NCBI GenBank assembly: GCA_026982895.1
Contig: JALWQW010000003.1
Location: forward strand, 10,063 to 74,062
Length of the DNA: 64,000 nucleotides
Direction: 5' to 3'
DNA from: Candidatus Micrarchaeota archaeon
Lineage (GTDB): Archaea; Micrarchaeota; Micrarchaeia; Anstonellales; J096
Shown here: positions 1 to 64,000 of the stretch, piece by piece
How the letters are laid out: every line of letters starts with the position of its first letter
Position numbering within the stretch: position 1 is the stretch's first letter
Made by a program: the position numbers and the translations under genes
The notes under the pieces: generated by a model
Databases searched by the model: none
The model's input: the letters and a program-made list of their open reading frames with translations, nothing else
Told to the model about the DNA's origin: nothing

Positions 1-1
1 A

Positions 2-1063
2 ATTCCTTCACAAGAGGCTGTTGGGAGAGGCTCGTTTGCCCATTTTATGAGGAAAGAAATTGAAGAGCAGAAGTATTTCTATAAACGAGCAATGGCAGTT
101 GATTTGACAGACGTTAGGAACGCTATAAATGAGGCGAAGGCGGTATTCTTCGTTGCTGCTGGCACGAGTTACAATGCTGCCAAGTTTTTACAGCACCACA
201 TGTACAAAGAAAACTTCAAAAGGAACGTGTGGAAGCCTTTAATACTTAAATATGGTCATGAGTTTTATCCCGGCGATTGGGCTAATCTGGAGAAGAGTGT
301 ATTTATAACATTAAGCCAAAGTGGCGAAACTCTTGACATAATTAAACCCCTGAAGGAAGTAAAAGGCAAGGTAAAAATTATAAGCGTCGTCAATAGATTG
401 GCTTCTACATTGGCTGAGCTCTCAGATATCGTCGTGCCCATTGGTGTGGAAGTTGAAGTAGGTGTGGCAGCCACTAAGAGTTATCTTAATCAATTAATCC
501 TCGCATATAGGATAGCCGGTATAGATTTAGACGAGGCTGCTTTGGAGGAATCTATTCTAGAAGGTCTTGGTAAAGAGGCTGAAGCTATAAACACAGCTCA
601 GTCGTTGCCTTCACAAAAGCACATCTTTGTCTTGGGCAAGGGTGAATTGAAATACATAGCCTCTGAAATAAAGTTGAAGATGCAGGAATTAACTTATCTC
701 AGCTTGGAGAGCCTTGCCTCTGGCGAATTGAAGCATGGGCCATTGGCTACTATTGAGAGTGGAAGTAAGGTTATTGCGTTAATCCCTCGTGGTGAGAAGG
801 GAAAGGATAGTTTAGGTGAGGTCGTTAAAGCTTTGGCAAGAGGTGCTGATGTTATTGCTCTGACACCTATCGAGCTTGAGGATGAAGCCAAGAATATAAT
901 GAAAAAATATCCTAAAAACCTGCGAATTGTTTTATTCTCATCGAAGTATCTCCCAATAAGCTATGCAGTCTTTGGGCAGCTCTTAGCTTATCATACTGCG
1001 CTTAAACTGGGAAGAAATCCCGACAAGCCCCGCAACTTAGCAAAGAGCGTGACCGTTCGTTAA
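2..1063 (+). CDS. glmS: Glutamine--fructose-6-phosphate aminotransferase, C-terminal isomerase (2x SIS) domain. The ORF runs off the 5' end of the window, so the N-terminal glutaminase domain presumably lies upstream.
   Basis: There is no stop codon in frame between position 2 and the internal Met at 47. The motifs 'FAHFMRKEIEEQ', 'AAGTSYNAA', 'SQSGETLD' and the C-terminal 'PRNLAKSVTVR' match the GlmS isomerase domain and its conserved C-terminus. Confidence 0.8.
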   Translation: MPSQEAVGRGSFAHFMRKEIEEQKYFYKRAMAVDLTDVRNAINEAKAVFFVAAGTSYNAAKFLQHHMYKENFKRNVWKPLILKYGHEFYPGDWANLEKSVFITLSQSGETLDIIKPLKEVKGKVKIISVVNRLASTLAELSDIVVPIGVEVEVGVAATKSYLNQLILAYRIAGIDLDEAALEESILEGLGKEAEAINTAQSLPSQKHIFVLGKGELKYIASEIKLKMQELTYLSLESLASGELKHGPLATIESGSKVIALIPRGEKGKDSLGEVVKALARGADVIALTPIELEDEAKNIMKKYPKNLRIVLFSSKYLPISYAVFGQLLAYHTALKLGRNPDKPRNLAKSVTVR

Positions 1064-1087
1064 ATATTTAAACCTTAAGTTCTCATT

Positions 1088-1945
1088 TTGGCTATGGCAA
1101 AAGGACTCTCTTATGTTACACTAGATGATTGGAAGGTTGCGTTCAAGGCTCTTTTCTCTGTAGATATGCTGTTTGTTGCTATTAAAATGGGAGCTGCGTA
1201 TATTATACCTTTTTTGTTGCTATTAGCTATGCTTATACCAAATCTTTCGCTGATTGCAGAGCTAACTTTGGCTCTCTTATCTTTTGCTACATTCATTCTT
1301 GCAGCAGGCATTTCAGATACTATTTTTTACAAAGCAGTCGATAAAAAAATGCAGATTTTAAATGAAGAACCTCCTTTTTGGCAGACTGTTAAAAGGCTAT
1401 CTTTGAATGTGCTTGCGGTAATCCTTTTACTTGGCTTTTTGACATTTATTTTATCCCTTCTCATAGGCTTTTCCTCTGTAGTTGTTAGGTTTGTTTGTGC
1501 CTCTGTGATATTGGTTATTTTATTGTACCCACTCTATCTTTATTATGTTACATCTCTTTTAAATTTCTCTTCTGTTGTTGTTTATGCCAACCCCGATAAA
1601 GGTGTTTTAACCCTGCTCTCAAATGTGGTAAAGTGGCCCTTTGAGAAGGATAAAGTGATACACATGATAAGCCTTGGTTTGGAGATGATACCTCTAGGTT
1701 TTGTTATTGGGTTTATAGCATATGCTCTGTATATGCTGTTCATTTTTGGGTTGATTTTTGGCATCACTACCATTGCTCATTCACCAAATGGCGGAATAAA
1801 TCCCACTACTATGGGTATTGGTGCTATTGTAACAGCTTTCATATTGCTTGCCATAGAAGGTTTTATGATGTTTATTTTCCTAGCTGTATTTAGAACTGTA
1901 AACATCGCAGCCATGAAGAGAAAAGGCATGCTGAAGCTTCAATAG
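1088..1945 (+). CDS. Polytopic integral membrane protein of unknown function
   Basis: 285 aa, dominated by long hydrophobic stretches (at least 6 predicted TM helices). No recognisable catalytic motif. Confidence 0.5.
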   Translation: MAMAKGLSYVTLDDWKVAFKALFSVDMLFVAIKMGAAYIIPFLLLLAMLIPNLSLIAELTLALLSFATFILAAGISDTIFYKAVDKKMQILNEEPPFWQTVKRLSLNVLAVILLLGFLTFILSLLIGFSSVVVRFVCASVILVILLYPLYLYYVTSLLNFSSVVVYANPDKGVLTLLSNVVKWPFEKDKVIHMISLGLEMIPLGFVIGFIAYALYMLFIFGLIFGITTIAHSPNGGINPTTMGIGAIVTAFILLAIEGFMMFIFLAVFRTVNIAAMKRKGMLKLQ

Positions 1946-1976
1946 TATTTTATAGCCTTTTGCTCATAGAGTAGGG

Positions 1977-2954
1977 ATGCGAGCAATGGAGCGGTTGGAA
2001 TGTTTATACATCATGCGCGAATTGGAGAAAGGGCTTGGACAGAGATTTAGAAAGGCTTACACTCTAAAAGATGGTGCAGTAAAACTGAAGCTGGATAAAT
2101 TTACCTATCTGATTAAAGCAGGCGAGTTTGTTGTGGCTGGCGGGGATGAATTTAACGACTATAAAGACAGTGGATTTACTCAAAAGCTCAGAAAGGAGCT
2201 GAATAGGCGCATTTTGAAGAAGGTTGAGATGGTTAAAGGTGATAGGCTTTTTGCCTTTCATTTCGACGATGCCACTTTATATGTCCAAGTTTTTGGCAAA
2301 GGAGGGCTTTCTCTTTATAGGAGAGATGAAGAATTGCTGAGCTCTGGCCGAAATCTACAAGCAGAAGATAGCACCATTTCGTCTCTCATAGAACATTATC
2401 CTTCGAAACCGCTTGGCGCTGTTCTAGTCAAGGCGATGGGCAAGAAGTATGCAAAAGCCTTTTTGGACAAACACACGGATTTTATCGAAAAGGAGGAGGC
2501 TGGCAAATATGTTGAGAAAGCCGAAGCCATAGAGGCTTTTATAGAGGAGGAGCTCGAATCTGCTCGACCACATGTCATTGAAAAAGATGGAAAGGCAAAA
2601 GATTATTCTCTACTTAACGAAGGCAAAGAAGTCGATGCTTTAAGCACCGCTATTGTCGAAGTTTATAAGGCCGAGAGACAATATGCCGGCGAGAAGCCTG
2701 AGATGGTAAAGAAGCGTAGAGTCATAGAGGTGCAGAAGGAGAAGATGAATGAATATCTGCTAAATGCTGACAAATATAATCAAATTGGTAAGTGGATTTT
2801 CGAGCGTAGCTCTGATATTGGTAGGCTTTTGACAGAAGTGGGGCAAAGAGCTGTTAAAAGGAATGATGAGGTTAAGATAGGGGACACTCTCTATCAAATA
2901 TTAGACATAAATGAAAAAGATAAAAAAGTGAGACTAAAAAAAGCTGAAAATTAA
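1977..2954 (+). CDS. Hypothetical protein (weak resemblance to an NFACT-N-like N-terminal domain). Charged and probably cytosolic.
   Basis: 325-aa ORF with protein-like composition. It is convergent with the ACT gene, with a 4-nt end overlap. Confidence 0.4.
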   Translation: MRAMERLECLYIMRELEKGLGQRFRKAYTLKDGAVKLKLDKFTYLIKAGEFVVAGGDEFNDYKDSGFTQKLRKELNRRILKKVEMVKGDRLFAFHFDDATLYVQVFGKGGLSLYRRDEELLSSGRNLQAEDSTISSLIEHYPSKPLGAVLVKAMGKKYAKAFLDKHTDFIEKEEAGKYVEKAEAIEAFIEEELESARPHVIEKDGKAKDYSLLNEGKEVDALSTAIVEVYKAERQYAGEKPEMVKKRRVIEVQKEKMNEYLLNADKYNQIGKWIFERSSDIGRLLTEVGQRAVKRNDEVKIGDTLYQILDINEKDKKVRLKKAEN

Positions 2955-3358
2955 GCAGTTTCGCTGTTTATGAGGTAGGGCTCGAGTAGTTTTGTGCCCT
3001 TCCTTTTCTTGTCGACTGTCAAAGCCACGACAGTTTCTTTCCCATCCCTGCTTACTACGAAGAGGGAAGTTATATTTACGCCCTCTTTAGCGAGCATCTG
3101 TGTTATCTTTGACAGCTCGCCAGGTTTATCGGGCAATTTAATCATGAGCGTATCCTCTTCCAATATGTTGAAGCCATTCCTTTTCAATATCTCTGTAGCT
3201 TTCTTTGTATCCTTCACAGTCAATACTATAATGGCTTTTCCACCTACTGCTGCAGCTGATATATTCTCTATATTTATCTTTTCTTTACCCATTATGTAGC
3301 TTATATCCATTAGTAAGCCCACTCTGTCATCTTCCACTATTGTTAAGGTTTTTGCCAT
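2951..3358 (-). CDS. Tandem ACT-domain regulatory protein
   Basis: 135 aa. Two repeats of the ACT-like 'hydrophobic-DxPGxL' pattern: 'VEDDRVGLLMDIS' and 'LPDKPGELSKITQMLA'. Confidence 0.6.
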   Translation of the reverse strand: MAKTLTIVEDDRVGLLMDISYIMGKEKINIENISAAAVGGKAIIVLTVKDTKKATEILKRNGFNILEEDTLMIKLPDKPGELSKITQMLAKEGVNITSLFVVSRDGKETVVALTVDKKRKGTKLLEPYLINSETA

Positions 3359-3480
3359 GCTCTCCTATTGTGGGATTAGCTTTTTAAAAGTGCGGGATGT
3401 GCTGTTGATTAAAATAGTAGGTATAGTTGGAATTATGGTGTATCTTCACAGTGCTCAACCAGCTCGCTCAACCTAAATGT

Positions 3481-3491
3481 TTAAAAATATA
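3481..3491 (+). promoter_or_regulatory. Putative archaeal TATA box for the acetyl-CoA synthetase operon
   Basis: 'TTAAAAATATA' lies about 20-28 nt upstream of the ATG at 3509. This fits a leaderless archaeal transcript. Confidence 0.3.
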
Positions 3492-3508
3492 ATAATCAAA
3501 GCTCCTCT

Positions 3509-4108
3509 ATGCTGTTGAAAGAACTCTATTCTTTTGGACTGCCTGTGGCGCCCTATAAAATAGTAAAAGACTTTGATGAAGCCCGTAGCGTTGCTAAGGG
3601 TTTTAAGTATCCTGTCGTTATGAAGCTCGCCTCAGATACGATACACAAGACAGATGTGGGTGGTGTTGTTATTGATATTTATAGTGATGAGATGCTTAAA
3701 ACGACTTGGCAGTATTTTAAGAAGAAATTTGGCGATGAGCCTGTTTTAATTCAAAAGCAGATAAAGAAAGGCATTGAATTGTATATAGGTGTTAAAAAAG
3801 ACCCAAGCTTTGGCAGGATTATCCTATTTGGTTTAGGTGGTGTCTATGTCGAGGTTTTCAAGGACATCTCCGCTAGGATTTGCCCTATAACTGATAAAGA
3901 TGTCGACAGCATGATAAATGATTTGAAGGCAAAGAAGGTGCTGTTGGGTTATAGAGGGAAGAGCATTAACCTGAACCTGCTTAAAAGAGTTTTAGTAGCT
4001 ATATGTGCTTTTGCTGAGAAAAATAAGGTTAAGGAAATGGACATAAATCCCTTTAAGATAGGGCCTAAAGATGGCTACATCCTTGATGCAAGGGTGGTGA
4101 AAGAATGA
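3509..4108 (+). CDS. acdB: ADP-forming acetyl-CoA synthetase, beta (ATP-grasp) subunit
   Basis: ATP-grasp-like 'YPVVMKLASDTIHKTDVGGV'. The stop overlaps the alpha-subunit start (ATGA). Confidence 0.7.
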   Translation: MLLKELYSFGLPVAPYKIVKDFDEARSVAKGFKYPVVMKLASDTIHKTDVGGVVIDIYSDEMLKTTWQYFKKKFGDEPVLIQKQIKKGIELYIGVKKDPSFGRIILFGLGGVYVEVFKDISARICPITDKDVDSMINDLKAKKVLLGYRGKSINLNLLKRVLVAICAFAEKNKVKEMDINPFKIGPKDGYILDARVVKE

Positions 4109-5463
4109 CATTGGCGAAATTTCTAAACCCAAAGAGCATAGCCGTAGTCGGCGTATCGAATAACCCTGCGAAGATAGGTGCTGTTATATATTTAAACCTC
4201 ATAAAAGGCGGTTTTAGCGGCGATGTTTTTGCTGTAAATCCTAATCACAAAGAAGTTTTTGGAAACAAGTGCTATCGCTCTGTCGGCTCTATTCCAAAAG
4301 AAATTGATTTAGTCGTCGTCGCTACACCAGCTCCAACCGTGCCTTCCATTCTGAAAGACGCTAAGAAGAAGGGGGTAAAGCATGCCATAGTTATAAGTGG
4401 CGGTTTCGGCGAATCCGGAAGGACTGATTTAGAGGATGAATTCAAGAAAGTGGCTAAGGACATGCATGTTATAGGGCCTAATTGTCTAGGGGTTTATTCT
4501 GCTAAATCTCGAGTTGATACACTCTTTTTCCCTCATTATAAACTGGAGAGGCCTGCCTATGGTAAAGTTGGTATTATAAGTCAGAGTGGTGGTGTAGGGA
4601 GTTCATTCTTAGCTTTAGCGTCGAGGACTGGGTTGGGTATACACAGCTTCTTTTCATATGGTAATGCTTACAATATGGATGAAAGCGACATAATAAGGGA
4701 ATATGCAAACATAAAGGATGTTGAGGTGATTCTCTCCTATGTAGAAGGTGTCAAGGACGGCAAAAAGTTCCTCTCAGCTCTAGACTATGCTGCTGCTAAA
4801 AAGCCCATAATTGTCCTTAAAGCTGGAAAGGAAGGTAGAGCCAAAAAAGCGGCTCACACGCACACAGGAGCGTTGGCAGGTGATTATATTGCGTATAAGG
4901 CTGCATTCAAAAAAGCAGGAATTCTTGAAGCATATAGCCTGGAAGAAATGTTTGATTTTGCCAAAATATTTTCTCAACCCCTTCCAAAAGGCAATCGCAT
5001 AGGCATAATAACGAATGGAGGTGGTTTCGGCGTTATGGCTACAGATGAGGCAATAAAGCTTGGTTTGGAGGTTCCTCCTCTAACTGAAGCTGAGAAAAAA
5101 GCCGCTAAGAAGAGATTTCCTGCATATGTTACGCCCGCTAATCCTTTTGATGTCGTGGCTGACGCTGATGTTGAGCGTTATAGGGTGGCGTTGGAAACAA
5201 TGCTCAATTCTAAGAGTGTAGATATGGTATTAGTCAATGTCCTCTTCCAGCCTCCGGCTATAAATTCTTCTCTCGTCGAAGAGCTTACGAAATATGTGGG
5301 CAAAAAGCCCATAGCGATAGCTGTGCCTGGTGGGAATGTTGAAGAGGGTTTAAGGAGGATGCTCACTATAAGCGGTCTGCCTGCTTATCCCTATCCTGAA
5401 AGAGGTGTTAGGGCTCTTCACGCGCTTTATACATATTCAAAGATGAAGAATCAAAAGAGTTAG
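4105..5463 (+). CDS. acdA: ADP-forming acetyl-CoA synthetase, alpha (CoA-binding / succinyl-CoA-synthetase-like) subunit
   Basis: N-terminal CoA-binding Rossmann 'KSIAVVGVSNNPAKIG', followed by the 'SQSGGVGS' motif and the phosphohistidine region 'HTHTGALAG'. Confidence 0.75.
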   Translation: MTLAKFLNPKSIAVVGVSNNPAKIGAVIYLNLIKGGFSGDVFAVNPNHKEVFGNKCYRSVGSIPKEIDLVVVATPAPTVPSILKDAKKKGVKHAIVISGGFGESGRTDLEDEFKKVAKDMHVIGPNCLGVYSAKSRVDTLFFPHYKLERPAYGKVGIISQSGGVGSSFLALASRTGLGIHSFFSYGNAYNMDESDIIREYANIKDVEVILSYVEGVKDGKKFLSALDYAAAKKPIIVLKAGKEGRAKKAAHTHTGALAGDYIAYKAAFKKAGILEAYSLEEMFDFAKIFSQPLPKGNRIGIITNGGGFGVMATDEAIKLGLEVPPLTEAEKKAAKKRFPAYVTPANPFDVVADADVERYRVALETMLNSKSVDMVLVNVLFQPPAINSSLVEELTKYVGKKPIAIAVPGGNVEEGLRRMLTISGLPAYPYPERGVRALHALYTYSKMKNQKS

Positions 5464-5497
5464 GAATTGGACTATACCATATTATAACCATCTATGC

Positions 5498-6430
5498 TTA
5501 AACTCTGTAAGCGTCTTCAAAGACTTGTGGCAGTCGTTGTGGTGTCACAAGCCCAGCTTCAGTTATATATGATGTTATGTATTTAGCAGGCGTCATATCA
5601 AAGGCAGGGTTTAACACAGAAACACCTTTTGGAGGCTTATTCCATACTTCTTCTGGCGGGCGCTGCTCAATCCTCTCTTGGAAGCCGAATATACTCTGAG
5701 CATCGTACTTAAAGAGCTCCGCTGCCGAGTAGAACGGCACATTATACTCTTTTGCTACAATGGCGAGCGTGCGCGTGCCGATTTTGTTTATAAGGCTTCC
5801 ATCTGCTTGTATCGCATCTGCGCCTACAATGACTATATCGACATCTTCCATAAAAGAAGAGCTTGCTCCATCGACGATTGTTTTAACATTTACACCAGCC
5901 TCTGCCAATTCATTAGCAGTGATATGTCCTTGATAAAGAGGCCTCGTTTCACAGCTAAAAACTTCCTTTACTTTGCCCTTTTCGTGAGCCCTTTTTATCA
6001 GTGCTGTGGCTGTCGATGAATGGCAATAAGTCATTATAATGGCGTTATTTGGTATGACATTGCTTCCCACCTCTGCTAGTGCATTGAAACTCTCCTCCAT
6101 TTTTTTAAGATGTTCATCTATACTACCATCTAAAGCTTTCTTTATCTTCTCTACAGACGGTTGTTGAGCTAAAGTCACAACTCTCTGAAGAAGTTTGGAT
6201 AAAAGCTCTCTTGTCATAGGTTCTGTTGGCCTAGAATTCATCAAGCGAAAGGCTGCCAGACTTATCATCGACAAAAGTTCGTCGGCAGAATTGCCATCAT
6301 ACTCTTTTACGACTTCTTGGATACTTTTGAGCGCTTCTTTTGCTACATTGCGGGCTCCTTGTATTTTTATATTCTTTATGTCGTGGATTGTCTTTTCCAC
6401 GATGGGCGGCAAAGGAGGTTCGGCTACCAT
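5498..6430 (-). CDS. eIF-2B alpha/beta/delta-family protein, probably ribose-1,5-bisphosphate isomerase
   Basis: 310 aa. 'GADAIQADGSLINKIGT...LAIVAKEYNVPFY' is typical of the e2b2 / MtnA-like isomerase family. Confidence 0.7.
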   Translation of the reverse strand: MVAEPPLPPIVEKTIHDIKNIKIQGARNVAKEALKSIQEVVKEYDGNSADELLSMISLAAFRLMNSRPTEPMTRELLSKLLQRVVTLAQQPSVEKIKKALDGSIDEHLKKMEESFNALAEVGSNVIPNNAIIMTYCHSSTATALIKRAHEKGKVKEVFSCETRPLYQGHITANELAEAGVNVKTIVDGASSSFMEDVDIVIVGADAIQADGSLINKIGTRTLAIVAKEYNVPFYSAAELFKYDAQSIFGFQERIEQRPPEEVWNKPPKGVSVLNPAFDMTPAKYITSYITEAGLVTPQRLPQVFEDAYRV

Positions 6431-6511
6431 ATAAGTGATAAGTGAAAGGGGGTTTATAAATCTTTTTAGTGCAGTTATAATTTATTAAAATTTTGGTATA
6501 AAAAACACTAC

Positions 6512-7063
6512 ATGCTCTTAAAAAAGAAGTCCCTTTTGAAGAAATATGAGGAAAAATATGGCAAAAATCTCGTTAGAAAAGCATTCAACAAGTATAAACA
6601 ACTAGACAATGAGCATTTCTTAACAACACTCGTAAGCACATCTATAACTTTAGCACCTTCTTTGGCTACAGCCATAGCTTTGGTAGAGAGGGATTCTCCT
6701 TCTAATTCAGATGTAATGGTTGGGGTTGCTTTTGCTATTTTGGGCAGTAAAATTGCTCTTGATATAAGCCAAGAGTTTGAAAACATCCTCTTTCCAAAGG
6801 AGAAAATAGGCAGGTGGGCGCTTCTTAATAGGCTATTTGGAAGGAAGAGTAACAGCAGATATTTCTTTGAACAGTTAGCCGGTTTCACAGGCATTTGGAG
6901 CGGCTTTTTATTCATATTAACGCAACCCATGCTTGGCAGTTTATTGGCGTTGACTTCTACCACTATGTTTTTGTATTCTATCAAGGCGCGCATCTATGAT
7001 AAGGGTTTAGCGGACTTGAATGAAGATAAAGCCTTTGAGATGTTGAAGGACAATCTTTTATAA
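6512..7063 (+). CDS. Hypothetical protein with a basic N-terminus, a hydrophobic core and an acidic C-terminus
   Basis: 183-aa ORF. It is preferred over the overlapping antisense ORF 6508..6993 because its composition is more protein-like. A TATA-like 'GGTATAAAAAAC' sits just upstream. Confidence 0.4.
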   Translation: MLLKKKSLLKKYEEKYGKNLVRKAFNKYKQLDNEHFLTTLVSTSITLAPSLATAIALVERDSPSNSDVMVGVAFAILGSKIALDISQEFENILFPKEKIGRWALLNRLFGRKSNSRYFFEQLAGFTGIWSGFLFILTQPMLGSLLALTSTTMFLYSIKARIYDKGLADLNEDKAFEMLKDNLL

Positions 7064-7115
7064 AAAGTTTGATAAATAGTTATATTATGTGTTTGTTAGC
7101 ATATATGGTGGTATA

Positions 7116-7655
7116 ATGAATCTCTTGAAAAAGGTGGAATCTAAAAAAGGCAAATCTTTTGTAAAGAAACTCCGTAAGCATTACACCACATTAGAAGAGC
7201 GCGCTTTGCTTGCCTACGCAGCCAAAGGAAGTATTGCAGGCGTAAGCACCTCCACATTGCTTAAACTCTTCATGGATAGAGATATTAATGGAGGAGAGGA
7301 TACTTTCTTAAATATATTAACTAACACAGTGATGGTAATAATATCTTTAGAACTTGCTCATACTGTTGGCGATGAGATGTTTGATGGACCTGAAAATAAG
7401 GTCACATGGCATGTTTTGGGGAAGGTCTTCGAGAAAGATTGGAAAGTGAAACTATGGAAGGCCATGGAGCGAATGGGTTTGTTTGGTTTTGTCATGAGCT
7501 CCTTCCTTCTTAATACAGATATTGTGCAGGCAGCCATTTTCTCTTCTGTCTCTTGGATGAGTTTCTTTTATGGAATGGAGCGACAAGGAGGGTATAATTT
7601 ACCAGATGATGATGTGCTAGAAATCATATCACAAACTGAGCTTGATGATGATTGA
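7116..7655 (+). CDS. Hypothetical protein, a possible distant paralog of the upstream gene
   Basis: The ATG at 7116 is preferred over the GTG at 7089. Like its neighbour, it has an 'MxLLKK' basic start, a central hydrophobic segment and an acidic tail (DDDVLEIISQTELDDD). Confidence 0.4.
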   Translation: MNLLKKVESKKGKSFVKKLRKHYTTLEERALLAYAAKGSIAGVSTSTLLKLFMDRDINGGEDTFLNILTNTVMVIISLELAHTVGDEMFDGPENKVTWHVLGKVFEKDWKVKLWKAMERMGLFGFVMSSFLLNTDIVQAAIFSSVSWMSFFYGMERQGGYNLPDDDVLEIISQTELDDD

Positions 7656-7662
7656 AGAAGCA

Positions 7663-7675
7663 AACTTTTAAATCC
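7663..7675 (+). promoter_or_regulatory. Putative TATA box for tRNA-Thr
   Basis: 'AACTTTTAAATCC' is centred about 28 nt upstream of the first tRNA base. Confidence 0.35.
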
Positions 7676-7696
7676 TTCTTCACTTATCTCTCTTCA

Positions 7697-7768
7697 GCCT
7701 CCGTAGCTCAGCGGCAGAGCGACCGCCTCGTAAGCGGTAGGTCGAGGGTTCAAATCCCTCCGGAGGCT
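7697..7768 (+). tRNA. tRNA-Thr (anticodon CGU)
   Basis: The sequence folds by hand into a cloverleaf. The acceptor stem is GCCTCCG/CGGAGGC. The D-arm is GCTC-AGCGGC-AGAGC. The anticodon stem ACCGC/GCGGT carries the loop CTCGTAA (U33, CGT, A37). The T-arm is GAGGG-TTCAAAT-CCCTC. There is no intron and no encoded CCA. Confidence 0.85.
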
Positions 7769-7810
7769 TCAATACCTATGTTTATAAACTTTTTCACACA
7801 CAAATTAATC

Positions 7811-8539
7811 ATGGTTGCAGCGCGCTCTACTACCTTGTCTAGAGATAGGGTGTTGGATATAAATCCAACCATGAGGGCCTTTTTGGCAAGGAATAAAAGC
7901 GTCGTCGAGAAGAAGCGCTCTTTTTTGTCCAAAAGCCTATTCCACCAGCGCCGCATTTCTAGTTCGAAAAAACAAGAGCCGAATTTGCTTGTAATAACCT
8001 CAACTGACAGCCGCGTTCCTGTCGAGGAGATATTCGCAGCGTATCCTGGCGAGATGTCTGTTATAAGGCAGTTTGGTTTTGTTTTAGGTAGGGAGGGTCT
8101 TGCCTCTGTTTATTATAATCTAACACGCCGACCAATAGATACTGTTCTTGTAATGGGCTTATCTAAATGTTCTGCTTTGGAGTTCATATCTAATTTGTTA
8201 TTGAGCGAACATCCTATCCCCCGTTATTTACATCCCATTGCTGGGGGTATCACATCTTCAATAACGGAGTCTCGCATAAATCATGCTTATAAAGACGACT
8301 CAGATGTGCTCTTAGAGGCTGCCATGAGAAATGCTATTCGAGTAGCGTCAAGCGTTTATGAAGTCCTTACTCACATTCGGCTCAATGAAGGTGCTTTTTT
8401 GAAGGATAGGGATGTAAAAATCTATAATGGAGTATATTTCCCAGAGAGTGGCTATGTTCGCCTTTTTACAAATAACTTGTCCTTCGTTGATGAAAAAGGC
8501 AAGGAAATAGAGATTACTCCTAAGGGCCATATCATCTGA
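7811..8539 (+). CDS. Beta-carbonic-anhydrase-like paralog lacking two zinc ligands (a pseudo-enzyme or an incipient pseudogene)
   Basis: It aligns with the intact downstream CA ('FLARNKSVVE', 'DSRVPVEEIFAAYPGE'). However, 'CSDSR' has become 'STDSR' and 'HTKCG' has become 'LSKCS'. The annotated ORF start at 7652 would overlap the tRNA, so the ATG at 7811 (or 7778) is used. Confidence 0.55.
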   Translation: MVAARSTTLSRDRVLDINPTMRAFLARNKSVVEKKRSFLSKSLFHQRRISSSKKQEPNLLVITSTDSRVPVEEIFAAYPGEMSVIRQFGFVLGREGLASVYYNLTRRPIDTVLVMGLSKCSALEFISNLLLSEHPIPRYLHPIAGGITSSITESRINHAYKDDSDVLLEAAMRNAIRVASSVYEVLTHIRLNEGAFLKDRDVKIYNGVYFPESGYVRLFTNNLSFVDEKGKEIEITPKGHII

Positions 8540-8588
8540 CCTCTTTTTTTATAAACCCTCCGTCGTAATGGATTAGGGAGGTGTTGCT

Positions 8589-9203
8589 ATGGAAAGACGC
8601 AATCCAGATGAAGTGCTTAATGAATTTTTGGCGAGAAATAAAGCAGTCGTCGAGGCGCAGGCCAGCTTTGATTACAACAAATTTCATGAGAGCAGGCAGA
8701 AAACCTATGATGAAGGGCAAAAGCCGTCTTTGACTGTTATTGCATGTAGCGATAGCCGCGTTCCTGTCGAGGAGATATTCGTAGCCTATCCCGGCGAAAT
8801 ATTCGTGATAAGGACTGCAGGTAATGTTCTTGATGATATAGGAAAGGCTTCGTTAGAATATGCGCTCGACCATCTTCCAACATCCGTTGTTCTTGTTTTG
8901 GGACATACCAAATGTGGTGCTGTAACATCGACGGTTGAAGTATTTAAGAATGGTAAAATTTTGGAGGGTTCGCATCTCTATAGCTTAACGGAGAAGATTA
9001 GGCCCCTCGTTGTTGAAGCTATTGAGGAAGGAGCAAGCGATGAGAATCTTATAGATAAGGCCATAATCAAAAACGCTAAATCTGTTGTTAATGAGATATT
9101 GACTACCATGCCCATCGCTAAAAAATTGGTCGAGGAAGGGAAGGTTAAAATTCTCCCCGCCATGTACTACTTAGAGAGTGGAGAGGTGAAGCTTCTTGAC
9201 TGA
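8589..9203 (+). CDS. Beta-class carbonic anhydrase
   Basis: Zn-ligand motifs are intact: 'CSDSR' (Cys, Asp, Arg) and 'HTKCG' (His, Cys). Length is 204 aa. Confidence 0.75.
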   Translation: MERRNPDEVLNEFLARNKAVVEAQASFDYNKFHESRQKTYDEGQKPSLTVIACSDSRVPVEEIFVAYPGEIFVIRTAGNVLDDIGKASLEYALDHLPTSVVLVLGHTKCGAVTSTVEVFKNGKILEGSHLYSLTEKIRPLVVEAIEEGASDENLIDKAIIKNAKSVVNEILTTMPIAKKLVEEGKVKILPAMYYLESGEVKLLD

Positions 9204-10416
9204 ACAGACGGAATCTGAAAAATTATATACATTCAAGCGCACGCTCAAAAAGCTTAGGCAGTTTAGAGGTTCCGGCACTCAATTAGTTTCGGTATATATA
9301 CCTGCTAGCTATCCAATACCAGAGATAGCGGCTAAAATTAGGGAAGAGATGAATCAAGCGCAGAACATAAAGAGCAAGCAGACGAGAAACAATGTTATAG
9401 CAGCATTGGATAGAATCAATAATGCATTAAAGCATTTCAAAAAGACACCTCCTAATGGATTGGTCTTATTTGCCGGCAATATATCTCCAGACCCTTCTAA
9501 AACAGACATACAGACATTCATTCTTGAGCCTCTCTATAAGCTGAACCAAAGCGTGTATCGATGTGATTCCACATTTTTCTTAGAGCCCCTTGAGAGGATG
9601 GTTAAAAGCGACGATGCCTATGGTATCCTGGCTATAGAGGGCAGGGAATCCACCCTCGCTCTCCTCAGAGGGACTGAGATTACTATACTTGAACACATCC
9701 ATAATCCGGCTCATGCTAAGGTTAGAAAGGGAGGACAGTCTGCTAGGCGTTATGAGCGTTTAGTCGAGGAAGCTACAGAGAGGTATTATAAGAAAGTCGG
9801 CGAAGCCATGGATAAGCACTTCTTGAATAAAGTGAAAGGCATTATCATAGGTGGTCCAGGCCCTGTGAAAGAATATTTCGTAAAGACAAAGCCTTTCAAC
9901 TATCAGCATAAAATCTTGGGCGTCGTTGATACAGGCTATGCGGATGAGCATGGCATTCATGAGATAATCGAGAAGGCAGATGAGATTTTGCAGCAGCATG
10001 AAGCAATAAAAGAAAAGAATCTCGTGCAGCGTTTCATAAAAGAAGTGGTTAAGGGAGGAAAAGCAATATATGGTTATAAAGATGTTGTTGAGGCCATAAA
10101 GAGCGGTAGAGCAGAGCTTGTCTTGGTTTCGGATGAGATTCCATTACAGTATTTCAAGTTTAAGTGCCCTAATGATGGAACTGAAAAAGAGCTCATCGTT
10201 AAGCCCGATGAGGTAGATAAGATTAGATTGAAGCCTTTGCAGTGCCCCAAATGTAACGCTGCCATGGAGATTGAAGAAGATGATGATATAACAGACCATA
10301 TTATAAGCATAGCCGAGGAGCACAATATCCCTGTAGAAGTTATAAGCAAAACAAGCGCTGAAGGTATGCAATTCTTTAAGGGCTTTTATGGTCTTGGCGC
10401 GTTTTTAAAGTATTAA
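9196..10416 (+). CDS. prf1: Peptide chain release factor aRF1
   Basis: Contains the GGQ motif ('KGGQSARRYERL') and a NIKS-like 'NIKSK' in domain 1. The apparent TTG start overlaps the CA stop by 8 nt. Confidence 0.85.
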   Translation: MTEQTESEKLYTFKRTLKKLRQFRGSGTQLVSVYIPASYPIPEIAAKIREEMNQAQNIKSKQTRNNVIAALDRINNALKHFKKTPPNGLVLFAGNISPDPSKTDIQTFILEPLYKLNQSVYRCDSTFFLEPLERMVKSDDAYGILAIEGRESTLALLRGTEITILEHIHNPAHAKVRKGGQSARRYERLVEEATERYYKKVGEAMDKHFLNKVKGIIIGGPGPVKEYFVKTKPFNYQHKILGVVDTGYADEHGIHEIIEKADEILQQHEAIKEKNLVQRFIKEVVKGGKAIYGYKDVVEAIKSGRAELVLVSDEIPLQYFKFKCPNDGTEKELIVKPDEVDKIRLKPLQCPKCNAAMEIEEDDDITDHIISIAEEHNIPVEVISKTSAEGMQFFKGFYGLGAFLKY

Positions 10417-10590
10417 TTACTAGGATATTTTATATTTTCACAAATATCTCGAGTTAATACAAATAGTTCTGCTTCAAATTATCTCAGACCAAAGACAAAA
10501 GTTTATCATACATCTACTTTATATGAAGTTCTCAACCAAGAAACAAAAAGTGATGAAGAAAAGACAACCGTAGCTAAAAAGTGAGCGTGC

Positions 10591-11460
10591 TTATTTGAGT
10601 TTAGGCCAATTATTCTTCACTATTGTTTTGAACTTTAAGTATGTGCTGTAAAATCCTTTTTTATCTATGATACTCACTTCAAATTCACCATTTTCCATTC
10701 TTTTTATATCCAATCCACACGAAAGTAGAAATCCCCTGGTCAATTTGTAAAATTTATCCCATTTTTTCGGGTCTTTCATTTCTGATTCTAAACTCTCTGC
10801 AGTCGCGTCCTCTAATGCAGATGTTATTTTATTAAAAGCCATCTTTCTAGCCCACATATGAACATTGTCAAATTGAAGAAGTCTAAATTGAGCCAAAATT
10901 AATAAACTGCTAACTAAACCTTTTACCCGTATCCACTCCTTTTCTACTAATCCTCCTTTTTTAGCCTTTAACTTATCGAAGCTCTTTATGTTTAACATAT
11001 CGCCTTTTTCTACATATCCTATGATGTAAGCTTCCTTTTCTAAAAATGACCAAATCTTTGGAATATCCTGTAGTGTTAATGGCCTCAATCTTCTGGAAAA
11101 TTCTCTTTCAGCAAACTCATTGTATGCCCTTATATATGACAGGTATGCATAAGGGCTCTCATCAAAGCTTGGCATATATTTTGGATTCTTTAGTTTATCA
11201 GCGGCCTTAATCAAATAATTAAGTTCTTCATACGCTTTTTTTATTTCTTCTCTCTTAGCAGGCTTTCCATCCATCATACCTCTAAGCGTATCTCTCCTAT
11301 TAATCACAGTCTCCAGAATGCTATTAATTGTATCCATATCTACTTTCTTAACAGCAAGTGGCTTCTCTTTTGGAGGTTTTGCTTTATTTCCTTTTTCCGC
11401 CAATATTAAACCTGTAGCGGCTATTGTTGCAATTGTGCCCGCAACCAATTTTTTGCCCAT
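10591..11460 (-). CDS. Hypothetical N-terminally anchored or secreted protein
   Basis: N-terminal hydrophobic segment 'LVAGTIATIAATGLILA' followed by a charged domain. 289 aa. Confidence 0.45.
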   Translation of the reverse strand: MGKKLVAGTIATIAATGLILAEKGNKAKPPKEKPLAVKKVDMDTINSILETVINRRDTLRGMMDGKPAKREEIKKAYEELNYLIKAADKLKNPKYMPSFDESPYAYLSYIRAYNEFAEREFSRRLRPLTLQDIPKIWSFLEKEAYIIGYVEKGDMLNIKSFDKLKAKKGGLVEKEWIRVKGLVSSLLILAQFRLLQFDNVHMWARKMAFNKITSALEDATAESLESEMKDPKKWDKFYKLTRGFLLSCGLDIKRMENGEFEVSIIDKKGFYSTYLKFKTIVKNNWPKLK

Positions 11461-11511
11461 ACTCTATTATGTACTTCTTACTTTATAAAAACTTCTCTTG
11501 AGCTAATACGC

Positions 11512-12051
11512 TCAATTTGTCTTTATGCTGCACATACCTTCCTTGTAGTTATTATCGACATTTACATCCAGTAGCCTCTCATAACTTTGGCTAGCTGAGG
11601 AGTTGCCTTCATGCACATAAATTATGTAGCAGTCGTGCGTTTTCAAGTAATTTAAACACTTTCCTTTGTCCCATTCTATTTTTTCTCCTTTTGAACATGG
11701 CAGTGATTGGCAGTTGTCCATAAGGTTTCCTTCGCATTTATCGCCGTTGAATGCCAAGAAGTTTACAACCTTCTTGGGAAAACTTCTAAGGGCTGTCTGA
11801 TAATATTCTAAACTACAATCCATCACAGGCTTTGCTAATTCTGTATTGTTGGGATTTTCTAGGACAATGCATAGGGGTTTATTCAATATATTGCTGTTCA
11901 TATCTGCAATTCCTATGCTCTGTCCTCTTAACGCTTCTAAACTTGTATTGCTTTGAGGTGTAGAGTAATACAACAATATGCCAAGGGCTATCGCTAATAA
12001 AATAATTCCGAGTATCCATTTTGTGCTCTTATCTATTTCTTGATTAGGCAT
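11512..12051 (-). CDS. Cys-rich membrane-anchored extracytoplasmic protein
   Basis: N-terminal TM segment 'WILGIILLAIALGILLYY'. It has 10 Cys in about 140 aa and several N-x-S/T sequons. Its start overlaps the stop of the upstream 688-aa gene. Confidence 0.45.
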   Translation of the reverse strand: MPNQEIDKSTKWILGIILLAIALGILLYYSTPQSNTSLEALRGQSIGIADMNSNILNKPLCIVLENPNNTELAKPVMDCSLEYYQTALRSFPKKVVNFLAFNGDKCEGNLMDNCQSLPCSKGEKIEWDKGKCLNYLKTHDCYIIYVHEGNSSASQSYERLLDVNVDNNYKEGMCSIKTN

Positions 12052-14110
12052 ATTTAAACACCTCCGCTATATAACATTCATCATAAGCATATTTTGGAAG
12101 TTCAACTCTTAGGATGTTCTCACCTAAATAAGAACCGCTTATTTCACTTTTATCTGCGAAGTTTGCCATTATAACAGGCTCGCCGTTGAATCTATCACAG
12201 GCTGCCGCAGCTTGGCTTTTTCCATTAACCTTACATGTATCATCATAGCTTTCTATAAGTGTAACATTCTTCCCGTCTTTCTTGAGCTCATCTTTAACCT
12301 TCTCCAAACAACTGACGATGCTGCTGTCACTCTTAGCTATCAATAGGACAGAATTGCTATTCTTTATTGCCTTTGAGAAATCTTGTATTGTTGCACCGTA
12401 CAATCCTTTATCAAAGGCGAAGAATGACGCGCCTGTAAAGAATATGAACACTGTAAACGCTCCTATCAATATAATCATGAAGAAGAAAATGCGCTTGCTC
12501 TTTTTTATCCTCTTGGCCTTTTTCTCCTTTCTGTAAAACATGGGCACGCTTATCCATACCACGACGGCTGCCATCGATGTTCCAACTATTAGGGAGTAGA
12601 TGATTGGCGTGCTCTCTAAGAATTGTTCCCTTAAGCTTAGTGATTTAGGTAGATACGGTTTTGTTATTGTATATAGGCTGTTGAAATATGTCTGAAGGCT
12701 GCCTAAAAATGTATTTACAAGGGAGCGCTTTTCTCCGCTGGCGGCGTTGAATAACTCTGTTGTTATATTTTCGTAACGGTTGTAAAATAGCACTAATCTG
12801 GTGGCATCTATTTTTCCAGATGTTTCCTTCGATAGGCTTTCGTGTTCAGCTTTGATTCTTTCCCTTTCTAAGGGATCAGATATTTTGTTGTACAATGAGA
12901 GGTACATTATCTCAAAGTGCCTCTTAGATTCGTCAAGTTTGTCAAGCAGCGTTTCATAATTCTTTGTTGCATTAGAAATAGCGTATATTGTGTTCTCCAG
13001 AGTTTTTATCTTCACCTCTATATATGTAAAGTTGTTGTTTTCTATCTTATCCTTTATTTCATCTTCAAGGGGCTCTATAGAATAAACCTTTTTTCTTAAT
13101 TTATTATCATTTATTTCATCCAAAACTTTTATTGCGCGACTCTTTAGGCTGTTCCATCCTTTCAGCGTGCTGTTAAGTTCGCTGGTGTATTGCGTTCTTA
13201 ACTCATAATTGTGCCTAGATTCTATGCGCGTCTCAGTTGAGTTGTAAAGCTCGTCGAGCACATCCCTAAATTCGTAGAGAGGTTCTGTCGCCTTTGCCCA
13301 TTTGTCTGCTGTGTTTTTTAAGTTATTCAAGGCGGTTTCATTAACGATAAGTTCGGCGCACACACCGTAACAATCAGGGCAGTCTGCTAGATTTGTTGGG
13401 AATCTAAATTTGTTACTGTCTATGGCATCAACATCATCTTTTATTTTGTCAACAGCGTCGCTTATATCTTCAAATTTTAGGCTCATAATGGCCAAATCTT
13501 CCCCATCTTTCAAATAATTAATGGACTCTTCGATAGTGCTTAATTGCGTATCTATATCATAACTGTGTGTGAAAAAGCTTTCAACATCAGGAAGTATATC
13601 CGTGTAATCAGTACATCCTATGTCTGGGCCGAAATTGGAACAGATATAGCGTGAATAAAACTCGTATATGCTCGAATACATAGAGGGGTTGCTTGGCTCG
13701 CCTAGGTTCTCGCCAAGGGATTTTCTACACGCTTCTTCTTCTGTTCCTGGAAATTGATCCCCATTGTTTCTACTCTCATTAAAAGCAGCAGCCCACGCCT
13801 CCATCTCGTTGGCTATTTCATTAATATCGCTGGGCGCGTATTTTTTTAGGTAATATTGCCATAATATATCTTTCATTTCGGATTTACTCTCTACAATCTC
13901 ACTGTTATTTCCTTTAACCAACAGGGCGGGCTCTCCTTTGACATAGACTAAACTGTAATTTGTTGAGACATTTGTGAGGTTGAGCGGCACAATATTTACT
14001 ACTGCATTTTCTTCTCCTGGAAGAAGATAATAACTAGCATTATCCAAAACTTCAGCGAATGTCAAGCTGGCTACCAATATCAAAAATAAACCTAGGCTCC
14101 AATACTTCAT
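12044..14110 (-). CDS. Large glycoprotein-like surface protein with C-terminal membrane anchors
   Basis: Signal-like N-terminus 'YWSLGLFLILVASLTFA'. It has many N-x-S/T sequons and two hydrophobic helices near the C-terminus ('IIYSLIVGTSMAAVVVWISVPMF', 'FFFMIILIGAFTVFIFF'). Confidence 0.5.
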   Translation of the reverse strand: MKYWSLGLFLILVASLTFAEVLDNASYYLLPGEENAVVNIVPLNLTNVSTNYSLVYVKGEPALLVKGNNSEIVESKSEMKDILWQYYLKKYAPSDINEIANEMEAWAAAFNESRNNGDQFPGTEEEACRKSLGENLGEPSNPSMYSSIYEFYSRYICSNFGPDIGCTDYTDILPDVESFFTHSYDIDTQLSTIEESINYLKDGEDLAIMSLKFEDISDAVDKIKDDVDAIDSNKFRFPTNLADCPDCYGVCAELIVNETALNNLKNTADKWAKATEPLYEFRDVLDELYNSTETRIESRHNYELRTQYTSELNSTLKGWNSLKSRAIKVLDEINDNKLRKKVYSIEPLEDEIKDKIENNNFTYIEVKIKTLENTIYAISNATKNYETLLDKLDESKRHFEIMYLSLYNKISDPLERERIKAEHESLSKETSGKIDATRLVLFYNRYENITTELFNAASGEKRSLVNTFLGSLQTYFNSLYTITKPYLPKSLSLREQFLESTPIIYSLIVGTSMAAVVVWISVPMFYRKEKKAKRIKKSKRIFFFMIILIGAFTVFIFFTGASFFAFDKGLYGATIQDFSKAIKNSNSVLLIAKSDSSIVSCLEKVKDELKKDGKNVTLIESYDDTCKVNGKSQAAAACDRFNGEPVIMANFADKSEISGSYLGENILRVELPKYAYDECYIAEVFKYA

Positions 14111-14171
14111 ACTCGCTTTTTAAAGGCTAACATATTTAAAGGTTTTCAACCGCTTCTCGCTTCCATTTCTA

Positions 14172-15134
14172 TCATGCTTCTCTATTTATAAACATGTGGA
14201 CTACTTCTAGTATGCTCTCAGCAGCGTCGTTTTGTGGCAGTTCCTCTTTAAGTGCAGGCAAGTATTTCTCTATCAGCGTGCTAGCTTCTTTTTTGGCAAA
14301 GTCAATAGCTCCGCTTTCTTTTATTAGCTCTATTGCTTCTCTTATTTCTTCTTCTTTTTCTGTGTGCTTTTTAAGTATGGCTTTCAATGCCTTTGCTTTT
14401 TCTTCTGGCAGGTTCTTCAAAGCGTATAAAACCATGAGGGTTCTTTTTCCCTCTGTGATATCATCACCAATCTTCTTCTTGTATTTTTCAAAGTCGCCTG
14501 TTATATTGAGAAGGTCATCTTGAATCTGAAATGCTACTCCTAACATCGTCATGGCATTGTATATCTTAGCGTACTTCTCTTTGTCTACATTATAAAATGG
14601 TAGGGCAGTTGATAATGCTAAGAGAACCCCTGTCTTATTTTTGGTTATTTCATAATACTCTTCATAAGCCAAATCAAAGCGTTCTTCGTGGATAGCTGAA
14701 AGCTCTAAATGTTGTCCTTTAACGACGCCCATAAATGTTCTTTCTATTTCGTTTAGTTCGCCTTTACTTAGGCTGGAATTTATAAGCTGCCTCCATACAA
14801 CTGTATACATAGCATCTCCTAGGTTTATAGCCACGGGCTCTCCGTAAAGAATGTGTAAAGTAGGTTTTCCTCTTCTATATAATGACGCATCCTCTATATC
14901 ATCGTGGACTAATGTGAAGTTGTGAAAAACCTCTATAGCCAACGCTACATCCTCGAATTCTTTTCTATCTCTTCCAGCAGATTCACTTGCCAATAGCAAT
15001 AAGACGGGCCTAACCCTCTTTCCTCCTCTATTCACATACTCTCTTATTGGGTCTATCATCTCTTCTGGCAGATCTTTTATAGCCTCTTCGACATGTTCAT
15101 CAACCCATTCCTTTAATGAAGATATCTTGCTCAT
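14172..15134 (-). CDS. idsA: Geranylgeranyl diphosphate synthase (trans-polyprenyl synthetase family)
   Basis: First aspartate-rich motif 'LVHDDIED'. Second motif 'FQIQDDLLNITGD'. The 'GKPT' and 'GKRT' motifs are also present. Confidence 0.8.
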   Translation of the reverse strand: MSKISSLKEWVDEHVEEAIKDLPEEMIDPIREYVNRGGKRVRPVLLLLASESAGRDRKEFEDVALAIEVFHNFTLVHDDIEDASLYRRGKPTLHILYGEPVAINLGDAMYTVVWRQLINSSLSKGELNEIERTFMGVVKGQHLELSAIHEERFDLAYEEYYEITKNKTGVLLALSTALPFYNVDKEKYAKIYNAMTMLGVAFQIQDDLLNITGDFEKYKKKIGDDITEGKRTLMVLYALKNLPEEKAKALKAILKKHTEKEEEIREAIELIKESGAIDFAKKEASTLIEKYLPALKEELPQNDAAESILEVVHMFINREA

Positions 15135-15181
15135 GCCAAAGATTAGTCTTAAATCTTTAAAAAGCCTTCATATTGGACGCT

Positions 15182-18100
15182 TCATATTGGCAGGACATTG
15201 AAGTGGCTACTGTGTAATATGGCCTCAACATCTAATTCTTTTTCTATGTCGTCGTGCGAATATTCGTAATTTCCTGTATTCACCGCGTCGTCGAATCCGT
15301 ATCTGCCTATAAGTGTCATTTCAACGCAATCTTTATCACTCTTGTCTTCGTTCAAATAAACGCACACAAAGGCATGGTCGCTTTCCAATATTATTTTTGG
15401 GTAAATACCTGCAGACATTAGTGCAGTTGCATATACCAAGCTTCCATCGATGCAATTAGCTCCGTTTGCTTCTAAACTTTGGCTTGGAGTATAAACCCTT
15501 TGTACTCCTTCCATGCCACTTTCAGTTGTGCTTACATAATGCATTCCTTCATCATTCAGTTCGTCGTATATAGCTTTCATCTGTAATCGTGTGCTCTCTT
15601 CTTCTGTACAACTGCTCCTTCCGTCGTCGCCACATCCACTGGAATATGTACCATAGCCTATAAACGCTCTACTGGGCAGCCTATTAGCCGCTGCTGAAAC
15701 TAAATTATGGACTTCCTGCGATCCTGTTGTTACCCACGCCACTATCGCGTTATAGTATCGCGAATCCCATTTCATTGAATTGGCAGGCATAAGTTCAGCA
15801 TCGGCTGTCGCCGCCGCCACAACATTTCCACTATTGTCGAGTATCTTCACGACATATTGGATATCTCTTTTCTCCAAGTTGTTCAGGGCGGCATTATTTA
15901 GGTCGAGGCTTATCTCTTCTGTCCATTTACCGTTAGGTGTTAGAGAGATATCATCAGTATATGTGTAACTGTAATCAGGGATGCTAATCTCCATTCTGCC
16001 ATCAAATCCTTCGCTGCCGGAATTTTCGGCACTTGCTATAACCATCGTTTTTCCGAAATAGTCTGAATTTATAGCGAATGCAGGTATTATTGGATCGCCA
16101 AAGCTTGTGCTGATAATAGTTGCTGTAATTTCGCTTGAGCCCTGAACTACAATGCTTTTACTCGTTTCTAAGTTTCCTGCACTGGCTTCGATTATGTCCA
16201 CGCCTGAGAATGAGCTTGAAGATGTATAGACAACTGAACATTTTCCATCCCCGCCCGTATCGCATGATGAATCTATATCTCCATGATTAGCTGAGAAATA
16301 AACTCTTTTACCTGCAACACCGTTTCCTATTTCATCTTTGATAGTTGCTTCAACAGCGCAAGAATCCCCGCTATTAATTGTACTTGGATTAAGCGTTAGA
16401 TAGATCTCTTTTGGTTCTGGCGGCTTTAATTTAATATCAACACTATCTTTAGCATCGCCAGCCTCACCAACTATTTCCACAGTTTCACTATATTTGCTTT
16501 CTCCTGCTATATATTCAACATAACATCTTCCGTCTTCTGTTGTGCAATGGTCTGTATCCAATTCACCTGGACCTACATAAACTCTAAAATTAACCACTGT
16601 TCCATCATCGACAGGCGATCCACTTATAGTATCTACATCTGCATATATCCTCATCCTGCTACGACCATCTGCTGGTAGTTCATTTGTGTAGCTATCGGTG
16701 TATAATCTTATTTTTCCAGCCGACCGGGATATTTTGAGAGTTATATCTCTATTTAAATTATCTGAGAGTTGATTTATATTCGCACCAGAAACCCCTTTAT
16801 AGTTCTGAAATGCTTTGTTAACATCATCACTACTCACATATATGGAAATGTCTAAATTATCAGGATAATAATTCCACCAAGAATCATCATCTTTATAATA
16901 TACTTCTGATTTGCACAAACCATTATCACCAGTGTGACACACACTTAATGTTAAATCTCCACGTGTGCTCTCAAAATCGACCTCTGTGTTTGGCACGGGC
17001 TTTCCATTGATATCGACGACTTCCACTGTAATAGTCGTTGCTTCTGCGCCACCCTCTACTACATAATCCTTGTCTGTGCTTATTATCAAATTGTAAGGAT
17101 ATGTTCTTTTCATTTTCAATGTTGCTTTACCTTTAACATCCTCAACTTCTCCGTCAATTTCTATTGTGTAATCTTTATTTCCGTTGTATGCAGGCCTAAA
17201 TGTAACGCTGCATGCCCCATTTTTAGTCGTGCATGTGGTTGAATTGAATGAGCCTTCTCCATTTGCATGGAACCTGACAACCACACCGTTGTGCACTTTA
17301 TGCCCATGACTCTCAACATGGGCATTAATTGTTATAGACTTATTAGCTGTAGCTAACATGCTGGATGGGCTTAAATCAAGGCGTATATCTGTGACTTCTT
17401 CGCTTATGCTTATATCTATGCTTTTGCTTTTATTCCCTATTGTAATATCTATCTTATCAGATCCAAAGTGGTTATTTTCAGGGATATAATAAACTTTACA
17501 CTCATATTTTTCTTCAGTAAGACATAATGTTGCATTGCCATCATTTTCTAGCTTTCCTTCAACAGCTTCGAATTTACCATGTGTCGCTTTTAATCTTACT
17601 TTCTGATAATTAATTGCCACGTTGTCCTCATTTAATGGTATTATTGTTATCGTCGTATTCTTGTCAACATACTTTGTTAGATTACTTTTCCCCACCTTTA
17701 TTTTAAAATCATTGGCAGTTAACGGCCTAACATAAAAACTTACACTTTTATTTACTTCATCCACCTCCCATTCCTCTCTATTGGGGTTTATTACTGTTAT
17801 ACTTACACTCGTGTTTCCTGATTTTTTACCCACTTTATATTTAAGAGTGCATTCTGGCGGTTTAAATGTACAACTTTTTGGACTAATTTCCCCACTACCT
17901 TCTTTTATTTTAGCCCTTATCCAATAACCTGCAGGAAGATTTTCGTCTCTCCTATTTTTTAATTTAATATGCATCTCTAGCTCATCTTTTCCATTTGCAT
18001 ATAATGTTTTATTTTCCACATCAACCAGTACTTTATCCAAATTAGGGTACAATAAAGATATTTTTTTGTGGATGGTTTTTTTACCCATGCTTGTTTGAAT

Positions 18101-18481
18101 AGTTATATTTATCTCGTCGCCTTTGTTCAAGTCATTCTTAGGAGGTATATACTCTACATAACACTTCCCCTTGCTTTTACAATAAGCCTTTTTCAGTATA
18201 CCTCTTTTGGCGCTTGCGCTTATCTTTATTCCTTCTACTCCCCCACCAAAGGCGTTTCTAACATGTATCTCCATCTTTTTAAGATTGCCATCTGCAATAG
18301 TTATCAAGTCATTGCTCTTATATAATTTTAAGAGACTTCTATTTAGATTATTCATACCTTCAGGGCCATATGTTTTTACCTCTTTAATGCTTTGCGACAG
18401 CGCACTAAACACAAAAACCGCAGCCGCTACACTGACAATTCCTAACCCGAAAATAATGTAGAGTAATTTTTCGCCCTCCAC
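15182..18481 (-). CDS. Giant membrane-anchored surface protein: an array of Ig-like domains plus a C-terminal transglutaminase-like (Cys-His-Asp) domain
   Basis: N-terminal signal anchor 'LLYIIFGLGIVSVAAAVFVFSAL'. Modules of about 90 aa recur, each ending in a 'C-T-x-x-G-x-C-x-V-x-Y' di-cysteine motif (TTCTTKNGACSVTF, DHCTTEDGRCYVEY, SSCDTGGDGKCSVVY, SVCHTGDNGLCKSEVYY). The C-terminal 'NCIDGSLVYATALMSAGIYPKIILESDHAFVCVY...DKDCVEMT' resembles a transglutaminase-like core. Confidence 0.6.
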   Translation of the reverse strand: MEGEKLLYIIFGLGIVSVAAAVFVFSALSQSIKEVKTYGPEGMNNLNRSLLKLYKSNDLITIADGNLKKMEIHVRNAFGGGVEGIKISASAKRGILKKAYCKSKGKCYVEYIPPKNDLNKGDEINITIQTSMGKKTIHKKISLLYPNLDKVLVDVENKTLYANGKDELEMHIKLKNRRDENLPAGYWIRAKIKEGSGEISPKSCTFKPPECTLKYKVGKKSGNTSVSITVINPNREEWEVDEVNKSVSFYVRPLTANDFKIKVGKSNLTKYVDKNTTITIIPLNEDNVAINYQKVRLKATHGKFEAVEGKLENDGNATLCLTEEKYECKVYYIPENNHFGSDKIDITIGNKSKSIDISISEEVTDIRLDLSPSSMLATANKSITINAHVESHGHKVHNGVVVRFHANGEGSFNSTTCTTKNGACSVTFRPAYNGNKDYTIEIDGEVEDVKGKATLKMKRTYPYNLIISTDKDYVVEGGAEATTITVEVVDINGKPVPNTEVDFESTRGDLTLSVCHTGDNGLCKSEVYYKDDDSWWNYYPDNLDISIYVSSDDVNKAFQNYKGVSGANINQLSDNLNRDITLKISRSAGKIRLYTDSYTNELPADGRSRMRIYADVDTISGSPVDDGTVVNFRVYVGPGELDTDHCTTEDGRCYVEYIAGESKYSETVEIVGEAGDAKDSVDIKLKPPEPKEIYLTLNPSTINSGDSCAVEATIKDEIGNGVAGKRVYFSANHGDIDSSCDTGGDGKCSVVYTSSSSFSGVDIIEASAGNLETSKSIVVQGSSEITATIISTSFGDPIIPAFAINSDYFGKTMVIASAENSGSEGFDGRMEISIPDYSYTYTDDISLTPNGKWTEEISLDLNNAALNNLEKRDIQYVVKILDNSGNVVAAATADAELMPANSMKWDSRYYNAIVAWVTTGSQEVHNLVSAAANRLPSRAFIGYGTYSSGCGDDGRSSCTEEESTRLQMKAIYDELNDEGMHYVSTTESGMEGVQRVYTPSQSLEANGANCIDGSLVYATALMSAGIYPKIILESDHAFVCVYLNEDKSDKDCVEMTLIGRYGFDDAVNTGNYEYSHDDIEKELDVEAILHSSHFNVLPI

Positions 18482-18516
18482 CTATTATTATGAAGCATAA
18501 CTTTTAAATGTTATTC

Positions 18517-19587
18517 TTACAACCTCAAAAACTCCTCGTAGAGCTCGCGCAACTTTCCTTTTAACAAAACAAGGTCTCGAGCATCTGCTTTGAATTTTTT
18601 TACATCGTTGAATCCCGTTAAGAACATCACACCCTTTAATTGTTCAATCCACTTGTCGATAAGCTCTGCCACACTTTTTTCTCCACCACTTTTTGTGTAT
18701 GCTTCCAAGAAGGGCTTTGCTGCTCCAAACATCTCGGCGCCTAAGGCAAGAGCCTTTGCACCTTCTATGCCAGAGCGAATGCCGCCGCTAGCTATATAAT
18801 GACCATCAGGATAATCATGCTTTGCCATTAAGAGGGCGAGGGCCGTTGGAATACCCCATTCTTCAAAGCCTTCTATGCTGCCGCCCCTCATATACTCTAT
18901 TCTGCTCCAGCTTGTTCCTCCTGCTCCTGCTATGTCAAAATATGTGCTTATCTTCTCCAATTTTAAGATTGTTTTAGGGGATAATCCACTTCCAACTTCC
19001 TTAAAGATGATTGGTACAGGAATTCTATCGGCGTGTTTTTCTATTGCTGCTAAGACACCCTCCCAGTTTTTATCTCCTTCTGGCTGGATTAGCTCTTGAA
19101 GGGGGTTGAGATGGATGGCTAAAGCGTCTAATTCCGTTTTACTTATCATCTCCTCTATTTTCTCAGGAGGATACTCCTTCAATTGATAGGCTCCTATATT
19201 GCCTATTAAAAAGACATCGGGCACCTCTTTTTTGACGGCGTATGTCTCCGATAGCTCGGGTTTTTCTATCATGGCCCTTTGAGAGCCCAAACCCAAACCA
19301 ATTCCCTTATCGGCTGCTGCTGAGGCTAAGCCAATATTAATCTCTTTAGCAGCTTTATAACCGCCGGTCATCGCCTCTATTATCAGTGGCGCCTTAAACT
19401 CATAGCCCATAAACATAGTTTTCGTGCTTATGCTCTCGAAATCTACTTCTGGCAGTGCATTGTGGATGAGAAAAACATCTTCAAATAATGTGCTCTTATC
19501 ATAGTTCGCTTCGTCCTTCAACGCTCTTGCAATATGTTCAGCCTTTCTTTTCTCAGTGGCGTTTTCGCCATCAGTTTTATTGGCCAT
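18517..19587 (-). CDS. fni: Isopentenyl-diphosphate delta-isomerase, type 2 (FMN-dependent)
   Basis: 'EKRKAEHI' and 'IEAMTGG' motifs are present. Size and TIM-barrel character are typical of IDI-2. Confidence 0.8.
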   Translation of the reverse strand: MANKTDGENATEKRKAEHIARALKDEANYDKSTLFEDVFLIHNALPEVDFESISTKTMFMGYEFKAPLIIEAMTGGYKAAKEINIGLASAAADKGIGLGLGSQRAMIEKPELSETYAVKKEVPDVFLIGNIGAYQLKEYPPEKIEEMISKTELDALAIHLNPLQELIQPEGDKNWEGVLAAIEKHADRIPVPIIFKEVGSGLSPKTILKLEKISTYFDIAGAGGTSWSRIEYMRGGSIEGFEEWGIPTALALLMAKHDYPDGHYIASGGIRSGIEGAKALALGAEMFGAAKPFLEAYTKSGGEKSVAELIDKWIEQLKGVMFLTGFNDVKKFKADARDLVLLKGKLRELYEEFLRL

Positions 19588-19609
19588 GCTCTTTTTTTAG
19601 GAGAAACCT

Positions 19610-20308
19610 TTAAAATAGGGACTTGAATCTCATAGCGTCGTCGTACATATACACATTGTTGAAGAGGATATAATCGCCGTTTTTAGTGACTCGTTTCACT
19701 TCCCTAAGCTCGTCGTCGCTGAATTTATAATCGTACATCATTCTCTCACCAAAGCCATGAAGACGATAATAATTGAAGGGTTGTTTTCTGAATGGCTTTT
19801 GCCTTAATGGGTCTATGACATGGATAATGTCAAGCTCTTCAAACAGTGGCTCAATGATTTCTCTAGTCCATTCTTCCTTCCATCTAACCTCCCAACCGAT
19901 TGTTAAGTCTCCCCTATCAATCATTGAAAAGAATCTCTTGGCATTATTTATGTGCTCGGCAGTGGGCATAAAATGTTTATGTGGTGTTTGGAATATAACG
20001 ACTTTGCTCTCCAATGCCTTAACAATCTCTAGAAATTCCTTCCAAACTGCCTTGCTCCCTTCTCTAAATTTATATTCATGCGTTATTGTTTTCGGCGCCT
20101 TTACTGTGAATTCAAACCTGTCATTAATCCCTCTCGCCTTTTTCAGCCACTTCTCAGCAGTACTCACACGAGGCAGACGGTAAAAGGTGCTATTTACTTC
20201 GACAACATCAAAGTGCTTAGCATAGAGCTCAAGCTTATCGCCTTTATCAGGAAATCTCGACCAGCCACATGTTCCTGTTTTCACATTTTTGGGCATAATC
20301 CTTCTCAT
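19610..20308 (-). CDS. DUF72 (YecE-like) family protein
   Basis: The 'GTCGW' and 'EVNSTFY' motifs are hallmarks of DUF72. Confidence 0.7.
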   Translation of the reverse strand: MRRIMPKNVKTGTCGWSRFPDKGDKLELYAKHFDVVEVNSTFYRLPRVSTAEKWLKKARGINDRFEFTVKAPKTITHEYKFREGSKAVWKEFLEIVKALESKVVIFQTPHKHFMPTAEHINNAKRFFSMIDRGDLTIGWEVRWKEEWTREIIEPLFEELDIIHVIDPLRQKPFRKQPFNYYRLHGFGERMMYDYKFSDDELREVKRVTKNGDYILFNNVYMYDDAMRFKSLF

Positions 20309-20344
20309 CCTCCGACTTTTAAATACTTTTGCTCATAATTTAGC

Positions 20345-21031
20345 ATGAAATTGAGTAAGAAGGATGCCGAATATCTTGTATCGGCGTTTGACATCTATTT
20401 TGGTGGTGACCTAACAGAAGTGAGCAACGAGAAAAAGGAAGAAATATATCGCCTTCTGTTAGACAATGCACCCTCTTTCCCACTTTCATTGGCGAAAGAA
20501 GTATTGGAATCCCACCCAAGTGAGAGCGAAGTTCTATGGTTGGAAAGGACTGCTAAAGGCGAGGAGAACGCGGAGTTCATGAAGCGCGTCTTCCAATTAA
20601 CTCTTCGCATGAGGAAAGAATTGAAGGATAGGGAGGTATGGCGTATCGCCTCTGATATTGCGTCCAATTCTGTGCCAGTAGATCCAGAGGACTTTCTTTA
20701 TCTCTTTGCTGCTATTCCTAAATTTATAGCTAAACCAAGAACTATACCCTCTCTTGCACGACTTTTGGCTAATCCCAAAGCAATAATATCTATTCGTAAT
20801 GAGGGGGCTCTTGCTGCTTTAGGAAATATTTTAGAGGCTGCCGAAGATAATGATTATGAGCAGGTTAAACTCATTTCAAAAGCTTTACTTAAAGCACCGT
20901 CTCTTGTGAAACTTTATAAATGGCGTGATGAGCTTGAGATTAAGAAGTTTGAAAAGATGGGCTGGAAGGTTGAAATTGATCGGACAGGTAGAGGGGGAAG
21001 CTGGAAGTTCACTCTTAAGGATAAGGAGTAA
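20345..21031 (+). CDS. Hypothetical protein
   Basis: 228-aa ORF with no recognisable motifs. It sits immediately upstream of the 637-aa ORF. Confidence 0.45.
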   Translation: MKLSKKDAEYLVSAFDIYFGGDLTEVSNEKKEEIYRLLLDNAPSFPLSLAKEVLESHPSESEVLWLERTAKGEENAEFMKRVFQLTLRMRKELKDREVWRIASDIASNSVPVDPEDFLYLFAAIPKFIAKPRTIPSLARLLANPKAIISIRNEGALAALGNILEAAEDNDYEQVKLISKALLKAPSLVKLYKWRDELEIKKFEKMGWKVEIDRTGRGGSWKFTLKDKE

Positions 21032-21039
21032 GTGATATC

Positions 21040-22953
21040 ATGAGCCTGGCAGATTGGGTCGTTCCTTTTTACTATCTCCGTGATGTGAAAAAGGAGGTTA
21101 GAGAGGCGTGTGCTGCTTCTCCCACTGCTTGCACTGCTACTATATCTTTGTATAGTTTGTCAGTCGTAGCAGACACTCTGTCCGTTCTCGGAGCTCTTTT
21201 CACCTTTGGCACATCTGTTGGGGCAGGATATGGAATTAAAATAGCTATCCGCGAGGCTGCTCTTCGCATTATCAAAGAGACTACTGCCGTTGGACTTGTA
21301 GATATACTTAAACCAGGATCTAAGAAGTTGGCAGAGGGCTTGGCTGGTGCTGTGAGAGGCTTGCATGAGGCAGCAGAGGAGGGACGGTTAAGCTGGGCTG
21401 CCGCTAGTAAGAAGGTTTTGGATATGTATGATTCAGCCAGGCATTATTTTGAGGAAATAGGTGTTCCTCAGCTTTTCAGAGATGCTACTAAACTTTCGTC
21501 CAAGCAGATGAAGACTCTTTTTGGCGAGGAATTCTATAAACTTCTTAAAAAGGGAAAGGAGCTCCCCTCCGCTGTCATTGCTGCTGATAAAAAAGCTATG
21601 TGGCTATCCAACCTCTTTAGTGGGCAATTGGGCGATACAATGCTTGCATTTTATAGAGTGAGCACCAGCCAAGCTATTTTGGATGTCGAGAGGAAGTATG
21701 GTGTAAAAGTTGTCTTATATCCTTTCGGCGGGGATGAAACACTCATGTTAATCCTTCACACAAATGGGAAGGTTGTAGAGGCTGCTGCTAATGAAATCAA
21801 AGAAAGGACGCTGAAGTACATGGAGAAACTTGTAAAAAAAGCTGCTGAGAAGGATCCTGCTTTAAAGGGCGTCATGGACAAAGTGAGCGGCGTAGAATTT
21901 AATATCGCTTATGTCACAACAAAAATGAAAAAGGGTAAAGTTTTATTCAAATCACCTTTTGTTGGGAGGAGGATTAAGTCTTTATCAGCTCACATGGCAA
22001 ACATAGAGGCGAAGCGCTTACTCGGGAAACTGCCTCTAAAACAAAGGCTCATGTTCAAGACTTTACAGAGGCGCATCGCCAAATATGCGCCTAAATTTGC
22101 TCCGGGTATAAAAGATGCTATTGAGGTTGAGAATGCCGTTAAACTTGGTGAAGGCACTTTTACGGCTTTTCGTATAGGGGTGGCGAATGAAAAGAGCTTG
22201 TCTAGTTTTTGGCTACTCACTGAAAAAGCTGGAAAGGCTCTTATGCATGTTAAAAATAAGCAGTTAGGTATCTCGACACTTAACCTTTTGGGGCATGGCT
22301 TTGCTGATAATATGAGGGCGATGGTCATAGATGCTGTCCATGAGGCGGCTGAAGCTATGGGAAAAGAAGTAAAGGTTTATCTTGTTAAGGATGGAGGGCC
22401 CCTTTCCATATACATCGAGGGCTTATCTAAGACAGAATCTGCGGCTGTGCTTAAAAAAGCCCAACAAATCTTTTTGGACAAAGCAGAGTCCTTAGGCATC
22501 TCTAAATGGGGATTCAGGCTTAGAACATTCACAGGAGAGACGAGGGAAGCGCTCACATATAATGTTAGGTTATCTAAATATGGTACAAAGTTCTGTGGAG
22601 ATGCTCTTCATGTGTTTGAAGACAATCGTGAAACAATTTATACTTATTTAGCGGTTGCTAAATGGGATGACGCGCATTTCAAGCTCGCTCTTTCTGCTAT
22701 AGATAAGACGGGATTAGATGGTTTAAAGGCAGTGCTTAAAGAATCTTTGAAGATATGGCACGATAATCCTTCTGCTAGGAATATAGAGGATTTCCTCACG
22801 ATTTTAGGCGAAGTGGCTACAGGTAGAGGCATAAAACTCACTCAAAAGAATTTCAGCAGGCTTATTTATGGCCTTACTACCGCAGGCATATCGTTGAAGG
22901 CAACAACTGCTGGCGGCATACAGGAAGAGAAGATGGAACGCGAAATTAAATGA
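21040..22953 (+). CDS. Large hypothetical protein with an N-terminal hydrophobic segment
   Basis: 637 aa. The N-terminal region 'CAASPTACTATISLYSLSVVADTLSVLGALFTFG' is hydrophobic. The rest is mixed alpha/beta with no recognisable catalytic motif. Confidence 0.5.
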   Translation: MSLADWVVPFYYLRDVKKEVREACAASPTACTATISLYSLSVVADTLSVLGALFTFGTSVGAGYGIKIAIREAALRIIKETTAVGLVDILKPGSKKLAEGLAGAVRGLHEAAEEGRLSWAAASKKVLDMYDSARHYFEEIGVPQLFRDATKLSSKQMKTLFGEEFYKLLKKGKELPSAVIAADKKAMWLSNLFSGQLGDTMLAFYRVSTSQAILDVERKYGVKVVLYPFGGDETLMLILHTNGKVVEAAANEIKERTLKYMEKLVKKAAEKDPALKGVMDKVSGVEFNIAYVTTKMKKGKVLFKSPFVGRRIKSLSAHMANIEAKRLLGKLPLKQRLMFKTLQRRIAKYAPKFAPGIKDAIEVENAVKLGEGTFTAFRIGVANEKSLSSFWLLTEKAGKALMHVKNKQLGISTLNLLGHGFADNMRAMVIDAVHEAAEAMGKEVKVYLVKDGGPLSIYIEGLSKTESAAVLKKAQQIFLDKAESLGISKWGFRLRTFTGETREALTYNVRLSKYGTKFCGDALHVFEDNRETIYTYLAVAKWDDAHFKLALSAIDKTGLDGLKAVLKESLKIWHDNPSARNIEDFLTILGEVATGRGIKLTQKNFSRLIYGLTTAGISLKATTAGGIQEEKMEREIK

Positions 22954-22995
22954 GCTAATAATATGGCTTATATATGTTTCCCTTCTTAATTCGCT

Positions 22996-23865
22996 GTGAT
23001 TGTAATTATAGGAAGATCTAGATTAGGCTTGGCTATAAAGGCACGTTTGCCAGGAGCCAAGGTTTTATCTAGACAGGAAGGCATTCAATACACAGAAGAG
23101 GGTCTTAAACCCTACCTTAAACATGCTGAAGTTGTCATCGTAGCGGCTGGCAGAACTCGAGGGAATGAAGAAGAACTCTTTAAAGAACATGTCGGGCTGG
23201 CAAAGGCTGTTGTTAAAGCTGCTCCTAAAAACATTCCAATACTTTATGCTTCGAGTATCTCCGTGTATGGTAAAGGTGCAGTGGTTGGTGATGAATCACT
23301 TCCCTTGAACCCTGACACACCCTATGCAAAGGCCAAAGCAGCGGCTGAAAAAGAGATACTCAAACATTCCAACTCAATCGTATTTCGCATAGGCACTATG
23401 TATGGGTTTGAATACAAGAATTACTCCACTATGTTCTCATTTATAAGACGGGGTTTTGTCCCTATATTTGGCAATGGTGAAAATAATGTTCCCTTCACAT
23501 ATATAAGGGACGTCGCCAAAGCATTCTCCATCGCTGTCGATATGCTATTAAAGGGTAAAGAATTGAATCATCGAATATATAACATATCTTCTAAGGGCGC
23601 TACATTGAACACAACCTTGAATATCGCTGCAAAGTATCTCGGAAGAAAGCCTTTCATATTACATATATCTCTGTCATTGGCCAAAATTCTCGGCAGAGTC
23701 TGCGATTTCTTCAATTGTTTGTTTAACACGGAGACTGTTTTAAGCCTCTCTTCGGATAGACATATAAACAGTTTGAGGGCTAAAAACGAAGGTTTGTTTA
23801 ACGAAACACCTATTGAAGAAGGTATTAAAGAGGTGGTGAGTGAGTATGAGCGAAGAAATAGATGA
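22996..23865 (+). CDS. NAD(P)-binding Rossmann-fold protein of the epimerase/dehydratase/NmrA-like family
   Basis: GTG start. SDR-type 'YAKAKAAAE' (YxxxK) follows a Rossmann N-terminus 'VIIGRSRLG'. Confidence 0.55.
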   Translation: MIVIIGRSRLGLAIKARLPGAKVLSRQEGIQYTEEGLKPYLKHAEVVIVAAGRTRGNEEELFKEHVGLAKAVVKAAPKNIPILYASSISVYGKGAVVGDESLPLNPDTPYAKAKAAAEKEILKHSNSIVFRIGTMYGFEYKNYSTMFSFIRRGFVPIFGNGENNVPFTYIRDVAKAFSIAVDMLLKGKELNHRIYNISSKGATLNTTLNIAAKYLGRKPFILHISLSLAKILGRVCDFFNCLFNTETVLSLSSDRHINSLRAKNEGLFNETPIEEGIKEVVSEYERRNR

Positions 23866-24595
23866 GATAGAGCTTTTTTACAATAAGAGTGCTGTCGAGA
23901 ATGCCAATTATTACTTTAACTTGGCTAAAAAAATGAAGAAGAAATCAGAAGGGGCTAAAGCGGCTATAGAGCGAATGGAAAAGGAACTTAAAGCCGAGAA
24001 GAAGGCAAAGCCAAAACCTTCTCTTTCTTTCGAAGTGGCTGACGCCAAAGACCACATCAAAACAGTGACTAGTGCAGGCTTAACCCTGCTTGTGGGCAAA
24101 GATGCCTCCTCTAACGGGCGTCTATTTCGTTCTATGGAAAAAGAAGACTTATTTTTTCATGCTGACATCGTCGGTGCCTCGACAGTCATATTAAAGAAAG
24201 GCGTATCAGCACCCCTAAAAGATAAGTTGGAGGCGGCCACATTTGCCGCTAGCTATAGTAAGGCGTGGAAGTTGGATTACAATAGTGCCCATGTTTATGC
24301 TGTTATGAAAGACCAAATCATATCGATGGCTAAAGCAGGACAATATACTTTTGAAGGCCAAAGAGAGTGGTTCAAGAATGCAGCCCTTCGCCTTGTTATG
24401 GGCATTCATAGAGCTAAGCTCAACATTTTCGCCGCTAATACTCGGTTGGATGTGAGAAAGCCTGTTTACATTAGCCCCGGCGGGAAGCTGAAAAAAGATG
24501 CTGCTGCCAAATGGTTGGCTAAATTCTATGGGGCTGATGAGGCGAAGATAAAGGCGCTCTTGCCCTCTGGAAAATTCTATCTAAAGAAGGCTTGA
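23840..24595 (+). CDS. NFACT-R (DUF814) domain protein
   Basis: 'LFFHADIVGASTVIL' matches the DUF814 'FH..x..GSHV' core. 251 aa. Confidence 0.55.
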   Translation: MSMSEEIDEIELFYNKSAVENANYYFNLAKKMKKKSEGAKAAIERMEKELKAEKKAKPKPSLSFEVADAKDHIKTVTSAGLTLLVGKDASSNGRLFRSMEKEDLFFHADIVGASTVILKKGVSAPLKDKLEAATFAASYSKAWKLDYNSAHVYAVMKDQIISMAKAGQYTFEGQREWFKNAALRLVMGIHRAKLNIFAANTRLDVRKPVYISPGGKLKKDAAAKWLAKFYGADEAKIKALLPSGKFYLKKA

Positions 24596-25324
24596 AAGGA
24601 AGCGTAGATATTCATCTAAATCGTTGAAGACGCGCTTAGCCCCCTTTTGATAGAGCCATTCCTTTCGACCCATGCCCGAATAAATTGCATAGGTTTCGAA
24701 GCCTGCTTTTACACCACCTTCTACATCATGAGCTCCGTCGCATACATAAATGATGGTTTCACTGCTTAGCCCACTCTTTTCGAGGGCTGTTTTGTATATC
24801 TCAGGATGTGGCTTTTTAACATCAATGTGGTGGGAGCTGACGAGGACAGAAAATTTGTCTATGAATGGAAGATTTTTCCTCACGAAGTAGGGGTCGTCGT
24901 TTGTTATTATACCAAGCACATGCTGCTTATAAAGGTCGTCGAAAATTTCCACATGATTTGGTTTGAAGAGGGGTTTGCTTCCCTTTGCCTTTATGTGTTT
25001 CACAAACATTTTATGATAAAGTTCGTTGCTTATATCGCCGATATCTTTTGGAAGACCCTCTATTAATATTTCAGCTTCCCTCTCAGCTTCTTCCACCTTT
25101 TCTTTGTTTAAGCGTCCCATAAGTTCATCCTTACTGTGTTCTATCATAAGTGGGAGGAGGACTGCGTTGCCAGACAGTGGCGGGACGCCTCTGAAAAAAA
25201 CATAGTCTTCATAGCTGTAATCCCTCTCGTATTTTGCATTGAATTCCTGGAGGAAAGACTTAATGGCATCTTCATATGTCAAAAATACACCATTAACATC
25301 GAAAAACAAGCCTCGTTTATTCAT
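24581..25324 (-). CDS. HAD-superfamily hydrolase
   Basis: N-terminal 'LFFDVNGV' (DxDx motif I) and C-terminal 'YVCDGAHDVEGG' (motif IV). Confidence 0.6.
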   Translation of the reverse strand: MNKRGLFFDVNGVFLTYEDAIKSFLQEFNAKYERDYSYEDYVFFRGVPPLSGNAVLLPLMIEHSKDELMGRLNKEKVEEAEREAEILIEGLPKDIGDISNELYHKMFVKHIKAKGSKPLFKPNHVEIFDDLYKQHVLGIITNDDPYFVRKNLPFIDKFSVLVSSHHIDVKKPHPEIYKTALEKSGLSSETIIYVCDGAHDVEGGVKAGFETYAIYSGMGRKEWLYQKGAKRVFNDLDEYLRFLSSLL

Positions 25325-25425
25325 ATCTGCTTTTTGAGCAAAGGGATTAAAAAGCTCATCCTTGACCGCTTTTTATGCCCTGCACGCTAAACAATATTTT
25401 TAAACTATTCGTCAGAAAGGCAAGC

Positions 25426-25845
25426 ATGGCAAATTTATTTGAATTATCAGGTGTAATTGGAGGTATCATTATAGCAGGTTCGTATATACCTCAAATATAC
25501 AAGTTGTTAAAGACGAAGACAGCTAGAGGCATCTCAACAATCTTCGTGACGGCTCTGCTTGTTGGAAGCTTACTTCTCCTCATATATTCTTTATATGCTG
25601 GCGATGCGCTTTTCATAGCCTTAAACGCCTCTGCTAGTATCTTGGCTGGCACTGTTTTGGCTTTGTCTATTTACTACAAGTATCATGAAAATGAAGGCTC
25701 TGGTAAGCTCATAAGGAAAGTGCTACCTAAAAAGGCGGGTAAAGGCAAAGTTGAGAAAAGCAATGCAAGACCAAAAAAGCCGAAAAGGGGTTCCAGAGCT
25801 TCAAAAAGAGGCTCTTCTAAAAAGAGCAAAAAGAAAAAGGCATAG
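25426..25845 (+). CDS. PQ-loop (SemiSWEET-like) membrane protein with a Lys-rich C-terminal tail
   Basis: 'SYIPQIYK' PQ motif. Three TM helices. The tail is 'KKAGKGKVEKSNARPKKPKRGSRASKRGSSKKSKKKKA'. The start is taken as the ATG at 25426. Confidence 0.5.
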   Translation: MANLFELSGVIGGIIIAGSYIPQIYKLLKTKTARGISTIFVTALLVGSLLLLIYSLYAGDALFIALNASASILAGTVLALSIYYKYHENEGSGKLIRKVLPKKAGKGKVEKSNARPKKPKRGSRASKRGSSKKSKKKKA

Positions 25846-25885
25846 AGAAATACGAGGATTTAAGTAAGTGCTTAAGAATTTAAGA

Positions 25886-26542
25886 TCAAATCTCTATATT
25901 TTCACCAGGCTTCATGAATTCGGCGTGCTTTTTTATCTCTTCGCGCATTTCTTCGCTTAATTTTATGGGCGGGAATGTGTCATAGTGCATAGCTATAATG
26001 CGCTTTGCCTTTAACATTCTTTTAGCGAGTGGCAGCTCTTTAGCTCCCATTGTAAAATGTCCGCCTACCGGAAGGAGAGCCAAGTCTATATTGAAGAGCT
26101 CGCTTATGAGCTCCATGCCTTTGAAAACGCCTGTATCTCCTGCGTGGTAAATTATTTTTTCCTCTAACCTAACGATGAATCCACATGGTAGGCCGTATGG
26201 CGAGGTATGCTGTGCTTCTGTAAGATATATCTCCATACCGTCCAAGGAAAAACGGCCACCTATATTGGCTCCAATACCTTTTCCACCCCTTTCTGCCAAC
26301 GCGTTTATCAGCTCAAAGACGCTGATAGCCTTTCCGAAGCCATTTTTCGTCAGCTCAACCGCTTCGTTAAATCCGTGATCTCTATGCCCATGAGTTATGA
26401 AGATGTGCGTCGGTTTCCACACCTTCGTTTGTTCCATTGTCCAAGCTGCCATAGGATTGCTCTCTATCCACGGGTCAAAGAGTAGTCGCTTATCTCCACT
26501 CTCGATGGCAAAAGCCGCGTGTCCTATGTATGTGATTTTCAT
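25886..26542 (-). CDS. Metallo-beta-lactamase-fold hydrolase
   Basis: 'ITHGHRDHG' (HxHxDH) and a downstream His are present. Confidence 0.65.
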   Translation of the reverse strand: MKITYIGHAAFAIESGDKRLLFDPWIESNPMAAWTMEQTKVWKPTHIFITHGHRDHGFNEAVELTKNGFGKAISVFELINALAERGGKGIGANIGGRFSLDGMEIYLTEAQHTSPYGLPCGFIVRLEEKIIYHAGDTGVFKGMELISELFNIDLALLPVGGHFTMGAKELPLAKRMLKAKRIIAMHYDTFPPIKLSEEMREEIKKHAEFMKPGENIEI

Positions 26543-26635
26543 GTTTTTTTCTTTGTGTGTAAGGTTTTAAGGCCTTCCACAATACTTTTCCACCCTTCAC
26601 TAATACTTTTAAATACTTACTAACACAATATTTAT

Positions 26636-27490
26636 ATGAATCCTGTTAGTGACAACAAGCTACAAGACAATAAATCAGCCCTGCTTAAACCTTTTCCAAG
26701 GAAGGCCTATGATATAAAGGCATATTCTAAAGCCAACATTGACTTAAAACTCCTCGTGGAAACATTGAAAATAAAGTATGATAAAATAGCCCCTTCTATA
26801 GATGGATTCTTCAAAGCCCTTCCACATATAGACGGTGTAAAAGGGATTGCTTTGGTTGGAACATCCGTTTATTACCCATGGCATGCTAAATCATTTAGCG
26901 ATATTGACTTAATGATTTTCGACGATAGAGGAAATGTGAGGAAGTTCTTTTTGGCTTATTCCCGCATGTATCCTGAATTTGGGAGAGCTGTTAATATACT
27001 GCCTTTTTCATTGGATGTTTTTGTTTCGTCCAGAACTCCTGAAGATATCTATACCAAGCACCAACCTCTTTCTTCTGCCCTTTATATCTTAAAATCCTCC
27101 AACGGTGTCATTGAAAGGATTGAACAGCTTCGTTCAACATTGACAGAAAAAGAGCAGAAGATGCTTCTTGTATTAACAGCCCTTCATCAAGTTCGTTCTT
27201 ATCTTGTTAAGAAAGTTTCTGAAGGCGCACACATGCCTTATAGCCCTCTCTTTATGCATGCCGACCCGCTCAGTGGTTATGTTTCCATGATTGGCGGCGT
27301 TATTCTTGCTCTTAAATCATCAAAAAACTTGGTGGAACCTGCGTTGGCTCATGCTTACTCCAAACGACCATTTACCCCTGACTTTCAGAGGACATTTGCA
27401 AATTACCTTCATAAGGTCGTAGAGAGGTCGGACTATTGGTTGGACAGCAAATTGTTGGACATGTTCGAACCCTTTGTAGAGGTGGGCTAA
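26636..27490 (+). CDS. Pol-beta-superfamily nucleotidyltransferase-like protein
   Basis: 'LVGTSVYYPWHAKSFSDIDLMIF' fits the NTase 'G[ST]x(9-13)DhD' signature. A third acidic residue is near 'SLDVFV'. Confidence 0.4.
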   Translation: MNPVSDNKLQDNKSALLKPFPRKAYDIKAYSKANIDLKLLVETLKIKYDKIAPSIDGFFKALPHIDGVKGIALVGTSVYYPWHAKSFSDIDLMIFDDRGNVRKFFLAYSRMYPEFGRAVNILPFSLDVFVSSRTPEDIYTKHQPLSSALYILKSSNGVIERIEQLRSTLTEKEQKMLLVLTALHQVRSYLVKKVSEGAHMPYSPLFMHADPLSGYVSMIGGVILALKSSKNLVEPALAHAYSKRPFTPDFQRTFANYLHKVVERSDYWLDSKLLDMFEPFVEVG

Positions 27491-28191
27491 TGGTTAAAGG
27501 GAGTTTCTTTAAGGGGCTAGTTCTTGGCGGTGCTTTGTATTCTACTATTGTAGGCTCGTCTGTCTATAAAGAAATTGGAAAAGATGTTGGTGCGTATCTG
27601 AAGGATTTTATCAAATACTCTTTTAAGAATAAGAAGCCCTTATTGGATACAAACTTCATCCATATCTCTGAAACCACATCTGCTTTATTTTTATCTTCAA
27701 AGCTTCAATTCATTCCTGTTAAACACACTTCTTCTGGGAAGCCCTACATTGTTCTCTCAGCCAAGCAACCTTTTTTCTTAGCCTCGAGGGATGTTGAATT
27801 TTACCGTAACATCTATTTCATGCTCCCTAATGATAAAGATCATTACCAAGTATTTGTTTTTCGTAAGTCTCTTTTCCTATTTAATCAAGATACAAATGAA
27901 TTTTCAGCGTGGCAGTTTACGCCAAAACCAATACTTATTAGACGGTGGATGCCACCATTAAACTGTGAAAATTGCCAAAGCCCTACGCTTAATTATTCTG
28001 CGAGGATAACAGCGTACGAGAAGACTCTTTTTTTATCCCTTTTAAAATTCAGGGGCTCTCAACCTAAACCTTGTGGTTCTTCACTTGTTATACTAGACAC
28101 CTATTTAAACCCTTCCAATCCAAACAACTCTGTGATGACACACAGGTTTTCTGATGCTTTTGGAAGCGATGATGAATATCTGGAGCGCTGA
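27490..28191 (+). CDS. Hypothetical protein
   Basis: The ATG at 27490 overlaps the upstream stop by 1 nt. 233 aa, no recognisable motifs. Confidence 0.4.
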   Translation: MVKGSFFKGLVLGGALYSTIVGSSVYKEIGKDVGAYLKDFIKYSFKNKKPLLDTNFIHISETTSALFLSSKLQFIPVKHTSSGKPYIVLSAKQPFFLASRDVEFYRNIYFMLPNDKDHYQVFVFRKSLFLFNQDTNEFSAWQFTPKPILIRRWMPPLNCENCQSPTLNYSARITAYEKTLFLSLLKFRGSQPKPCGSSLVILDTYLNPSNPNNSVMTHRFSDAFGSDDEYLER

Positions 28192-28195
28192 TATA

Positions 28196-28738
28196 ATGAA
28201 AAAGTTAATTTTGCTCTGTGGTAAGAGGGCAAGCGGGAAGTCGCTTTTTAAGGAGGTTGCGACAACCCACTCCCTTCCATTCTTTGAAATGTCGGATGTT
28301 GTTTTTAACATGATGCGAGAGCAATCCATTCCAATAAACAGCGAGAGCACTGCCCAGTTTGCGAAGTCTCTTCGGAAAAAAGAGGGTGAAGCTGCTGTCG
28401 CCAAACATCTTCTTCCGCTATTAGAAGAAACGAATGCATCATTCATCATTGTAAGTGGCTTAAGAAGTGTTGAGGAATTAAACCTTTTCAAAAGCGAGTA
28501 CAACGCGATTCTCGTTGAGGTAAGGGCAAAAGATGAGCTTCGCTTCAGGAGAAGTTTAGATAGAGCTAGACCCTCTGATCCCAAAACATTAGACGAATTT
28601 CTGGCCAGGGAGAAGGCTGAAGCTGCTCTAGGCGTTGAAGAGCTCATAAAAATGGCTGATATCATTATAGAGAACAATGATATGAAAGAGGATTTCTACA
28701 AAAAAATCGAGGATTTTTTTGCTTTTTTAGAGATATAA
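28196..28738 (+). CDS. P-loop nucleotide/nucleoside kinase (adenylate / dNMP / dephospho-CoA-kinase-like)
   Basis: Walker A 'LLCGKRASGKS', about 180 aa, with LID-like 'RFRRSLDRARPSD'. The start is taken as the ATG at 28196. Confidence 0.5.
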   Translation: MKKLILLCGKRASGKSLFKEVATTHSLPFFEMSDVVFNMMREQSIPINSESTAQFAKSLRKKEGEAAVAKHLLPLLEETNASFIIVSGLRSVEELNLFKSEYNAILVEVRAKDELRFRRSLDRARPSDPKTLDEFLAREKAEAALGVEELIKMADIIIENNDMKEDFYKKIEDFFAFLEI

Positions 28739-28799
28739 TAAAGGGCCATTCAAAGAATATGAGATACTGCCTTAAAGATAAAAATAAAAGATGGAAAGT

Positions 28800-29366
28800 T
28801 TAGTTCCTAAATTTCTTCAAAATCTCTTCTACTTCAACAAGGGCTTTCTCAATCTCTTTCTTTGTTCTAGCCCCTGCCAAAATGAGCTTACCATTCTTAA
28901 ATATCAAAACACTGACTTTTGGCTCCCTCAATTTAAGAATAGCCCCTGGAAACTGCTCAGGTTCATATTCAATGTCGCCCTCTACTTCCATCGCTACTCT
29001 GAATAAATCCATTTCCATGCTTAAATCTGCAGCAGCTACAATATTGGTTATCTCGTATGCTTCTTTAACATTCTTAGCAGTTATTTTCTTATCGACGCGT
29101 ATAGCTACTTTGCTTAGAAGTTGGTATGCCTTTAATACAGCCTCCTCCACGACTTGCTTATCCTTACATCCTACTATGACTATTTTGCCGTTTTTGAAAA
29201 CAAGTACGGTTGCCTTTGGCACATTGAATTTAAGAATTGCCCCTGGAAACTGCTCAGGCTCATACTCGATGTTCTTAAATTTTAGAGGCAATTGATACAG
29301 ATCCAGTTCCATGTGGAGATTACCCGCAGCCACGACATTCGTAACCTTATATTTTGCTTTTGCCAT
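28800..29366 (-). CDS. tbp: TATA-box binding protein
   Basis: Two TBP repeats ('NVVAAGNLHMELDL...FPGAILK' and 'NIVAAADLSMEMDL...FPGAILK'). 188 aa. Confidence 0.9.
   Translation of the reverse strand: MAKAKYKVTNVVAAGNLHMELDLYQLPLKFKNIEYEPEQFPGAILKFNVPKATVLVFKNGKIVIVGCKDKQVVEEAVLKAYQLLSKVAIRVDKKITAKNVKEAYEITNIVAAADLSMEMDLFRVAMEVEGDIEYEPEQFPGAILKLREPKVSVLIFKNGKLILAGARTKKEIEKALVEVEEILKKFRN
28927..29258. repeat. Near-identical 34-nt intragenic direct repeat between the two halves of tbp
   Basis: 'AATTTAAGAAT[A/T]GCCCCTGGAAACTGCTCAGG' occurs at 28927-28961 and at 29224-29258, 297 bp (99 codons) apart. Confidence 0.7.
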
Positions 29367-29408
29367 ATACCCACCCTTTTTAAACCTTTATAAAGGGATG
29401 AATAGCAA

Positions 29409-29424
29409 CATTTTAAAATAATAT
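29409..29424 (+). promoter_or_regulatory. Putative TATA box for rpl21e in the divergent tbp/rpl21e intergenic region
   Basis: 'CATTTTAAAATAATAT' lies 30-45 nt upstream of the rpl21e ATG. The reverse strand carries 'TTTATAAAGGTTTAAAAA' upstream of tbp. Confidence 0.3.
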
Positions 29425-29453
29425 CTACTCTATAAACAGACCTAGGTGATATT

Positions 29454-29756
29454 ATGGTAAAAAGACCAAGAGGATATTTAAGTCGAGCTACGAGAAAGCT
29501 CAAAGCCAAGCGTAAGCTAACTCCTGCTGATTTCATAAAGGAGTTTGAAGTAGGCCAAAGGGTGTTGATAAAGCCACAGCCATATTATAAGAGCGCTATT
29601 CCTCACAGGAGATATAGAGGGAAGGCAGGCAAAATCATTGAAAGAAGAGGTTCTTGCTATGTTGTTGAGATTAAAGACGGAGGAAAGATAAAGCAGGTTG
29701 TAGCACATCCCGTTCATCTCGTGAATCTCCAAAGCCCGGCAGGGCAGAAGGCTTGA
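29454..29756 (+). CDS. rpl21e: 50S ribosomal protein L21e
   Basis: 'MVKRPRGYLSRATRKL...HRRYRGKAGKI' is characteristic of L21e. Confidence 0.85.
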   Translation: MVKRPRGYLSRATRKLKAKRKLTPADFIKEFEVGQRVLIKPQPYYKSAIPHRRYRGKAGKIIERRGSCYVVEIKDGGKIKQVVAHPVHLVNLQSPAGQKA

Positions 29757-29766
29757 AGGCGGTAAT

Positions 29767-30120
29767 GTGGAAGATGTTCTTGAACACAAGCCTGTTTTAG
29801 AGGTTAAGCTCGAAGATTTTGTTGAAAGGCCTAGTGAAGAGAGTAGCAAAGAAGCCTATGATAGGGTTTTAGCATTCGAGCATTTGGATGTTGTGAAAAA
29901 ATTGGGCAACTCGCAGGAGATTTACAAAGCACTCTCTAATGTAGAAATGCCTGAGGAAGTGCGTGTTAAATTGGCTGATGTCATCCCCGTGAATAAAGAT
30001 GTTGTGAAGATGATCTTCTACCAATTTACATATACTGTTGATGATGCTGTTATAAACCAGGTTTTTGATATTATACAGGAGCATGTGCCAAAGAAAGGTA
30101 AAAAGAAGGGTGGAAAATAA
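29767..30120 (+). CDS. rpoF: Probable RNA polymerase subunit Rpo4/F
   Basis: Small acidic protein occupying the conserved archaeal L21e-rpoF-DUF655 gene order. Sequence conservation is weak. Confidence 0.5.
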   Translation: MEDVLEHKPVLEVKLEDFVERPSEESSKEAYDRVLAFEHLDVVKKLGNSQEIYKALSNVEMPEEVRVKLADVIPVNKDVVKMIFYQFTYTVDDAVINQVFDIIQEHVPKKGKKKGGK

Positions 30121-30665
30121 TGGAGGAGCACATCTATGTCTTGGATTTTGTTCCATACAGCACGAAATACAATGGGCAGGGTTATGTCCAAGGCATAGGC
30201 GAGGCTTTTTTCACTCTTCTTGAAGTTTCTATCAAGGAAGGAAAGGTTACTTCTGTCGGCGATAAAGTGTATGTCGGCAAGGACGCTTCGAAGAGGACAA
30301 TCGTTGATAAAATAAAACGCCGTCTCCGTTATGATGATTTATCGACTAGCGCAAAAGAAAACCTTTTCAATGTAGTGCGGAAAATAGTAGAAGCTAACGA
30401 AGAGCGCTTTGTTTCATTCATAAATCACGCTGGCCCTCTATCTGTGAGAGTCCATCAGCTTGAGTTGATTCCTGGCATAGGTAAAAAGAACATTGAGCTT
30501 ATCATACGGGAGAGGGAAAAGGAGCCCTTCAAGAATTTCGACGATGTTAAATCAAGAGTTCCATCCTGGCAGGATCCTGTTGGAAGTTTTGCTTATAGAA
30601 TTGTTGAGGAGCTGAGCAAGAAAGAGAGACATTACTTTTTCGTCTTGCCATCAAGACAATCCTAG
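30120..30665 (+). CDS. DUF655-family protein (predicted RNA-binding, HhH)
   Basis: Start overlaps the upstream stop. 'ELIPGIGKKNIELII' is a helix-hairpin-helix. The position after rpoF is typical. Confidence 0.5.
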   Translation: MEEHIYVLDFVPYSTKYNGQGYVQGIGEAFFTLLEVSIKEGKVTSVGDKVYVGKDASKRTIVDKIKRRLRYDDLSTSAKENLFNVVRKIVEANEERFVSFINHAGPLSVRVHQLELIPGIGKKNIELIIREREKEPFKNFDDVKSRVPSWQDPVGSFAYRIVEELSKKERHYFFVLPSRQS

Positions 30666-30740
30666 TGTCTATAAATCACCATTTTTTCTAAATATTTTAG
30701 CTACTTACAAGATAAGCTTTTAAACCTTCTAATAGATTAT

Positions 30741-31925
30741 ATGCTGGGATGGGGTGTTGCTTTGACAGGAGATGAAAAAGCTAAGTTGGAGAAGTTGATA
30801 GCTCTCACATTCGATAGTGATCCTGAAGTCAGGAAGAAGGCAGCGATGGAGCTGGCTAAGGTTGATGACGCTGGAGCCATGCTTGCTTTAATAGAACTCT
30901 CTTATGATAAAGATGAAGCTGTGGCTGATCTGGCTCAGAAAATACTGAATAAACGAAGGGGTATGAAGCCGAAAATGCTGCCTTTGAATGAGCTTTTCGA
31001 GGGCGTAAGTTTTGCCGCTGAAAAGAAGAAGGAGAAAAAAGCCTCAACTGTTAATCCCAAAGTCCTCGATCCTATAAAGAAGGTCCTTCTTAAGAAGTTC
31101 AAGGACGAGAAGAAAGCTGAACGCGCATTGAACAGGATTGTCGATCAATTGAAGGAGATGAAGAATGAGAAACCGCTTACGACGCAGGAATTCATTACTG
31201 CTTATGTTGAAGTCATGGGTCATGTGAACGAAGATACGCCGCCTGCTGTTGAAGCTATAGAAAAAGAACTCGCTGAAACGAGTGTACAATCTAAATCCGA
31301 TGAGCAGCCTCATGATTTCAAGCCAGCTGTAGAAGTTGCTATTCTTGAGAAGAGGGAAGAGTTTGATGAGCTTGCGTTGGTGGGCTCTGCTCGTTCAGCA
31401 CCTAAACCTGAAGCTTTAGCTCAAGAGCTTGAAGAAGTTAATCGCGATGATATTTATACTGCTGAGGAGAAAGCCGTCGTCGATACAGCGGCGCAGCTCC
31501 CAAAGACAGTATTCAAAATGGCTTATGACCAGTTCATGGCTTTGGATGGGGATGAGAAGCTGATGAAAAAGCAGGCCGATCTTTTAGAAAAGTATGTGAA
31601 GAAACAAATAGAGCTCGCCCATAAAATAGCCAAGAAGAAGTTTAAGGAGATAAAGCTTACAGATATAAGCGCTATAAAGCACGGTATGGCCAACATCACT
31701 ACTGAGCCTTTGGAAGTCGTCTCCGTTGATTTCATGAAGTACTACGAGGGCAAGCGCGTCAAAAAGGAGAAGCTCGCTACACGCGTCGTCGTTAGGGATA
31801 GTCAAGGCAAAGAAGGTGTCCTTTACCTCTTCGAAGGCAGGGGTAAGTTTTTACAGCCTGGCATGAAGTTCGCTTGGAGAAGGCAAAGGCGAAGCACTTC
31901 AAGGTCTTCAACGAAACCGCTTTAA
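30741..31925 (+). CDS. HEAT-repeat (PBS-lyase-type) coiled-coil protein
   Basis: 'DSDPEVRKKAAMELAKVDDAGAMLALIELSYDKDEAV' is an EZ-HEAT repeat. A long charged helical region follows. The C-terminal residues may be affected by a frameshift (see findings). Confidence 0.5.
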   Translation: MLGWGVALTGDEKAKLEKLIALTFDSDPEVRKKAAMELAKVDDAGAMLALIELSYDKDEAVADLAQKILNKRRGMKPKMLPLNELFEGVSFAAEKKKEKKASTVNPKVLDPIKKVLLKKFKDEKKAERALNRIVDQLKEMKNEKPLTTQEFITAYVEVMGHVNEDTPPAVEAIEKELAETSVQSKSDEQPHDFKPAVEVAILEKREEFDELALVGSARSAPKPEALAQELEEVNRDDIYTAEEKAVVDTAAQLPKTVFKMAYDQFMALDGDEKLMKKQADLLEKYVKKQIELAHKIAKKKFKEIKLTDISAIKHGMANITTEPLEVVSVDFMKYYEGKRVKKEKLATRVVVRDSQGKEGVLYLFEGRGKFLQPGMKFAWRRQRRSTSRSSTKPL

Positions 31926-32055
31926 CCGTAGATAAGAGAGGGAAGGTTGTAATAGAACTTTGAGTATATGCTCCCTAAGTTTTACCTCAAAGTAACAAAT
32001 CTGCCAAAAATTTTGAAATGCAGGTAAAACTTTGCCCCACTGAGATAACTATTAA

Positions 32056-33405
32056 CTATTCGCCAATGTATTTCTCGAGAAGCTCCTTTGCCTTTTTGGG
32101 ATCAGCTTTTCCTCTTGTCCTTCTCATCACTTGCCCCACTAAGAATGCAATGACTTTTTTCTCACCATTTTTGTAGTCCTCAATCGCTTTCTGAAACTCA
32201 CCTATGACTGCTTTAACCTCCTCGTCTATGGCAGAACTCTCCATTAGGAAGAGGTCAAGTTTTTCTGCTATTTTTCTTGGGTCGTCGTCGCCCCTGTCTA
32301 AAAGGTGTATCAGTATCTGCTCCATGCCATCGTCGCTTATCTCATTGTTGAAGAACATCTCCGCTAAGCTCTCCAAATGCTCATCGCTGATGGGCATCGT
32401 CGTGAAGCTTAGCCCCCTGTAGTTAAGCTGCTTCTTCACCGCTGTCCTCAGCCAATTAGCGACCTTCTTTGGGTTTAGCTTTTTGCTAAGCCTCTCGAAG
32501 AGTTCCGCTTCTCTAAACTCCCATGTCAGCTCTTCAGCGGCTTCTTTGCTTATGCCATATTCCTTTTGAAAGCGCTCTTCTCTCTCCCAAGGCCTTTCCA
32601 AGAGCTTCTCGTCAATCTTAATGGTGGTTAAGTCTATTGGCAGTAGGTCTGGGTCGGGCATGTAACGGTAATCTGCCTCGCTCTCTTTCTTCCTCGCAGC
32701 TTTTGTTATGCCCTTAGCCTCGTCGAAGTGTCTTGTCTCTTGCTCTACGCTTTTTCCCTCTTCTACGAGCCGTGTTTGTCTCTTTATCTCGTACTCTATT
32801 GCAGTTACGATGTTTTCAAATGAATTCACATTTTTAACTTCTACGCGGTTTCCGCCGTTTACGCTCACATTAACATCCGCTTTTACAGCGCCATTCTCCT
32901 TCACGATATTGTAATAGCTTAGCCCCTTCTCAAAGGCGAGTAGGAATCGCTTAACTTCATCTGCGCTTTTAAAGTCTGGGGCTGTAACGACTTCAATAAG
33001 AGGTGTCCCACTCCTATTATAATCGATTAGGCCCTTCTTTATCTCGTACTTTCCAGGGTCTTCTTCAACATGTATTTCCCATATTCCATAGCCCAAAAGC
33101 TCGCCATCCCTGCCTATTGGCTTGCTTGTTCTCTGATAGCCGGAGGGCAGGTCAGGATAAAAATAGTGTTTTCGCATGAAGTATGTATTTTTTTCTATTC
33201 GGCATTTGAGCATATGTGCTGCTAACACGCCGAGTTTTATGGCTTCTTCATTTACTGCAGAGGGTTTGCTTCCCGGTTGAGCTGTGCACACCTCGCATAT
33301 AACTGTGTTTGGCTCCTCGTCGCCCTTTGGGTTAGGACAGGAACAGAAGAGCTTCGCCTTTGTGTTAAGCTGCACATGTATCTCTAAACCAATCTTCACT
33401 TCCAT
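32056..33405 (-). CDS. gatB: Aspartyl/glutamyl-tRNA amidotransferase subunit B
   Basis: 'MEVKIGLEIHVQLNTKAKLFCSC' is a GatB-type N-terminus. The 449-aa length fits GatB rather than GatE. Confidence 0.8.
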   Translation of the reverse strand: MEVKIGLEIHVQLNTKAKLFCSCPNPKGDEEPNTVICEVCTAQPGSKPSAVNEEAIKLGVLAAHMLKCRIEKNTYFMRKHYFYPDLPSGYQRTSKPIGRDGELLGYGIWEIHVEEDPGKYEIKKGLIDYNRSGTPLIEVVTAPDFKSADEVKRFLLAFEKGLSYYNIVKENGAVKADVNVSVNGGNRVEVKNVNSFENIVTAIEYEIKRQTRLVEEGKSVEQETRHFDEAKGITKAARKKESEADYRYMPDPDLLPIDLTTIKIDEKLLERPWEREERFQKEYGISKEAAEELTWEFREAELFERLSKKLNPKKVANWLRTAVKKQLNYRGLSFTTMPISDEHLESLAEMFFNNEISDDGMEQILIHLLDRGDDDPRKIAEKLDLFLMESSAIDEEVKAVIGEFQKAIEDYKNGEKKVIAFLVGQVMRRTRGKADPKKAKELLEKYIGE

Positions 33406-33464
33406 AGCATCCCCTTTATGGGATGCCGAGAACTATTTATAAGCTTAACTTTGTATTGTTTCGT

Positions 33465-34763
33465 TTAGAAAGGATTAGTAAATGGAGATCCTCCACTGTT
33501 CCTCTGGTCATTTATAACGCTGCGCGCTGTTAGCTCTACTAGCTGTCTTTTCATTCTCTCTAAACGCGCTTCGTCCGCTGGGAAGACGCCTATTTTGCTC
33601 AGAATCACATCTATCTCCTCTTTCATATCTGACCTTTCTTCTCGGAGGAATGTAAGTGCAGTGCCAACGTCGTAGTTCACTTTGACCCTTTTCACTTTGT
33701 CTACCATCTCCTCTTTGTTGGTAATTAAGCCACCCATATCCTCGAGTATCTTTTCTATTTCCTCTTCTGAGACTACATCCTCAACGTACATACTTATTTG
33801 ACTGTCAAGCTCACCTATAGCTTTTCTACCACCATCTAAATAGAAGGTGAGGTGGTTTCCATTTAGTTCAATAGATTTGAGATTAAGTGCTATTATTTTG
33901 TATATAGACAAGTCTTCCTCTTCTTTGCCTCTTTCCTCCTCACTTTCTTCAGCAGTTCTTTCTTCATCCTTCAAGTTAACTTTTTGGAATCTATATCTCT
34001 CAGCGATTTCATTCAGGAGTTTGACAGCTTCATTTCTTTCGGGATTACTGCTTAACTCCACTAATTTCTCCACAGCATCAGCAACCACCTCTTCGTCGTT
34101 TATTAATTCATTTTTTAGTTTCTCATCTATTTCGTTGCTTATCGTGGAGGCAATCAATAAATCCTCTTTATCTTTTATGAAATCTGCGAAACTCACCTTC
34201 AATATGTTGGCTAGTTCGATGAGGTTAGATAGGGCATTCTCTGAATCTCCTATGTCGCTTACAGTTACTTTGTTACTTCTTAGTATTTCCTCCACTGTTT
34301 CTTTATTCTCTATGAGTAGTTCATTGTCTAACTTAACTAACAGCTTAAGCACATCTGCTGTTTCCCAGCTGGATAACGGGCTTATATAGGTTGTGCCTCT
34401 GTTAGCAAGGTTTGTCTTTAACCACCGAATTATCTTTTTGCTGCTTTTGGCGAGCTCCTCTTTACTATAAGTGTTGAGTAAGCGTATAATCTTCATTTTA
34501 GTTTCGCTCCCATAAACATACATCCCTTTTTCTAGGAGTTGCCTTATATGAGGTTTAAGGCCTCTAGTTGCTAGTTCTTCCAGTATTTCATTGTGGATGG
34601 ATAGACTATCTATTTTTCCAAACTCTCCTAATAACTCCTCATCGCTCATTAGTCTGTAGCTTTTTATGTCCTTCCAAGGGTCGAAATCTCTACCATTGCG
34701 CAACTTGTATCCTCTCCACTTCTTTTCCTTAAAAGAATCCTTCCTCTTCTTTTTGAATGCCAT
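33465..34763 (-). CDS. Acidic hypothetical protein in the same strand block as the AAA/vWA pair
   Basis: 432 aa, highly charged and helical, with no recognisable motifs. Confidence 0.45.
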   Translation of the reverse strand: MAFKKKRKDSFKEKKWRGYKLRNGRDFDPWKDIKSYRLMSDEELLGEFGKIDSLSIHNEILEELATRGLKPHIRQLLEKGMYVYGSETKMKIIRLLNTYSKEELAKSSKKIIRWLKTNLANRGTTYISPLSSWETADVLKLLVKLDNELLIENKETVEEILRSNKVTVSDIGDSENALSNLIELANILKVSFADFIKDKEDLLIASTISNEIDEKLKNELINDEEVVADAVEKLVELSSNPERNEAVKLLNEIAERYRFQKVNLKDEERTAEESEEERGKEEEDLSIYKIIALNLKSIELNGNHLTFYLDGGRKAIGELDSQISMYVEDVVSEEEIEKILEDMGGLITNKEEMVDKVKRVKVNYDVGTALTFLREERSDMKEEIDVILSKIGVFPADEARLERMKRQLVELTARSVINDQRNSGGSPFTNPF

Positions 34764-34767
34764 GCGT

Positions 34768-37692
34768 TCACCTCCACCAGTTAGCTATTACTTTTGCTAT
34801 ATCCACACCTAGCTTTTTTATGTCCTTGTTTACTATCCTATTTCTTCCATACATTTCCTTATACTCTGAACTATCCTCGTGTTGCACTATTACGCTCACC
34901 ACGTTTATTAGCTCTTTTTCCGCCTGTTTAACCGCTTCTCTAACATCTCTAACTGCTTCACTCTCTTCATAAGATGTGCCCCCATGAAGGGGCTCCCCGT
35001 CGCTAACCACTATGAGCAGTTTGTTCTTGCTGTTCCTTTCTTTTAGTTTCTTGATTGCGTGTCTTATTGCTGCACCGTCTCTGTTCTCGTAAACACAACA
35101 AAACCCTACGTTTTCTGGAATGTCCAAGTAAGGTATCTTAGCTATGCCTGAATCGAAGTCCTTTATCTTAAGATAGTATGTTAGTTCTCTTCCGTGCACT
35201 GAAGCAAACCCTGCTATCTCATATTCTAATTCCCCTAAATCTCTTAGCGCCTTGGCAAGCACGTAAACCATATCTCTCTCCCCTTCAATAGCTCCATTAC
35301 GTGCTGTGGAACCGCTTAGGTCTATTAGGATTAGCACTGAGGCCTTGTTGGATTCATCTTTCCTCCTCTGCCAGAACTCGGGTTTTGCTAGTGCATTCTG
35401 CCTTACTTCATTTTTCCAGTTGAGATAGGCCTTTACGTTAAATCTGCCTCTGGTCTCATCTAAGCTTTCTCTAATCTTTCTCTCAACCAACTCCTCAAAG
35501 CTTTTGTGGATTTTTTGAATTATTCCATTGTAGCCTCTAGCGACGTAGCCCTCAGTTTTTGGGTATTCCACTTCCATAACAGGATGTCTGAACTGTGTTC
35601 CTTCGTAGTAATGGAGATCTCCTTTAGGGTCTCTATATTTTAGACCCTCTGTCACTTCACTATGGACATATTCATATTCTTCTCTCTCCTCTTTGCTGAG
35701 CTTGTCTAGCCCCCTCTTTTTCAGCTCTTTGCTCTTTTCAGCTTCCTTCTTTAGGCGTTCTAGCAGTTTCTCTTTATCCTCTTTGCTATCCACTAATATA
35801 GGCATTGAGATGGGATTGGTTAAGCCCCTTGGGACTTTATATCCTCCTTTCTTTTTGCTGTCCATCTCACTCTCTTTAGGATTGTCGCATTCTCTACCAC
35901 TTTCTCTTTCTTCTGAGGATGGCTCCTCATCCTCCTTTCCCAGCTCTTTCTTCCTCTCACCCAATTCGCCAAGCCTTTTCTCCATCTTCTTCTTTAACTC
36001 GTCTAAGCTTCCTCTGCCTTTACTCATCTTGTCCATTTCTTTCTTCAACTCTTCCAGAGCTTCCTGCTCTTTGCCAATCCTATCTAGCTCTTCCCTAATC
36101 TCGGAGAGCTTCTCTTCAACATCTTTAGCTCCTTCAGCATCACCCCTTCTTTTCATCTCCTCCAATTCTTTGCTCAGCTCCTCAGCTTCCTTCTCCAGCT
36201 CTTTCTTCCTCTCACCCAATTCGCCAAGCCTTTTCTCCATACTCTCTTTTGCCACTTCTTTTAACTTCTCAGCAGCTCTTTTCAGGTCGCTCTCATCGAA
36301 CTCTCCTTCCTCTGACTCACCGGCTTTACTTTCTACAATTTCTTTACCATACCATAGGAATATGAGCTCCATGATTTGCATAGAGATGTTTATAGAGTCT
36401 GCTATGTCACTTCCAATTTCCTTAACGGGTTCCACCATCTTAGCAGCGAGATTCAACTTTTCCCTCAATTTGGGGTGAAGCTCACCTTTAACTTTGCCGG
36501 TGTACAAATATTGTAATAGGCCCTCTAAGAAGTTTGATAGATTGTCCTCATATGTGAGTGCAGGTCTATCCTTTGCGTAAACTTCGATCATGGTTTTTAT
36601 GTACTTTCTGAAACCTGGGAAGCGCTCCATGGAAAGTGTGTCTATACGGATATCCTCTACGATGTTTAGTAAGTATTGGAAGAGCAACCTTTCTGGAAAT
36701 TCTTTTGCTACTTCATAAAATGTTTTGTATTCCTCTTTTCCTTCCACTCCGAATAGCCTCTTTATATCCTCACTAAATTTTTCATCCTCTTCGTCCCTTA
36801 TACCAATTCCTGAGATGATCTTTTTCTGGGATTTTAGGTTCTTTATGAGCTCCCAGTTTATCCTGTTTTTCTCTACTATTATGCTTCCATCTGGAGAAAT
36901 GTGCATGGCTTCATGGATCCCTTGCATTATATAAGTGTACTTATTTAGCACCTTGGTTGGGAACTTATCAATGGTTTTGGGTAGGTATATATAAGGGGGC
37001 AAGCTTTTTGGTCTGTCTCCACTCTTTATTATTGGCTCGTATAGCCCCCTTACTACAATCTTGGCCATTCTACTTACACGTTTTTCCATTTCCTCAAGAG
37101 AGACTTTTCTCCTTTCGTGGATTTTGGTGAAGTTTTCTAATACTCTCTCCCTGTTTTCTAGATCTTCTTTTAGCTTTTCTTCATCTTCCCTTACTTCTCT
37201 TATCCAAGGTGTCACATGGGCAAAGGGGTCTGCCGAGAGAATCTCTTTGGCTATTTTGTTAACCTCTAGGCTGTCGTTGAGGTCTGCCTCTCTAAACAAT
37301 TCATCTATCTCTCGAATGTACTCCTCTATACGTGGAACAGGCACACCTTTAGTTAGGAGCGTTCCCACCAAGCTTACATTCTCTACGAGCCCTGGCAGTG
37401 TTTTGAATTTCATCAATAGTCCTATAGCGTCGTCTAGCTCACCTTCTTTTAGTTCTCTATAGCTTCTTATGTTTTTTAGCATTAGTTGGATTATTAATCT
37501 CTGCTTTTTGTCATCCGTTTTTTCCTTAATATTATTCAGTCTCTCTTTAACTTTGCTTTCATTGTCTGCGAAGGCGCTGTATCCACTATAGTAGCTGCTT
37601 GTCCCGTACTCACTGTATGGATATGCAGTTCCCCAATAATCTTGTGTTTTCTTATCGGCTTTTTTTCTCTTCCACAACTTCTCTATACCCAT
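34768..37692 (-). CDS. Large coiled-coil protein with a C-terminal von Willebrand factor A (MIDAS) domain (CbbO/NorD-like partner of the AAA ATPase)
   Basis: C-terminal 'VLILIDLSGSTARNG' (DxSxS MIDAS) and 'LLIVVSDGEPL'. The central region is extremely K/E-rich coiled coil with an internal repeat. The stop is 2 nt from the AAA gene. Confidence 0.65.
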   Translation of the reverse strand: MGIEKLWKRKKADKKTQDYWGTAYPYSEYGTSSYYSGYSAFADNESKVKERLNNIKEKTDDKKQRLIIQLMLKNIRSYRELKEGELDDAIGLLMKFKTLPGLVENVSLVGTLLTKGVPVPRIEEYIREIDELFREADLNDSLEVNKIAKEILSADPFAHVTPWIREVREDEEKLKEDLENRERVLENFTKIHERRKVSLEEMEKRVSRMAKIVVRGLYEPIIKSGDRPKSLPPYIYLPKTIDKFPTKVLNKYTYIMQGIHEAMHISPDGSIIVEKNRINWELIKNLKSQKKIISGIGIRDEEDEKFSEDIKRLFGVEGKEEYKTFYEVAKEFPERLLFQYLLNIVEDIRIDTLSMERFPGFRKYIKTMIEVYAKDRPALTYEDNLSNFLEGLLQYLYTGKVKGELHPKLREKLNLAAKMVEPVKEIGSDIADSINISMQIMELIFLWYGKEIVESKAGESEEGEFDESDLKRAAEKLKEVAKESMEKRLGELGERKKELEKEAEELSKELEEMKRRGDAEGAKDVEEKLSEIREELDRIGKEQEALEELKKEMDKMSKGRGSLDELKKKMEKRLGELGERKKELGKEDEEPSSEERESGRECDNPKESEMDSKKKGGYKVPRGLTNPISMPILVDSKEDKEKLLERLKKEAEKSKELKKRGLDKLSKEEREEYEYVHSEVTEGLKYRDPKGDLHYYEGTQFRHPVMEVEYPKTEGYVARGYNGIIQKIHKSFEELVERKIRESLDETRGRFNVKAYLNWKNEVRQNALAKPEFWQRRKDESNKASVLILIDLSGSTARNGAIEGERDMVYVLAKALRDLGELEYEIAGFASVHGRELTYYLKIKDFDSGIAKIPYLDIPENVGFCCVYENRDGAAIRHAIKKLKERNSKNKLLIVVSDGEPLHGGTSYEESEAVRDVREAVKQAEKELINVVSVIVQHEDSSEYKEMYGRNRIVNKDIKKLGVDIAKVIANWWR
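35941..36240. repeat. Exact 45-bp direct repeat inside the vWA gene
   Basis: 'CAGCTCTTTCTTCCTCTCACCCAATTCGCCAAGCCTTTTCTCCAT' occurs at 35941-35985 and at 36196-36240, 255 bp apart. Both copies encode 'MEKRLGELGERKKEL'. Confidence 0.75.
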
Positions 37693-37693
37693 C

Positions 37694-38680
37694 TCAGTCC
37701 CCCTCCGGGACCTTTCCTCGTACTATGTCCATAAGTCCATCCAATTCCTCCTTTTCATCTACAATTGCGGATAATACTACCTCGAACGCATCTACCATGG
37801 CCATTCCTTGAGTTACAAGCTTCTTGACAAATACGCTGGCTCTTACACCGGGCAATTCCTTTACTTCATCGGAAGCACCTTCTCTTATTTCGTTCATTAT
37901 GTCCACGATGATGGCAGCCTCTTCTCTTGATATCTCTCCTCCATTGTCGTCGTTGAGGAGAATCTCCATCTCCACATCTTCGGGTGGATATCCTACTAGC
38001 TTTACTAAGAATCTTCCCTCAAAGGCAGGGCTCAATTTGTTCCTTGAATACTTACTTCCTGGATTGTATGAAGCTACTAATACAAAGTCATCGTGTGCAT
38101 CTATCTTTTCTTTTGTTTCAGGGATAACTATATACCTTCTATGATCTGTCAGGGGGTGCAGTAGTGCCAATACTTCGTTCTCTACGTTTACCACTTCATC
38201 AAAGTAGAATACAGCTCCACCTATCATAGCTGGAATGAGTGGCCCATCCTTCCATACGAGGAAGTCCCCATACGGTATGAGGCTTCCTATGACGTCAGAG
38301 TAGCCTACTTCTTTGTATCCTGCAATGGTTACGAGAGGTGTGTCGTACTTCTTTGCAACGGTCTCTAATGCTAAGGTTTTGCCCACACCCGTTGGTCCTT
38401 TTAGCAATAGTGGCAGCTTTGTTTCTTTTGCCAGGTCGAAGAGCTTTAGGATGCTGGCGTAGTCAATGTATCTTGGTATCCCGTCCACTTTAAACTTCTC
38501 TAACTCTGCTTGGATCTTCTCTTCAGTCCTTGCAGGTATTATTATTTTCTCCACACCTTTGCGCACCACTTTAAGAGAACCTTTTCTCTCTTCTTTCTCC
38601 ACTATCTGTGCCAAGGTCTCTCCGGCCTTTGGCTCTAAATTGGTTATTATTTTAGATACTTGTTCCACCATATAAATCAC
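37694..38680 (-). CDS. AAA+ ATPase of the MoxR/CbbQ/NorQ (AAA_5) type
   Basis: Walker A 'LLLKGPTGVGKT', Walker B 'VFYFDEV', and arginine-finger region 'SPAFEGRF'. Confidence 0.7.
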   Translation of the reverse strand: MIYMVEQVSKIITNLEPKAGETLAQIVEKEERKGSLKVVRKGVEKIIIPARTEEKIQAELEKFKVDGIPRYIDYASILKLFDLAKETKLPLLLKGPTGVGKTLALETVAKKYDTPLVTIAGYKEVGYSDVIGSLIPYGDFLVWKDGPLIPAMIGGAVFYFDEVVNVENEVLALLHPLTDHRRYIVIPETKEKIDAHDDFVLVASYNPGSKYSRNKLSPAFEGRFLVKLVGYPPEDVEMEILLNDDNGGEISREEAAIIVDIMNEIREGASDEVKELPGVRASVFVKKLVTQGMAMVDAFEVVLSAIVDEKEELDGLMDIVRGKVPEGD

Positions 38681-38702
38681 CTATTTCAACCCTTTTTCCT
38701 CC

Positions 38703-38716
38703 TATTTAAATTTTTT
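38703..38716 (-). promoter_or_regulatory. Putative TATA box for the AAA-vWA operon
   Basis: The reverse strand reads 'AAAATTTAAATAGGAGG', about 30 nt upstream of the ATG at 38680. Confidence 0.25.
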
Positions 38717-39031
38717 GTTTGTGGTTTTTGACACTTATCATCAATAATATCTTGTGGTTAGAAATGTTTTTAAATGCCTATCTTTCTGCACTTATTAACT
38801 CAAAATCTTGTTATGGGTGTAGAATCCCCCTCCCCAAAATACACCTTACTTTTTCTCTTAATGGTCTCAGGGGTATCTAAGGTAAAGAGATTTTTCTGAA
38901 GAGGAGTTTATCAGTGTGATAACCTTGGTGTTCTGGTGGGGAATTTAGCTGCTAACTTTCTCAATTAGCGGTTAGTTTTAGACTCACCTATTGGCGCCAA
39001 CATACACAATCACAACATTCTTTTTTTTCGT

Positions 39032-39820
39032 CTAAAAGAGCCTGCTAAATAAGCCTTTTCTCTCCACCAATTTTCCTTCTTCTTTTAATTCTTCCACTAT
39101 TGTGTCGACGATAACCTTAGCGAGCTTATTACATGCAATGTTGCATTCGCCCCCATACATTTCTAAGAACACTTCTCTGCCAATGCCTCTGAATCTATTG
39201 GGCTTTTTATCTATCGCTATGAGGAGGATTGCCATATCCATTGGTAATAATCTCTCTTTATCCCCCTCAAGAGCCTCTCTAATTTTTTCCGCTGCGCCCT
39301 TTCTAAACCTCTTTAATTCATCCTCTATACCTGCTTCTATGCCAATCTGGTTTATGGCATAAATCCTATCTAGAGCCCACTTTAAAGGCACTTTAACCTT
39401 GTGATTTCTCTTAACGACTATTTCGCGGGCAGGGTGCATTTCAAGGATTATCTCGTCTTCCCCTTTGTCAAAATCAACGCCGACCAGTTCCTTCATGAGG
39501 AAGTTGTAATCCACCACATTTCCTTCTTTAAAGCCATCATACTTTGCATCTTCCTCATCAAACTGTTGAAGAAGTCTCTCCAGCTCAGGCTCTATTTTGC
39601 CTTCTCGTCTTAGTCGTTCGAGCTCTTTGCCCTCCTCCTCACAGGCCTTTTTATATTTATCAAGCACCTTTTTGGCATTGTCGTCGAGTTCGCGCAACCT
39701 CTCTTTATCCTTTCTTCTCAAACCCAAAGCCATCCTTTGGAGTATGTTGAGCATGTTATCACCAACAAGTTGGCTCTTTCTTCCTTTTTTAAATCTCTCC
39801 TTGCCTTTTTTGACATTCAA
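39032..39820 (-). CDS. Charged helical hypothetical protein
   Basis: 262-aa ORF, K/E/R-rich, no recognisable motifs. Confidence 0.45.
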   Translation of the reverse strand: MNVKKGKERFKKGRKSQLVGDNMLNILQRMALGLRRKDKERLRELDDNAKKVLDKYKKACEEEGKELERLRREGKIEPELERLLQQFDEEDAKYDGFKEGNVVDYNFLMKELVGVDFDKGEDEIILEMHPAREIVVKRNHKVKVPLKWALDRIYAINQIGIEAGIEDELKRFRKGAAEKIREALEGDKERLLPMDMAILLIAIDKKPNRFRGIGREVFLEMYGGECNIACNKLAKVIVDTIVEELKEEGKLVERKGLFSRLF

Positions 39821-39921
39821 CCCAATTTGTTAAGCCACCACCTCTGTATTATGTAAGCATCCTCTTCTTACCGAGCCCTAGTCACACCAACATTTTTAAA
39901 CCCTCGTTTCCCAATGTCGGT

Positions 39922-40752
39922 ATGGAACCCAGGAAGGTGTATTTAATAGCTCTTGCTCTTGCGGTCTTTGCGGCTTTCTCTGCTCTTACTGCTGGTGGTA
40001 TGGTTGCTGTTATAGGCGTTGTATTCGCTGTTATAGGAGCATTGGGTGCAACTGTTTTTTACAAATATGGCTTTGTAGTCTTCCCCACAATAACGTCGAT
40101 GCTTAAGAAAACGGCCGTGACGAAGAGCGGTTTTGAGATACCCCCCTCTCAAGATGTTATCATGAAGAAAACCAAGGAGGGTACATACTTTGCTGCTATG
40201 TATCTAACATTTAAGTTGTATCAGTCAGCCGTCGAATCAGAAGAAACTCAGCTCCTCACCTATAATAAAATGTTTGAGAGGGCTATGGCGGGCTTCAATG
40301 GAACTGCAAGGATAAATATGGTGCTTAACGCTGTAGACATTACATCAAAGAAACAAGAACTTGAAACTAAGAAAGCAGAGGCTCAGCTTCACTTACAGAG
40401 AGAGCGTGAAAAGGCTGAGCCAGATCCTCTTCGCATAGAGCGCTTTGAAAGGGAAGTTATGTACTGGAATGCTCAAATAGATAAACTGAGCAAGGGTTTG
40501 AGGCCCATGCGTGTCGTCATATATGCGAGCGTTTATGATGCTGGTTTAACGAAGGAAGAGGCTCTTGCTCGTGTTAGGGAACAGGCTATTCAGCTAAGAA
40601 CATTATTGAGCAATGCTTTGAATTGTGAGGTCTATCTATTAACTGCTGATGAAATGTTAAGGGCGTTTCAGTGGGATCAGTTCATTCCCGTTACAATGGA
40701 AGAAATGGAGGCTCAGATAGAGAAGGAAAAGAGCGCCGCGTCAAATCTTTGA
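39922..40752 (+). CDS. N-terminally membrane-anchored coiled-coil protein (paralog A)
   Basis: Gly/Ala-rich TM hairpin 'VFAAFSALTAGGMVAVIGVVFAVIGALGATVFYKYG', then a domain with 'EPDPLRIERFEREVMYWNAQIDKL'. Paralogous to the next gene. Confidence 0.5.
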   Translation: MEPRKVYLIALALAVFAAFSALTAGGMVAVIGVVFAVIGALGATVFYKYGFVVFPTITSMLKKTAVTKSGFEIPPSQDVIMKKTKEGTYFAAMYLTFKLYQSAVESEETQLLTYNKMFERAMAGFNGTARINMVLNAVDITSKKQELETKKAEAQLHLQREREKAEPDPLRIERFEREVMYWNAQIDKLSKGLRPMRVVIYASVYDAGLTKEEALARVREQAIQLRTLLSNALNCEVYLLTADEMLRAFQWDQFIPVTMEEMEAQIEKEKSAASNL

Positions 40753-40760
40753 GGGATAAT

Positions 40761-41573
40761 ATGGACACAAAATCAGCATATCTTGTCTTCTTTGGTTTAG
40801 GAGGTCTTGGGGTAGGCATTGCCTTTGCTACTGGTGGTGGTTTAGGTGTTATACTAGGCACTCTCCTTGCTATGATTGGCGCTGCGGGCGCTGTTTTAGT
40901 CTATAAATATGGATATTACCTTATCCCATACTTCCTTTATCACGACGAAAATGTTCTTCTTATGTTGGATGACTATGAAATTACACCAAGCCAAGAATTC
41001 ATAATAAAGAAGACTGGTGATGGAGAATATTATGCTAGCGGTTATTTGGCAATAAATGTATTCAAATCCGCTGTCGAGATGAGTGATGAACAAATAGTTG
41101 CATACAATAAGATGTATGAGCGTTTAATGGCGTCGTTTAAGGATATTATAAAAGTAGGGTATCTCCTCCACCTCGTCGATACATCAGATAAAAAAGCCGA
41201 TTTGGAAAGTAAGATAGAGGAAACACAGAAGCTATTGAAGAAGGAAAAGAGCAAAGCCCAGCCAGACCCCATAAAAGTAGATAATTATGAGCGTAAGCTC
41301 ATGTTTTGGCGTCATCAAGTCGATAGGGTTGTCAAGGGTGAGAAGCCTTTGAAGGTTTTATTATTTGCTCAGATTACGCAGAGAGGTGGAACTCGGGATG
41401 AGGCGTTGGCTAAAGTAAAGAGCAAAGTGAATGAAATGAGAACGCTTATAGCCAATACATTAAATTGTGATGTTCAGCCCATAAAAGATAAGGAGCTTGT
41501 GAGCTTTGTCCAATGGGATAAATTAGTCCCACTCACGCCTGAGGACTTGGAGAGGAGGGCTGAAGCAGAATAA
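40761..41573 (+). CDS. N-terminally membrane-anchored coiled-coil protein (paralog B)
   Basis: Start taken as the ATG at 40761. TM hairpin 'GLGGLGVGIAFATGGGLGVILGTLLAMIGAAGAVLVYKYG'. It matches paralog A at 'QPDPIKVDNYERKLMFWRHQVDRV' and 'TLNCDV'. Confidence 0.5.
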   Translation: MDTKSAYLVFFGLGGLGVGIAFATGGGLGVILGTLLAMIGAAGAVLVYKYGYYLIPYFLYHDENVLLMLDDYEITPSQEFIIKKTGDGEYYASGYLAINVFKSAVEMSDEQIVAYNKMYERLMASFKDIIKVGYLLHLVDTSDKKADLESKIEETQKLLKKEKSKAQPDPIKVDNYERKLMFWRHQVDRVVKGEKPLKVLLFAQITQRGGTRDEALAKVKSKVNEMRTLIANTLNCDVQPIKDKELVSFVQWDKLVPLTPEDLERRAEAE

Positions 41574-41582
41574 GGTGATATT

Positions 41583-43154
41583 ATGCCAACAAAACTTAAT
41601 TCATATCCTATGAAAATTCAGGAAAGCAATAACATGGAGCTTGCTAGGAGAAATATACTTCATCATCCACCAGAACCTCCGCCGGAGTTTTTAATGGAAA
41701 GTGCGTCGGAAGGTATCTATATAGGTAGAACAGATGTTTTAAATACGCCTTTCTTCTGGACGCCGAAATATGTTACGAATCCACATATAGCCATCGTCGG
41801 TATATCTGGTAGTGGTAAGTCCTATTTTATTAAGACTCTCCTAATCAGGGCTAGTTTTGTTTGGGATGCTAATGCCGTTATCATAGACTGGGCTGGCGAA
41901 TATAAGGATTGGGTATTGGAGACAGGAGGTAAGGTTGTTTCTTTGGGTAAGGGCAATTACCTAAACCTTCTCGATTTGGGTGGCATGCGCCCCTATGATA
42001 GAATTAAGCAGGTTATGTCGACATTGGAAGTGCTTAGCGACATTGGCCAGTATCCCGAACAGAAGCGTTTAACTGAGCAGGCCATTGAAGAGGCTTATGT
42101 TAGGGCTAAATTTAAGCTGGATTCTCGCGACCAAAGGGACGAGCTTGGCAATCCACTTGAACCGCCGACGCTCAAAGATGTCGTTAAGATATTGGAAGAG
42201 CAGAGGCAGATGGGAACCTATGAATATCCATCCGAGCTCAACAATGCTATTTACCGTCTACAAAAAATGACTCGCGAGGGTGAGGATTATTTCGCCCAAA
42301 GGAGCACGATTAGTTTAGATGACATCATCCACTCAGGTCTTGTAGACATGGATTTAACAGGTTTACCCGACGAGGAGACAAGAGCTCTCGGCGCTTTGAC
42401 TCTCCTCCAATTCATCAAGGAAAAGATGCGTCTGGAAGGGGCACAGGATGTTAAGGGCGTTAAACTCATAACAGTGCTAGACGAGGCGTGGAAGATAGCA
42501 GGAGCTGAGAATAGCGATGTCGTTATGATTGTGAGAGAAGGTCGTAAGTATAATTTCTCATTAATTGTAGCGAGCCAGAACCCGACAGATATAAGCCAGA
42601 GTATATTCAGCAATGTTGGAACGACTTTCATGCTTAAGACGAAGTTTGAATCCTATCTTGACTATTTACAGGGCTCTCTTAGGTTTACCGATTATTTAAG
42701 GAGCAAGATTATGCAGTTCGGTGTTGGACAGACAGCTGTGAATATGGCCTTCTATGTTCCTCTTCAATTCTCTCAAACATTTGTGATTAAGCACATTGAA
42801 GGTGAAGAACCTGTTAAAGATTACTTCATTACCTTTAAAGGTGTGGAGGGGGTGCCAATGGCATTTTCTATATCTATCAAGAAGAACGATTTCCGCGCCC
42901 GTCTGAGGCGTTTTGGGCTTAGTGATGAGCATGTTGAAGCCATAACCTCTAAATTCGAGAAGAATTCCCGTCGTTTAAATGTCGTTGATTTGGCTTTGGG
43001 TTTAGAGAGGTATGGTGTGGAACGAAGAACAATCGTCGATTTTCTCAAGGAGATGGGCGTCGACGATGCCACAATCATCAATATCTTTACAAAGGTCGAT
43101 TTCAAGAAGAGTGGCTCCTCTGGAAAGCCCACGAGGCTGTTCTTGAAGAAGTGA
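41583..43154 (+). CDS. VirB4/HerA/FtsK-superfamily P-loop ATPase (AAA_10/DUF87-like)
   Basis: Walker A 'IAIVGISGSGKS', Walker B 'LITVLDEAWK', and 'EGRKYNFSLIVASQNPTD', which is typical of the VirB4/TraG/HerA clade. Confidence 0.65.
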   Translation: MPTKLNSYPMKIQESNNMELARRNILHHPPEPPPEFLMESASEGIYIGRTDVLNTPFFWTPKYVTNPHIAIVGISGSGKSYFIKTLLIRASFVWDANAVIIDWAGEYKDWVLETGGKVVSLGKGNYLNLLDLGGMRPYDRIKQVMSTLEVLSDIGQYPEQKRLTEQAIEEAYVRAKFKLDSRDQRDELGNPLEPPTLKDVVKILEEQRQMGTYEYPSELNNAIYRLQKMTREGEDYFAQRSTISLDDIIHSGLVDMDLTGLPDEETRALGALTLLQFIKEKMRLEGAQDVKGVKLITVLDEAWKIAGAENSDVVMIVREGRKYNFSLIVASQNPTDISQSIFSNVGTTFMLKTKFESYLDYLQGSLRFTDYLRSKIMQFGVGQTAVNMAFYVPLQFSQTFVIKHIEGEEPVKDYFITFKGVEGVPMAFSISIKKNDFRARLRRFGLSDEHVEAITSKFEKNSRRLNVVDLALGLERYGVERRTIVDFLKEMGVDDATIINIFTKVDFKKSGSSGKPTRLFLKK

Positions 43155-43158
43155 TACT

Positions 43159-43689
43159 ATGCCAAAGGCCATTTGTGTAGCCACGGGCAAGGAAGTGAAG
43201 GAAGGCTACAAAGTTATAGACGACCCTGTTATAAAGTTTATTCGAGCGGTTAAGATGCGTATGGGTAGCTACAAGGGCAATTTACTTTATGTTTCTGAAG
43301 AGGCCAAGGAGGAATATGTCAAGAAGCGTAAAGGCTTCGAGAGGTATCTGCTCATAGCCACAGGCATTGCTATAGTTATCCTTGTTTTGGCGGTTTTTCT
43401 GCCTTTGGTTACAAGTGATTTCAATAGAGCTTTAAGCAATCTATTACCTTCTCTATTCTTTTCTCTCATATTCTATTTCTTAGCCTTTGCTCAATATGTG
43501 CCGCGCTTCGAGGATAAACTTACAAAGGTGCCTGCTAAATATATTTCTAAAGACGATACTCCCAACACGGAAAAAAATAATAATGCGAAATCCTCTAAAA
43601 AATCCTCTACACGCGCAAAAACTAATACAAAGCCAAGGGCTAAATCTAAAGCTTCTAAAGCAAAACCGCGTAGAGGAAAGCGGAGGTGA
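43159..43689 (+). CDS. Small two-TM membrane protein with a polybasic C-terminal tail
   Basis: TM segments 'LLIATGIAIVILVLAVFLPLV' and 'LLPSLFFSLIFYFLAFAQYV'. Tail 'KSSKKSSTRAKTNTKPRAKSKASKAKPRRGKRR'. Confidence 0.5.
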   Translation: MPKAICVATGKEVKEGYKVIDDPVIKFIRAVKMRMGSYKGNLLYVSEEAKEEYVKKRKGFERYLLIATGIAIVILVLAVFLPLVTSDFNRALSNLLPSLFFSLIFYFLAFAQYVPRFEDKLTKVPAKYISKDDTPNTEKNNNAKSSKKSSTRAKTNTKPRAKSKASKAKPRRGKRR

Positions 43690-43693
43690 TTGA

Positions 43694-44398
43694 ATGGAAA
43701 TTGCTATTGATACAATCGAGCTCCGGACAAAATCCAAAGTTGCTCTGACTGAAGTCTATAAAGTCATTTCAGGATTTAAAGGCTATTATATATCGAAAGA
43801 ATCTGGCCATGTCTACCTTGCTTCAATAGAAGAGCGAGACATCTCTGATAACCCAAAACGCTTCTTCATAATTGATTTTATGCCATCAGGTGTTGATATA
43901 TCCTTCACTGTTCAAGAAGATGAGAGCCCTTCTGTGAGGCGATTACAGGTTCTTTCGAAGGCCCTTCCTCTATTAGAGCCACTCATGCCAAAATATAATC
44001 TATCCACTCAGCCTTTATTGGCTCTCATGGATTCTGCTCTCACGGAATTCCTTCATAAATTTACAAAGGATGCTAAAGAGGTTTTGATAGACAATGACTG
44101 GCTGAAGGAGCGTGTCAAGGAGCTTCAAAATAAACTTTCCGCCTGCCAGACGAATGTTAAGGACTTGACAACTAAATTGTATGAGGTTAATTCTGAATTG
44201 GCATCTCTCAGGCTCAAATTAAAGAAATATGAGGTGCCATCAGACGAGGCGTTGAAGCAGCTTCTCATAGATTGGATAAAAGAGCATGACGGCGAAGTTG
44301 ATATCGAGGAGTTTTCAAAGGTCAGGGGCGTTCCTATCGCGAGGGTGGAGGATATGCTCACCCGCCTTGTAGAAGAGAAGGCTGTAAAACCTCTGTGA
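43694..44398 (+). CDS. Hypothetical cytosolic protein with a possible C-terminal winged helix
   Basis: 234 aa. The C-terminal 'EFSKVRGVPIARVEDMLTRLVEEKAVKPL' is wHTH-like. Its stop is 2 nt before the next gene. Confidence 0.45.
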   Translation: MEIAIDTIELRTKSKVALTEVYKVISGFKGYYISKESGHVYLASIEERDISDNPKRFFIIDFMPSGVDISFTVQEDESPSVRRLQVLSKALPLLEPLMPKYNLSTQPLLALMDSALTEFLHKFTKDAKEVLIDNDWLKERVKELQNKLSACQTNVKDLTTKLYEVNSELASLRLKLKKYEVPSDEALKQLLIDWIKEHDGEVDIEEFSKVRGVPIARVEDMLTRLVEEKAVKPL

Positions 44399-44399
44399 G

Positions 44400-46940
44400 G
44401 TGAAATCGTTGCCGAAATCGCCAAAAAGAGCTAAAAAACGCTTCATAATCATACGCGAGCCAAAATATACTAAGAGGTTCAGCGTTAAAAAGGAATCTCC
44501 TATAGACAAGTTGTTGGCAGCGTTATCCCCTCCTAAAAAAGTTAAGAAGGAAAGGGGTGTAGTGAAGAAAGTAGAAGAGAAGGTAGAGGTAAAGGGAAAG
44601 GATATAACTATTGGAAAGCTTTTGCCTGTCATTATTCTTTTACTCTTTATTGGCTTTGGTTATTGGCAGTATATGGAGTTTACTAAACTGCTTAAATCTG
44701 CTGCTGGCACCACATCCCGTGCTGCGGTTACTAATTCCATTTTAGTCTCGCCTATTTCATCATATATAACTGATTATGGAAAGTGGACTAATCCTTCTAA
44801 GGCTGTTATCTTCAATATAAATAGTAAAGATGCTGTGGATGTCTCTTATGGTGCTTTAAACAAGCAATATTATGGTGCTGTCTATGTGTTGTCTACATCG
44901 AAGCTTCGCAATGTTGTGGAGGGATTAGATGGTTTCATAGAAAAGGCAAAAGCATCACATCTGCTTGTTCAAAGGATATACTCACCCCATCAACTTCTTA
45001 ATCTTCCTAAAAAATCAATAGTTATAATCATCTCTGAATTCTTTCCATCTGAAGTTGCACCATATATATCTACTTTATTGTCCAGAGAAGTGCATATTGT
45101 TATTGTTGGAGCTTCCCCGGATTATCAAGAGGAGAGTGGCTTCTTTAAATCTGCAATGGGATTTTGGTCTAATTATGGTATAGCCTTCTCTGCCTATGGA
45201 GGATCAGCTAAACCTTTGAAAGCTAAAACTGTTAAATATAAAGTTGTAGGTGGCAAAACAGTAACAACAGATGGGCTGGTTGGTCCTGTTACTTATTTGA
45301 GAGATATACATATAGATAAGAAGCGCACTTATCCAGGAGATTTTGTATTTTTAACGGGTTCTGTTAGCCAAGATTTCAACAGATATTGGAAGAGTTCCTC
45401 AGATTTTTCTGCCGATTTGTATAGTGTCACAACATCTCTTATCAATAAATGGTTATCCGGACACTCTTCATATAAAGGTATAAAAGGTGCCGCATCGCTA
45501 GCTTATGGTACTTCAAGTGGAACTGGTGATGCATTCATATTTACTAAAACTTCTCAAAAGGGTAAACCTATTGCATATATGTTTGGCTATGCTCGAAAGG
45601 ATTATCCTGGCAAGGCATTATTTCATGATGTATCTCCTATTTATCCTTATTATATCTCTGGTCAAGCGTCTTTAATTGAATTCGAAGCATCACCTACTGA
45701 GCCAGATAGATTCACAAAGGTTTTGCTTAGTGTTTTTGACAGTTCATCCAAGGAGGTTGATTCGTTGCCAGTAAATAAAGGCTCTCTTATCCCAGCTGGT
45801 GTCCCTATGGAAGTGGAGTATTTCAATAAAGAGTTGAAGGAGGGCTCATATACATTTGTCTTCACAGATGCTAATAGTGGTGAAATATTTGCTAGAAGCT
45901 TTTTGGAGATGGGCAAGCCCACTGTTAGAGCAAAGGTTGATTTTACAAAAGCTCGATTTGGCTTTACATTTTTAGTTAATGGAAAGCCGTATCCTGTTCG
46001 TTCAGTAACCATTAAATATAAGGATTGGCATGCCACTTATAACAATATAGATCATGTTGTGGTTGATTTAAGTGATTTATTTGGTGGTGCTGTACCCTCA
46101 GGCACTTATGAGTTCGAGGTTTATATAGCTGGCGTAGAAAAGCCATATAAAATAAAATTCACAAAGGCAGACACAGTCGGTATAAAGCGGCTTTTATCGC
46201 CGACAAACATCATAATGATTCTCCTAGCCGGCGGCTTTTATATAGCAGGCGCTATTTTAAAGAGGCGTGAGGAATCACCTTACAGTATAGATGTGCCGGA
46301 TTTCGCCCCTGTTGAATATGAAACTATAGAAATTACCGAAGAGCAGCTCTTAAATGCCTTTGATGTCGTCAATGATTACTACAAATGGAAGCTTACGCCA
46401 TTAACTCTAGATGATATTAAGAAGGGCATTCAAATGGTTCTCATGAGAAAGGACTTAGTCCTCAACGACTTTAATGTTGAACTTGTCCTTGAAAATCTAG
46501 TTAAAGAAGGACTTATCCTTAGAGTAGATAAATTCTATTTGAAGAAGGAGTGGACTGAAAAGGGCTTTAGCGCCGAGCAGCTTATAATGTTCAGGGAATT
46601 GCGTGATACTGCCATTGAATCTGCTATTCCTTTCAAACCTTTATCCAAAGCGCTTCCACACACAAAATTAACTCTCCCCTGGCAGCAATTTTGGGTTTAT
46701 TTATATAATCCTCTTCAGAGGGAATCTATAATTAAGCACATTGTTAGAAATTATTCGCCGAAAGAAGATATTGTTCAAGTTATATTATTCTATGATGATT
46801 TTGAAAAAGAGTCCTTTGACCTAGTGCTTAGCGACGGCCGAAAAATAACCTCTCTCATAAAAGGCTATATCGACAATGAGTTCGTCTTCATCTTCACTCT
46901 AAAAGAGTTTATGAAAAAATTAAAGCAGCTCAAATCATAA
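44400..46940 (+). CDS. Large bitopic membrane protein with a basic N-terminus, a large extracytoplasmic domain and a cytoplasmic C-terminal domain
   Basis: 846 aa. TM1 is 'LLPVIILLLFIGFGYWQY' at about aa 75. TM2 is 'IIMILLAGGFYIAGAIL' at about aa 600. The N-terminal 70 aa are K/R-rich. Confidence 0.5.
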   Translation: MKSLPKSPKRAKKRFIIIREPKYTKRFSVKKESPIDKLLAALSPPKKVKKERGVVKKVEEKVEVKGKDITIGKLLPVIILLLFIGFGYWQYMEFTKLLKSAAGTTSRAAVTNSILVSPISSYITDYGKWTNPSKAVIFNINSKDAVDVSYGALNKQYYGAVYVLSTSKLRNVVEGLDGFIEKAKASHLLVQRIYSPHQLLNLPKKSIVIIISEFFPSEVAPYISTLLSREVHIVIVGASPDYQEESGFFKSAMGFWSNYGIAFSAYGGSAKPLKAKTVKYKVVGGKTVTTDGLVGPVTYLRDIHIDKKRTYPGDFVFLTGSVSQDFNRYWKSSSDFSADLYSVTTSLINKWLSGHSSYKGIKGAASLAYGTSSGTGDAFIFTKTSQKGKPIAYMFGYARKDYPGKALFHDVSPIYPYYISGQASLIEFEASPTEPDRFTKVLLSVFDSSSKEVDSLPVNKGSLIPAGVPMEVEYFNKELKEGSYTFVFTDANSGEIFARSFLEMGKPTVRAKVDFTKARFGFTFLVNGKPYPVRSVTIKYKDWHATYNNIDHVVVDLSDLFGGAVPSGTYEFEVYIAGVEKPYKIKFTKADTVGIKRLLSPTNIIMILLAGGFYIAGAILKRREESPYSIDVPDFAPVEYETIEITEEQLLNAFDVVNDYYKWKLTPLTLDDIKKGIQMVLMRKDLVLNDFNVELVLENLVKEGLILRVDKFYLKKEWTEKGFSAEQLIMFRELRDTAIESAIPFKPLSKALPHTKLTLPWQQFWVYLYNPLQRESIIKHIVRNYSPKEDIVQVILFYDDFEKESFDLVLSDGRKITSLIKGYIDNEFVFIFTLKEFMKKLKQLKS

Positions 46941-46983
46941 TTGTTTTAATATGAAGATAGAGGGAAGATAAAGGGCTTTACAA

Positions 46984-48015
46984 CTAAATGTATTTTTCAT
47001 AAATTTGGAGATAGCGCTCGGCAATTCGTTCTCCTTCGCTTTCTACTTTAGACTTTAACAGTTCTGCCAATTCTTTTTTATTGTCCTTTGCATAGGAAAT
47101 AGCATCCAGCATAGACGCATTATCTTTATATACGAGCCTCCTATCGACTTCTTTTAAGAACTCTGCAAGAGGGCTCTCTTCATTTGCTATGGCAACATTG
47201 CCCATCCTCATATACTCCCAAGCATAGTAGGGAAAAGCAGAGCTATTTTTTGGTTCAGCAAATATATATGTTTGCTCATATAATCCTTTTCTCTCGTCAA
47301 ACCTATATGCATTTTCCTTCCCATTCCCTTTTTCCTTTATGAGGAAGTGCTTTACTTCTTTCCCCATCTTATTCTTTATGCTATCTGCTCTACCTGTAAG
47401 CTCCCTTCCCTTGTCTTCATGTTCTGTTGACGAGATGTATGCTATATATCTAGGCCTTCCCCCTTTTTTCTTTTCAAATTTATATATTGGCAGTGGAATA
47501 ATAGTTCCATTTCCAACCAAACCACTCATTTCCTTCGCTATGAAGGCACTTGGATAAACAACCTCGTCGTAAAAGTGATACAGCCACTTAACATATTTTT
47601 TGGCGGTGTCTTCTATAAAAGAAGCGAGCTTACCAGCACTGGCTTTGGCCGTGGTCTCTGGCAAATTGTCAGTTATAGTGCTTATTGCCGGGATTTCCAA
47701 ATCCTTTTTACATGTCGCTGCAGCCAATGCCATAGAGGCTACCCCAACATTATGGATTATGTCAATATCTAATCCACTGACTATTTTTTTAGCCGATAAG
47801 AACGGCGAGAGGCTTAATCTCAATTGAGGATATTGCTTTACATATGCAGAGCTAAATGTGAAAACACCCTCTTCGCCCTTTACTTTCTTCTTTGGTGTTG
47901 CAGTGAGGATATATACTTTATGTCCTTCCTTTTCATACCTCTTTTTTAGGAACCTCACCGTCTCGGATATGGGGTTTTTCTCAAAGTAAAAATCTGTGAA
48001 AATCGCTATTCGCAT
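46984..48015 (-). CDS. Glycosyltransferase (GT-B fold, GT4-like)
   Basis: N-terminal 'MRIAIFTDFY' is GT4-like. The C-terminal E-x7-E-like 'EPKNSSAFPYYAWEYMRMGNVAI' is also present. Confidence 0.5.
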   Translation of the reverse strand: MRIAIFTDFYFEKNPISETVRFLKKRYEKEGHKVYILTATPKKKVKGEEGVFTFSSAYVKQYPQLRLSLSPFLSAKKIVSGLDIDIIHNVGVASMALAAATCKKDLEIPAISTITDNLPETTAKASAGKLASFIEDTAKKYVKWLYHFYDEVVYPSAFIAKEMSGLVGNGTIIPLPIYKFEKKKGGRPRYIAYISSTEHEDKGRELTGRADSIKNKMGKEVKHFLIKEKGNGKENAYRFDERKGLYEQTYIFAEPKNSSAFPYYAWEYMRMGNVAIANEESPLAEFLKEVDRRLVYKDNASMLDAISYAKDNKKELAELLKSKVESEGERIAERYLQIYEKYI

Positions 48016-48077
48016 CCTAATTCTCTTGCCACTAACATTTTAAAGGATTTTTGGCGTAAAGGGGAAGGAGGGATAAT

Positions 48078-48242
48078 ATGGCATTATTGAAAGAAGGAAC
48101 TGTAGTTGTTATTACCAAAGGCGCTGATGCTGGCAAGAAAGCAGAGATTATAGGTTTAGATGGCAAGATGCTCCGCATAAGAATGGAGAGCGGTAAGGAG
48201 CGCAACATATCTTTTAGGCATGTAGAGCCAGTGAAGGCTTAG
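48078..48242 (+). CDS. Small KOW-like protein, probably ribosomal protein L14e. It is absent from the ORF track because it is under 60 aa.
   Basis: 54-aa ORF 'MALLKEGTVVVITKGADAGKKAEIIGLDGKMLRIRMESGKERNISFRHVEPVKA'. A GGAGG lies 8 nt upstream. It sits immediately 5' of cbf5, which is a conserved archaeal neighbourhood. Confidence 0.45.
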   Translation: MALLKEGTVVVITKGADAGKKAEIIGLDGKMLRIRMESGKERNISFRHVEPVKA

Positions 48243-48243
48243 T

Positions 48244-49158
48244 ATGGACGCGACTTCTTTAGATAAGGTCGATTTGCCGAAAATAACCGCTGAGCAGCGT
48301 GCCTTTTTGAAAAGTATAGCCGACGATAAATTTCTCATCGTCGATAAGCCGCCGGATATTATAACCCATGAAATCTCTTCTTTTTTAGGTCGCCTCTTTG
48401 GGGTTAAGGCGGGGCATAGCGGCACTCTTGACCCGGATGTAAGTGGTGTTTTGCTTGTCGGCATGGGGAGGGCCACAAGACTCTTGCAGTATTTAACAGA
48501 GCAGGATAAGACTTATATAGGTTTGGCAGAGTTTCCAGACGAAAAAGATGAAGGAACTGTAAAGGAAATTTTTTCAAAGCTCACGGGTGTGGTGGAGCAG
48601 ATTCCTCCTGAAAAGTCCGCAGTTGTTAGGAGACGAAGGAAGCGGCATGTTTACAGCTTAGATTTATTGGAGATGGATACCAATCCAGGAAGATTTGCTT
48701 TGTTTAGGGCGTTTGTTGAGAAAGGGACATATATACGCGTTCTTTGTGAAGATATGGGGGGCAGAATGGCAGATTTGAGAAGAGTAAGTGCTGGAGGCAT
48801 AAGCGAAGAGCATGCTCTTATAATGGAGCGCATATTGGATGCCTACACCTCTTACTTATGCAACGATGATTCGTCGTTGCTTGAGAAGTATCTTAAAACG
48901 CCTGAATGGGTCTTCGAACATTCAAGCATATCCAAAGCATATATCAACGATAAAGCAGCAGAAGCTCTTCTTCGAGGAGCCCCTCTCTATGCGCCAGGGA
49001 TAGAAAAATACATTGGCGAGGTAAAAGCCGGGAAGTGGCTAGCGGTGTTTAGGCATTCTGATGGTAGATTAATAGGCGTTTTGAAGATTCACAATGATTA
49101 TAACGGCGAGGAAAAGGGTCTCGTTGCCAAAGGCGGGCGAATCCATTTAAAGGTATAG
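48244..49158 (+). CDS. cbf5: tRNA/rRNA pseudouridine synthase Cbf5 (TruB family) with a C-terminal PUA domain
   Basis: 'KAGHSGTLDPDVSGVLLVGMGRATR' carries the catalytic Asp in 'GTLDP'. The C-terminal PUA-like region is 'KWLAVFRHSDGRLIGV'. Confidence 0.8.
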   Translation: MDATSLDKVDLPKITAEQRAFLKSIADDKFLIVDKPPDIITHEISSFLGRLFGVKAGHSGTLDPDVSGVLLVGMGRATRLLQYLTEQDKTYIGLAEFPDEKDEGTVKEIFSKLTGVVEQIPPEKSAVVRRRRKRHVYSLDLLEMDTNPGRFALFRAFVEKGTYIRVLCEDMGGRMADLRRVSAGGISEEHALIMERILDAYTSYLCNDDSSLLEKYLKTPEWVFEHSSISKAYINDKAAEALLRGAPLYAPGIEKYIGEVKAGKWLAVFRHSDGRLIGVLKIHNDYNGEEKGLVAKGGRIHLKV

Positions 49159-49172
49159 GTTAAAATCTATTC

Positions 49173-49718
49173 ATGGCAACATTGAGGAAGGATATTTTAA
49201 TGCGCCTTTACAACTCTTTTTATAGAAGGCGCTATAGGAATCTAAGGAAGCTTTATTCTTCGTTAGTTAATGAGCTTGTCGTTAATTTCAGCGATGAACT
49301 CTTGGAATTTACTGTTTTCACATATGCGCTTGGGAAGCTGTTAGTTAAACCGCGGTATTCCAGGCCAGAATATGAAGAATACTGGAAGGAAATTTTAGAA
49401 TATCTCGGTGAGCTTAAGGACAATAAAATCTCATTAGAGAAAGCGTCTAAGTATCTTCGAGAGCTTTTCCTAAAAATGGAAAGCGAAGACCCACGCTATC
49501 TCTTCGACATGCTGACAAAGGCAAAGATAAAAACCGCAGCCACGCTATACGCAAAAGGAGTGTCTTTAGGCACGGTGGCTGGTTTGTTAAAAATCCCAAA
49601 AGAGGAAATTCTATCCTATGCAGGCAAGACGATGATGTTTGATAGGGTTAAGGAGGAAATCCCTGTAAAAAAGCGTCTGATTGTTGCGGAGAAGCTGTTT
49701 GGTGTGGAGGGGAAATAA
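49173..49718 (+). CDS. Hypothetical protein, first gene of a three-gene operon
   Basis: 181 aa, helical, no motifs. Its stop overlaps the next start by 1 nt. Confidence 0.4.
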   Translation: MATLRKDILMRLYNSFYRRRYRNLRKLYSSLVNELVVNFSDELLEFTVFTYALGKLLVKPRYSRPEYEEYWKEILEYLGELKDNKISLEKASKYLRELFLKMESEDPRYLFDMLTKAKIKTAATLYAKGVSLGTVAGLLKIPKEEILSYAGKTMMFDRVKEEIPVKKRLIVAEKLFGVEGK

Positions 49719-50407
49719 TGGAACATTCAATTTTATGCGACTCTTCTGTCTTAATATCCTTGACAGATGCATGCTTTGCCGACATATTTCCTTTTTTGGC
49801 TAAGAAGACGCCTGTTGAGTTTTATATAACACCTGGCGTTAAGCAGGAAATTATTAATAGGCCACTGTCTATACAAATGAAGGCATATGAGCTCTCTGCT
49901 GTTAGAATGAAAAAGCTGCTAAAAGATAAGGCCATAAAATATATTGATGCAGATACTGCTGATTTGACAAAACGACTGATGTTTCTTGGTAATAATATGT
50001 TCTATGCTCATGGAAAGCCTATACATCTCATTGACTTGGGCGAGACGGACATAATAGCTACTGCCAGTCTTCTCGGTATAAAAGCCTTATTAATTGATGA
50101 GAGAACTACGAGGATGCTCATAGAGGCGCCGTTCAGGGTTAAAGACCACTTGGAAGATGAGCTTCGCACTTCTGTTTCCATAAATGAAAAGAACTATTAT
50201 GAGTTTAGGCATGCCGTTGAGGGAATGAAGGTTATAAGGAGCATTGAGCTCTTATCTGTAGCATATGAGCTTGGCTACTTTGATGATTTTGGCAACGACA
50301 AAGTATTAACCTTCGAGGCGGCCTTGTATAAAACAAAGTACTCCGGCAGCGCTGTCCAGTTCGATGAGATAAAGGAGTTGCTCCACATATTAACCCAATC
50401 TAATTGA
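49718..50407 (+). CDS. PIN-domain protein with a C-terminal extension
   Basis: Acidic PIN positions are present: 'CDSSVLISL' (D1), 'KQEI', 'GETDIIATASLLG' and 'LIDERT'. Confidence 0.5.
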   Translation: MEHSILCDSSVLISLTDACFADIFPFLAKKTPVEFYITPGVKQEIINRPLSIQMKAYELSAVRMKKLLKDKAIKYIDADTADLTKRLMFLGNNMFYAHGKPIHLIDLGETDIIATASLLGIKALLIDERTTRMLIEAPFRVKDHLEDELRTSVSINEKNYYEFRHAVEGMKVIRSIELLSVAYELGYFDDFGNDKVLTFEAALYKTKYSGSAVQFDEIKELLHILTQSN

Positions 50408-51084
50408 GGTTTAAAATGGAAGGAATTTTATTGAAGGATGAACCCACTATTGTCGTTGATATACGAGAACCGCCATCTCTAGTGGATGAGATAGAACAGC
50501 TAGGCGTAACCGTCGTTAAACAGCAATTGGCAGTAGGTGATTTTTTATTAGGAGGCAATGTTGTCGTCGAAAGAAAAACGCTCAATGATTTTGAGTCCTC
50601 TGTTTTTGACGGCAGGCTTTTCAGGCAAATTACTGAGATGCAGCAGCATTATACAAAAGTTCTCCTCTTATTGGAAGGTGTGGAGTTTCCATCTTATTTG
50701 CCTGTATCTGCCAGAGAAGGCGCGTTAATGAAGCTTGCTTTAAGAGGTGTTCCTGTCGTTTATTCAAAAGGCTTGGGAGAAACAGCGAATTTATTGGCCA
50801 AGCTCGCCATAAAACAATGGGAAGGCAAAGAACATAATTATTCTCTATTGAGGGGGAGAAAACCACGCAATGCGAAGGAACAAGCGTTGTTCGTTATCTC
50901 ATCTCTACCGAACATAAGTGAAAAAAGAGCAGAGCTGTTATTGGAACATTTTGGCTCGCTTCAACGCTTATTCACTGCATCGACAAAGGAATTAATGGAA
51001 GTAGAGGGTATCGGTAAAAAGACTGCTGGAAATCTTCATAAGCTGTTTATAAACTTATTTAGGGAAGACAGTATGGAGGAATAG
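50404..51084 (+). CDS. xpf: Short-form XPF/ERCC4 nuclease with a C-terminal (HhH)2
   Basis: ERCC4 motif 'VGDFLLGGNVVVERKTLNDFESS'. The C-terminal HhH2 is 'ISEKRAELLLEHFGS...ELMEVEGIGKKTAGNL'. 226 aa. Confidence 0.7.
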   Translation: MRFKMEGILLKDEPTIVVDIREPPSLVDEIEQLGVTVVKQQLAVGDFLLGGNVVVERKTLNDFESSVFDGRLFRQITEMQQHYTKVLLLLEGVEFPSYLPVSAREGALMKLALRGVPVVYSKGLGETANLLAKLAIKQWEGKEHNYSLLRGRKPRNAKEQALFVISSLPNISEKRAELLLEHFGSLQRLFTASTKELMEVEGIGKKTAGNLHKLFINLFREDSMEE

Positions 51085-51085
51085 T

Positions 51086-52537
51086 ATGGGATTAGCTAAA
51101 ATGGCCTCTGCATCGACTGTAAAAACCCTTGCTCAACTCGTTGTCTCGTTTATCTTTGCATTTATTCTCTTTCGCTATACTGCTACAAATGTTGTTGGCG
51201 AGTATTATTTTTGGCAGTCACTCTTATTCTTCGGCGGATTGATTTTTGGCTCCATTACTGGCGCCGCTTCTTACATCCTGCCGAAAGCTGGTAAAAAAGC
51301 TGTGAACTACATAATAGCAGCTTCACTTGTTATCTTGCCCATTGCTTTTCTTGTGTATGTGGTGGTATTTGCATATTTTGGTTTGGAGCATTTTGTCTGG
51401 CTTGCCCTTATATCTGCTCTTTCCAATATAGCAACATTCACTATCGCATCTCTTATAAATTCATACAGGGCAAAAGATTATGTTTATGTTTCCTTCGCGA
51501 CATATGCAGTTAAGATTATTTTTCTTTTGCTATTCATATTTATTTTTGGCAGCCTGAGTTTTTGGACACTTATAATATTAGTGCTTCTTGCCCAATCTCC
51601 TGCACTTATTTTATTTGTTAAAATGCTTCTACAAGTTAGGCCGTCCGTTTCTGATTTCATATCTAGCTTCAATAAAATCTTATCTCATTGGAAAGCTGGT
51701 TTTTTCGCATATTCCGTAAATGTCTTAAACTCAATTATTCTCATATCTGATGTTTTCTTTATAGGCGTCTTTTTTACAATGGAGGATACAGGTATATACA
51801 ACGCTATAGGTAATCTTGTAAAATATGCTATGTATGCTATTCCTGGTGGTATCGCTGCCTTTGTCTTTCCTATGGCAGTTAAAGAGGGGAAGGGTTTTTT
51901 GAAGAAGGCTATCTTTTTTCTTACCCTGCTTTTGCTTCCTCTCGTCGTAATTGCAATATATCCAGTCCCTTTCATAAAGGTAATAACGGGTGGTTATCAG
52001 GATTTTGCTAATATAACTCTCTTCTTTTTACCAGCTCTTTTATTTGTTCCAATATCTGCTGGGCTGATGCGCTTCTTCTTGGGTAGGAAAAATTACAATG
52101 TTCTTTTGTATCTCTTCATCGTTGCAGCTGTTAATCTCGTTGTCAATTATTTCTTAGCCGTTGATGCTGATATGTGGTTATATGGTATAGTCCTTGCATC
52201 CTCTATATCTGCGGTGTTGTTTGCTATGCTACTTTCATATCTCGCTTTAAAAGAACGGATTTTAGATGCGTCTTTTGTGCTGAAATATCTGCTTCAAAGC
52301 TCTCTTTTAGCTGTGATTCTGTATGCTATCTCTACACATCTTCCTTTACCAAAGACTTTTGGTGATTTATTTGCTGCTCTTATCTACAGCATTAGCGCCA
52401 TTGTTGTTGCGTATATTTTGAATATTCTTCTCTCCATTGCTATTTACAATAAACTTTTCTTTGAGAGCTTTGAAGATGTAAAGCGTTTATTTGGCAGGCT
52501 TGCTGGCAGGTTTTTTAAAACTCCTTCTAATAATTAA
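51086..52537 (+). CDS. MOP-superfamily polysaccharide/oligosaccharide flippase (Wzx/MurJ-like)
   Basis: 483 aa with 12-14 predicted TM helices and short loops. It is adjacent to a glycosyltransferase region. Confidence 0.5.
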   Translation: MGLAKMASASTVKTLAQLVVSFIFAFILFRYTATNVVGEYYFWQSLLFFGGLIFGSITGAASYILPKAGKKAVNYIIAASLVILPIAFLVYVVVFAYFGLEHFVWLALISALSNIATFTIASLINSYRAKDYVYVSFATYAVKIIFLLLFIFIFGSLSFWTLIILVLLAQSPALILFVKMLLQVRPSVSDFISSFNKILSHWKAGFFAYSVNVLNSIILISDVFFIGVFFTMEDTGIYNAIGNLVKYAMYAIPGGIAAFVFPMAVKEGKGFLKKAIFFLTLLLLPLVVIAIYPVPFIKVITGGYQDFANITLFFLPALLFVPISAGLMRFFLGRKNYNVLLYLFIVAAVNLVVNYFLAVDADMWLYGIVLASSISAVLFAMLLSYLALKERILDASFVLKYLLQSSLLAVILYAISTHLPLPKTFGDLFAALIYSISAIVVAYILNILLSIAIYNKLFFESFEDVKRLFGRLAGRFFKTPSNN

Positions 52538-52539
52538 CC

Positions 52540-53649
52540 GTGCCCCGCATAGCCCAACTGCCCTTACACACAGGAAAAGCGCCTTATTGGTTGTTCTCGC
52601 GCATGAAGAGTTTAGCAGGTATTCTAGCAGAATGGATAGAAGAGGAATATGGTCCTGAAAAACTTATAGAGCGCTTAGCTGACCCTTTATGGTTTCAAGC
52701 ATTTGCTCTTGTCCTTGGCTTTGATTGGCATAGTTCTGGCACTACGACGACGGCCATAGGGGCGTTGCGCGAAGGTTATAAAGGCGAAGCTTTACACATC
52801 ATTGGCGGAAAGGGAAAGCTGAGCAGAGAAGTCTCTAAATTGAAAGAGGATTTTTCTGAAAGGGCTGTACTGCCTCATGCTCTTTTCTCAAAGGCCCTCA
52901 TAGATGGATACAGTATTTATTTTGCTTCTGCAATACACGACGGAAAGCGCTTTGTAGTTATAGACCAAGGCATGAATGACACTCTTGGTTATGCCCGCCG
53001 TTATCATTGGTATTCTGAATTTTCCCCCTACGAAGAGAAGGAGAATATTGCAGGTCTAGAGGACATTGCCCTGAATACAATAAGCAAACGGTCTCGCAGG
53101 CTCAGAAAGGCTATGGTTGATGCTGTGAATGAAGGCGATATATTAAAAGTCGGAGCTGATATAAAAGGCATATTCAAAGCAGCCTCAAAAGATGGAGTTA
53201 AGCAGAAAACTCTCTTAGATTATAGCAAAGATGACGAGCTTGTCCTATCCTTACCTAAGCGTCATTGGATAAGGCCAACTGATTTATCTAAGAAGGACCT
53301 TACACTATTCAAAGCGCTTCGCGAATACAAACCGAGCAGCTATGATGAACTTCTTCTCTTTGAAGGTTTTGGGGCTAAGAAGGTCAGGGCATTGGCGCTT
53401 ATAGCCAAGCTTGTATATGGAGAAGAGATAGATTGGAAAGACCCTGTTAAATATAGCTATGCTCATGGTGGCAAAGACGGTATTCCCTACCCTGTCAATA
53501 GAGGCTTATATGATGCAAATATTTCATTGCTTAGAGAGGTATTAGAGGATGCAAAGGTTAAGGAAGGGGAGAAGAAAAAAGCCCTTCGTCGCTTATACAC
53601 ATTTACTAAAAAGGTTGAGCAACAGGTTGAAAAACAATCTCGCGATTGA
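52540..53649 (+). CDS. DUF763-like archaeal protein
   Basis: The N-terminus 'PLHTGKAPYWLF...WHSSGTTTTA' recalls the DUF763 family. This is recalled from memory and not verified. Confidence 0.4.
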   Translation: MPRIAQLPLHTGKAPYWLFSRMKSLAGILAEWIEEEYGPEKLIERLADPLWFQAFALVLGFDWHSSGTTTTAIGALREGYKGEALHIIGGKGKLSREVSKLKEDFSERAVLPHALFSKALIDGYSIYFASAIHDGKRFVVIDQGMNDTLGYARRYHWYSEFSPYEEKENIAGLEDIALNTISKRSRRLRKAMVDAVNEGDILKVGADIKGIFKAASKDGVKQKTLLDYSKDDELVLSLPKRHWIRPTDLSKKDLTLFKALREYKPSSYDELLLFEGFGAKKVRALALIAKLVYGEEIDWKDPVKYSYAHGGKDGIPYPVNRGLYDANISLLREVLEDAKVKEGEKKKALRRLYTFTKKVEQQVEKQSRD

Positions 53650-54459
53650 TTATACTGCTTTAGCAACTATGCCTTGAACTCTCTTATTGTATTTGATAAC
53701 ATGCCAACCTGTTTCTTCCAATCTCTCTCTTATGCGCTCTTCAATATTGTAGCCCTTTTTTTCTTTCACGCTTCCTATATAGTGGTAGAGCAACGCTCCC
53801 TTCTTTGCGGCTCTGCGGAGGGCCTTGTAGAAAGGGCGGGAGTAAAGAGCTTCTGCTACGCGCATAGATGGCGGGTCATGGATAATTTTTGTAAATTCTC
53901 CTTTGTATTTCATAATCTCTTCGTTTATGTCGCTGTTTATTATTTCTATGTGTGGGTTTTTAAACAACTCTTTGCTGTATGGATTCCACTCTGCTATATC
54001 GAGCACTGCTGGGCTTATTTCATAACTAACAACCTTCTTTGCCTTTTTTGCCAATAAACGCGTTATATATCCTTGGCCAAAACATGTTTCTAAAACCACA
54101 TCTTTCTCCTCAATATTCAAAAGCTCTACCACTCTTTTCGCATAGTCGAAAGGGCTTCCTGCTGAGAATACATGCATCCTTATGCCATTGATTTCGAGCG
54201 TTGGGTAGTCCTTAATCATTTTAAGCGCGTAGTAACCATTGTTGAAGGTTGCGAGCTTGAAGAGTTGCTTTCCGTCATAGACATGAATTGTGTTGTCTCT
54301 TACGCGTTTTAGCGTCTCTTCACCTATTTCATCCCTGAGAGTATCTATGTCTTTTTCTTCAACCGTTAAGCCGAGGTCTAAGCTTATCTTGGTCTTCCCC
54401 TTTCCTTTCAATATTTGCTCTGCCAAATCTTTGTAAAGGTAGTAAATCATCCTTGCCAT
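53650..54459 (-). CDS. Class I SAM-dependent methyltransferase with a DPP motif (probably an RNA m2G/m6A-type N-methyltransferase)
   Basis: Motif I 'VLETCFGQGY'. Motif IV 'IIHDPP'. The start is taken as the ATG at 54459. Confidence 0.5.
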   Translation of the reverse strand: MARMIYYLYKDLAEQILKGKGKTKISLDLGLTVEEKDIDTLRDEIGEETLKRVRDNTIHVYDGKQLFKLATFNNGYYALKMIKDYPTLEINGIRMHVFSAGSPFDYAKRVVELLNIEEKDVVLETCFGQGYITRLLAKKAKKVVSYEISPAVLDIAEWNPYSKELFKNPHIEIINSDINEEIMKYKGEFTKIIHDPPSMRVAEALYSRPFYKALRRAAKKGALLYHYIGSVKEKKGYNIEERIRERLEETGWHVIKYNKRVQGIVAKAV

Positions 54460-54555
54460 ATGAATAGAAAAGCTTAAAACACACTCATTTTTAAACATTA
54501 CTATACACTATATTATGTATTAACAAATGGTTAGCTGTGGCAATGAGATGATTTT

Positions 54556-54849
54556 ATGATAGGTGGGCAGGAAAAGATGAGGGAACGGTTGCCAAAATCG
54601 GCACAGAAGGAGAAGCTGGAAGAGGCCATCATCCGTAATCTTATAACGAGCGCCTTGAAACGCATCTCCTCTCAAACGCTGCCCAATACAACCACCAAAA
54701 GTTTTTTAGAAACTGTTGAAAGACTAAATTCTTCTTCAAATAGAATAACTCTGCCTGCAACCGTTGCTCGCGATTTTCTTCGCTTGTATGAAAAAGCGCG
54801 TAGAGATGCTGAGGGCTCCACTCTTAAGCCCGCTAGGAAATTCCGCTGA
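54556..54849 (+). CDS. Small hypothetical protein
   Basis: 97-aa ORF, basic, no motifs. Confidence 0.3.
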   Translation: MIGGQEKMRERLPKSAQKEKLEEAIIRNLITSALKRISSQTLPNTTTKSFLETVERLNSSSNRITLPATVARDFLRLYEKARRDAEGSTLKPARKFR

Positions 54850-54891
54850 TTGGCATATCCTTTTTAAGCTCTTCCCATTAAAGCGGCACAC

Positions 54892-55119
54892 ATGATTGTT
54901 ATTGATCATGATGCCTGTATTTTTTGTGGAGGTTGTTCATCAGTATGTCCAGCCTCTGCCATAGAGTTGAAAGGCACAAGAGTTGCTACATATCCAGAGA
55001 AGTGCATCGATTGCGGATTGTGTGTTAAGGCCTGTCCAGCAAATGTCATTGAGATGTTTAAGGGTATAAAGCGCGTCGAGGACCTGCCCGAAGAGGTTAG
55101 GAAGAAATATGGGGTGTGA
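54892..55119 (+). CDS. 2x[4Fe-4S] ferredoxin
   Basis: Two cluster-binding motifs: 'CIFCGGCSSVCP' and 'CIDCGLCVKACP'. Confidence 0.75.
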   Translation: MIVIDHDACIFCGGCSSVCPASAIELKGTRVATYPEKCIDCGLCVKACPANVIEMFKGIKRVEDLPEEVRKKYGV

Positions 55120-56342
55120 TTATGCACGATATGGAAGTTGATGTTGCTGTTGTAGGGGCTGGGCCTGCTGGTTCGACATTTGCGAGAATAGCTGCTCAGG
55201 CTGGTTTGGAGGTAGTTGTATTCGATAAGAGGAAAGAATTAGGCAATCCAGTGCGCTGCGGTGAGGGTTTGGGTGTAGCAGAGCCCATGCGCGAAGGCTT
55301 GGAGCTGCCTAGATACGCTTATTCTGTCGAGATATATGGAGCCAAGGTTGTAGCCCCGAATGGAAAGGAAATCATTATGCGTAACGAAAATACAAGGGGC
55401 TGGGTTTTAGAGAGGAAGTATTTTGATAAGTGGTTAGGCGAGCTTGCAGTAGATAAAGGCGCTAAGATTTATGCCTACCATCGCGTCTTTGATGCCAAGA
55501 AGGAAGATGACGGCGTTACACTAAGCGTTATGGATGAAAATGACAAAGTGAGTCATGTCAAGGCTAAGCTTGTCATCTCTGCAGAAGGTATGGAGGCGCT
55601 CACTGCTAGGAAGCTTGGTTTCCCCACTATTCATCGCCTCTATGATGTTGATACCTGCTACCAATACGAGATGAAGCCCTACGACCATGAAAACCTCATA
55701 GAGCTTTATTTTGGCAATAAGATAGCTCCTCGTGGGTATGTTTGGGTCTTTCCCAAGGCTGCTAGAAAAGCTAATGTCGGTATAGGTATAGGCGCTCATC
55801 TGATAACCGGACAAAAGAGGGGTGGTTTGGATGGAGCGACGCCCAAGGTCTTCCTCGACGAGTTCATTGTTAACAATGACCAATTGAAGGAAGCGAGCAA
55901 GCTTCTGGACTTCGGTGGTGTCATCAGCGTTGGCGCTCCTATAGACCGATTCGTCGATGATAGAGTTATGGTAATAGGCACTGCCGCCAAACAAGTAGAC
56001 CCTATCCATGGTGGTGGTATCGAGTTGGCCATGCACGCCGGTACGCTTGCAGCCGATGCTGCTATAAAGGCCTTCGAAAAGAACGATTTTAGCAAAGACA
56101 TGCTTTACAATGGATATGAGAAGCCGTGGAGAGATAGCAGGGGTGCAGAATTAGACCTTCGCCTCAGGCTTAGAAAGGCTCTTGAAGCGCTCAGTGATGA
56201 TGACTTAAATTATATTTTCGAAGCTGTGAGCGGCAATGAGCTTTTGGATGTGATGGCTGGTAATGTGGCTCCTGTTGTGGCTAAGGTCTTAAAAGGCAGG
56301 CCTTCCCTATTGAAAGTTCTTGGTCCCCTTGTAAAGGGCTGA
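55116..56342 (+). CDS. Geranylgeranyl reductase family flavoprotein (digeranylgeranylglycerophospholipid reductase-like)
   Basis: FAD-binding 'DVAVVGAGPAGS'. 'RCGEGL' and 'GDAA'-like 'VIGTAAKQVDPIHGGGIELAMHAG' are present. The start overlaps the ferredoxin stop. Confidence 0.8.
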   Translation: MIMHDMEVDVAVVGAGPAGSTFARIAAQAGLEVVVFDKRKELGNPVRCGEGLGVAEPMREGLELPRYAYSVEIYGAKVVAPNGKEIIMRNENTRGWVLERKYFDKWLGELAVDKGAKIYAYHRVFDAKKEDDGVTLSVMDENDKVSHVKAKLVISAEGMEALTARKLGFPTIHRLYDVDTCYQYEMKPYDHENLIELYFGNKIAPRGYVWVFPKAARKANVGIGIGAHLITGQKRGGLDGATPKVFLDEFIVNNDQLKEASKLLDFGGVISVGAPIDRFVDDRVMVIGTAAKQVDPIHGGGIELAMHAGTLAADAAIKAFEKNDFSKDMLYNGYEKPWRDSRGAELDLRLRLRKALEALSDDDLNYIFEAVSGNELLDVMAGNVAPVVAKVLKGRPSLLKVLGPLVKG

Positions 56343-56357
56343 GTAGAAGATGAGATT

Positions 56358-56642
56358 ATGGATAAAGAGGAGCTTCTCAATATAGCGGAGGTTGCTAAAT
56401 TAAGTTTAACCGATGAGGAGGTAGAAGCTCTCATTAAGGATATTGATGCTGTTTTAGCTTACTTTAAATCCATAGACAGGTATGAAGGAGAGGTATTAAC
56501 GCATATTGTAGACGGCAACATGTCTTTAAGGAAAGATAAGCCTGCAAAAGTTTCTGAAGAAAAGGCATTAGTCATAAGGCAGAATTTTGCTAAGTCGAAG
56601 GACAACTTTGCAAGGGTTCCTCGCCAAGGCAAGAAGGTATGA
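56358..56642 (+). CDS. gatC: Asp/Glu-tRNA amidotransferase subunit C
   Basis: 94 aa. 'LSLTDEEVEALIKDIDAVLAYF' is GatC-like. Confidence 0.7.
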   Translation: MDKEELLNIAEVAKLSLTDEEVEALIKDIDAVLAYFKSIDRYEGEVLTHIVDGNMSLRKDKPAKVSEEKALVIRQNFAKSKDNFARVPRQGKKV

Positions 56643-56646
56643 TAAT

Positions 56647-57987
56647 ATGGTTGTCGAGAAAGTTAAGCGTTTCTTAAAAGTGATTGAAGATAAGAATCCG
56701 AAGTTGAATGCCATTCTCCATGTTTTTAGAGATGATGCTATTAAACAGGCTGAAGCTGTCGAACAAAAAATAAATGAAGGAAATGCTGGCAGATTAGCAG
56801 GTTATGTTTTCACTATAAAAAACAACATCGCTATAAAGGGCAAGCCACTGACTGCTGCAAGCAAAGCTTTGGAGCATTACATCTCTCCTTACGATGCTGC
56901 TGTTATAGAGAAGCTTCGAAAAGAAGATGCTGTAATCGTTGGCACGGCTAACATGGATGAGTTCGCAACCGGCAGCGACAGCACGACGAGCGCCTTTGGT
57001 CCCGTTAAGAATGCTATAGATGACGCTTATGTGGCTGGCGGGAGCAGCGGAGGCAGTGCATCAAGTGTGAAGGCGGGGATGGCAGACGCTTCTTTAGGCA
57101 GTGATACTGGTGGCAGCATACGCTGTCCTGCTACTTTTAATGGTGTCGTCGGCTTCAAACCCAGCTATGGCAGAGTGAGTAGGTATGGTTTGGCTGATAT
57201 GGCCATGAGTTTGGACCAAATAGGGCCTATAACAAATACTGTCGAAGATGCAAAGCGCATATATGATGTAATCAATGGAAAGGATGAGAGGGATGTTACA
57301 ACCCATGAATTCCCCACTATGCCTAATAAATCTAATGTTAAGGTCGCTGTCTTAAAGGAGATTGTGGATGGCAGTGATGAACTCGTCAGAGAGTTATTCT
57401 TCAAGGCCCTCGACAAGGCGTCTGTAGAATATGAGCTCGTTTCTGTGCCTGAGGCAAAAGATGTCGTTGCCATTTATTACTTGAATATGTTTGCCGAATT
57501 CAGCTCTGCTATGCAGAAGTATGATGGTGTTCGATATGGCGCTAATAATGCCATGGATGAAGCATCTAATTATTTCGAATTGGCGAAGGTTTTTAGAGGA
57601 GAACATTTTGGTAGGGAGGTTAAGCGCCGCATACTCCTTGGCACATTTATAACGATGAAGGAATTCAAGGATGCTTGGTATATGAAGGCTTTGAAGGCGC
57701 GCGCGCAGTTGAAGGGTAGGGTTGCCAAGGTTTTTGATGAATATGATATTCTATTAACGCCTACAATGCCTGTCTTTCCGTGGAAGATTGGCGAGAAGCA
57801 GCAAGACCCCGTTCAAATGTATACTGCGGATATCGCCACAGCCATAGCTAATCTCACAGGCATTCCAGCAGGCACAGTGCCTTTCTATGATGGGGAGAAG
57901 TTTCCAGTAGGCGTGCAGGTTTTATCTGCTTATGGCAGTGATGATGCTGTTCTTGATTATATGGCAAGATTAGAATCATCCTTTTAG
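56647..57987 (+). CDS. gatA: Asp/Glu-tRNA amidotransferase subunit A (amidase signature)
   Basis: 'GGSSGGSASSV' and 'GSDTGGSIRCPA' amidase-signature motifs. The ATG at 56647 is 5 nt after the gatC stop. Confidence 0.8.
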   Translation: MVVEKVKRFLKVIEDKNPKLNAILHVFRDDAIKQAEAVEQKINEGNAGRLAGYVFTIKNNIAIKGKPLTAASKALEHYISPYDAAVIEKLRKEDAVIVGTANMDEFATGSDSTTSAFGPVKNAIDDAYVAGGSSGGSASSVKAGMADASLGSDTGGSIRCPATFNGVVGFKPSYGRVSRYGLADMAMSLDQIGPITNTVEDAKRIYDVINGKDERDVTTHEFPTMPNKSNVKVAVLKEIVDGSDELVRELFFKALDKASVEYELVSVPEAKDVVAIYYLNMFAEFSSAMQKYDGVRYGANNAMDEASNYFELAKVFRGEHFGREVKRRILLGTFITMKEFKDAWYMKALKARAQLKGRVAKVFDEYDILLTPTMPVFPWKIGEKQQDPVQMYTADIATAIANLTGIPAGTVPFYDGEKFPVGVQVLSAYGSDDAVLDYMARLESSF

Positions 57988-58151
57988 AGTTTTGGCAATA
58001 CTTACTCATAGATTTTATGCTATTTATTAAATGTATTTATTAAATGTATTTAATATATTCGCTTATTTCCACCTCGATAAGCGTTAGTGAATAGTGGCAA
58101 TGTAAGGGGATATGTTTTTTAGTGTTAATAACTTATAGACGACCAATTAAT

Positions 58152-58164
58152 CTTTTTAAATAAC
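58152..58164 (+). promoter_or_regulatory. Putative TATA box for ftsZ
   Basis: 'CTTTTTAAATAAC' lies about 50 nt upstream of the ATG. 'GGAGG' sits at 58200-58204 as a Shine-Dalgarno-like site. Confidence 0.3.
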
Positions 58165-58210
58165 TTGTGTTCGAGGTTTAATTGGGCCAGTCCTGCCCGG
58201 AGGAATAGGA

Positions 58211-59290
58211 ATGGAAGATTTAATCAAGAATGTCCTGGGTGACAAGGGTAGTGAAAGCAGCCGTGATGACGGCGTTATGAGCAACGACCAGATAAAAATT
58301 GTAACCGTCGGTGTCGGTGGTGGTGGAAACAACACCATAAACCGTTTGATAAAGTTTGGCGTCAAGGGCTCTGATTTAGTAGCCATAAACACAGACCAGG
58401 AACACTTGAACATCATAAACGACAAGGCAAAGAAGGTGCTTATAGGAAAATCCATAACAAAAGGTTTAGGCGCTGGCGGCTTCCCTGAAATGGGTGAAAA
58501 AGCTGCTGAAGTTGATAAACCCCTTATTCGCGAAATTTTGGAAGGCGCCCAACTCGTATTCATATGTGCTGGTATGGGTGGTGGAACCGGTGGTGGTGCT
58601 GCCCCTGTTGTAGCTGAAGTAGCAAAGGAGATGGGTGCTATAACAATAGCAATGGTTACCTATCCATTCAAGCTCGAAAAGGCCCGCCGCAAGAAGGCTG
58701 ATGAGAGCATAAAGAAGCTCCGCAAATATGCAGATAGCGTAGTTATCTTAGATAACAACCGTTTGGTTGAGCTCTTCCCCAATCTTCGCATAACCGAGGC
58801 TTTCTCTGTCGCTGATGAGATTTTAGCTAGGGCTATTGGTGGCCTTGTTTGGACAATAACCCAGCCCAGCTTAATCAACATCGACTTCGCGGATGTGAGA
58901 AGCATTATGCAAGGTGGCGGCGTTGGCTTCATAGCTGTCGGTGAAGGTAGAGGTAATGAGAAGGTTAGACAAGCTGCTGAAGGTGTTGTCAAGAACCGTC
59001 TCTTGGATGTCGATTTCGAAGGGGCTAAAGGTGCTTTAATCCACATAACAGGTGGAACTGACTTAACCCTTGGCGATGCCATACAAGCTGGTGAGCACAT
59101 CACAGAGAAGATGGACCCTGACGCTAATGTCAAGTGGGGCGCTCGCATAATGGACAACTATGAAGGCAAGCTCGAGATTGTTGCCATCGTAAGCGGTGTT
59201 AAAGGCGCGAGTATAGCTGGGCAAGCTATGGAGCCGGAAGAGAGCACCCTTTATTTAAGCAGCTCGCCAACTGGCTTGGATACCCTCTGA
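58211..59290 (+). CDS. ftsZ: Cell-division GTPase FtsZ (tubulin/FtsZ family)
   Basis: 'GVGGGGNNTINR' and 'NTDQEHL' (NTDaQaL). T7 loop 'GMGGGTGGGAAPVVA'. 359 aa. Confidence 0.75.
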   Translation: MEDLIKNVLGDKGSESSRDDGVMSNDQIKIVTVGVGGGGNNTINRLIKFGVKGSDLVAINTDQEHLNIINDKAKKVLIGKSITKGLGAGGFPEMGEKAAEVDKPLIREILEGAQLVFICAGMGGGTGGGAAPVVAEVAKEMGAITIAMVTYPFKLEKARRKKADESIKKLRKYADSVVILDNNRLVELFPNLRITEAFSVADEILARAIGGLVWTITQPSLINIDFADVRSIMQGGGVGFIAVGEGRGNEKVRQAAEGVVKNRLLDVDFEGAKGALIHITGGTDLTLGDAIQAGEHITEKMDPDANVKWGARIMDNYEGKLEIVAIVSGVKGASIAGQAMEPEESTLYLSSSPTGLDTL

Positions 59291-59335
59291 TTTTCTTTTT
59301 TTACCTTTTTCTTTTGTTGGTTTTTACTTTTCCTT
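59291..59335 (+). terminator. Oligo-T rich region downstream of ftsZ (archaeal intrinsic terminator candidate)
   Basis: 'TTTTCTTTTTTTACCTTTTTCTTTTGTTGGTTTTTACTTTTCC' lies immediately after the stop codon. Confidence 0.35.
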
Positions 59336-59417
59336 TGATCTAGAGATGTTTATTTGAATTGGTAGGGTATGGGTTGAAAGGTTAATGTTTTAAACACTTC
59401 ACCACACAAATATAAAC

Positions 59418-59897
59418 ATGACACGAATAACCAAAGAGCAGAAAAGCAAGGGGAAGGACAAAGGCAAGCCCACCCTTCCAGAGGAGGCTTTCTCCGAAGA
59501 AAGGATTAGTAAACCTTTGCTTAAGCGCATTCCTGAAAAGATAGAGAACTTCGTGAGGATCACAGACGAGGATGAGATTAAGAGGATTGAGGAGAACATA
59601 GAAGCGAAGACACGCATAGCTGAGATGGCAGGATTTAAGCTCAGAAGAGTCCCAGGCAGCTGGTTGGTGACCTTCCCCCTTGAAGGAAAGGAAAAGATCA
59701 TATTCCAAGCCAACGAGAGTAGGACAGATAAGAACTCAAAGGTTATTGGCATCGAGCATGTAGAAGATAAATTGCTAATCTATATAAGGCAGGATTATTC
59801 CACTGGGCAGAAGTATTATTATGCCTTTCCCGCTGACCTAAATAAACGATTAAGGCCTTACGAGTATGTGGGCTGGGTAAACTTGGACATGCTCTAA
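59418..59897 (+). CDS. Hypothetical protein
   Basis: 159-aa ORF with a K-rich N-terminus and no motifs. Confidence 0.4.
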   Translation: MTRITKEQKSKGKDKGKPTLPEEAFSEERISKPLLKRIPEKIENFVRITDEDEIKRIEENIEAKTRIAEMAGFKLRRVPGSWLVTFPLEGKEKIIFQANESRTDKNSKVIGIEHVEDKLLIYIRQDYSTGQKYYYAFPADLNKRLRPYEYVGWVNLDML

Positions 59898-59911
59898 CCC
59901 TTACCATTAAG

Positions 59912-62900
59912 CTAGCCTTCAAGGCAGAGTGCTTCCATCATTAACACGAGCATGGCCTTTTTATCCGCTTCTATGCTAAAGGGCTTCTGGAACTTCGAAA
60001 GGTTCTCAACTACCTTTTCATATAAACTCTTATCACCTTTCCAGGTCTCTATAATTTTGCTAGCCTTTCTCCTTATATCTGAGTTACTACCAAACCTTGA
60101 AAGCACCCATATCTCTCCTATAAATTCATCTTGCAATTCGAATCTCTCAATAAGTTCGAGACCACGTCTTACTATAGATTCCTTGCTTTTCAGCATCTTT
60201 CCTAGAATCAGGGCCATTCTTTCTTTCTCCTTTTTCGTCATATTCGAGTAGAGCTTTTTTGGCTCCTCGGCCCATCGCTCACCTAAAGCCTCCCTTACTC
60301 TTACCCGCACGCCTTCTGATCCATAGGTCTTCCAACCTCCATACCTCACAATCATCCAAAGAAGGGCCAATTCGGGGAAAAATTCTTCTTGAATTCCGCT
60401 CTCCTCGATGAACTCCACCACCGGTCGCATATAAGATTTATCCAGCTCTCCTTTGAATACCCTCATAAATACGTCTCTGAAATTCTCTTCGATGAGTTCT
60501 CTTTCTCCCTTACTTGCTTGCTTGTACACCTCTCTTGCTTCCTCTTTGTCTCCATACGCATACAATTCATAGGGGAGGAGTTCTTTTTCCAAACCCAACT
60601 CTTTTGCCATGCTTGACCCTAAGCCTCTAACCTCTTTTTTCTCACTGAGAAGGTACCTTCGCACTTTATTTTTTATTTCATCCTTCTCTTTACCTTCGAG
60701 CCCCATATAAATATCCTTCAGAGACTTTTTACCAAGCTCTTCATGGCTTTTCCAAGCCCATTCTCCTGCCCATGTTGTAAAGGAGAGGAAGATAAGCTCC
60801 CGAAGGAATTGCTTCTGCAGATGGAGCTCTCCTATCAAAAGAGCCCGTGTTGTGTTGGATGTCTCTGCACTACCGATGGTCTCTAAAATCTTCTTGGCCA
60901 GCTCAACATTCTCTCTCTTAACTACCTCCAGAGGCTCTTCATTCTTGCTAAGGTGCCAATCTCTCCAGTATACTAGAGTTTCGTGGACGGATGCCCTTAA
61001 AGAGTTCTTTCCTTCCCACTCTCTAGTTATTGCTATCTCTACTAATGAAGGAAGAATCCAATCTTGAAGGTCAAAGTCCATAGTGAGACGGAAGCCATGA
61101 TCTCTTGTTTTTGTTATTGGCGATTGGATATCCTTTTTTACCTCTTCTATAAGCTCTTGGGCTAACTTTGGCTCCTTCTCCATGATTATGTCTATGGGCC
61201 TCTTGCCTTTTTTGAGGAGCTCATCCTTCCAAGAAAGGAAATCTTCTCTTACATCTGCATCTCTTCTATCGAATTGAACAAACTCTGCCAAAAATTCCTC
61301 CTCTATACCCAAGGAACGGATAAGGGTAGCACCTATTTCATAATGTGTCCATCTTAAGCCCCCCTTTTCTTCCTGAGCCCAGGCTCTTATCCTCTTGATG
61401 ATTTCATCGGCTAACTTAGGATCCTCTTCCCTTACCACATCTATAAGCCTTCTCCCTTCCTCTTTCACTTCTTTGCCTACAGAAAAGAGTATCTCTCTCA
61501 AATTATTAAGGTCGCCTGAGTAGAGCTCCTCAACCTTGTCCGAAAGAAGAAATTCTAATATGTCTCTAAGCATTACTTTGCCCATGCCTAACTCTTTTAT
61601 TGCGAATATTGCTAGTTCTATATGCCTCTTTAGAACGGTTCCTTCTTTGCTCTCTTCCTTTAGCCACTTAGGTATCTTCTCCCTCATTTTCTCTTCGAAT
61701 AGGTCTTTGAAAGAAGTGCTGCGAATAAACCTGATAACATTTTTCCCTTTTTCTATATCGAGGCTCTCTAAATCGTTTATTAAGTTGATAATATCCTTTT
61801 GAAGGATTTCTGTCATGCCGAAGAGAAGAGCTAATTGAATGCCCCATTTTTGCTCCTTTACATCTTTGCTCATGAGGTGCCTCCTAACGTTCGCTGTTAG
61901 TTTCGCTAACAATTCTTTATCCTCTCCTTCCGAGAGCGCGTTGTAGAGAGTTTTTCCTTTAAGGCGCTCTTTCCACTCCTCGAAAGTCTTTATTATCAGA
62001 ATGTCGACGTTTCCCATATGGAATCTCTTCTCAAGTAATATCTCTACAAGCTCCCTAGCATACAGATCTTGAATACCCAAGTCATTAATTACCTTGAGAG
62101 TAGCAGAAGTCTTCTTCCAATCTGAATCCCTCCATTTCTTTATGTAGTCTTTTATTTTTGCTTTTACTCGCTCTTGCTCTTCACTGCTTAGCTGCTTGAA
62201 GAGTTCTTTTAAGTCTGAGCCATCGAAGGCCCCGGCTACAGCGAGCTCTGCAAAAAATTCCTTCCATAAACCTAAGGCCTGCACCATCTTTACTCCAACG
62301 GCTATTCGTTCATCTTCCAGTGTTCTTTGAAGAGGCGCGAAATAGTAACTCTCCAACCTCTCCTCGATTTTATTCATCAAATCACCATACCTTTCTCTTA
62401 TGATCTCTATGGGTTCTCTACCTTTACTCTTTGTTCTTTGACTCCACAAGAGAAGTCCCCCGATAAGAAGGTCTCTCGTCTCCTTTACATCCTCTTTCTC
62501 ATGTGCTTGTAGATCCTCGATAGTAAGGAAGGCATCGAGAACACTTCCAACGTTCTCGTCCCTGACCCCGAAATAGCTCACAACCCCAGCAGCCACTCGC
62601 TTTTTCCTTAAATTAATGCTCCGTAACCAGCCTTTCGTGAGCTCCAATAACTCTTCCCTCTCCTCTTCATGAAGAATCTTTTTCCATATCTCTTCTGGTG
62701 CCCTAACATAAAGCTCTGGCTCCTGGTCCCACATATAGTCTGCCTCCTCTCTTATGGGCACTAAAGAATCGTTTCTTAGAAGGATAAGCTCTGGGACAAG
62801 CTTCAGGTGGAGTCTAAACTTATCAATTGCTTGTAGGACAAACCATCTCTTAGCTTCTCTATTGGGGTATTCCTTAGACTCGTAGAAGTCATCTCTCTCC

Positions 62901-63901
62901 TCTATAATGAGGTTGCCATTCTCGGCATAACAAGGAATACAGCTGTGGCTCTTCGCCCATCTTTTCAATTTTCGTATTATTCTCTTTTTCTCCTCCTTAG
63001 GCAGGGCCTCATACATGGCAGCAGCACTGTCGTATCCTTCCCAGGCCCTTTTAAAGAGAGATTCGGCCGTTTCTCTCACCTTTTTGTCCCTTACTCCTTT
63101 GATATAGGGATAATCAGGGTAGTGGTCCCACGCTAATAACATGAGCTCGAGGAAGAAACGACTTTCCAATCCAAGAGTAGATATAGCCATAAGAGCTGCT
63201 TTGATGCCGTATCCCTTGTCTAATAGCTCCTCTGTTAATTCCACTACTCCTCGCTGGTCTTTCTTTGAGAAGGCGTTGAATATTTTCTCTGACGAATGGC
63301 CACCTGTATAGGTCTCTAGGAGGCTTTTGGCTCCTTCGCCTACACTTCCTTTCTTTTCTGGTGAGAAGCTAAGAAGGAAAAGATGAGAAAGAAATCTTCT
63401 CTCTACACCCAATTCTCTTATAACTGCTGGTAGATTTAGATCGCTCCTCCCCCTCATAAGCTCTTTCCATTCCTTGGTGATTTGGGCAATTATTCTTGCT
63501 TTTGTTTTGGGAGTTAGTTCTTTGTAAAGCTCTTCAGGACTTTTCATGGTCGATTTTAAAGCCTCTTCTGCTGCCTCTCGGAGCTCTTCATCTCTATACT
63601 TAATGACCATTAATTCAAAGAGATGCTCTTTCTGAACGTGTAATTCCTTGACGAGCTCTATGGCTTTCTTCTTTATTTGTTTATCTTCACCTCTAAGGAA
63701 GGTCTTTATTCCTGCTCTTACACGCTCCTTTTCATTCTCCTCTAACCTCTCGTAGAGCCCTCTCATTCCGTTAGGGTTTTTCCGAATAATAGCCTTAACT
63801 GCTTCTCTCATTTCTGGCTTGTCGCTCTCTTGAAGAGTGAGTAAGTCTAGTAGGAAATCGCTGAGGAGCTCCGTTCTCTCAAGGAATTTAAGGGCTGCCA
63901 A
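59912..63901 (-). CDS. Giant all-alpha modular repeat protein (1329 aa) of unknown function
   Basis: About 100-aa modules repeat at least 9 times. Each carries a 'hxxLG[ILM]xxEFhxELhhL' motif. Examples: 'RELGVERRFLSHLFLLSF', 'ISTLGLESRFFLELMLLAW', 'INDLGIQDLYARELVEIL', 'IRSLGIEEEFLAEFVQF', 'KELGLEKELLPYELYAYG', 'IEESGIQEEFFPELALLWM', 'IERFELQDEFIGEIWVLSRFG'. Confidence 0.55.
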   Translation of the reverse strand: MAALKFLERTELLSDFLLDLLTLQESDKPEMREAVKAIIRKNPNGMRGLYERLEENEKERVRAGIKTFLRGEDKQIKKKAIELVKELHVQKEHLFELMVIKYRDEELREAAEEALKSTMKSPEELYKELTPKTKARIIAQITKEWKELMRGRSDLNLPAVIRELGVERRFLSHLFLLSFSPEKKGSVGEGAKSLLETYTGGHSSEKIFNAFSKKDQRGVVELTEELLDKGYGIKAALMAISTLGLESRFFLELMLLAWDHYPDYPYIKGVRDKKVRETAESLFKRAWEGYDSAAAMYEALPKEEKKRIIRKLKRWAKSHSCIPCYAENGNLIIEERDDFYESKEYPNREAKRWFVLQAIDKFRLHLKLVPELILLRNDSLVPIREEADYMWDQEPELYVRAPEEIWKKILHEEEREELLELTKGWLRSINLRKKRVAAGVVSYFGVRDENVGSVLDAFLTIEDLQAHEKEDVKETRDLLIGGLLLWSQRTKSKGREPIEIIRERYGDLMNKIEERLESYYFAPLQRTLEDERIAVGVKMVQALGLWKEFFAELAVAGAFDGSDLKELFKQLSSEEQERVKAKIKDYIKKWRDSDWKKTSATLKVINDLGIQDLYARELVEILLEKRFHMGNVDILIIKTFEEWKERLKGKTLYNALSEGEDKELLAKLTANVRRHLMSKDVKEQKWGIQLALLFGMTEILQKDIINLINDLESLDIEKGKNVIRFIRSTSFKDLFEEKMREKIPKWLKEESKEGTVLKRHIELAIFAIKELGMGKVMLRDILEFLLSDKVEELYSGDLNNLREILFSVGKEVKEEGRRLIDVVREEDPKLADEIIKRIRAWAQEEKGGLRWTHYEIGATLIRSLGIEEEFLAEFVQFDRRDADVREDFLSWKDELLKKGKRPIDIIMEKEPKLAQELIEEVKKDIQSPITKTRDHGFRLTMDFDLQDWILPSLVEIAITREWEGKNSLRASVHETLVYWRDWHLSKNEEPLEVVKRENVELAKKILETIGSAETSNTTRALLIGELHLQKQFLRELIFLSFTTWAGEWAWKSHEELGKKSLKDIYMGLEGKEKDEIKNKVRRYLLSEKKEVRGLGSSMAKELGLEKELLPYELYAYGDKEEAREVYKQASKGERELIEENFRDVFMRVFKGELDKSYMRPVVEFIEESGIQEEFFPELALLWMIVRYGGWKTYGSEGVRVRVREALGERWAEEPKKLYSNMTKKEKERMALILGKMLKSKESIVRRGLELIERFELQDEFIGEIWVLSRFGSNSDIRRKASKIIETWKGDKSLYEKVVENLSKFQKPFSIEADKKAMLVLMMEALCLEG

Positions 63902-64000
63902 TGCATGGAGGGTATTACTGCTTAATAACTCTCTTCGTATGTAATTTTTCAGCTGTTCTTTTTTGTGTTTAGGAAGCCTGCGAATACCTTCTTTAATTCG

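Follow-up and report, generated by a model that had tools for sequence, protein, structure and literature searches.

The window analyzed here is a stretch of 64,000 nt, and all features described lie on its forward (+) strand. A tRNA-Thr gene with anticodon CGU (CGT in the DNA) was located by ARAGORN and Rfam (RF00005, 72.7 bits) at positions 7696-7770. It is followed by two beta-carbonic anhydrase (beta-CA) genes, an upstream copy of 242 aa (7811-8539) and a downstream copy of 204 aa (8589-9203), both of which were recognized by Pfam Pro_CA, confirming the tandem arrangement described in the initial annotation. The tRNA gene lies just 5' of the promoter of the upstream copy. It was considered as a part of the CA system and rejected, and because the single-CA relatives L052 and L055 carry no tRNA at this position, its location here looks incidental. 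The public gene call for the upstream copy (P0001, 295 aa, TTG start at 7652) was set aside as a start-codon miscall which runs through the tRNA gene; alternative starts are found at TTG 7835 and ATG 7871. Two independent assemblies of the locus, from ENA and Logan, were base-for-base identical to the window. The gene content is archaeal, including aRF1, Cbf5, geranylgeranyl reductase, GatB and HerA.

With respect to expression signals, a TATA-like box (TTTATAAA, 7782-7789) is present in the sequence 21 nt before the ATG at 7811. Archaeal TATA boxes are spaced at -26/-27, and judged from the position of this box the transcript of the upstream copy would be leaderless. A second TATA-like box (TTTATAAA, 8548-8555) precedes the downstream copy, and in each case the box falls inside a 14-nt repeat common to the two promoters (7776-7789 and 8543-8556). 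A T-run at 8544-8555, directly 3' of the upstream stop codon, overlaps the downstream box and is likely to be an archaeal oligo-T terminator. The two copies are separate ORFs in different frames, with a 49-nt gap holding the stop codon, the T-run and the TATA-like box between them. Since each gene has its own promoter-like element, co-expression of the two is not guaranteed.

The downstream copy is a canonical plant-type beta-CA (Pro_CA, 121.2 bits). It retains the Cys-Asp-Arg...His-x-x-Cys zinc site attributed to it previously, with the ligands Cys53, His106 and Cys109 in place along with Asp55 and Arg57. Among solved structures, the nearest to both copies is the plant-type enzyme Rv3588c (CanB) of Mycobacterium tuberculosis (PDB 2A5V, 1YM3), matched at E 1.5e-20 by the downstream copy, with which it shares this site, and at E 1.8e-06 by the upstream copy. 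Cab of Methanothermobacter thermautotrophicus (PDB 1G5C), an archaeal beta-CA suggested earlier for comparison, does have the same zinc ligands as the downstream copy but proved a poor comparator, matching it at only E 7.3e-06. Enzymes of the Cab type lack a conserved Gln151/Phe179/Tyr205 pocket (PMC13514724), whereas the downstream copy keeps this plant-type pocket as Gln44, Phe72 and Tyr91. The end of the downstream stop overlaps by 8 nt the TTG start of an archaeal release factor gene (aRF1, 9196-10416; Pfam eRF1_1/2/3), the product of which is 51% identical to the aRF1 of L052. This CA-aRF1 pair was kept in all relatives examined (L003-L005 and L052-L055).

The upstream copy matched the Pro_CA profile (PF00484) over positions 2-155 of 156 with 46.1 bits, so that both ORFs score above the curated cutoff of 25.7 bits, and BLASTP aligned it with the downstream copy at 38% identity over 208 columns (E 1e-33). 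Using the zinc ligands of pea beta-CA (Cys160, His220 and Cys223) as reference, the codon alignment and an HMM alignment to the solved Rv3588c both bore out the Cys-to-Ser and His-to-Leu changes reported for this copy. The first ligand is replaced by Ser64 (TCA, 8000-8002) at a site which is TGT in the downstream copy and all orthologues and which is 100% Cys in 98 other beta-CAs, while the histidine is replaced by Leu117 (TTA, 8159-8161; CAT in the downstream copy). The initial annotation had allowed for a correct alignment restoring the ligands; no such realignment was found, and three independent alignments agreed on Ser and Leu. The second zinc cysteine (Cys120) and the Asp-Arg dyad (Asp66 and Arg68) are retained. 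An active enzyme has Cys, His and Cys at the ligand positions, where this copy has Ser64, Leu117 and Cys120, for which reason it ought not to be classed as a carbonic anhydrase enzyme.

The substitutions extend beyond the ligands. The upstream copy is also without equivalents of the pea substrate-contact residues Phe179, Val184 and Gly224, and the pocket residues Gln151, Phe179 and Tyr205, placed at constant distances from the ligands of the codon alignment, corresponded to Gln55, Ser83 and Tyr102, two of the three being kept. With these ligands and pocket residues lost, the upstream copy would be unable to hold a catalytic zinc, and the sequence supports a reading of it as catalytically degenerate. 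Among 38 family columns with at least 85% conservation, it keeps 23 and loses 15, compared with 35 kept and three lost in the downstream copy. These losses were not significantly concentrated in the active site (5/10 there versus 10/28 elsewhere, Fisher P=0.47).

The alignment of this copy along its length, with a longer and divergent C-terminus, was likewise upheld: the protein runs 23 residues past the end of the CA domain and is about 13 residues longer at the N-terminus. Neither this extension nor the Ser and Leu changes are found in Rv3588c, a lone gene without a dead partner. An AlphaFold2 model of the upstream copy gave a pLDDT of 90.2 and a pTM of 0.87, values which are partly driven, in the case of pLDDT, by the active homologues in the alignment. 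The top 50 PDB hits of this model in Foldseek were all beta-CAs, the best being Rv3588c with TM-scores of 0.70 and 0.83 (the latter target-normalized), and the beta-CA alpha/beta fold is thus predicted with confidence. The C-terminal extension was modeled with a pLDDT of 82-89 though it is covered by no other sequence in the alignment.

A 28-nt block previously noted as identical in both genes was confirmed at 8009-8036 and 8754-8781. These are its only two occurrences in the window, and no matches were obtained in shuffles. Each lies within one copy of a direct repeat (7973-8068 and 8718-8813) that is 96 nt long and 77% identical. When the codons of both proteins were redrawn from the codon usage of the window, an exact run of at least 28 nt had a probability of ~2e-4. 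Within the block the two copies use the same codons (CGC/CCT/GTC/ATA/TTC), and three orthologues of the downstream copy use AGA/CCA/GTT or ATA/ATT or ATA/TTT. Over the N-terminal (5') half, 34 of 52 same-amino-acid codons were identical between the copies versus 17.8 expected (P<5e-5); the C-terminal half gave no excess (7/21 versus 7.5 expected). In 45-nt sliding windows identity between the copies peaked at 0.91, compared with 0.78 in that stretch for the downstream copy against its orthologue in L003. The copies differ at 0 of the 28 nt, and across the 11 codons that cover the block there are 7 nt differences between the downstream copy and the L003 orthologue; the flanks of the block are only ~50% identical between the copies.

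Of the two explanations originally offered for the block, gene conversion or very recent partial duplication, only the first was sustained. The shared synonymous states and the codon-identity excess restricted to the 5' half therefore point to short-tract gene conversion, and indicate that the block is the core of a putative tract between the two copies. Very recent partial duplication was rejected on account of the ~50% identity off the tract and of the tree, in which the upstream copy falls outside all four downstream-type sequences. The codons for Ser67 and Arg68 of the upstream copy are within the block and that for Asp66 is within the surrounding repeat; because these codons sit in the tract, the Asp-Arg dyad may persist there via conversion and not selection.

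In the neighbor-joining tree the upstream copy, on a very long branch, was sister to the downstream copy and its three orthologues, with a bootstrap value of 1.00 on the entire clade and of 0.97 on the group that excludes it. The downstream proteins of the diverged lineages are only 55-62% identical (62% for L004), and since the upstream copy branches outside them, the duplication predates the split of these lineages. Traces of the upstream copy were found in two relatives. An ORF fragment of 83 aa just upstream of the CA of L004 matched it at E 3e-5 and has the same C-terminal extension, with the motif F[LV]DE[NK]G.IE, and in L003 the final two codons of the upstream copy survive along with its stop and the intergenic promoter sequence. 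The tandem arrangement is kept in L004 and, to judge by the stop and the intergenic sequence, in L003. In the outgroups P0009 and P0008 a lone CA adjoins aRF1 and there is no upstream copy.

A full-length upstream copy was found in one genome only. An exhaustive HMMER search of 1.84 billion representatives yielded no more orthologues, and a word-index search recovered only this copy and downstream-type CAs. The L004 fragment used as a query gave no candidate orthologues; a MAFFT alignment of the upstream copy with this fragment was left out as a query, the N-terminal part of the fragment being misplaced. A scan of genome contigs with aRF1 for syntenic relatives produced no confirmed match, and a search of genome and metagenome contigs with the downstream-clade alignment returned only bacterial or other CAs of at most 43% identity, none of this lineage. 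A partial match of 58% identity at a contig end (L049) was rejected as a relative, being a bacterial CA beside a NuoE-like gene.

Zinc-less beta-CA modules encoded together with a catalytic one are known from two systems, and the two copies share the feature of being encoded together. In alpha-carboxysomal CsoSCA (PDB 2FGY) a duplicated beta-CA module has lost its zinc residues and stays beside the catalytic module (PMC10614612), which makes it a model for the upstream copy; it is the C-terminal domain of CsoSCA which is without the zinc-binding residues (PMC10614612). DabA2 carries a pair of beta-CA-like domains. In CsoSCA, however, the modules are fused and carboxysomal, and DabA, of the DabBA inorganic-carbon pump, is fused, bacterial and coupled at the membrane to DabB, whereas the archaeal copies are encoded as two separate ORFs, each with a promoter-like element, and not in one polypeptide. 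No carboxysome families were found among the flanking genes examined, no DabB-like gene was found beside the two copies, and 2FGY was absent from the PDB sequence hits of both. The likeness to CsoSCA and DabA is possibly one of functional analogy, and not of family membership. Multi-domain beta-CAs which, like the two copies taken together, combine an intact CDR..H..C domain with ligand-less domains were also identified in public protein sets (among them P0157, P0137, P0170 and P0200). P0157 has SDR..V.C (Cys to Ser, His to Val) followed by CDR..H.C, in the same order as the copies here. These proteins are uncharacterized fusions with 26-32% identity to the upstream copy and represent independent events.

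The data indicate that, in the ancestor of a small subclade of archaea, an ancestral beta-CA gene adjoining aRF1 underwent tandem duplication along with its TATA promoter, the repeats being spaced 745-767 nt apart. One copy, the downstream one, stayed a normal zinc enzyme. The upstream copy lost the Cys and His ligands and several pocket residues and has probably been retained as a folded, translated protein, and the two still exchange short stretches of DNA in their 5' halves, the source of the 28-nt identity. Beta-CAs are obligate dimers. Their active site is situated where the monomers of the dimer meet (PMC5155245). Given this architecture, the upstream copy is proposed to be a non-catalytic subunit pairing with the downstream enzyme, and its retention of the Gln151 and Tyr205 equivalents was counted in favor of such pairing. 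The resulting heterodimer would have one active site, with the upstream subunit scaffolding or tuning its partner and taking no part in catalysis, and would form a two-gene counterpart of the fused catalytic and zinc-less pseudo-dimers of CsoSCA and DabA. Taken as a whole, from tandem duplication and the keeping of a zinc-less copy through gene conversion to the pairing of the two proteins, a step at which we purely infer, this account seems to us slightly better than an even bet. More speculative is the idea that the upstream copy can exist only in a heterodimer with the active paralog beside it, as an unfused two-gene stage of the route to CsoSCA and DabA, with ongoing conversion keeping the 5' segments matched; we put this forward tentatively, as possible and on balance doubtful.

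The upstream copy could alternatively be a neofunctionalized stand-alone protein independent of the downstream enzyme, either a sensor binding bicarbonate or CO2 or an enzyme working via Asp, Arg and Cys120 with a remodeled hydrophobic pocket (Phe88, Phe90 and Leu117), its extension mediating some other partnership. An intact and conserved gene with its own promoter-like element and a T-run after its stop counts in favor of this reading, as does a lineage-specific extension which is conserved between the window and L004 and modeled at pLDDT 82-89. There is also an unrelated stand-alone zinc-less beta-CA homologue, P0217, in which a similar FG[LF]VL replaces AGNV, and the beta-CA fold is known to have been co-opted for other reactions, with CS2 hydrolase and COS hydrolase among the PDB hits of the downstream copy. 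Both of these hydrolases, however, keep the zinc site which the upstream copy does not. The Asp-Arg dyad is inside the conversion tract and its retention may be a by-product, the tight tandem linkage to the downstream gene has been kept across the subclade, and no independent evidence points to any ligand. We regard independence of the downstream enzyme as rather unlikely.

Another possibility is that the upstream copy is a slowly decaying pseudogene making no functional protein, its frame open by chance or partly refreshed by gene conversion from the downstream copy. In favor of decay, its branch in the tree is very long, no second full-length copy has been found, its 5' half is demonstrably subject to gene conversion, and the loss of two zinc ligands and of 15 of the 38 conserved residues reaches beyond the active site. 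Its codon score (0.122, versus -0.62 +/- 0.15 for off-frames) is low, at the 4th percentile of the genes of the window, and together with the spread of the losses this fits broadly relaxed constraint. Against decay, frameshifts, premature stops and loss of the coding signal were all absent. The ORF proved intact, as first reported, with no in-frame stops compared with 9-18 in the other five frames, and when neutral decay of the downstream copy to 51% nucleotide identity was simulated, a mean of 9.7 stops accumulated and the probability of none was ~5e-5. The 3' half, which bears no trace of conversion, is nevertheless open, aligns to beta-CAs and keeps Ile147, Asn174, Tyr209 and Gly214. A pseudogene dating from before the split of lineages with 55-62% identical downstream proteins should be unrecognizable. 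In L004 an orthologous stretch of 83 codons is still open and bears the same non-CA extension, and in the window the TATA-like box stands at a leaderless distance from the ATG. Pairwise omega was ~0.5 (Nei-Gojobori), a value which is unreliable with saturated synonymous sites (pS 0.56-0.84) and a single full-length upstream sequence. We consider a pseudogene improbable. The earlier suggestion of a non-catalytic paralog rather than a dead gene was supported by the ligand loss, the open frame, the predicted fold and the L004 fragment, and the upstream copy is probably a non-catalytic partner protein. Misalignment, chimeric assembly or chance as the cause of the apparent ligand loss or of the 28-nt identity is scarcely credible given three concordant alignments, identical ENA and Logan assemblies, and a 28-mer seen 0 times in shuffles and at P~2e-4 in the codon redraw.

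Dead-enzyme paralogs acting as scaffolds or regulators are well known among kinases and proteases and, for CAs, among the CA-related proteins of the alpha class. For beta-CAs, no examples other than fused domains, those of CsoSCA and DabA, are known to us. If the proposed pairing is true, the upstream copy would be the first beta-class CA pseudoenzyme to stand free and have a defined partner, and in an archaeon. Standing beside its active parent, it would show the intermediate in a course of duplication, loss of one site and later fusion, and the two proteins would make a simple system in which to study the advantage to a beta-CA dimer of having one site. In practical terms the significance is modest, the case concerning one uncultivated lineage and being argued from sequence. 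The locus would also be a clean natural case of short-tract gene conversion between functionally asymmetric paralogs. The conversion tract ends 6 nt short of the codon which separates the active from the dead copy.

The upstream gene of the tandem pair (up) encodes a folded-looking, long-maintained beta-carbonic anhydrase (beta-CA) paralog which is without two zinc ligands and which adjoins, and recombines with, an intact beta-CA gene (dn). A tRNA-Thr gene (anticodon CGU, 7696-7770, detected by ARAGORN and Rfam) is followed on the same forward strand by the open reading frames of up (7811-8539, 242 aa) and dn (8589-9203, 204 aa), which scored 46.1 and 121.2 bits against Pfam Pro_CA (cutoff 25.7 bits), and by the archaeal release factor gene aRF1 (9196-10416), which starts at TTG and overlaps the stop codon of dn by 8 nt. 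The two proteins aligned over 208 columns with 38% identity (E 1e-33). The public call for up (P0001, 7652-8539, 295 aa) begins at TTG 7652 and runs through the entire tRNA-Thr gene; this start is an annotation artefact, and ATG 7811 is most likely the true start. A TATA-like box, TTTATAAA (7782-7789, forward strand), is located 21 nt upstream of ATG 7811, a distance suggestive of a leaderless transcript. A near-identical element was observed at 8548-8555, right after the T-run trailing the up stop codon. The repeats linking the two gene/promoter copies are spaced 745 and 767 nt apart, indicating that the promoter was duplicated along with the gene. From these putative promoters and the putative terminator, up and dn look like separate transcription units. 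Just 5' of the tRNA, the ORFs 6512-7063 and 7089-7655 (forward strand, 183 and 188 aa, neither with a Pfam match) form a tandem paralog pair of their own (24% identical, E 3e-8), giving two distinct tandem gene pairs within a short region.

Ser64 (TCA) of up occupies the column of the first zinc-ligand Cys and Leu117 (TTA) that of the zinc-ligand His. These columns agreed in a codon alignment that combined up and dn with three dn orthologues, an HMM alignment to solved beta-CAs and a dn-clade profile, bearing out the degenerate zinc site described in the initial annotation. Cys120 and the Asp66-Arg68 dyad are retained. Other pocket positions were mapped by fixed offsets from the ligands using the active-site list of the pea enzyme (PMC5155245): Gln151 (dn Q44, up Q55) and Tyr205 (dn Y91, up Y102) are kept in up, while Phe179 (dn F72, up S83), Val184 (dn A77, up F88) and Gly224 (dn G110, up S121) are changed. 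A family alignment of 99 sequences has 38 columns conserved at 85% or more; of these dn keeps 35 and up 23, and the losses in up were not significantly enriched at ten active-site positions (5/10 versus 10/28 elsewhere, P=0.47). Up is best described as a protein that has diverged broadly and lost its metal site too, rather than as a surgically inactivated enzyme. It lies within the Pro_CA sequence and fold family and lacks the full set of zinc ligands, and therefore should not carry annotation as a carbonic anhydrase enzyme. The product of dn is an ordinary plant-type beta-CA; its pocket residues fit the published definition (PMC13514724) and its closest solved relative is Mycobacterium tuberculosis Rv3588c (E 1.5e-20). 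Cab, the comparator proposed earlier, proved distant from dn (E 7.3e-06).

By analogy with known systems, up may be non-catalytic and act via dn, the two proteins pairing as a heterodimer with only one active site, where up would serve to scaffold or tune dn. This proposal is based on the beta-CA active site lying where two monomers meet (PMC5155245), on natural pairings and on the rarity of stand-alone ligand loss (1/192 homologues). Catalytic beta-CA modules and zinc-less duplicates are repeatedly paired in nature, DabA2 having two beta-CA-like domains, and many of the retrieved multi-domain beta-CAs carry degenerate domains beside a single intact CDR..H..C domain. In one of these (P0157), domain 1 carries Cys-to-Ser and His-to-Val changes and domain 2 is intact, an order which matches up then dn. 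That up is a maintained non-catalytic paralog we consider probable; joined to the partnership with dn, which we infer, the statement is favoured only slightly over its alternatives, and the heterodimer specifically is put forward as a tentative model. It is rather unlikely that up has instead been neofunctionalised to a stand-alone binder or enzyme that relies on its new 23-residue C-terminal extension, a segment which was modelled at pLDDT 82-89 though uncovered by any other sequence in the alignment.

Were the heterodimer to form, up would function as the zinc-less domains do in CsoSCA and DabA, where both modules share one chain. It is not a member of either system, since up and dn are separate chains and specific homology is absent, and no carboxysome or DabB family was found among the flanking genes examined. 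No free-standing zinc-less beta-CA paralog was described in the literature searched, the incomplete coverage of which makes this weak evidence of novelty. The only one of the 192 stand-alone homologues to lack ligands, P0217 (274 aa, L051 392-1216, an unrelated short contig), keeps the first Cys, with the His and second Cys replaced by Thr and Ser; at the AGNV site of active enzymes it reads FGLVL, resembling FGFVL of up, which may be convergence. A three-domain architecture also recurs among public proteins of 700-890 aa (P0137, P0170, P0200, P0149, P0195, P0188 and P0192), with an intact beta-CA (CDR..H..C) between ligand-less beta-CA-like domains showing patterns such as C..NN and GE..ES.

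The earlier view that up may not be a dead gene was supported. No in-frame internal stop was found in up, compared with 9-18 in the other five frames of that stretch, and when dn was left to decay neutrally in simulation to the 51% nucleotide identity observed, a mean of 9.7 stops accumulated and the frame stayed open in 5/100,000 runs. The codon-usage score of up (0.122) is low, at the 4th percentile of genes (mean 0.218 +/- 0.060 in this genome), and still far above off-frame scores (-0.62 +/- 0.15). AlphaFold2 modelling with the family alignment gave a pLDDT of 90.2 and pTM of 0.87, and the best 50 Foldseek matches of the model in the PDB were all beta-CAs, Rv3588c first. Together with the age of the duplication, the open frame, coding signal and predicted fold point to a maintained protein and make a slowly decaying pseudogene improbable.

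In neighbour-joining trees dn and its three orthologues formed a clade with up as its sister; the bootstrap was 1.00 for the whole group and 0.97 for the orthologue clade without up. Identity of these orthologues to dn is only 77%, 62% and 55%, and their synonymous sites are saturated, so the duplication is old. Relatives retain traces of the upstream copy: L004 has an 83-codon ORF fragment reaching the contig edge directly 5' of its CA, which matches up (E 3e-5) also across the non-CA extension, where up reads FVDEKGKEIEI and L004 FLDENGEFIEV; in L003, which has only 57 nt 5' of its CA, the final two codons and the stop codon are recognisable, followed by the same intergenic sequence with its putative promoter. 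The more distant relatives encoding P0009 and P0008 (CAs 45-46% identical, aRF1 51% identical to that of the window) have a single CA then aRF1, and both the up copy and the tRNA are absent at this position. From the tree and these gene contents, an ancestral CA-aRF1 pair underwent tandem CA duplication in the ancestor of the subclade, followed by loss of the zinc site from the upstream copy and its long-term retention. In every relative examined aRF1 lies directly 3' of the beta-CA, with the 8-nt overlap at a TTG start in close relatives (window 9196-9203; L003 665-672; L004 916-923; L005 693-700) and a gap of 0-8 nt where CA identity is 45-46% (L052 3561; L055 3561-3569). The lineage was not found in the GTDB representative genomes or JGI metagenome contigs scanned, and full-length up is known from one sequence.

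A 28-nt block identical in both genes had been attributed to gene conversion or recent partial duplication. It occurs exactly twice (8009-8036 and 8754-8781), within a 96-nt repeat of 77% identity, and spans nine conserved codons (S R V P V E E I F). Apart from Ile at the second Val in L004, the same residues are found in the three dn orthologues, but with the codons AGA, CCA, GTT or ATA, ATT or ATA, and TTT; up and dn share CGC, CCT, GTC, ATA and TTC. In the 11 codons that cover the block, 7 nt separate dn from its 77%-identical orthologue; inside the block, none separates it from its 38%-identical paralog. When codons of both proteins were redrawn from window usage, an exact run of at least 28 nt arose at P~2e-4. 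Same-amino-acid codons were identical at 34/52 positions in the N-terminal half (17.8 expected, P<5e-5) versus 7/21 in the C-terminal half (7.5 expected), and only in the N-terminal half did quartet patterns at third codon positions favour an up-dn grouping. Such a pattern marks short-tract gene conversion limited to the 5' half. Recent partial duplication was rejected because at the protein level up never grouped with the dn of the window (bootstrap 0.00-0.01). The exact block starts 6 nt past the Ser/Cys codon, so that the active-versus-dead difference is preserved in both copies. The Ser67 and Arg68 codons of up lie inside it and the Asp66 codon inside the 96-nt repeat, and retention of Asp-Arg is thus no evidence of function. 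Two independent assemblies are identical over the locus (the source contig is ENA ERZ23491061 scaffold_160, 96 kb, and is also present in Logan run SRR13853571), so that the block does not stem from assembly; an artefact of any kind is highly improbable. Duplication, pseudoenzyme status and conversion are well supported; the single full-length sequence and the broad loss of conserved residues limit the finding, and the function of up is proposed from sequence.

The gene content of the window is archaeal, including aRF1, an IF-2B-family protein, Cbf5-like TruB+PUA, geranylgeranyl reductase, HerA, a type-2 IPP-isomerase-like FMN_dh protein, polyprenyl synthetase, GatB, a GatA-like amidase and both ADP-forming acyl-CoA synthetase subunits. 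Many large ORFs lack a Pfam match, among them several of 483-1329 aa at E<=1e-5: 59912-63901 (-), 44400-46940 (+), 12044-14110 (-), 21040-22953 (+) and 51086-52537 (+). The ORF 15182-18481 (1099 aa) carries bacterial Ig-like Big_1 domains, and an AAA_5 (dynein-related/MoxR-like) ATPase (37694-38680, reverse strand) adjoins a 974-aa protein with a CobT-like VWA C-terminus (34768-37692, reverse strand), forming an ATPase and VWA pair at 34768-38680.

Follow-up and report, generated by a model that had tools for sequence, protein, structure and literature searches.

A predicted surface protein from a Micrarchaeota archaeon with seven Ig-like modules and a probable thiol-enzyme head

Intimin- and invasin-type adhesins carry tandem Big_1 modules as an extended stalk with a functional head at the C-terminus, and are anchored by an outer-membrane beta-barrel. 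In intimin the head is a C-type-lectin-like domain. Members of the transglutaminase-like superfamily (PF01841, PF13369 and DUF553, PF04473) have a cysteine at the N-terminus of a helix, with a small-residue motif (G/S-A-N-C) before the cysteine and a hydrophobic helix after it, followed by a histidine and then an acidic or hydrogen-bonding residue on the next two strands. Structures have been solved for, among others, CPR-C4, the vasohibins and 9y6s_8G (its transglutaminase-like domain); the corresponding residues of CPR-C4 are C61, H93 and L115 (PMC9108980). The only named relative of the protein described here is ProA, a helicase-nuclease encoded on plasmids; it is about 1900 aa long and related to Hhe, and no paper on it was found in our literature search.

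We analyzed a 64,000-nt stretch of DNA (hereafter the window) from a Candidatus Micrarchaeota archaeon and focused on a gene, denoted X, at 15182..18481 of the minus strand (3300 nt, GTG start, TGA stop at 15182-15184). As the preliminary description had it, X lies on the same strand as, and between, two isoprenoid genes: a type-2 isopentenyl-diphosphate isomerase gene (idi, 18517..19587, minus strand) and a gene for a short-chain (E)-prenyl diphosphate synthase of 320 aa (idsA/GGPPS-like, 14172..15134, minus strand). The idi product matched TIGR02151 above the cut-off (E 8e-112, 373.5 bits against 281.3). The idsA product matched polyprenyl_synt (E 4e-65), and its best NCBIfam models, IdsA_Meth and GGPP_syn, both fell below their equivalog cut-offs. 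X encodes 1099 aa, which makes the protein large rather than "giant", and the source scaffold (ENA ERZ23491061, scaffold_160) has the same gene call. X is a protein of a DPANN-type archaeon (small, symbiotic-type), and its closest relatives were found in Micrarchaeia and Candidatus Ainarchaeum. We interpret X as a membrane-anchored surface protein with a seven-module stalk and a head that is most likely a thiol enzyme, and we assign this reading a probability of roughly 65%.

The position of X had been taken to place it functionally in a lipid-biosynthesis locus. If idi, X and idsA were co-expressed as one unit, X could for example act on envelope components assembled on polyprenyl carriers, by processing or attaching them, and the common strand and the short gaps (35 nt between idi and X, 47 nt between X and idsA) would fit such coupling. 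However, each of the three genes has a TATA-like hexamer at -27/-28: TTTAAA at 18503..18508 (minus strand), 27 nt 5' of the X start codon, where it would act as a promoter; about 19609-19615 for idi; and 15156-15162 for idsA, the latter two also on the minus strand. No Shine-Dalgarno sequence follows the TATA-like box of X. In our survey of the window, 21 of 48 genes had a TATA-like hexamer at -25 to -32, whereas operon-internal genes had a GGAGGTG Shine-Dalgarno sequence instead, and GGAGGTG was absent before all of idi, X and idsA. Since a gene's own TATA-like box combined with the lack of a Shine-Dalgarno sequence is this genome's mark of a separate leaderless transcript, the sequence suggests that the three genes are separate leaderless transcription units, and the position of X between idi and idsA is therefore most likely incidental. 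The order is also not conserved: neither idi nor idsA was found within about 8 kb of X homologues at any of five other loci, and none of 12 loci with related idi genes contained X, with an idsA-like gene nearby in only two. Coupling to isoprenoid synthesis is thus already disfavoured, and we consider it very improbable.

X contains a single hydrophobic stretch, at aa about 6-28 (18398..18466, minus strand), which is the only place where the mean Kyte-Doolittle hydropathy of a 19-residue window exceeded 1.6; no second stretch was found by this measure. This segment is a predicted transmembrane anchor or signal segment, consistent with the membrane anchoring proposed earlier. It is followed by seven Big_1-type Ig-like modules spanning aa 55-781 (16139..18319, minus strand). 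Pfam Big_1 matched X well above its cut-off (E 4.8e-33, 113.6 bits against 34.9), which bears out the Ig-like assignment; Invasin_D3 also matched, and a PDB sequence search recovered intimin (6tpl, E 3e-4). With an iterated profile (E 1e-12 to 1e-20), the module cores were located at aa 61-115, 159-219, 273-336, 374-432, 477-530, 601-661 and 703-756, corresponding to 18137-18301, 17825-18007, 17474-17665, 17186-17362, 16892-17053, 16499-16681 and 16214-16375 of the minus strand. The array had been described as modules of roughly 90 aa; the observed period of about 98-123 aa is nearer 100. The modules are divergent, with pairwise identities of 19-50% over short local matches.

Each module has a cysteine pair (101/107, 204/211, 320/328, 417/424, 515/523, 646/653 and 740/748), and both cysteines of this C-x5-7-C motif are invariant in the module alignment. 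The profile consensus around the pair is sCTTdknGeCsVtYt. The pattern C-T-x-x-G-x-C-x-V-x-Y, previously ascribed to every module, holds for the cysteine pair in all seven but occurs literally in only some. In contrast to X, whose modules each carry such a pair across a hairpin, the aligned intimin sequences carry none. The anchors also differ, X relying on an N-terminal helix in the membrane of an archaeon rather than on an outer-membrane beta-barrel, and X has a thiol-enzyme-type domain as its head.

The head consists of two parts. An AlphaFold2 model of the C-terminal 318 aa, built with a 43-sequence alignment, was predicted with high confidence (pLDDT 93, pTM 0.89). The first part is a predicted beta-sandwich at aa about 811-900 (15782..16051, minus strand), with strands at fragment positions 33-116 (pLDDT 90-98), and its top Foldseek matches were beta-sandwiches that are accessory domains in GH2 enzymes and comparable proteins. 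It is kept together with the following domain across the family and aligned in 43 members; such a fusion ahead of the catalytic-type domain, seen in most family members, sets them apart from the transglutaminase-like superfamily. The second part, at aa 901-1099 (15185..15781, minus strand), is an alpha/beta domain that the model and weak database links assign to the transglutaminase-like (papain-fold) type. In the model, helix 1010-1023 begins with Cys1010 and strand 1036-1042 with His1036, and Glu1054 comes immediately after strand 1050-1053, which pairs antiparallel with strand 1036-1042. The structure prediction that had been proposed as a check thus places the cysteine at a helix start and the histidine and acid on an adjacent beta-hairpin.

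The two strings quoted from this region in the preliminary description, NCIDGSLVYATAL and DHAFVCVY, were both found in X and include Cys1010 and His1036, respectively. Among the domain copies of the family, the predicted nucleophile Cys1010 (codon 15452..15454, minus strand) is conserved in 150 of 155 and the predicted general base His1036 (15374..15376, minus strand) in 151 of 154, the histidine being invariant in alignments A2 and A3. The proposed C...H...D triad held for these two residues but not for the third: the Asp residues of the 1045-1050 loop are not conserved in the family, and the acid is Glu1054 (15320..15322, minus strand; context CVEMT), a position occupied by Glu in 147 of 154 copies and by Asp in the other 7. 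Each of Cys, His and Glu/Asp is therefore conserved in 96% or more of the roughly 155 copies, and Asn1009 in 153 of 155. The spacing in X is 26 residues from Cys to His and 18 from His to Glu. Helix-start cysteine, preceding small-residue motif and the order of His and acid are shared with the superfamily, whereas the third residue is canonically Asp there and Glu in about 95% of X-family members. The family also has strongly conserved motifs of its own (QRVxxPxESL, SANCIDG, PGHAFVG and LETTM), with no Pfam model.

The superfamily links themselves were weak. X alone had no Pfam match over its C-terminal region, including to Transglut_core, the model named as a check in the preliminary description. 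Among the 43 family members, seven matched Transglut_core and three DUF553, all below threshold; the family consensus reached 20.4 bits against the Transglut_core cut-off of 23 (E 6e-4), and family members matched Transglut_core2 at E 6e-5, also below cut-off. No transglutaminase-like model was matched at its curated threshold by X, the 43 members or the consensus. Ranked first in a PDB profile search were two chains annotated as "Transglutaminase-like domain-containing protein", 9y6s_8G at E 0.013 and 9e5c_1m at E 0.057; CPR-C4, a cysteine protease of the transglutaminase-like type, appeared at E about 1. Foldseek gave E 1.6e-3 for 9y6s_8G and a range of E 1e-3 to 6e-3 for 9y6s_8G and TG2/1g0d, although the whole-model search was dominated by the beta-sandwich and the transglutaminase matches were marginal (TM about 0.2), with the aligned sub-domain not shown. 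These links are weak yet consistent, all of them pointing toward transglutaminase-like families. Together, triad logic, predicted topology and database links support the view that the domain is of the transglutaminase-like/papain-fold thiol-enzyme type, even though the earlier assignment finds no match at a Pfam cut-off. The domain family comprises 3117 clusters at 50% identity, is covered by no Pfam model, and probably forms a large branch, as yet without a name, of the transglutaminase-like group.

A pseudomurein endoisopeptidase-type enzyme (PeiW/PeiP, peptidase C71), lytic for cell walls, had been suggested as an example. By what is generally known of Pei enzymes, they would share the broad fold class and the Cys-His-acid logic with the head. 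However, the only Pfam matches for X, the 43 members or the consensus at the thresholds used were weak ones to Transglut_core, Transglut_core2 and DUF553, so nothing ties the head to this group. Moreover, named members of the family come from DPANN archaea and from bacteria, among them Fibrobacterales, Myxococcales and Eremiobacterota, and most of the closest family representatives have bacterial-type signal or lipobox-like N-termini. To our knowledge, pseudomurein occurs only in Methanobacteriales and Methanopyrales. We regard this as the least probable of the readings.

Might X instead be purely an adhesin, its head a binding module that kept the fold without the chemistry, and its stalk just a means of presenting that module to a ligand displayed by a host or partner cell? 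The Big_1 array resembles those of intimin and invasin, and both of the best-matching PDB chains (9y6s_8G and 9e5c_1m) are components of large structural assemblies, in the case of 9y6s an axonemal doublet-microtubule repeat. X also departs from the family consensus at several near-invariant positions outside the triad (Met1022 for Glu, Met1055 for Thr and Thr1019 for Ser), and catalytically dead copies occur in the family: in tandem-domain members, a degenerate first copy lacking Cys and His sits beside an intact second copy. However, this loss is the pattern expected if the residues are functional, and X retains Cys1010, His1036, Glu1054 and Asn1009, each at least 96% conserved. The dead copies lack exactly those residues, so X is unlike them. 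An adhesin without chemistry is accordingly unlikely, though it is the alternative to which we give most weight.

Returning to the thiol-enzyme reading, several features favour an extracytoplasmic location: the cysteine pairs in seven of seven modules, the N-termini of the family (hydrophobic in 102 of 146 representatives, with a lipobox-like motif in 44), and a further cysteine pair in the head. Cys1040 and Cys1052 (15326..15364, minus strand) are register partners in the predicted His/Glu hairpin and probably form a cross-strand disulfide. The two positions covary across the family (both Cys in 24 copies, one in 4, neither in 126). A further pair of cysteines, in a loop, likewise occurs either complete or not at all.

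X would thus be extracellular and held in the membrane by its N-terminal anchor, with the seven disulfide-stapled modules serving as a stalk that holds the two-part head off the membrane. An Ig domain is roughly 4 nm long, which would give a stalk of about 25-30 nm. In the head, His1036, oriented by Glu1054 on the neighbouring strand, would deprotonate Cys1010, and the resulting thiolate would attack an extracellular protein at an amide or isopeptide bond. Candidate substrates are surface proteins, either of the archaeon itself or of a host cell. Resolution of the acyl-enzyme by water would give peptidase, isopeptidase or amidase activity, while resolution by an amine would give transglutaminase-type cross-linking.

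The NCBIfam model antiphage_ProA (NF058533) matched X over aa 855-1050 (E 2e-21), which raised the question of whether the head is antiviral, for instance by cleaving or cross-linking virion proteins at the cell surface. At the N-terminus of a bona fide ProA from a Raoultella plasmid (1963 aa, 2222 bits) lies a domain in which Cys, His and Glu are intact, as they are in X. This ProA domain (aa about 80-325) matched the family profile at E 6e-30 and is truly homologous to X aa about 865-1099. However, X reached only 75 bits against a cut-off of 1500 and lacks all of the remaining ProA domains, namely DUF4011, the SF1 helicase (AAA_11/AAA_12), the MTES_1575 nuclease and DUF3320. ProA has neither a signal nor Ig modules, whereas X has both an anchor/signal segment and Ig modules; with its helicase and nuclease domains and no detected signal segment, ProA looks cytoplasmic, while X looks extracellular. 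PADLOC gave a single spurious weak match on X, in the Ig region, and no defence genes were recognised adjoining X. By sequence comparison, X and ProA have one domain in common and not family membership, and an antiviral role, argued by analogy, appears very doubtful.

Among the closest known architectures are those of shorter DPANN orthologues (P0001, P0004-P0011 and P0151, from Micrarchaeia and Candidatus Ainarchaeum), none of which adjoins idi or idsA. They have the same order of parts as X, namely an anchor, Cys-paired Big_1 modules, a beta-sandwich and a Cys-His-Glu domain, and their heads are 37-44% identical to that of X. Four of them (P0007, P0009, P0010 and P0151) begin with a Cys-rich zinc-ribbon-type segment that X does not have. 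The orthologues have 2-3 Ig modules in 544-710 aa, compared with the seven modules in 1099 aa of X.

The three genes at 14172-19587 all lie on the minus strand, and ORF calling and family matches confirmed the order of idi, X and idsA claimed in the preliminary description. The first gene (idi; 18517-19587, minus strand) encodes a type-2 isopentenyl-diphosphate isomerase of 356 aa, which scored 373.5 bits against TIGR02151 (cut-off 281.3). X (15182-18481, minus strand) is an ORF of 1099 aa with a GTG start. The idsA gene (14172-15134, minus strand; 320 aa) is a clear member of the Pfam family polyprenyl_synt (E 4e-65; 219.9 bits, cut-off 27), and among the NCBIfam models it matched IdsA and GGPP synthase best. 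Its scores lie under both of the equivalog cut-offs that would fix the chain length of the product (IdsA_Meth, NF041003, 198 vs 468 bits; GGPP_syn, NF040698, 181 vs 500 bits). We therefore describe its product as a trans-prenyl diphosphate synthase without an assigned chain length. The same genes were called on the 96-kb metagenome scaffold containing the window (ENA ERZ23491061 scaffold_160). The window is archaeal; it encodes aRF1, GatB, the type-2 IDI and many large ORFs without a Pfam match.

The sole hydrophobic segment of X is located at aa about 6-28. Pfam Big_1 (PF02369) matched X in three stretches with 113.6 bits (gathering cut-off 34.9), Invasin_D3 also matched the stalk, and intimin was the best PDB sequence match of this part. 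When a profile was iterated on X and the homologues nearest to it, seven modules were resolved (E 1e-12 to 1e-20), with cores at aa 61-115, 159-219, 273-336, 374-432, 477-530, 601-661 and 703-756 and a module-to-module spacing of 98-123 aa. Pairwise identity among the modules was 19-50% in short local alignments; judged by sequence, the modules are old duplicates. Both cysteines of a C-x5-7-C pair (consensus sCTTdknGeCsVtYt) were invariant in all seven modules. From the homology to intimin (6tpl, 1f00), we infer that the modules are Ig-like beta-sandwiches. With Big_1 over its threshold and the cysteine pair in every module, the Ig-like array and di-cysteine motif proposed previously were correct in substance.

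No Pfam match was found for the last 318 aa of X taken alone, which we call the head. An AlphaFold model of the head made with a 43-sequence alignment reached a pLDDT of 93 and a pTM of 0.89, and a model made with a 3-sequence alignment (head pLDDT 56) was discarded. In the pLDDT-93 model, a beta-sandwich at aa about 811-900 is followed by a helical segment. The alpha/beta domain is then predicted to contain a helix opening at Cys1010 (aa 1010-1023), a strand at aa 1028-1033, a strand opening at His1036 (aa 1036-1042) and, after a 7-residue loop, a strand at aa 1050-1053 with Glu1054 immediately after it; the helix and the last two strands were assigned by DSSP. The model thus places the cysteine at a helix N-terminus, and the histidine and the acid on adjacent antiparallel strands. 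In the model, the order and placement of these elements is that expected for a papain/transglutaminase core.

The residues at these positions were almost invariant across the family. Cys1010 was kept in 150 of 155 domain copies, His1036 in 151 of 154 and Asn1009 in 153 of about 155, while position 1054 was Glu in 147 of 154 copies, X included, and Asp in the other 7. The family consensus, from an alignment over the full sandwich and catalytic module (A2) and one of the catalytic part only (A3), was QRVrlPxESL...SANCIDGxVLFASAxE..G..P.I.L.PGHAFVG......LETTM.G..F..A. Cys1040 and Cys1052 covaried across the family (24 copies have both, 4 have a single one and 126 have neither) and are placed opposite each other in the predicted hairpin register. 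A loop pair, Cys950/Cys958, was likewise present as two or none. This suggests that the two pairs form disulfides and hence that the head is extracytoplasmic. In proteins with tandem copies, the second copy keeps the Cys, His and Glu set and the first lacks the Cys and the His. Two family proteins, P0013 (aa 42-355 and 379-693) and P0024 (aa 35-347 and 372-685), contain two tandem sandwich-plus-head modules, and in members of this type the degenerate first copy has GNWLEKS and PEGRVV at the Cys and His sites. Such members look like a pseudoenzyme-enzyme pair.

We compared the head with known families at the profile and structure level. Transglut_core (PF01841), which the preliminary description had named as the model to check, did not match X itself, and the family consensus scored 20.4 bits (E 6e-4), below the cut-off of 23. 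Among the 43 members, 7 matched Transglut_core (best E 3e-5) and 3 matched DUF553, described in Pfam as a 'transglutaminase-like domain'. Individual members matched Transglut_core2 at E 6e-5, the best with 23.0 bits vs a cut-off of 23.5. In a PDB profile search with A3, the top two chains were 9y6s_8G (E 0.013) and 9e5c_1m (E 0.057), both named 'Transglutaminase-like domain-containing protein', and the alignment to them spanned the motif P..sL...(S/G)-x-NC...l.AS.l...G. CPR-C4 came next, at E about 1. The same search with A2 returned only noise, for example IMPDH. The beta-sandwich dominated the Foldseek results for the whole model, but 9y6s_8G was still listed at E 1.6e-3 over 112 columns, as was TG2/1g0d at E about 4e-3; a search of the head model against BFVD gave nothing interpretable. 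CPR-C4 belongs to the transglutaminase-like/vasohibin superfamily, its cysteine protease activity has been confirmed by experiment and its triad is C61, H93, L115; in vasohibin and CPR-C4 a backbone carbonyl serves at the third triad position (PMC9108980).

These sequence links to the superfamily are weak yet concordant. The catalytic Cys and His of the transglutaminase-like superfamily are conserved in the family of X likewise, but the third triad residue is canonically Asp in the superfamily and predominantly Glu in the family of X. As a third triad residue, Glu is chemically equivalent to Asp. Our reading is that the head represents a distinct, unmodelled family in the transglutaminase-like thiol-enzyme superfamily, with a predicted Cys-His-Glu triad. 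The transglutaminase-like assignment made previously holds at the superfamily level, through a new Cys-His-Glu family, while its Cys-His-Asp triad does not. A pseudomurein endoisopeptidase type had also been suggested; the corresponding family, Pei (peptidase C71), was not among the Pfam families matched by X at E up to 0.1, by the 43 members at E up to 0.01 or by the consensus at E up to 1, and this suggestion was dropped.

An exhaustive HMMER search with the head over 1.84 billion cluster representatives uncovered 3117 proteins at E ≤ 1e-3, 1210 of them at E ≤ 1e-10. A word-index homologue search found 2 proteins with the C-terminal 318 aa and 5 with the 43-sequence profile. The closest relatives (E 1e-80 to 1e-170) share the layout of X, with 544-710 aa and 2-3 Ig modules; four of them carry a cytoplasmic zinc-ribbon-type segment at the N-terminus, whereas X has none. 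Close relatives with a taxon name were from Micrarchaeota/Micrarchaeia and Candidatus Ainarchaeum. Remoter members (280-790 aa) were bacterial, for example from Fibrobacterales, Myxococcales and Eremiobacterota. A hydrophobic N-terminus precedes the domain in 102 of 146 representatives, and a lipobox-like motif was present in 44. The family clusters that we looked up were named only "hypothetical protein". The family has neither a Pfam model nor a characterised member, and its Cys-His-Glu set is almost invariant.

The only named match of the head was to positions 58-244 of the 1903 positions of the NCBIfam model for ProA (NF058533; E 2e-21), a plasmid anti-phage helicase-nuclease. X scored 75.3 bits vs a full-length cut-off of 1500, and the helicase and nuclease domains of ProA are absent from X. 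With the family consensus, tblastn found the domain in 81 plasmid records, in genes annotated as 'DUF3320 domain-containing protein' or 'DNA helicase'. A bona fide ProA of 1963 aa, encoded on the Raoultella IncFIB plasmid NZ_CP111116.1 (6632-12523 of the extracted locus, L022; 2222 bits against the ProA model), contains the Pfam domains DUF4011, AAA_11/AAA_12, MTES_1575 and DUF3320, with the first about 370 aa blank. Within this blank part, aa about 82-323 matched the head-family profile at E 6e-30, and the triad is retained as Cys (ATCLD), His (EGHAF) and Glu (VFETT). Since one domain is common to both and the helicase and nuclease parts occur only in ProA, X and ProA share a domain but do not belong to the same family. 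The literature searched yielded no relevant paper on ProA or on a defence domain of transglutaminase-like type. Two PADLOC matches were judged spurious: PtuB (6.5e-4) in the Ig region of X, and LeoBC (8e-4) in the neighbouring 688-aa protein.

We analyzed whether the position of X between idi and idsA is meaningful, as X had been described as embedded in a lipid-biosynthesis locus. The 48 window genes surveyed split clearly into two types. In 21 of them (about 44%; examples are the starts at 1977, 3509, 10591, 20345, 24581, 39922 and 46984), a TATA-like hexamer lies at -25 to -32 relative to the start codon, as is typical of archaeal genes with leaderless mRNAs, and genes located directly behind another gene have a GGAGGTG Shine-Dalgarno in its place (examples are the starts at 4105, 11512, 33465, 43694 and 49718). 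All three genes of the trio have their own minus-strand box: TTTAAA at -27 for X (18503-18508), and boxes at -28 for idsA (15156-15162) and at -28 for idi. A Shine-Dalgarno was absent upstream of all three (0/3).

The arrangement did not recur in the other loci compared. Neither idi nor idsA was found within about 8 kb of X homologues in five loci (L001 and L003-L006), where the neighbours were toxin-antitoxin, zinc-ribbon, SHOCT and hypothetical genes. An X-like gene was absent from all twelve metagenomic loci that contain relatives of idi (39-52% identity), and only 2 of the 12 have an idsA-like gene close by. Because X has its own promoter-type box and there was no synteny for either X homologues or idi relatives, the place of X does not appear to be meaningful and a functional link to the lipid locus is not supported; chance packing in a compact genome accounts best for the adjacency. 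The neighbourhoods of X homologues gave no functional clue: the neighbour genes were zinc-ribbon, SHOCT and NYN in a Micrarchaeota locus (L005), and MCP, a GT2-TPR protein and TraB/GumN in a Fibrobacterales locus (L007). A SHOCT-domain protein is encoded near the X homologue in two Micrarchaeota-type contigs, one gene away in L003 and adjacent in L005, and two small zinc-ribbon proteins lie ahead of the homologue in L005 (SHOCT/zinc-ribbon neighbourhood: L003 6006-7319, L005 9018-9572 and L005 5633-6825).

In the mechanism that we propose, X would be inserted in the membrane so that the N-terminus is cytoplasmic and the remainder outside. A stalk of seven Big_1 modules, presumably stapled by disulfides, would bear the beta-sandwich and the putative thiol-enzyme head. 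His1036 and Glu1054 would activate Cys1010 for attack on an extracellular protein at an amide or isopeptide bond, and hydrolysis or aminolysis of the thioester would result in cleavage or cross-linking, respectively. No relative found has a stalk even half as long as that of X, and the seven modules vs 2-3 in each of these relatives suggest selection for reach. For a DPANN-type episymbiont, the long stalk invites a speculative hypothesis of host contact, in which the stalk would let the head cross the cell's own surface layer and cut or cross-link host envelope proteins for attachment or a cytoplasmic bridge. We consider this unlikely, with a probability of roughly 0.15. In its wider part, the host-contact hypothesis takes the head as a member of a large, so far undescribed family of thiol enzymes with at least 3117 clusters, which would act in secreted lipoproteins in bacteria and as the N-terminal module of ProA on plasmids.

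A long-stalked, membrane-anchored putative thiol enzyme is a concrete candidate for the molecules of DPANN host attachment or exploitation, which have been largely unknown so far. Settling the chemistry of the head in one context would provide an annotation for thousands of proteins and could show how ProA is regulated or triggered. On balance, the original observation stands and its interpretation is supported in part. The value of the finding lies in this unmodelled family and its presence in ProA more than in the gene position, as the isoprenoid-locus angle, which made the finding look unusual, fails.

Directly downstream of idsA are three minus-strand genes at 12044-14110, 11512-12051 and 10591-11460, encoding proteins of 688 aa, 179 aa (Cys-rich) and 289 aa. 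Each product has an N-terminal hydrophobic segment, none has a convincing family match, and no homologues of these genes were found beside X relatives. On the other side of the trio, at 19610-20345, a 36-nt intergenic region separates a DUF72 gene from a divergent 228-aa gene and contains a TATA-like element usable both ways; the DUF72 start differs between the listed gene (232 aa) and the source-scaffold call (228 aa). Elsewhere in the window, several large ORFs had no Pfam match at E ≤ 1e-5: 59912-63901 (minus strand, 1329 aa), 44400-46940 (plus strand, 846 aa), 51086-52537 (plus strand, 483 aa) and 33465-34763 (minus strand, 432 aa). A 974-aa ORF at 34768-37692 has a CobT/VWA-like match at its C-terminus only, and the gene at 41583-43154 encodes a HerA/DUF87-type ATPase. 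The only tRNA gene of the window, tRNA-Thr (CGT) at 7696-7770 (plus strand), is overlapped by an ORF of 295 aa at 7652-8539 (plus strand) that begins with TTG, and the N-terminal part of this ORF is probably non-coding.

Follow-up and report, generated by a model that had tools for sequence, protein, structure and literature searches.

We found that three genes in the chromosome of an uncultivated archaeon, Micrarchaeia-like (DPANN) as judged by the nearest relatives of the cassette, form a unit that probably encodes a machine of the NorQD/CbbQO design for ATP-driven remodelling of proteins (rough probability, 0.7). The locus, which is contained in the whole 64-kb stretch of DNA that was analysed (hereafter designated the window) on a contig of 96 kb, represents a known type of machine in a cellular variant from the DPANN lineage. 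MoxR-vWA machines are widespread, and the client is known for only a few of them, namely NOR, Rubisco, CobN, LdcI/Frd and pre-60S particles. The original prediction of a CbbQ/NorQ-type MoxR AAA+ ATPase with a NorD/CbbO-like vWA partner was borne out by Pfam, PDB, profile and Foldseek searches, while the most informative part of the vWA protein, that is, its conserved N-terminal domain carrying an HExxH motif, had been overlooked.

Re-checking of the ORF listing gave three ORFs, all on the minus strand, at the coordinates originally assigned to them (Table 1). They are real genes rather than chance ORFs, since homologues of all three occur, with the order kept, in a Candidatus Anstonellales genome. 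The packing is tight, with gaps of 1 nt between the ATPase and vWA genes (predicted as 2 nt) and 4 nt between the vWA gene and the third gene, and one TATA box lies upstream of the three genes. This box (TTTAAATA), which was assigned by comparison with the archaeal consensus TTTAWATA and is preceded by an A-rich BRE-like stretch as read from the sequence, is the putative promoter of the three-gene unit. The most likely start of the ATPase is ATG 38671, with which the gene caller agrees, and the TATA box is positioned at 38711-38704; the predicted 328-aa ORF exists, but the protein most likely comprises 325 aa.

Table 1 Positions of the three-gene unit, its parts and the adjoining gatB gene in the window.
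Feature	Position	Strand	Remark
AAA+ ATPase gene, ORF	37694-38680	(-)	328 aa from GTG 38680
AAA+ ATPase, MoxR class, CbbQ/GvpN/NorQ-like	37694-38671	(-)	325 aa
TATA box TTTAAATA, archaeal type	38704-38711	(-)	about 33 nt upstream of the ATPase start codon
vWA protein gene	34768-37692	(-)	974 aa
vWA protein, residues 1-455	36328-37692	(-)	disordered basic N-terminus and conserved N-domain
vWA protein, residues 456-690, charged linker	35623-36327	(-)	30% D/E, 26% K/R
Internal duplication in the linker	35922-36259	(-)	repeat search; encodes MEKRLGELGERKKEL twice
vWA protein, residues 691-974	34768-35622	(-)	beta-hairpin and NorD-like vWA domain
Third gene	33465-34763	(-)	432 aa
gatB	32056-33405	(-)	next gene after the third gene

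Neither neighbouring gene belongs to the unit. As had been noted, gatB lies downstream on the same strand, but it was ruled out as a member by a TATA-like box of its own and by an adjacency that is not conserved, the gene being absent from the locus of the Anstonellales relative. The upstream gene for a 262-aa protein (39032-39820), for which neither a homologue in the relative's locus nor a family match was found, was also excluded, with 351 nt and the promoter box of the unit lying in between. The flanks consist of housekeeping genes (gatB, L21e, TBP and DUF655), and a cluster encoding CedB/VirB4/HerA-like ATPases (39922-46940) adjoins divergently. The window also encodes a Pfam-positive HEAT_2 protein (30741-31925) and probably a ribose-1,5-bisphosphate isomerase, which scored 252 bits with TIGR00511 (cut-off, 314). 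In agreement with the original prediction, the 64-kb window contains no Rubisco, nitric-oxide reductase (NOR), gas-vesicle or hydrogenase gene, and no client for the ATPase-vWA pair was found in it.

The ATPase belongs to the CbbQ/GvpN/NorQ (CGN) subfamily of the MoxR class, having an AAA_5 core (Pfam E-value, 1.6e-25; 90.2 bits, cut-off 22), a CbbQ-type C-terminal domain (CbbQ_C, 3.8e-5; 24.2 bits, cut-off 20.6) and intact motifs. Numbered from ATG 38671, these are Walker A (GPTGVGKT) at 92, Walker B (FYFDE) at 155, sensor-1 (SYNPG) at 201, the Arg-finger region (FEGRF) at 217 and the sensor-2 region (GVRAS) at 275. Moreover, a vWA/MIDAS partner is encoded alongside the ATPase, as is characteristic of the subfamily. 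Among the PDB sequences, NorQ (2.9e-40) and CbbQ (5c3c; 2.9e-38) were matched, and the highest summed score was that of Midasin (4.6e-63, summed over four modules). The identity was 46% with the Anstonellales orthologue and, in the tree alignment, about 30% with genuine NorQ over the AAA core. A crude neighbour-joining tree, from which most of the labelled references meant for it (CbbQ, NorQ, GvpN, CobS, phage CobS-like, ATV p618, RavA, MRP and midasin modules) are absent, suggests that the ATPase is sister to bacterial CbbQ/NorQ, standing beside them and not within. The ATPase is not GvpN, CobS or RavA. The GvpN model TIGR02640 gave 54.6 bits versus an equivalog cut-off of 266.8, and no gvp genes were found; the ATPase matched neither NCBIfam CobS nor Pfam CobS_N, and no chain named CobS occurred among its PDB sequence matches at E ≤ 1e-3, although CobT chains (9uka) are contained in the PDB sequence set that was searched. 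Placement inside the GvpN or CbbQ clades, named beforehand as an outcome that would weigh against the prediction, was not observed in the TIGR02640 score or the crude tree.

The 974-aa partner carries, as predicted, a MIDAS-containing vWA domain at its C-terminus, with DLSGS at 791-795 (D791-x-S793-x-S795) and D898, while the Thr position is occupied by Asn870. Residues 780-968 were identified as CobT_C/VWA (Pfam CobT_C, 2.7e-6; VWA, 5.7e-5), and the domain also has GAAIRHA and SDGEP motifs. In a phmmer comparison, the protein was aligned with NorD at the residue level (5.1e-10), and the family profile reached solved NorD at 1.5e-68 (profile positions 503-810) and solved CobT at 4.8e-20. Foldseek of the vWA domain model returned the NorD VWA domain as the best match (1.8e-10; target TM, 0.64), followed by the MIDAS domain of MDN1/Rea1. 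A beta-hairpin predicted at residues 692-709 is located where NorD has its finger and, judging from the model, is likely the pore-inserting finger; NorD and other relatives carry a YxEWD motif in the finger, which the window's protein does not retain. In the family-profile and Foldseek comparisons, the vWA domain accords with the NorD type, to which a finger and a contact region at the C-terminus belong.

These matches also decide against assigning the pair to a tetrapyrrole chelatase, be it as the CobS/CobT motor of a cobaltochelatase of the aerobic type or of another such enzyme, a reading that is largely refuted already and that we consider scarcely credible. It draws on the CobT_C match of the vWA domain, on the reach of the family profile to solved CobT, which carries a related VEQARVEA motif, and on phrog_249 ('porphyrin biosynthesis'), which spans the full length of the ATPase (1.5e-36). 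The CobT_C matches are, however, only generic vWA matches, and CobT lies 48 orders of magnitude below NorD. The ATPase matched NorQ/CbbQ and no CobS in the PDB, NCBIfam and Pfam searches, and phage CobS-like proteins were only 24-28% identical to it (E, about 1e-6 to 1e-8). Furthermore, the window genes that were scanned included neither CobN nor any corrin or porphyrin gene, and B12 synthesis is not known from DPANN archaea with genomes of about 1 Mb.

Relatives of the vWA protein were gathered by an exhaustive HMMER search with residues 1-455, as a word-indexed search with the whole 974-aa query, swamped by the K/E linker, matched only the protein itself and one other (P0002). Following a basic, disordered stretch (residues 1 to about 80), the conserved N-terminal domain (about 95-455) contains the HExxH motif as HEAMH (260-264) and N-x-x-[ED]-D-x-R-[IV]-D as NIVEDIRID (343-351). 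None of the 11 full-length relatives lacks HExxH, and positions N343, D347 and R349 do not vary. The AF2 model of the domain (pLDDT, 79; pTM, 0.73) has a topology of a helix, three strands and the HExxH helix. No Pfam peptidase family matched the domain, and Foldseek of the model against the PDB gave nothing significant, the best zincin being abylysin (4jiu; E = 8). From its motifs, the N-domain would most likely be a metal-binding site of the zincin type, serving to recognise the client and possibly to cleave it, and it is the putative target-specificity domain of the machine. In genuine NorD, the flanking motifs including LPxxxDxFPxxxLN are kept and HExxH is missing; NorD appears to be the degenerate form of the shared N-domain.

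The only Foldseek matches of the N-domain model were viral vWA 'CobT-like' proteins (E, 3.5e-5; TM, about 0.45) of the haloarchaeal tailed viruses HCTV-2 and HHTV-2 and of Gordonia phages. The pair might then be a virus-derived chaperone for virion or appendage assembly, of the ATV p618/p892 or jumbo-phage type, residing in a provirus or integrated element. The same architecture is found in jumbo phages (PMC7824862) and in Bacteroides phage BS162P1, where an AAA gene precedes that of a protein with HEGCH, NILEDERIE and DESGS, and the adjacent CedB/VirB4/HerA-like cluster gave a weak terminase PHROG match (3e-12). On the other hand, the flanks are housekeeping genes, and the pair occurs in differing housekeeping contexts on six contigs from Micrarchaeota, which are up to 559 kb long. 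The GC content is uniform, and no capsid, portal, integrase or att-like features were found; comparison of the neighbours with PHROGs, a weak test, did not support a provirus. No relative emerged from 2.9 million IMG/VR viral contigs searched with close-family patterns, nor did tblastn with the N-domain as query match any of 50,697 phage records. We therefore regard a viral origin as quite unlikely.

The charged linker that joins the N-domain to the finger (56% D/E/K/R over about residues 456-690) is unusually long, as had been claimed, being the longest among 13 family members measured. Its description as a single coiled coil of about 250 residues did not hold; in the AF2 model, a hairpin of helices at 467-557, predicted confidently (pLDDT, about 90), precedes a disordered segment at 558-633, after which two more helices follow. 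Part of the length is due to an internal, lineage-specific duplication consisting of two 83-nt copies (35922-36004 and 36177-36259) that are 86% identical and spaced 255 nt (85 codons) apart. Nor is the K/E coiled coil a conserved feature. In the Anstonellales orthologue, the closest relative, the linker is instead proline-rich and disordered, and it is conserved there in neither sequence nor character.

Pairing of the ATPase with the vWA protein is kept in eight of the nine related loci. In L002-L006, L008 and L010 and in the phage locus L013, the ATPase gene immediately precedes that of the vWA protein; the loss of the ATPase neighbour that had been named as the other unfavourable outcome was accordingly not the rule. 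Locus L008 shows distant bacterial relatives of the adaptor beside CbbQ-type ATPases, and the sole homologue without an ATPase partner is a distant bacterial one, P0135. A search for related loci in GTDB genomes returned the Anstonellales genome alone, and JGI metagenomes yielded one partial locus. In more distant Micrarchaeota relatives, HEAT or ankyrin genes form arrays that flank the pair. Whereas genuine norD loci (L011 and L012) have a norB or cytochrome oxidase-like gene directly upstream, no nitric-oxide reductase gene was found in the window or in the related archaeal loci, so that the norCB association of NorQ/NorD is lacking.

The same neighbourhoods bear on whether the pair is a CbbQO-like activase for a form III or II/III Rubisco encoded elsewhere in the genome, which we consider very unlikely. 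The apparent sister position of the ATPase to CbbQ/NorQ would fit this reading, as would the probable ribose-1,5-bisphosphate isomerase in the window, although its TIGR00511 score is below the cut-off; this enzyme partners form III Rubisco in archaeal nucleotide salvage. Moreover, P0135 adjoins a form III-like Rubisco gene, but P0135 is the very homologue that has no ATPase partner. Rubisco was found neither in the 64-kb window nor within ±8-10 kb of the pair in six archaeal loci, and form III Rubisco is not known to have an activase.

The third protein is, as predicted, an acidic protein of 432 aa (pI 5.1), with a basic N-terminal tail (residues 1-30) and an acidic patch (263-285). Its N-terminal part (about 1-260) is conserved, and the C-terminal half is unique. 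The only homologue (29% identity; BLASTP E, 8e-12; phmmer, 1e-13) is the product of the gene that takes the corresponding place in the Anstonellales locus. A homologue search with the third protein returned the protein itself alone, and no match was found in Pfam, NCBIfam, PHROGs, PADLOC or PDB sequences. HEAT-repeat proteins occupy the slot of the third gene in distant relatives; hhalign of the third protein against HEAT neighbours was negative, as was the search for internal repeats by self-comparison, a low-powered procedure in which the Pfam-positive HEAT_2 protein of the window also scored none. The third protein is thus an orphan, possibly an adaptor or a client. Since it is conserved in just one other genome, the third gene may be dispensable.

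A three-gene MoxR-vWA-X layout, in which the third gene and the linker diverge fast, is also expected of a vWA-MoxR ternary (VMAP) conflict or defence system having the third gene as sensor or effector, and vWA proteins with coiled-coil, HEAT and occasional metallopeptidase modules have been described (Kaur et al. 2020, PMC7159879). PADLOC, however, gave no meaningful match for any of the three proteins, and no VMAP or NCBIfam conflict-system model matched the third gene. Neither a VMAP third component nor an effector domain (NCBIfam, Pfam and PADLOC) nor a mobile-island context was found. The ATPase is of the AAA_5/CbbQ type, while VMAP systems use classical MoxR ATPases instead. A defence role is hence improbable, about as much so as the activase.

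Returning to the remodelling machine of the NorQD/CbbQO design, its action can be pictured from the solved NorQD complex (PMC13036017). The ATPase would form a hexameric ring, into the pore of which one copy of the 974-aa adaptor would plug the beta-hairpin finger of its vWA domain, offering the MIDAS metal site to an acidic residue on the target protein. ATP hydrolysis would turn the vWA module relative to the N-domain and stretch the linker, thereby exerting a pull on the target. We infer the hexamer, the 6:1 stoichiometry and the finger-in-pore contact by analogy. NorD has been described as N-domain, linker, finger and vWA (PMC13036017; PMC9976466), and the parts of the window's adaptor follow the same order. 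The 432-aa orphan protein, probably co-transcribed, is the first candidate for an adaptor or the substrate.

A bolder reading, which we regard as unlikely though less so than any of the alternatives above, is a cellular, Micrarchaeia-wide machine with an active zincin and a MIDAS at the two ends of an ATP-stretched tether, acting on alpha-solenoid clients. The clients would be the HEAT/ankyrin arrays near the relatives' pairs and the orphan third protein here, and their processing or loading might serve functions at the cell surface or in contact with a host. If this were true, NorD and CobT, and perhaps CbbO as well, would have in their 'non-conserved' N-domains degenerate relics of this peptidase-like domain, recasting the evolution of the target-recognition half of metal-insertion and activase chaperones.

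DPANN archaea have small genomes. That a NorQD-like pair whose HExxH domain is apparently intact persists in them speaks for a role that is important and neither respiratory nor autotrophic. In addition, the shared N-domain links NorD, CobT and the phage 'CobT-like' or 'porphyrin biosynthesis' proteins, which are differently annotated, suggesting that many 'CobS/CobT' labels of phage and archaeal proteins are misnomers.

Among the known systems, Midasin/Rea1, the eukaryotic pre-60S ribosome remodeller, resembles the pair only at the level of modules, that is, in its AAA_5 modules and a C-terminal MIDAS placed after a long charged linker. Midasin unites six AAA modules in one polypeptide, which has a PDB chain length of about 4,700-4,900 residues and lacks an HExxH domain, and it acts on assembly factors with UBL domains, whereas the window has one AAA module of 325 aa encoded by a separate gene; nothing was found that links the archaeal pair to ribosome assembly. 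The CbbQ/CbbO Rubisco activase (Tsai et al. 2015; reviewed in PMC5437159) shares with it the ATPase clade and a large adaptor ending in a MIDAS vWA domain, and a 6:1 complex is expected here by analogy; unlike with CbbQ/CbbO, there is no Rubisco gene in the window or in the related archaeal loci.

The architecture itself is less new than had been implied, as a pair of a MoxR protein and a cochaperone with an N-terminal metallopeptidase domain and a vWA domain has already been described in jumbo phages (Iyer et al. 2021, PMC7824862). Such phage pairs are usually annotated as CobS/CobT or 'porphyrin biosynthesis'. The window shares with them the two-gene architecture with an HExxH-bearing vWA protein beside a MoxR ATPase, the arrangement HExxH...N-x-x-E-D-x-R-I-[DE] in the adaptor and the replacement of the MIDAS Thr by Asn. 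It differs in its location, which is a cellular chromosome among housekeeping genes and not a virus genome, in an ATPase far closer to NorQ/CbbQ (1e-40) than to phage CobS-like proteins (1e-6 to 1e-8), in about 55 residues inserted between the HExxH and acidic motifs, in a linker 4-5 times longer, and in the presence of the third, orphan gene.

NorQ/NorD, which inserts FeB into cytochrome c nitric oxide reductase and for which cryo-EM structures are available (9qh6 and 9qhd; Kahle et al. 2026, PMC13036017), provides the nearest counterpart by the vWA domain. The window's unit is distinguished from it by the archaeal host, the lack of norCB nearby, an ATPase with about 55 extra N-terminal residues, and an adaptor that is about 330 residues longer, has Asn for the MIDAS Thr, is devoid of the YPEWD finger motif, and keeps both HExxH and [ED]DxR[IV]D, which are lost in NorD. 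Common to the two systems are a CbbQ/NorQ-type AAA_5 ATPase with the adaptor gene immediately downstream, the adaptor order of N-domain, long linker, finger and C-terminal MIDAS vWA, a vWA domain that has its best sequence and structure match in NorD, and N-domains sharing the LPxxxDxFPxxxLN and FPG motifs.

Four ORFs follow one another on the minus strand, encoding an AAA ATPase, a vWA adaptor, a third protein, and GatB (NCBIfam, 5e-149). The AAA and adaptor genes are separated by 1 nt, not by 2 nt as first stated, and the adaptor and third genes by 4 nt. ATG 38671, which an independent gene caller also chose as the AAA start (giving 325 aa), is preceded at ~33 nt by a perfect archaeal TATA box, TTTAAATA. 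The 351-nt intergenic region upstream of the AAA gene is unusually long for an otherwise tightly packed genome and gave no Rfam match at gathering thresholds. As noted originally, gatB lies downstream on the same strand; because, however, the 59 nt preceding it include a separate ATAAATA box and it does not adjoin the AAA-vWA pair in the closest relative (an Anstonellales locus), the unit consists of three genes, not four.

Coordinates of the unit, related loci, and other genes of the window
Feature	Location	Coordinates	Strand	Remarks
AAA ATPase ORF	window	37694-38680	minus	328 aa from GTG start
vWA adaptor ORF	window	34768-37692	minus	974 aa
Third-gene ORF	window	33465-34763	minus	432 aa
gatB ORF	window	32056-33405	minus	449 aa
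TATA box	window	38711-38704	minus	
Intergenic region	window	38681-39031		
Linker direct repeat, 83 nt x 2	window	35922-36004 and 36177-36259		86% identical; 255 nt (85 codons) apart
HEAT_2/Cnd1-like protein	window	30741-31925	plus	394 aa
IF-2B-family protein	window	5498-6430	minus	
Six-gene cluster	window	39922-46940	plus	
CedB/VirB4/HerA-like ATPase	window	41583-43154		523 aa
Big_1 protein	window	15182-18481	minus	1099 aa
ORF	window	59912-63901	minus	1329 aa; no Pfam match at 1e-5
ORF	window	12044-14110	minus	688 aa; no Pfam match at 1e-5
ORF	window	21040-22953	plus	637 aa; no Pfam match at 1e-5
ORF	window	51086-52537	plus	483 aa; no Pfam match at 1e-5
AAA and vWA genes	L013, Bacteroides phage BS162P1, OP172706.1	2429-5659		both annotated 'hypothetical protein'
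Alpha-solenoid neighbours	L004	2219-15369		
Alpha-solenoid neighbours	L005	10447-12653		
Alpha-solenoid neighbours	L006	5995-18763		
Alpha-solenoid neighbours	L003	4291-6797		
P0135 region	L007	4670-11408		

[quoted passage not shown] The ATPase matched AAA_5 (1.6e-25) and CbbQ_C (3.8e-5) in Pfam, both exceeding the cut-offs, and contains Walker A, Walker B, sensor-1, the Arg-finger region, and sensor-2. Against PDB sequences, it matched NorQ (2.9e-40), CbbQ (2.9e-38), and Midasin (4.6e-63, a sum across four Midasin AAA modules), but classical MoxR (2r44) at only 3.6e-4, and no chain named RavA or CobS was matched at E <= 1e-3. The closest homologue (46% identity) is from a Candidatus Anstonellales MAG (class Micrarchaeia, kingdom Nanobdellati = DPANN), followed by bacterial CbbQ/NorQ at 33-38% identity. 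In a crude neighbor-joining tree, which is indicative only because GvpN, CobS, and midasin references are absent, the window and Anstonellales ATPases are sister to the bacterial CbbQ/NorQ group, and those from more distant Micrarchaeota loci branch further out. The score against GvpN (TIGR02640, 54.6 bits) is far below the cut-off of 266.8, so that the protein falls outside GvpN.

The MIDAS-containing vWA domain was correctly placed at the C-terminus of the adaptor, where the last 285 residues are NorD-like. phmmer matched the adaptor to solved NorD at 5.1e-10, aligning the GAAIRHA and SDG(E/K)P motifs, and Foldseek with the AlphaFold2 model of the adaptor (mean pLDDT 65) ranked the NorD vWA domain first (1.8e-10) and the MDN1/Rea1 MIDAS domains next. 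The MIDAS comprises D791-x-S-x-S, N870 in the Thr position of NorD, and D898; the Asn variant also occurs in several relatives and phage versions. Residues 692-709 are predicted to form a beta-hairpin placed as the NorD 'finger', lacking the YPEWD motif present in NorD and most relatives. A CobS/CobT-type chelatase could be suggested by the full-length match of the ATPase to PHROG 249, labelled 'porphyrin biosynthesis', but is contradicted by the scores of the family profile (n=15 members; NorD 1.5e-68 vs CobT 4.8e-20), by the lack of CobS signatures, and by the absence of CobN from the window genes scanned with Pfam.

Upstream of these modules, the adaptor carries an N-terminal domain that was not remarked on originally. 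When residues 1-455 were searched exhaustively with HMMER against 1.84 billion representative proteins, only 14 matched at E <= 1e-3; most have 800-1,100 aa, those with a source name come from Micrarchaeota/Micrarchaeia MAGs, and a few are bacterial. HExxH is found at the identical alignment position in all 11 full-length members (HEAMH 260-264 in the window), and N-x-x-[ED]-D-x-R-[IV]-[DES] in all members, including three truncated N-terminally (NIVEDIRID 343-351), with N343, D347, and R349 invariant. The model of residues 95-460 (pLDDT 79, pTM 0.73) shows a helix, three short strands, the HExxH helix, an insertion, and a long helix bearing the acidic motif, an order that would match expectation for a gluzincin. 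Foldseek of this model against the PDB gave nothing significant (best zincin, abylysin, E = 8); among predicted viral structures, it matched N-terminal parts of haloarchaeal tailed-virus vWA proteins and phage 'CobT-like' proteins (E 3.5e-5 to 1e-2, query TM ~0.45). In Bacteroides phage BS162P1, a 400-aa AAA ATPase (GPTGTGKT) precedes a protein of 618 aa that carries HEGCH, NILEDERIE 26 residues on, and the MIDAS DESGS; judged by these motifs, the gene pair is a putative unannotated phage example of a MoxR and zincin-vWA pair. Iyer et al. 2021 (PMC7824862) describe the jumbo-phage counterpart as a MoxR ATPase with a metallopeptidase-vWA cochaperone. Genuine NorD (Agrobacterium, Aquabacterium plasmids) has no HExxH; Agrobacterium and solved NorD keep the upstream LPxxxDxFPxxxLN and downstream FPG motifs, and CobT has VEQARVEA, a remnant of the acidic motif. 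We conclude that the adaptor belongs to a superfamily with NorD, CobT, and phage vWA proteins, and that its N-domain keeps intact the motifs of a domain that appears degenerate in NorD. The HExxH...D site of this predicted fold would add either zinc peptidase activity or a metal-binding/metal-delivery site. A viral or proviral assembly chaperone is possible as the origin of the unit, but not in its present context: the flanks are housekeeping genes (archaeal TBP, L21e, DUF655, eRF1, Cbf5/TruB, FtsZ, GatA, and geranylgeranyl reductase are encoded in the window), PHROGs revealed no virion genes among the neighbours, and close-family patterns matched no relatives in IMG/VR. GC content is uniform along the window, whose sequence is identical to part of a 96-kb ENA metagenome scaffold, and the ATPase shares only 24-28% identity with phage CobS-like proteins (E 1e-6 to 1e-8).

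The N- and C-terminal domains are joined by a linker (residues 456-690, 56% charged), originally described as an unusually long K/E coiled coil of about 250 residues. Its length is indeed exceptional on a common yardstick (208 residues vs 31-161 in relatives, n=12), but a single coiled coil was not borne out: in the model, residues 467-557 form a helical hairpin predicted with confidence, residues 558-633 are disordered, and two more helices are present. The 83-nt repeat shows a recent in-frame duplication, MEKRLGELGERKKEL being encoded twice, and the equivalent region in the closest orthologue is proline-rich and disordered, not K/E-helical. Therefore, the linker length is unusual and the coiled-coil character is lineage-specific, in a tether that evolves fast. 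The linker of NorD is essential and has been proposed to stretch as the ring rotates (PMC13036017).

Conservation of the gene pair was surveyed across the homologous loci. The adaptor gene is immediately preceded by an AAA_5 gene in L002 (Anstonellales), in four further loci of Micrarchaeota type (L003-L006), in L010 (partial, from JGI), in L008 (bacterial, its ATPase bearing CbbQ_C), and in the phage (L013); the only homologue without an AAA neighbour is the distant bacterial P0135 in L007. The slot downstream of the adaptor holds an orphan gene in the window and L002, and HEAT_2 proteins in L004, L005, and L006, where 3-8 paralogues form an array, several overlapping by a few bases (start/stop codons); L003 has an ATP-grasp gene downstream and three ankyrin genes upstream. 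In the more distant Micrarchaeota relatives, the pair thus recurs among genes for alpha-solenoid proteins, an apparent association. The sole recognisable HEAT protein near the window pair is the HEAT_2/Cnd1-like protein, convergent with gatB and two genes from the unit.

P0135 (1135 aa, HEIGH motif) is divergent from, and adjoins, genes for an ADP-ribosylglycohydrolase and a 582-aa form III-like Rubisco (TIGR03326 257 bits, below the cut-off); NACHT and Ser/Thr kinase genes lie nearby. In the window, the best NCBIfam match of an IF-2B-family protein is ribose-1,5-bisphosphate isomerase (TIGR00511, 252 bits vs cut-off 314), a similarity that hints at the archaeal AMP/form III Rubisco salvage pathway; the 64 kb contain no gene for Rubisco. 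A role as form III Rubisco activase, to which this likely isomerase and the neighbour of P0135 could point, is nevertheless very improbable, as Rubisco linkage is seen in none of the archaeal loci. We consider a VMAP-type conflict system (Kaur et al. 2020, PMC7159879) similarly improbable, its defining component having gone unmatched in NCBIfam and PADLOC.

Six co-directional genes diverge from the AAA upstream region; one of them encodes the CedB/VirB4/HerA-like ATPase (Pfam DUF87, AAA_10, and TraG P-loop; NCBIfam CedB 4.6e-22 and VirB4-like 1.9e-18, all below cut-off); no family matched the products of the five others (276, 300, 176, 234, and 846 aa). The cluster may encode an apparatus for Ced-like DNA import or one resembling type IV secretion systems; in the Anstonellales relative, it does not adjoin the pair. 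The Big_1 protein, with Big_1/invasin-D3 Ig-like domains (4.8e-33), is likely a surface adhesin, possibly relevant to a host-attached lifestyle.

The third protein is acidic, as predicted (pI 5.1); its first 30 residues are very basic, and residues 263-285 form an acidic patch. Its sole detectable homologue, of 273 aa, occupies the same slot in the Anstonellales locus (29-31% identity across the N-terminal ~260 residues); no family (Pfam, NCBIfam), defence, phage, or PDB match was obtained, and hhalign gave no sign of a HEAT protein. The view that no obvious client is encoded nearby also held, since the window genes scanned with Pfam include no NOR, Rubisco, gas-vesicle, hydrogenase, or CobN. 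Homology to the solved NorQD (PMC13036017; PMC9976466) suggests that the ATPase would form a hexameric ring, into whose pore a single adaptor would insert its finger; the MIDAS site would face an acidic residue of the client, the N-domain would dock on the client and/or a small subdomain of the ATPase, and the linker would be stretched as ATP drives rotation.

Collectively, the results make the unit a variant of the MoxR-vWA remodeller that is cellular and belongs to the DPANN lineage. Its lineage, chromosomal setting, and recurrent HEAT/ankyrin neighbourhoods, and the reading of the NorD N-domain as a decayed form of this domain, were absent from the papers searched; precedents exist for every component and for the fused architecture, so the unit does not represent a new category. 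It pairs a NorQ/CbbQ-like motor with a phage-like adaptor of putative zincin-vWA type, whose tether is exceptionally long and recently expanded.
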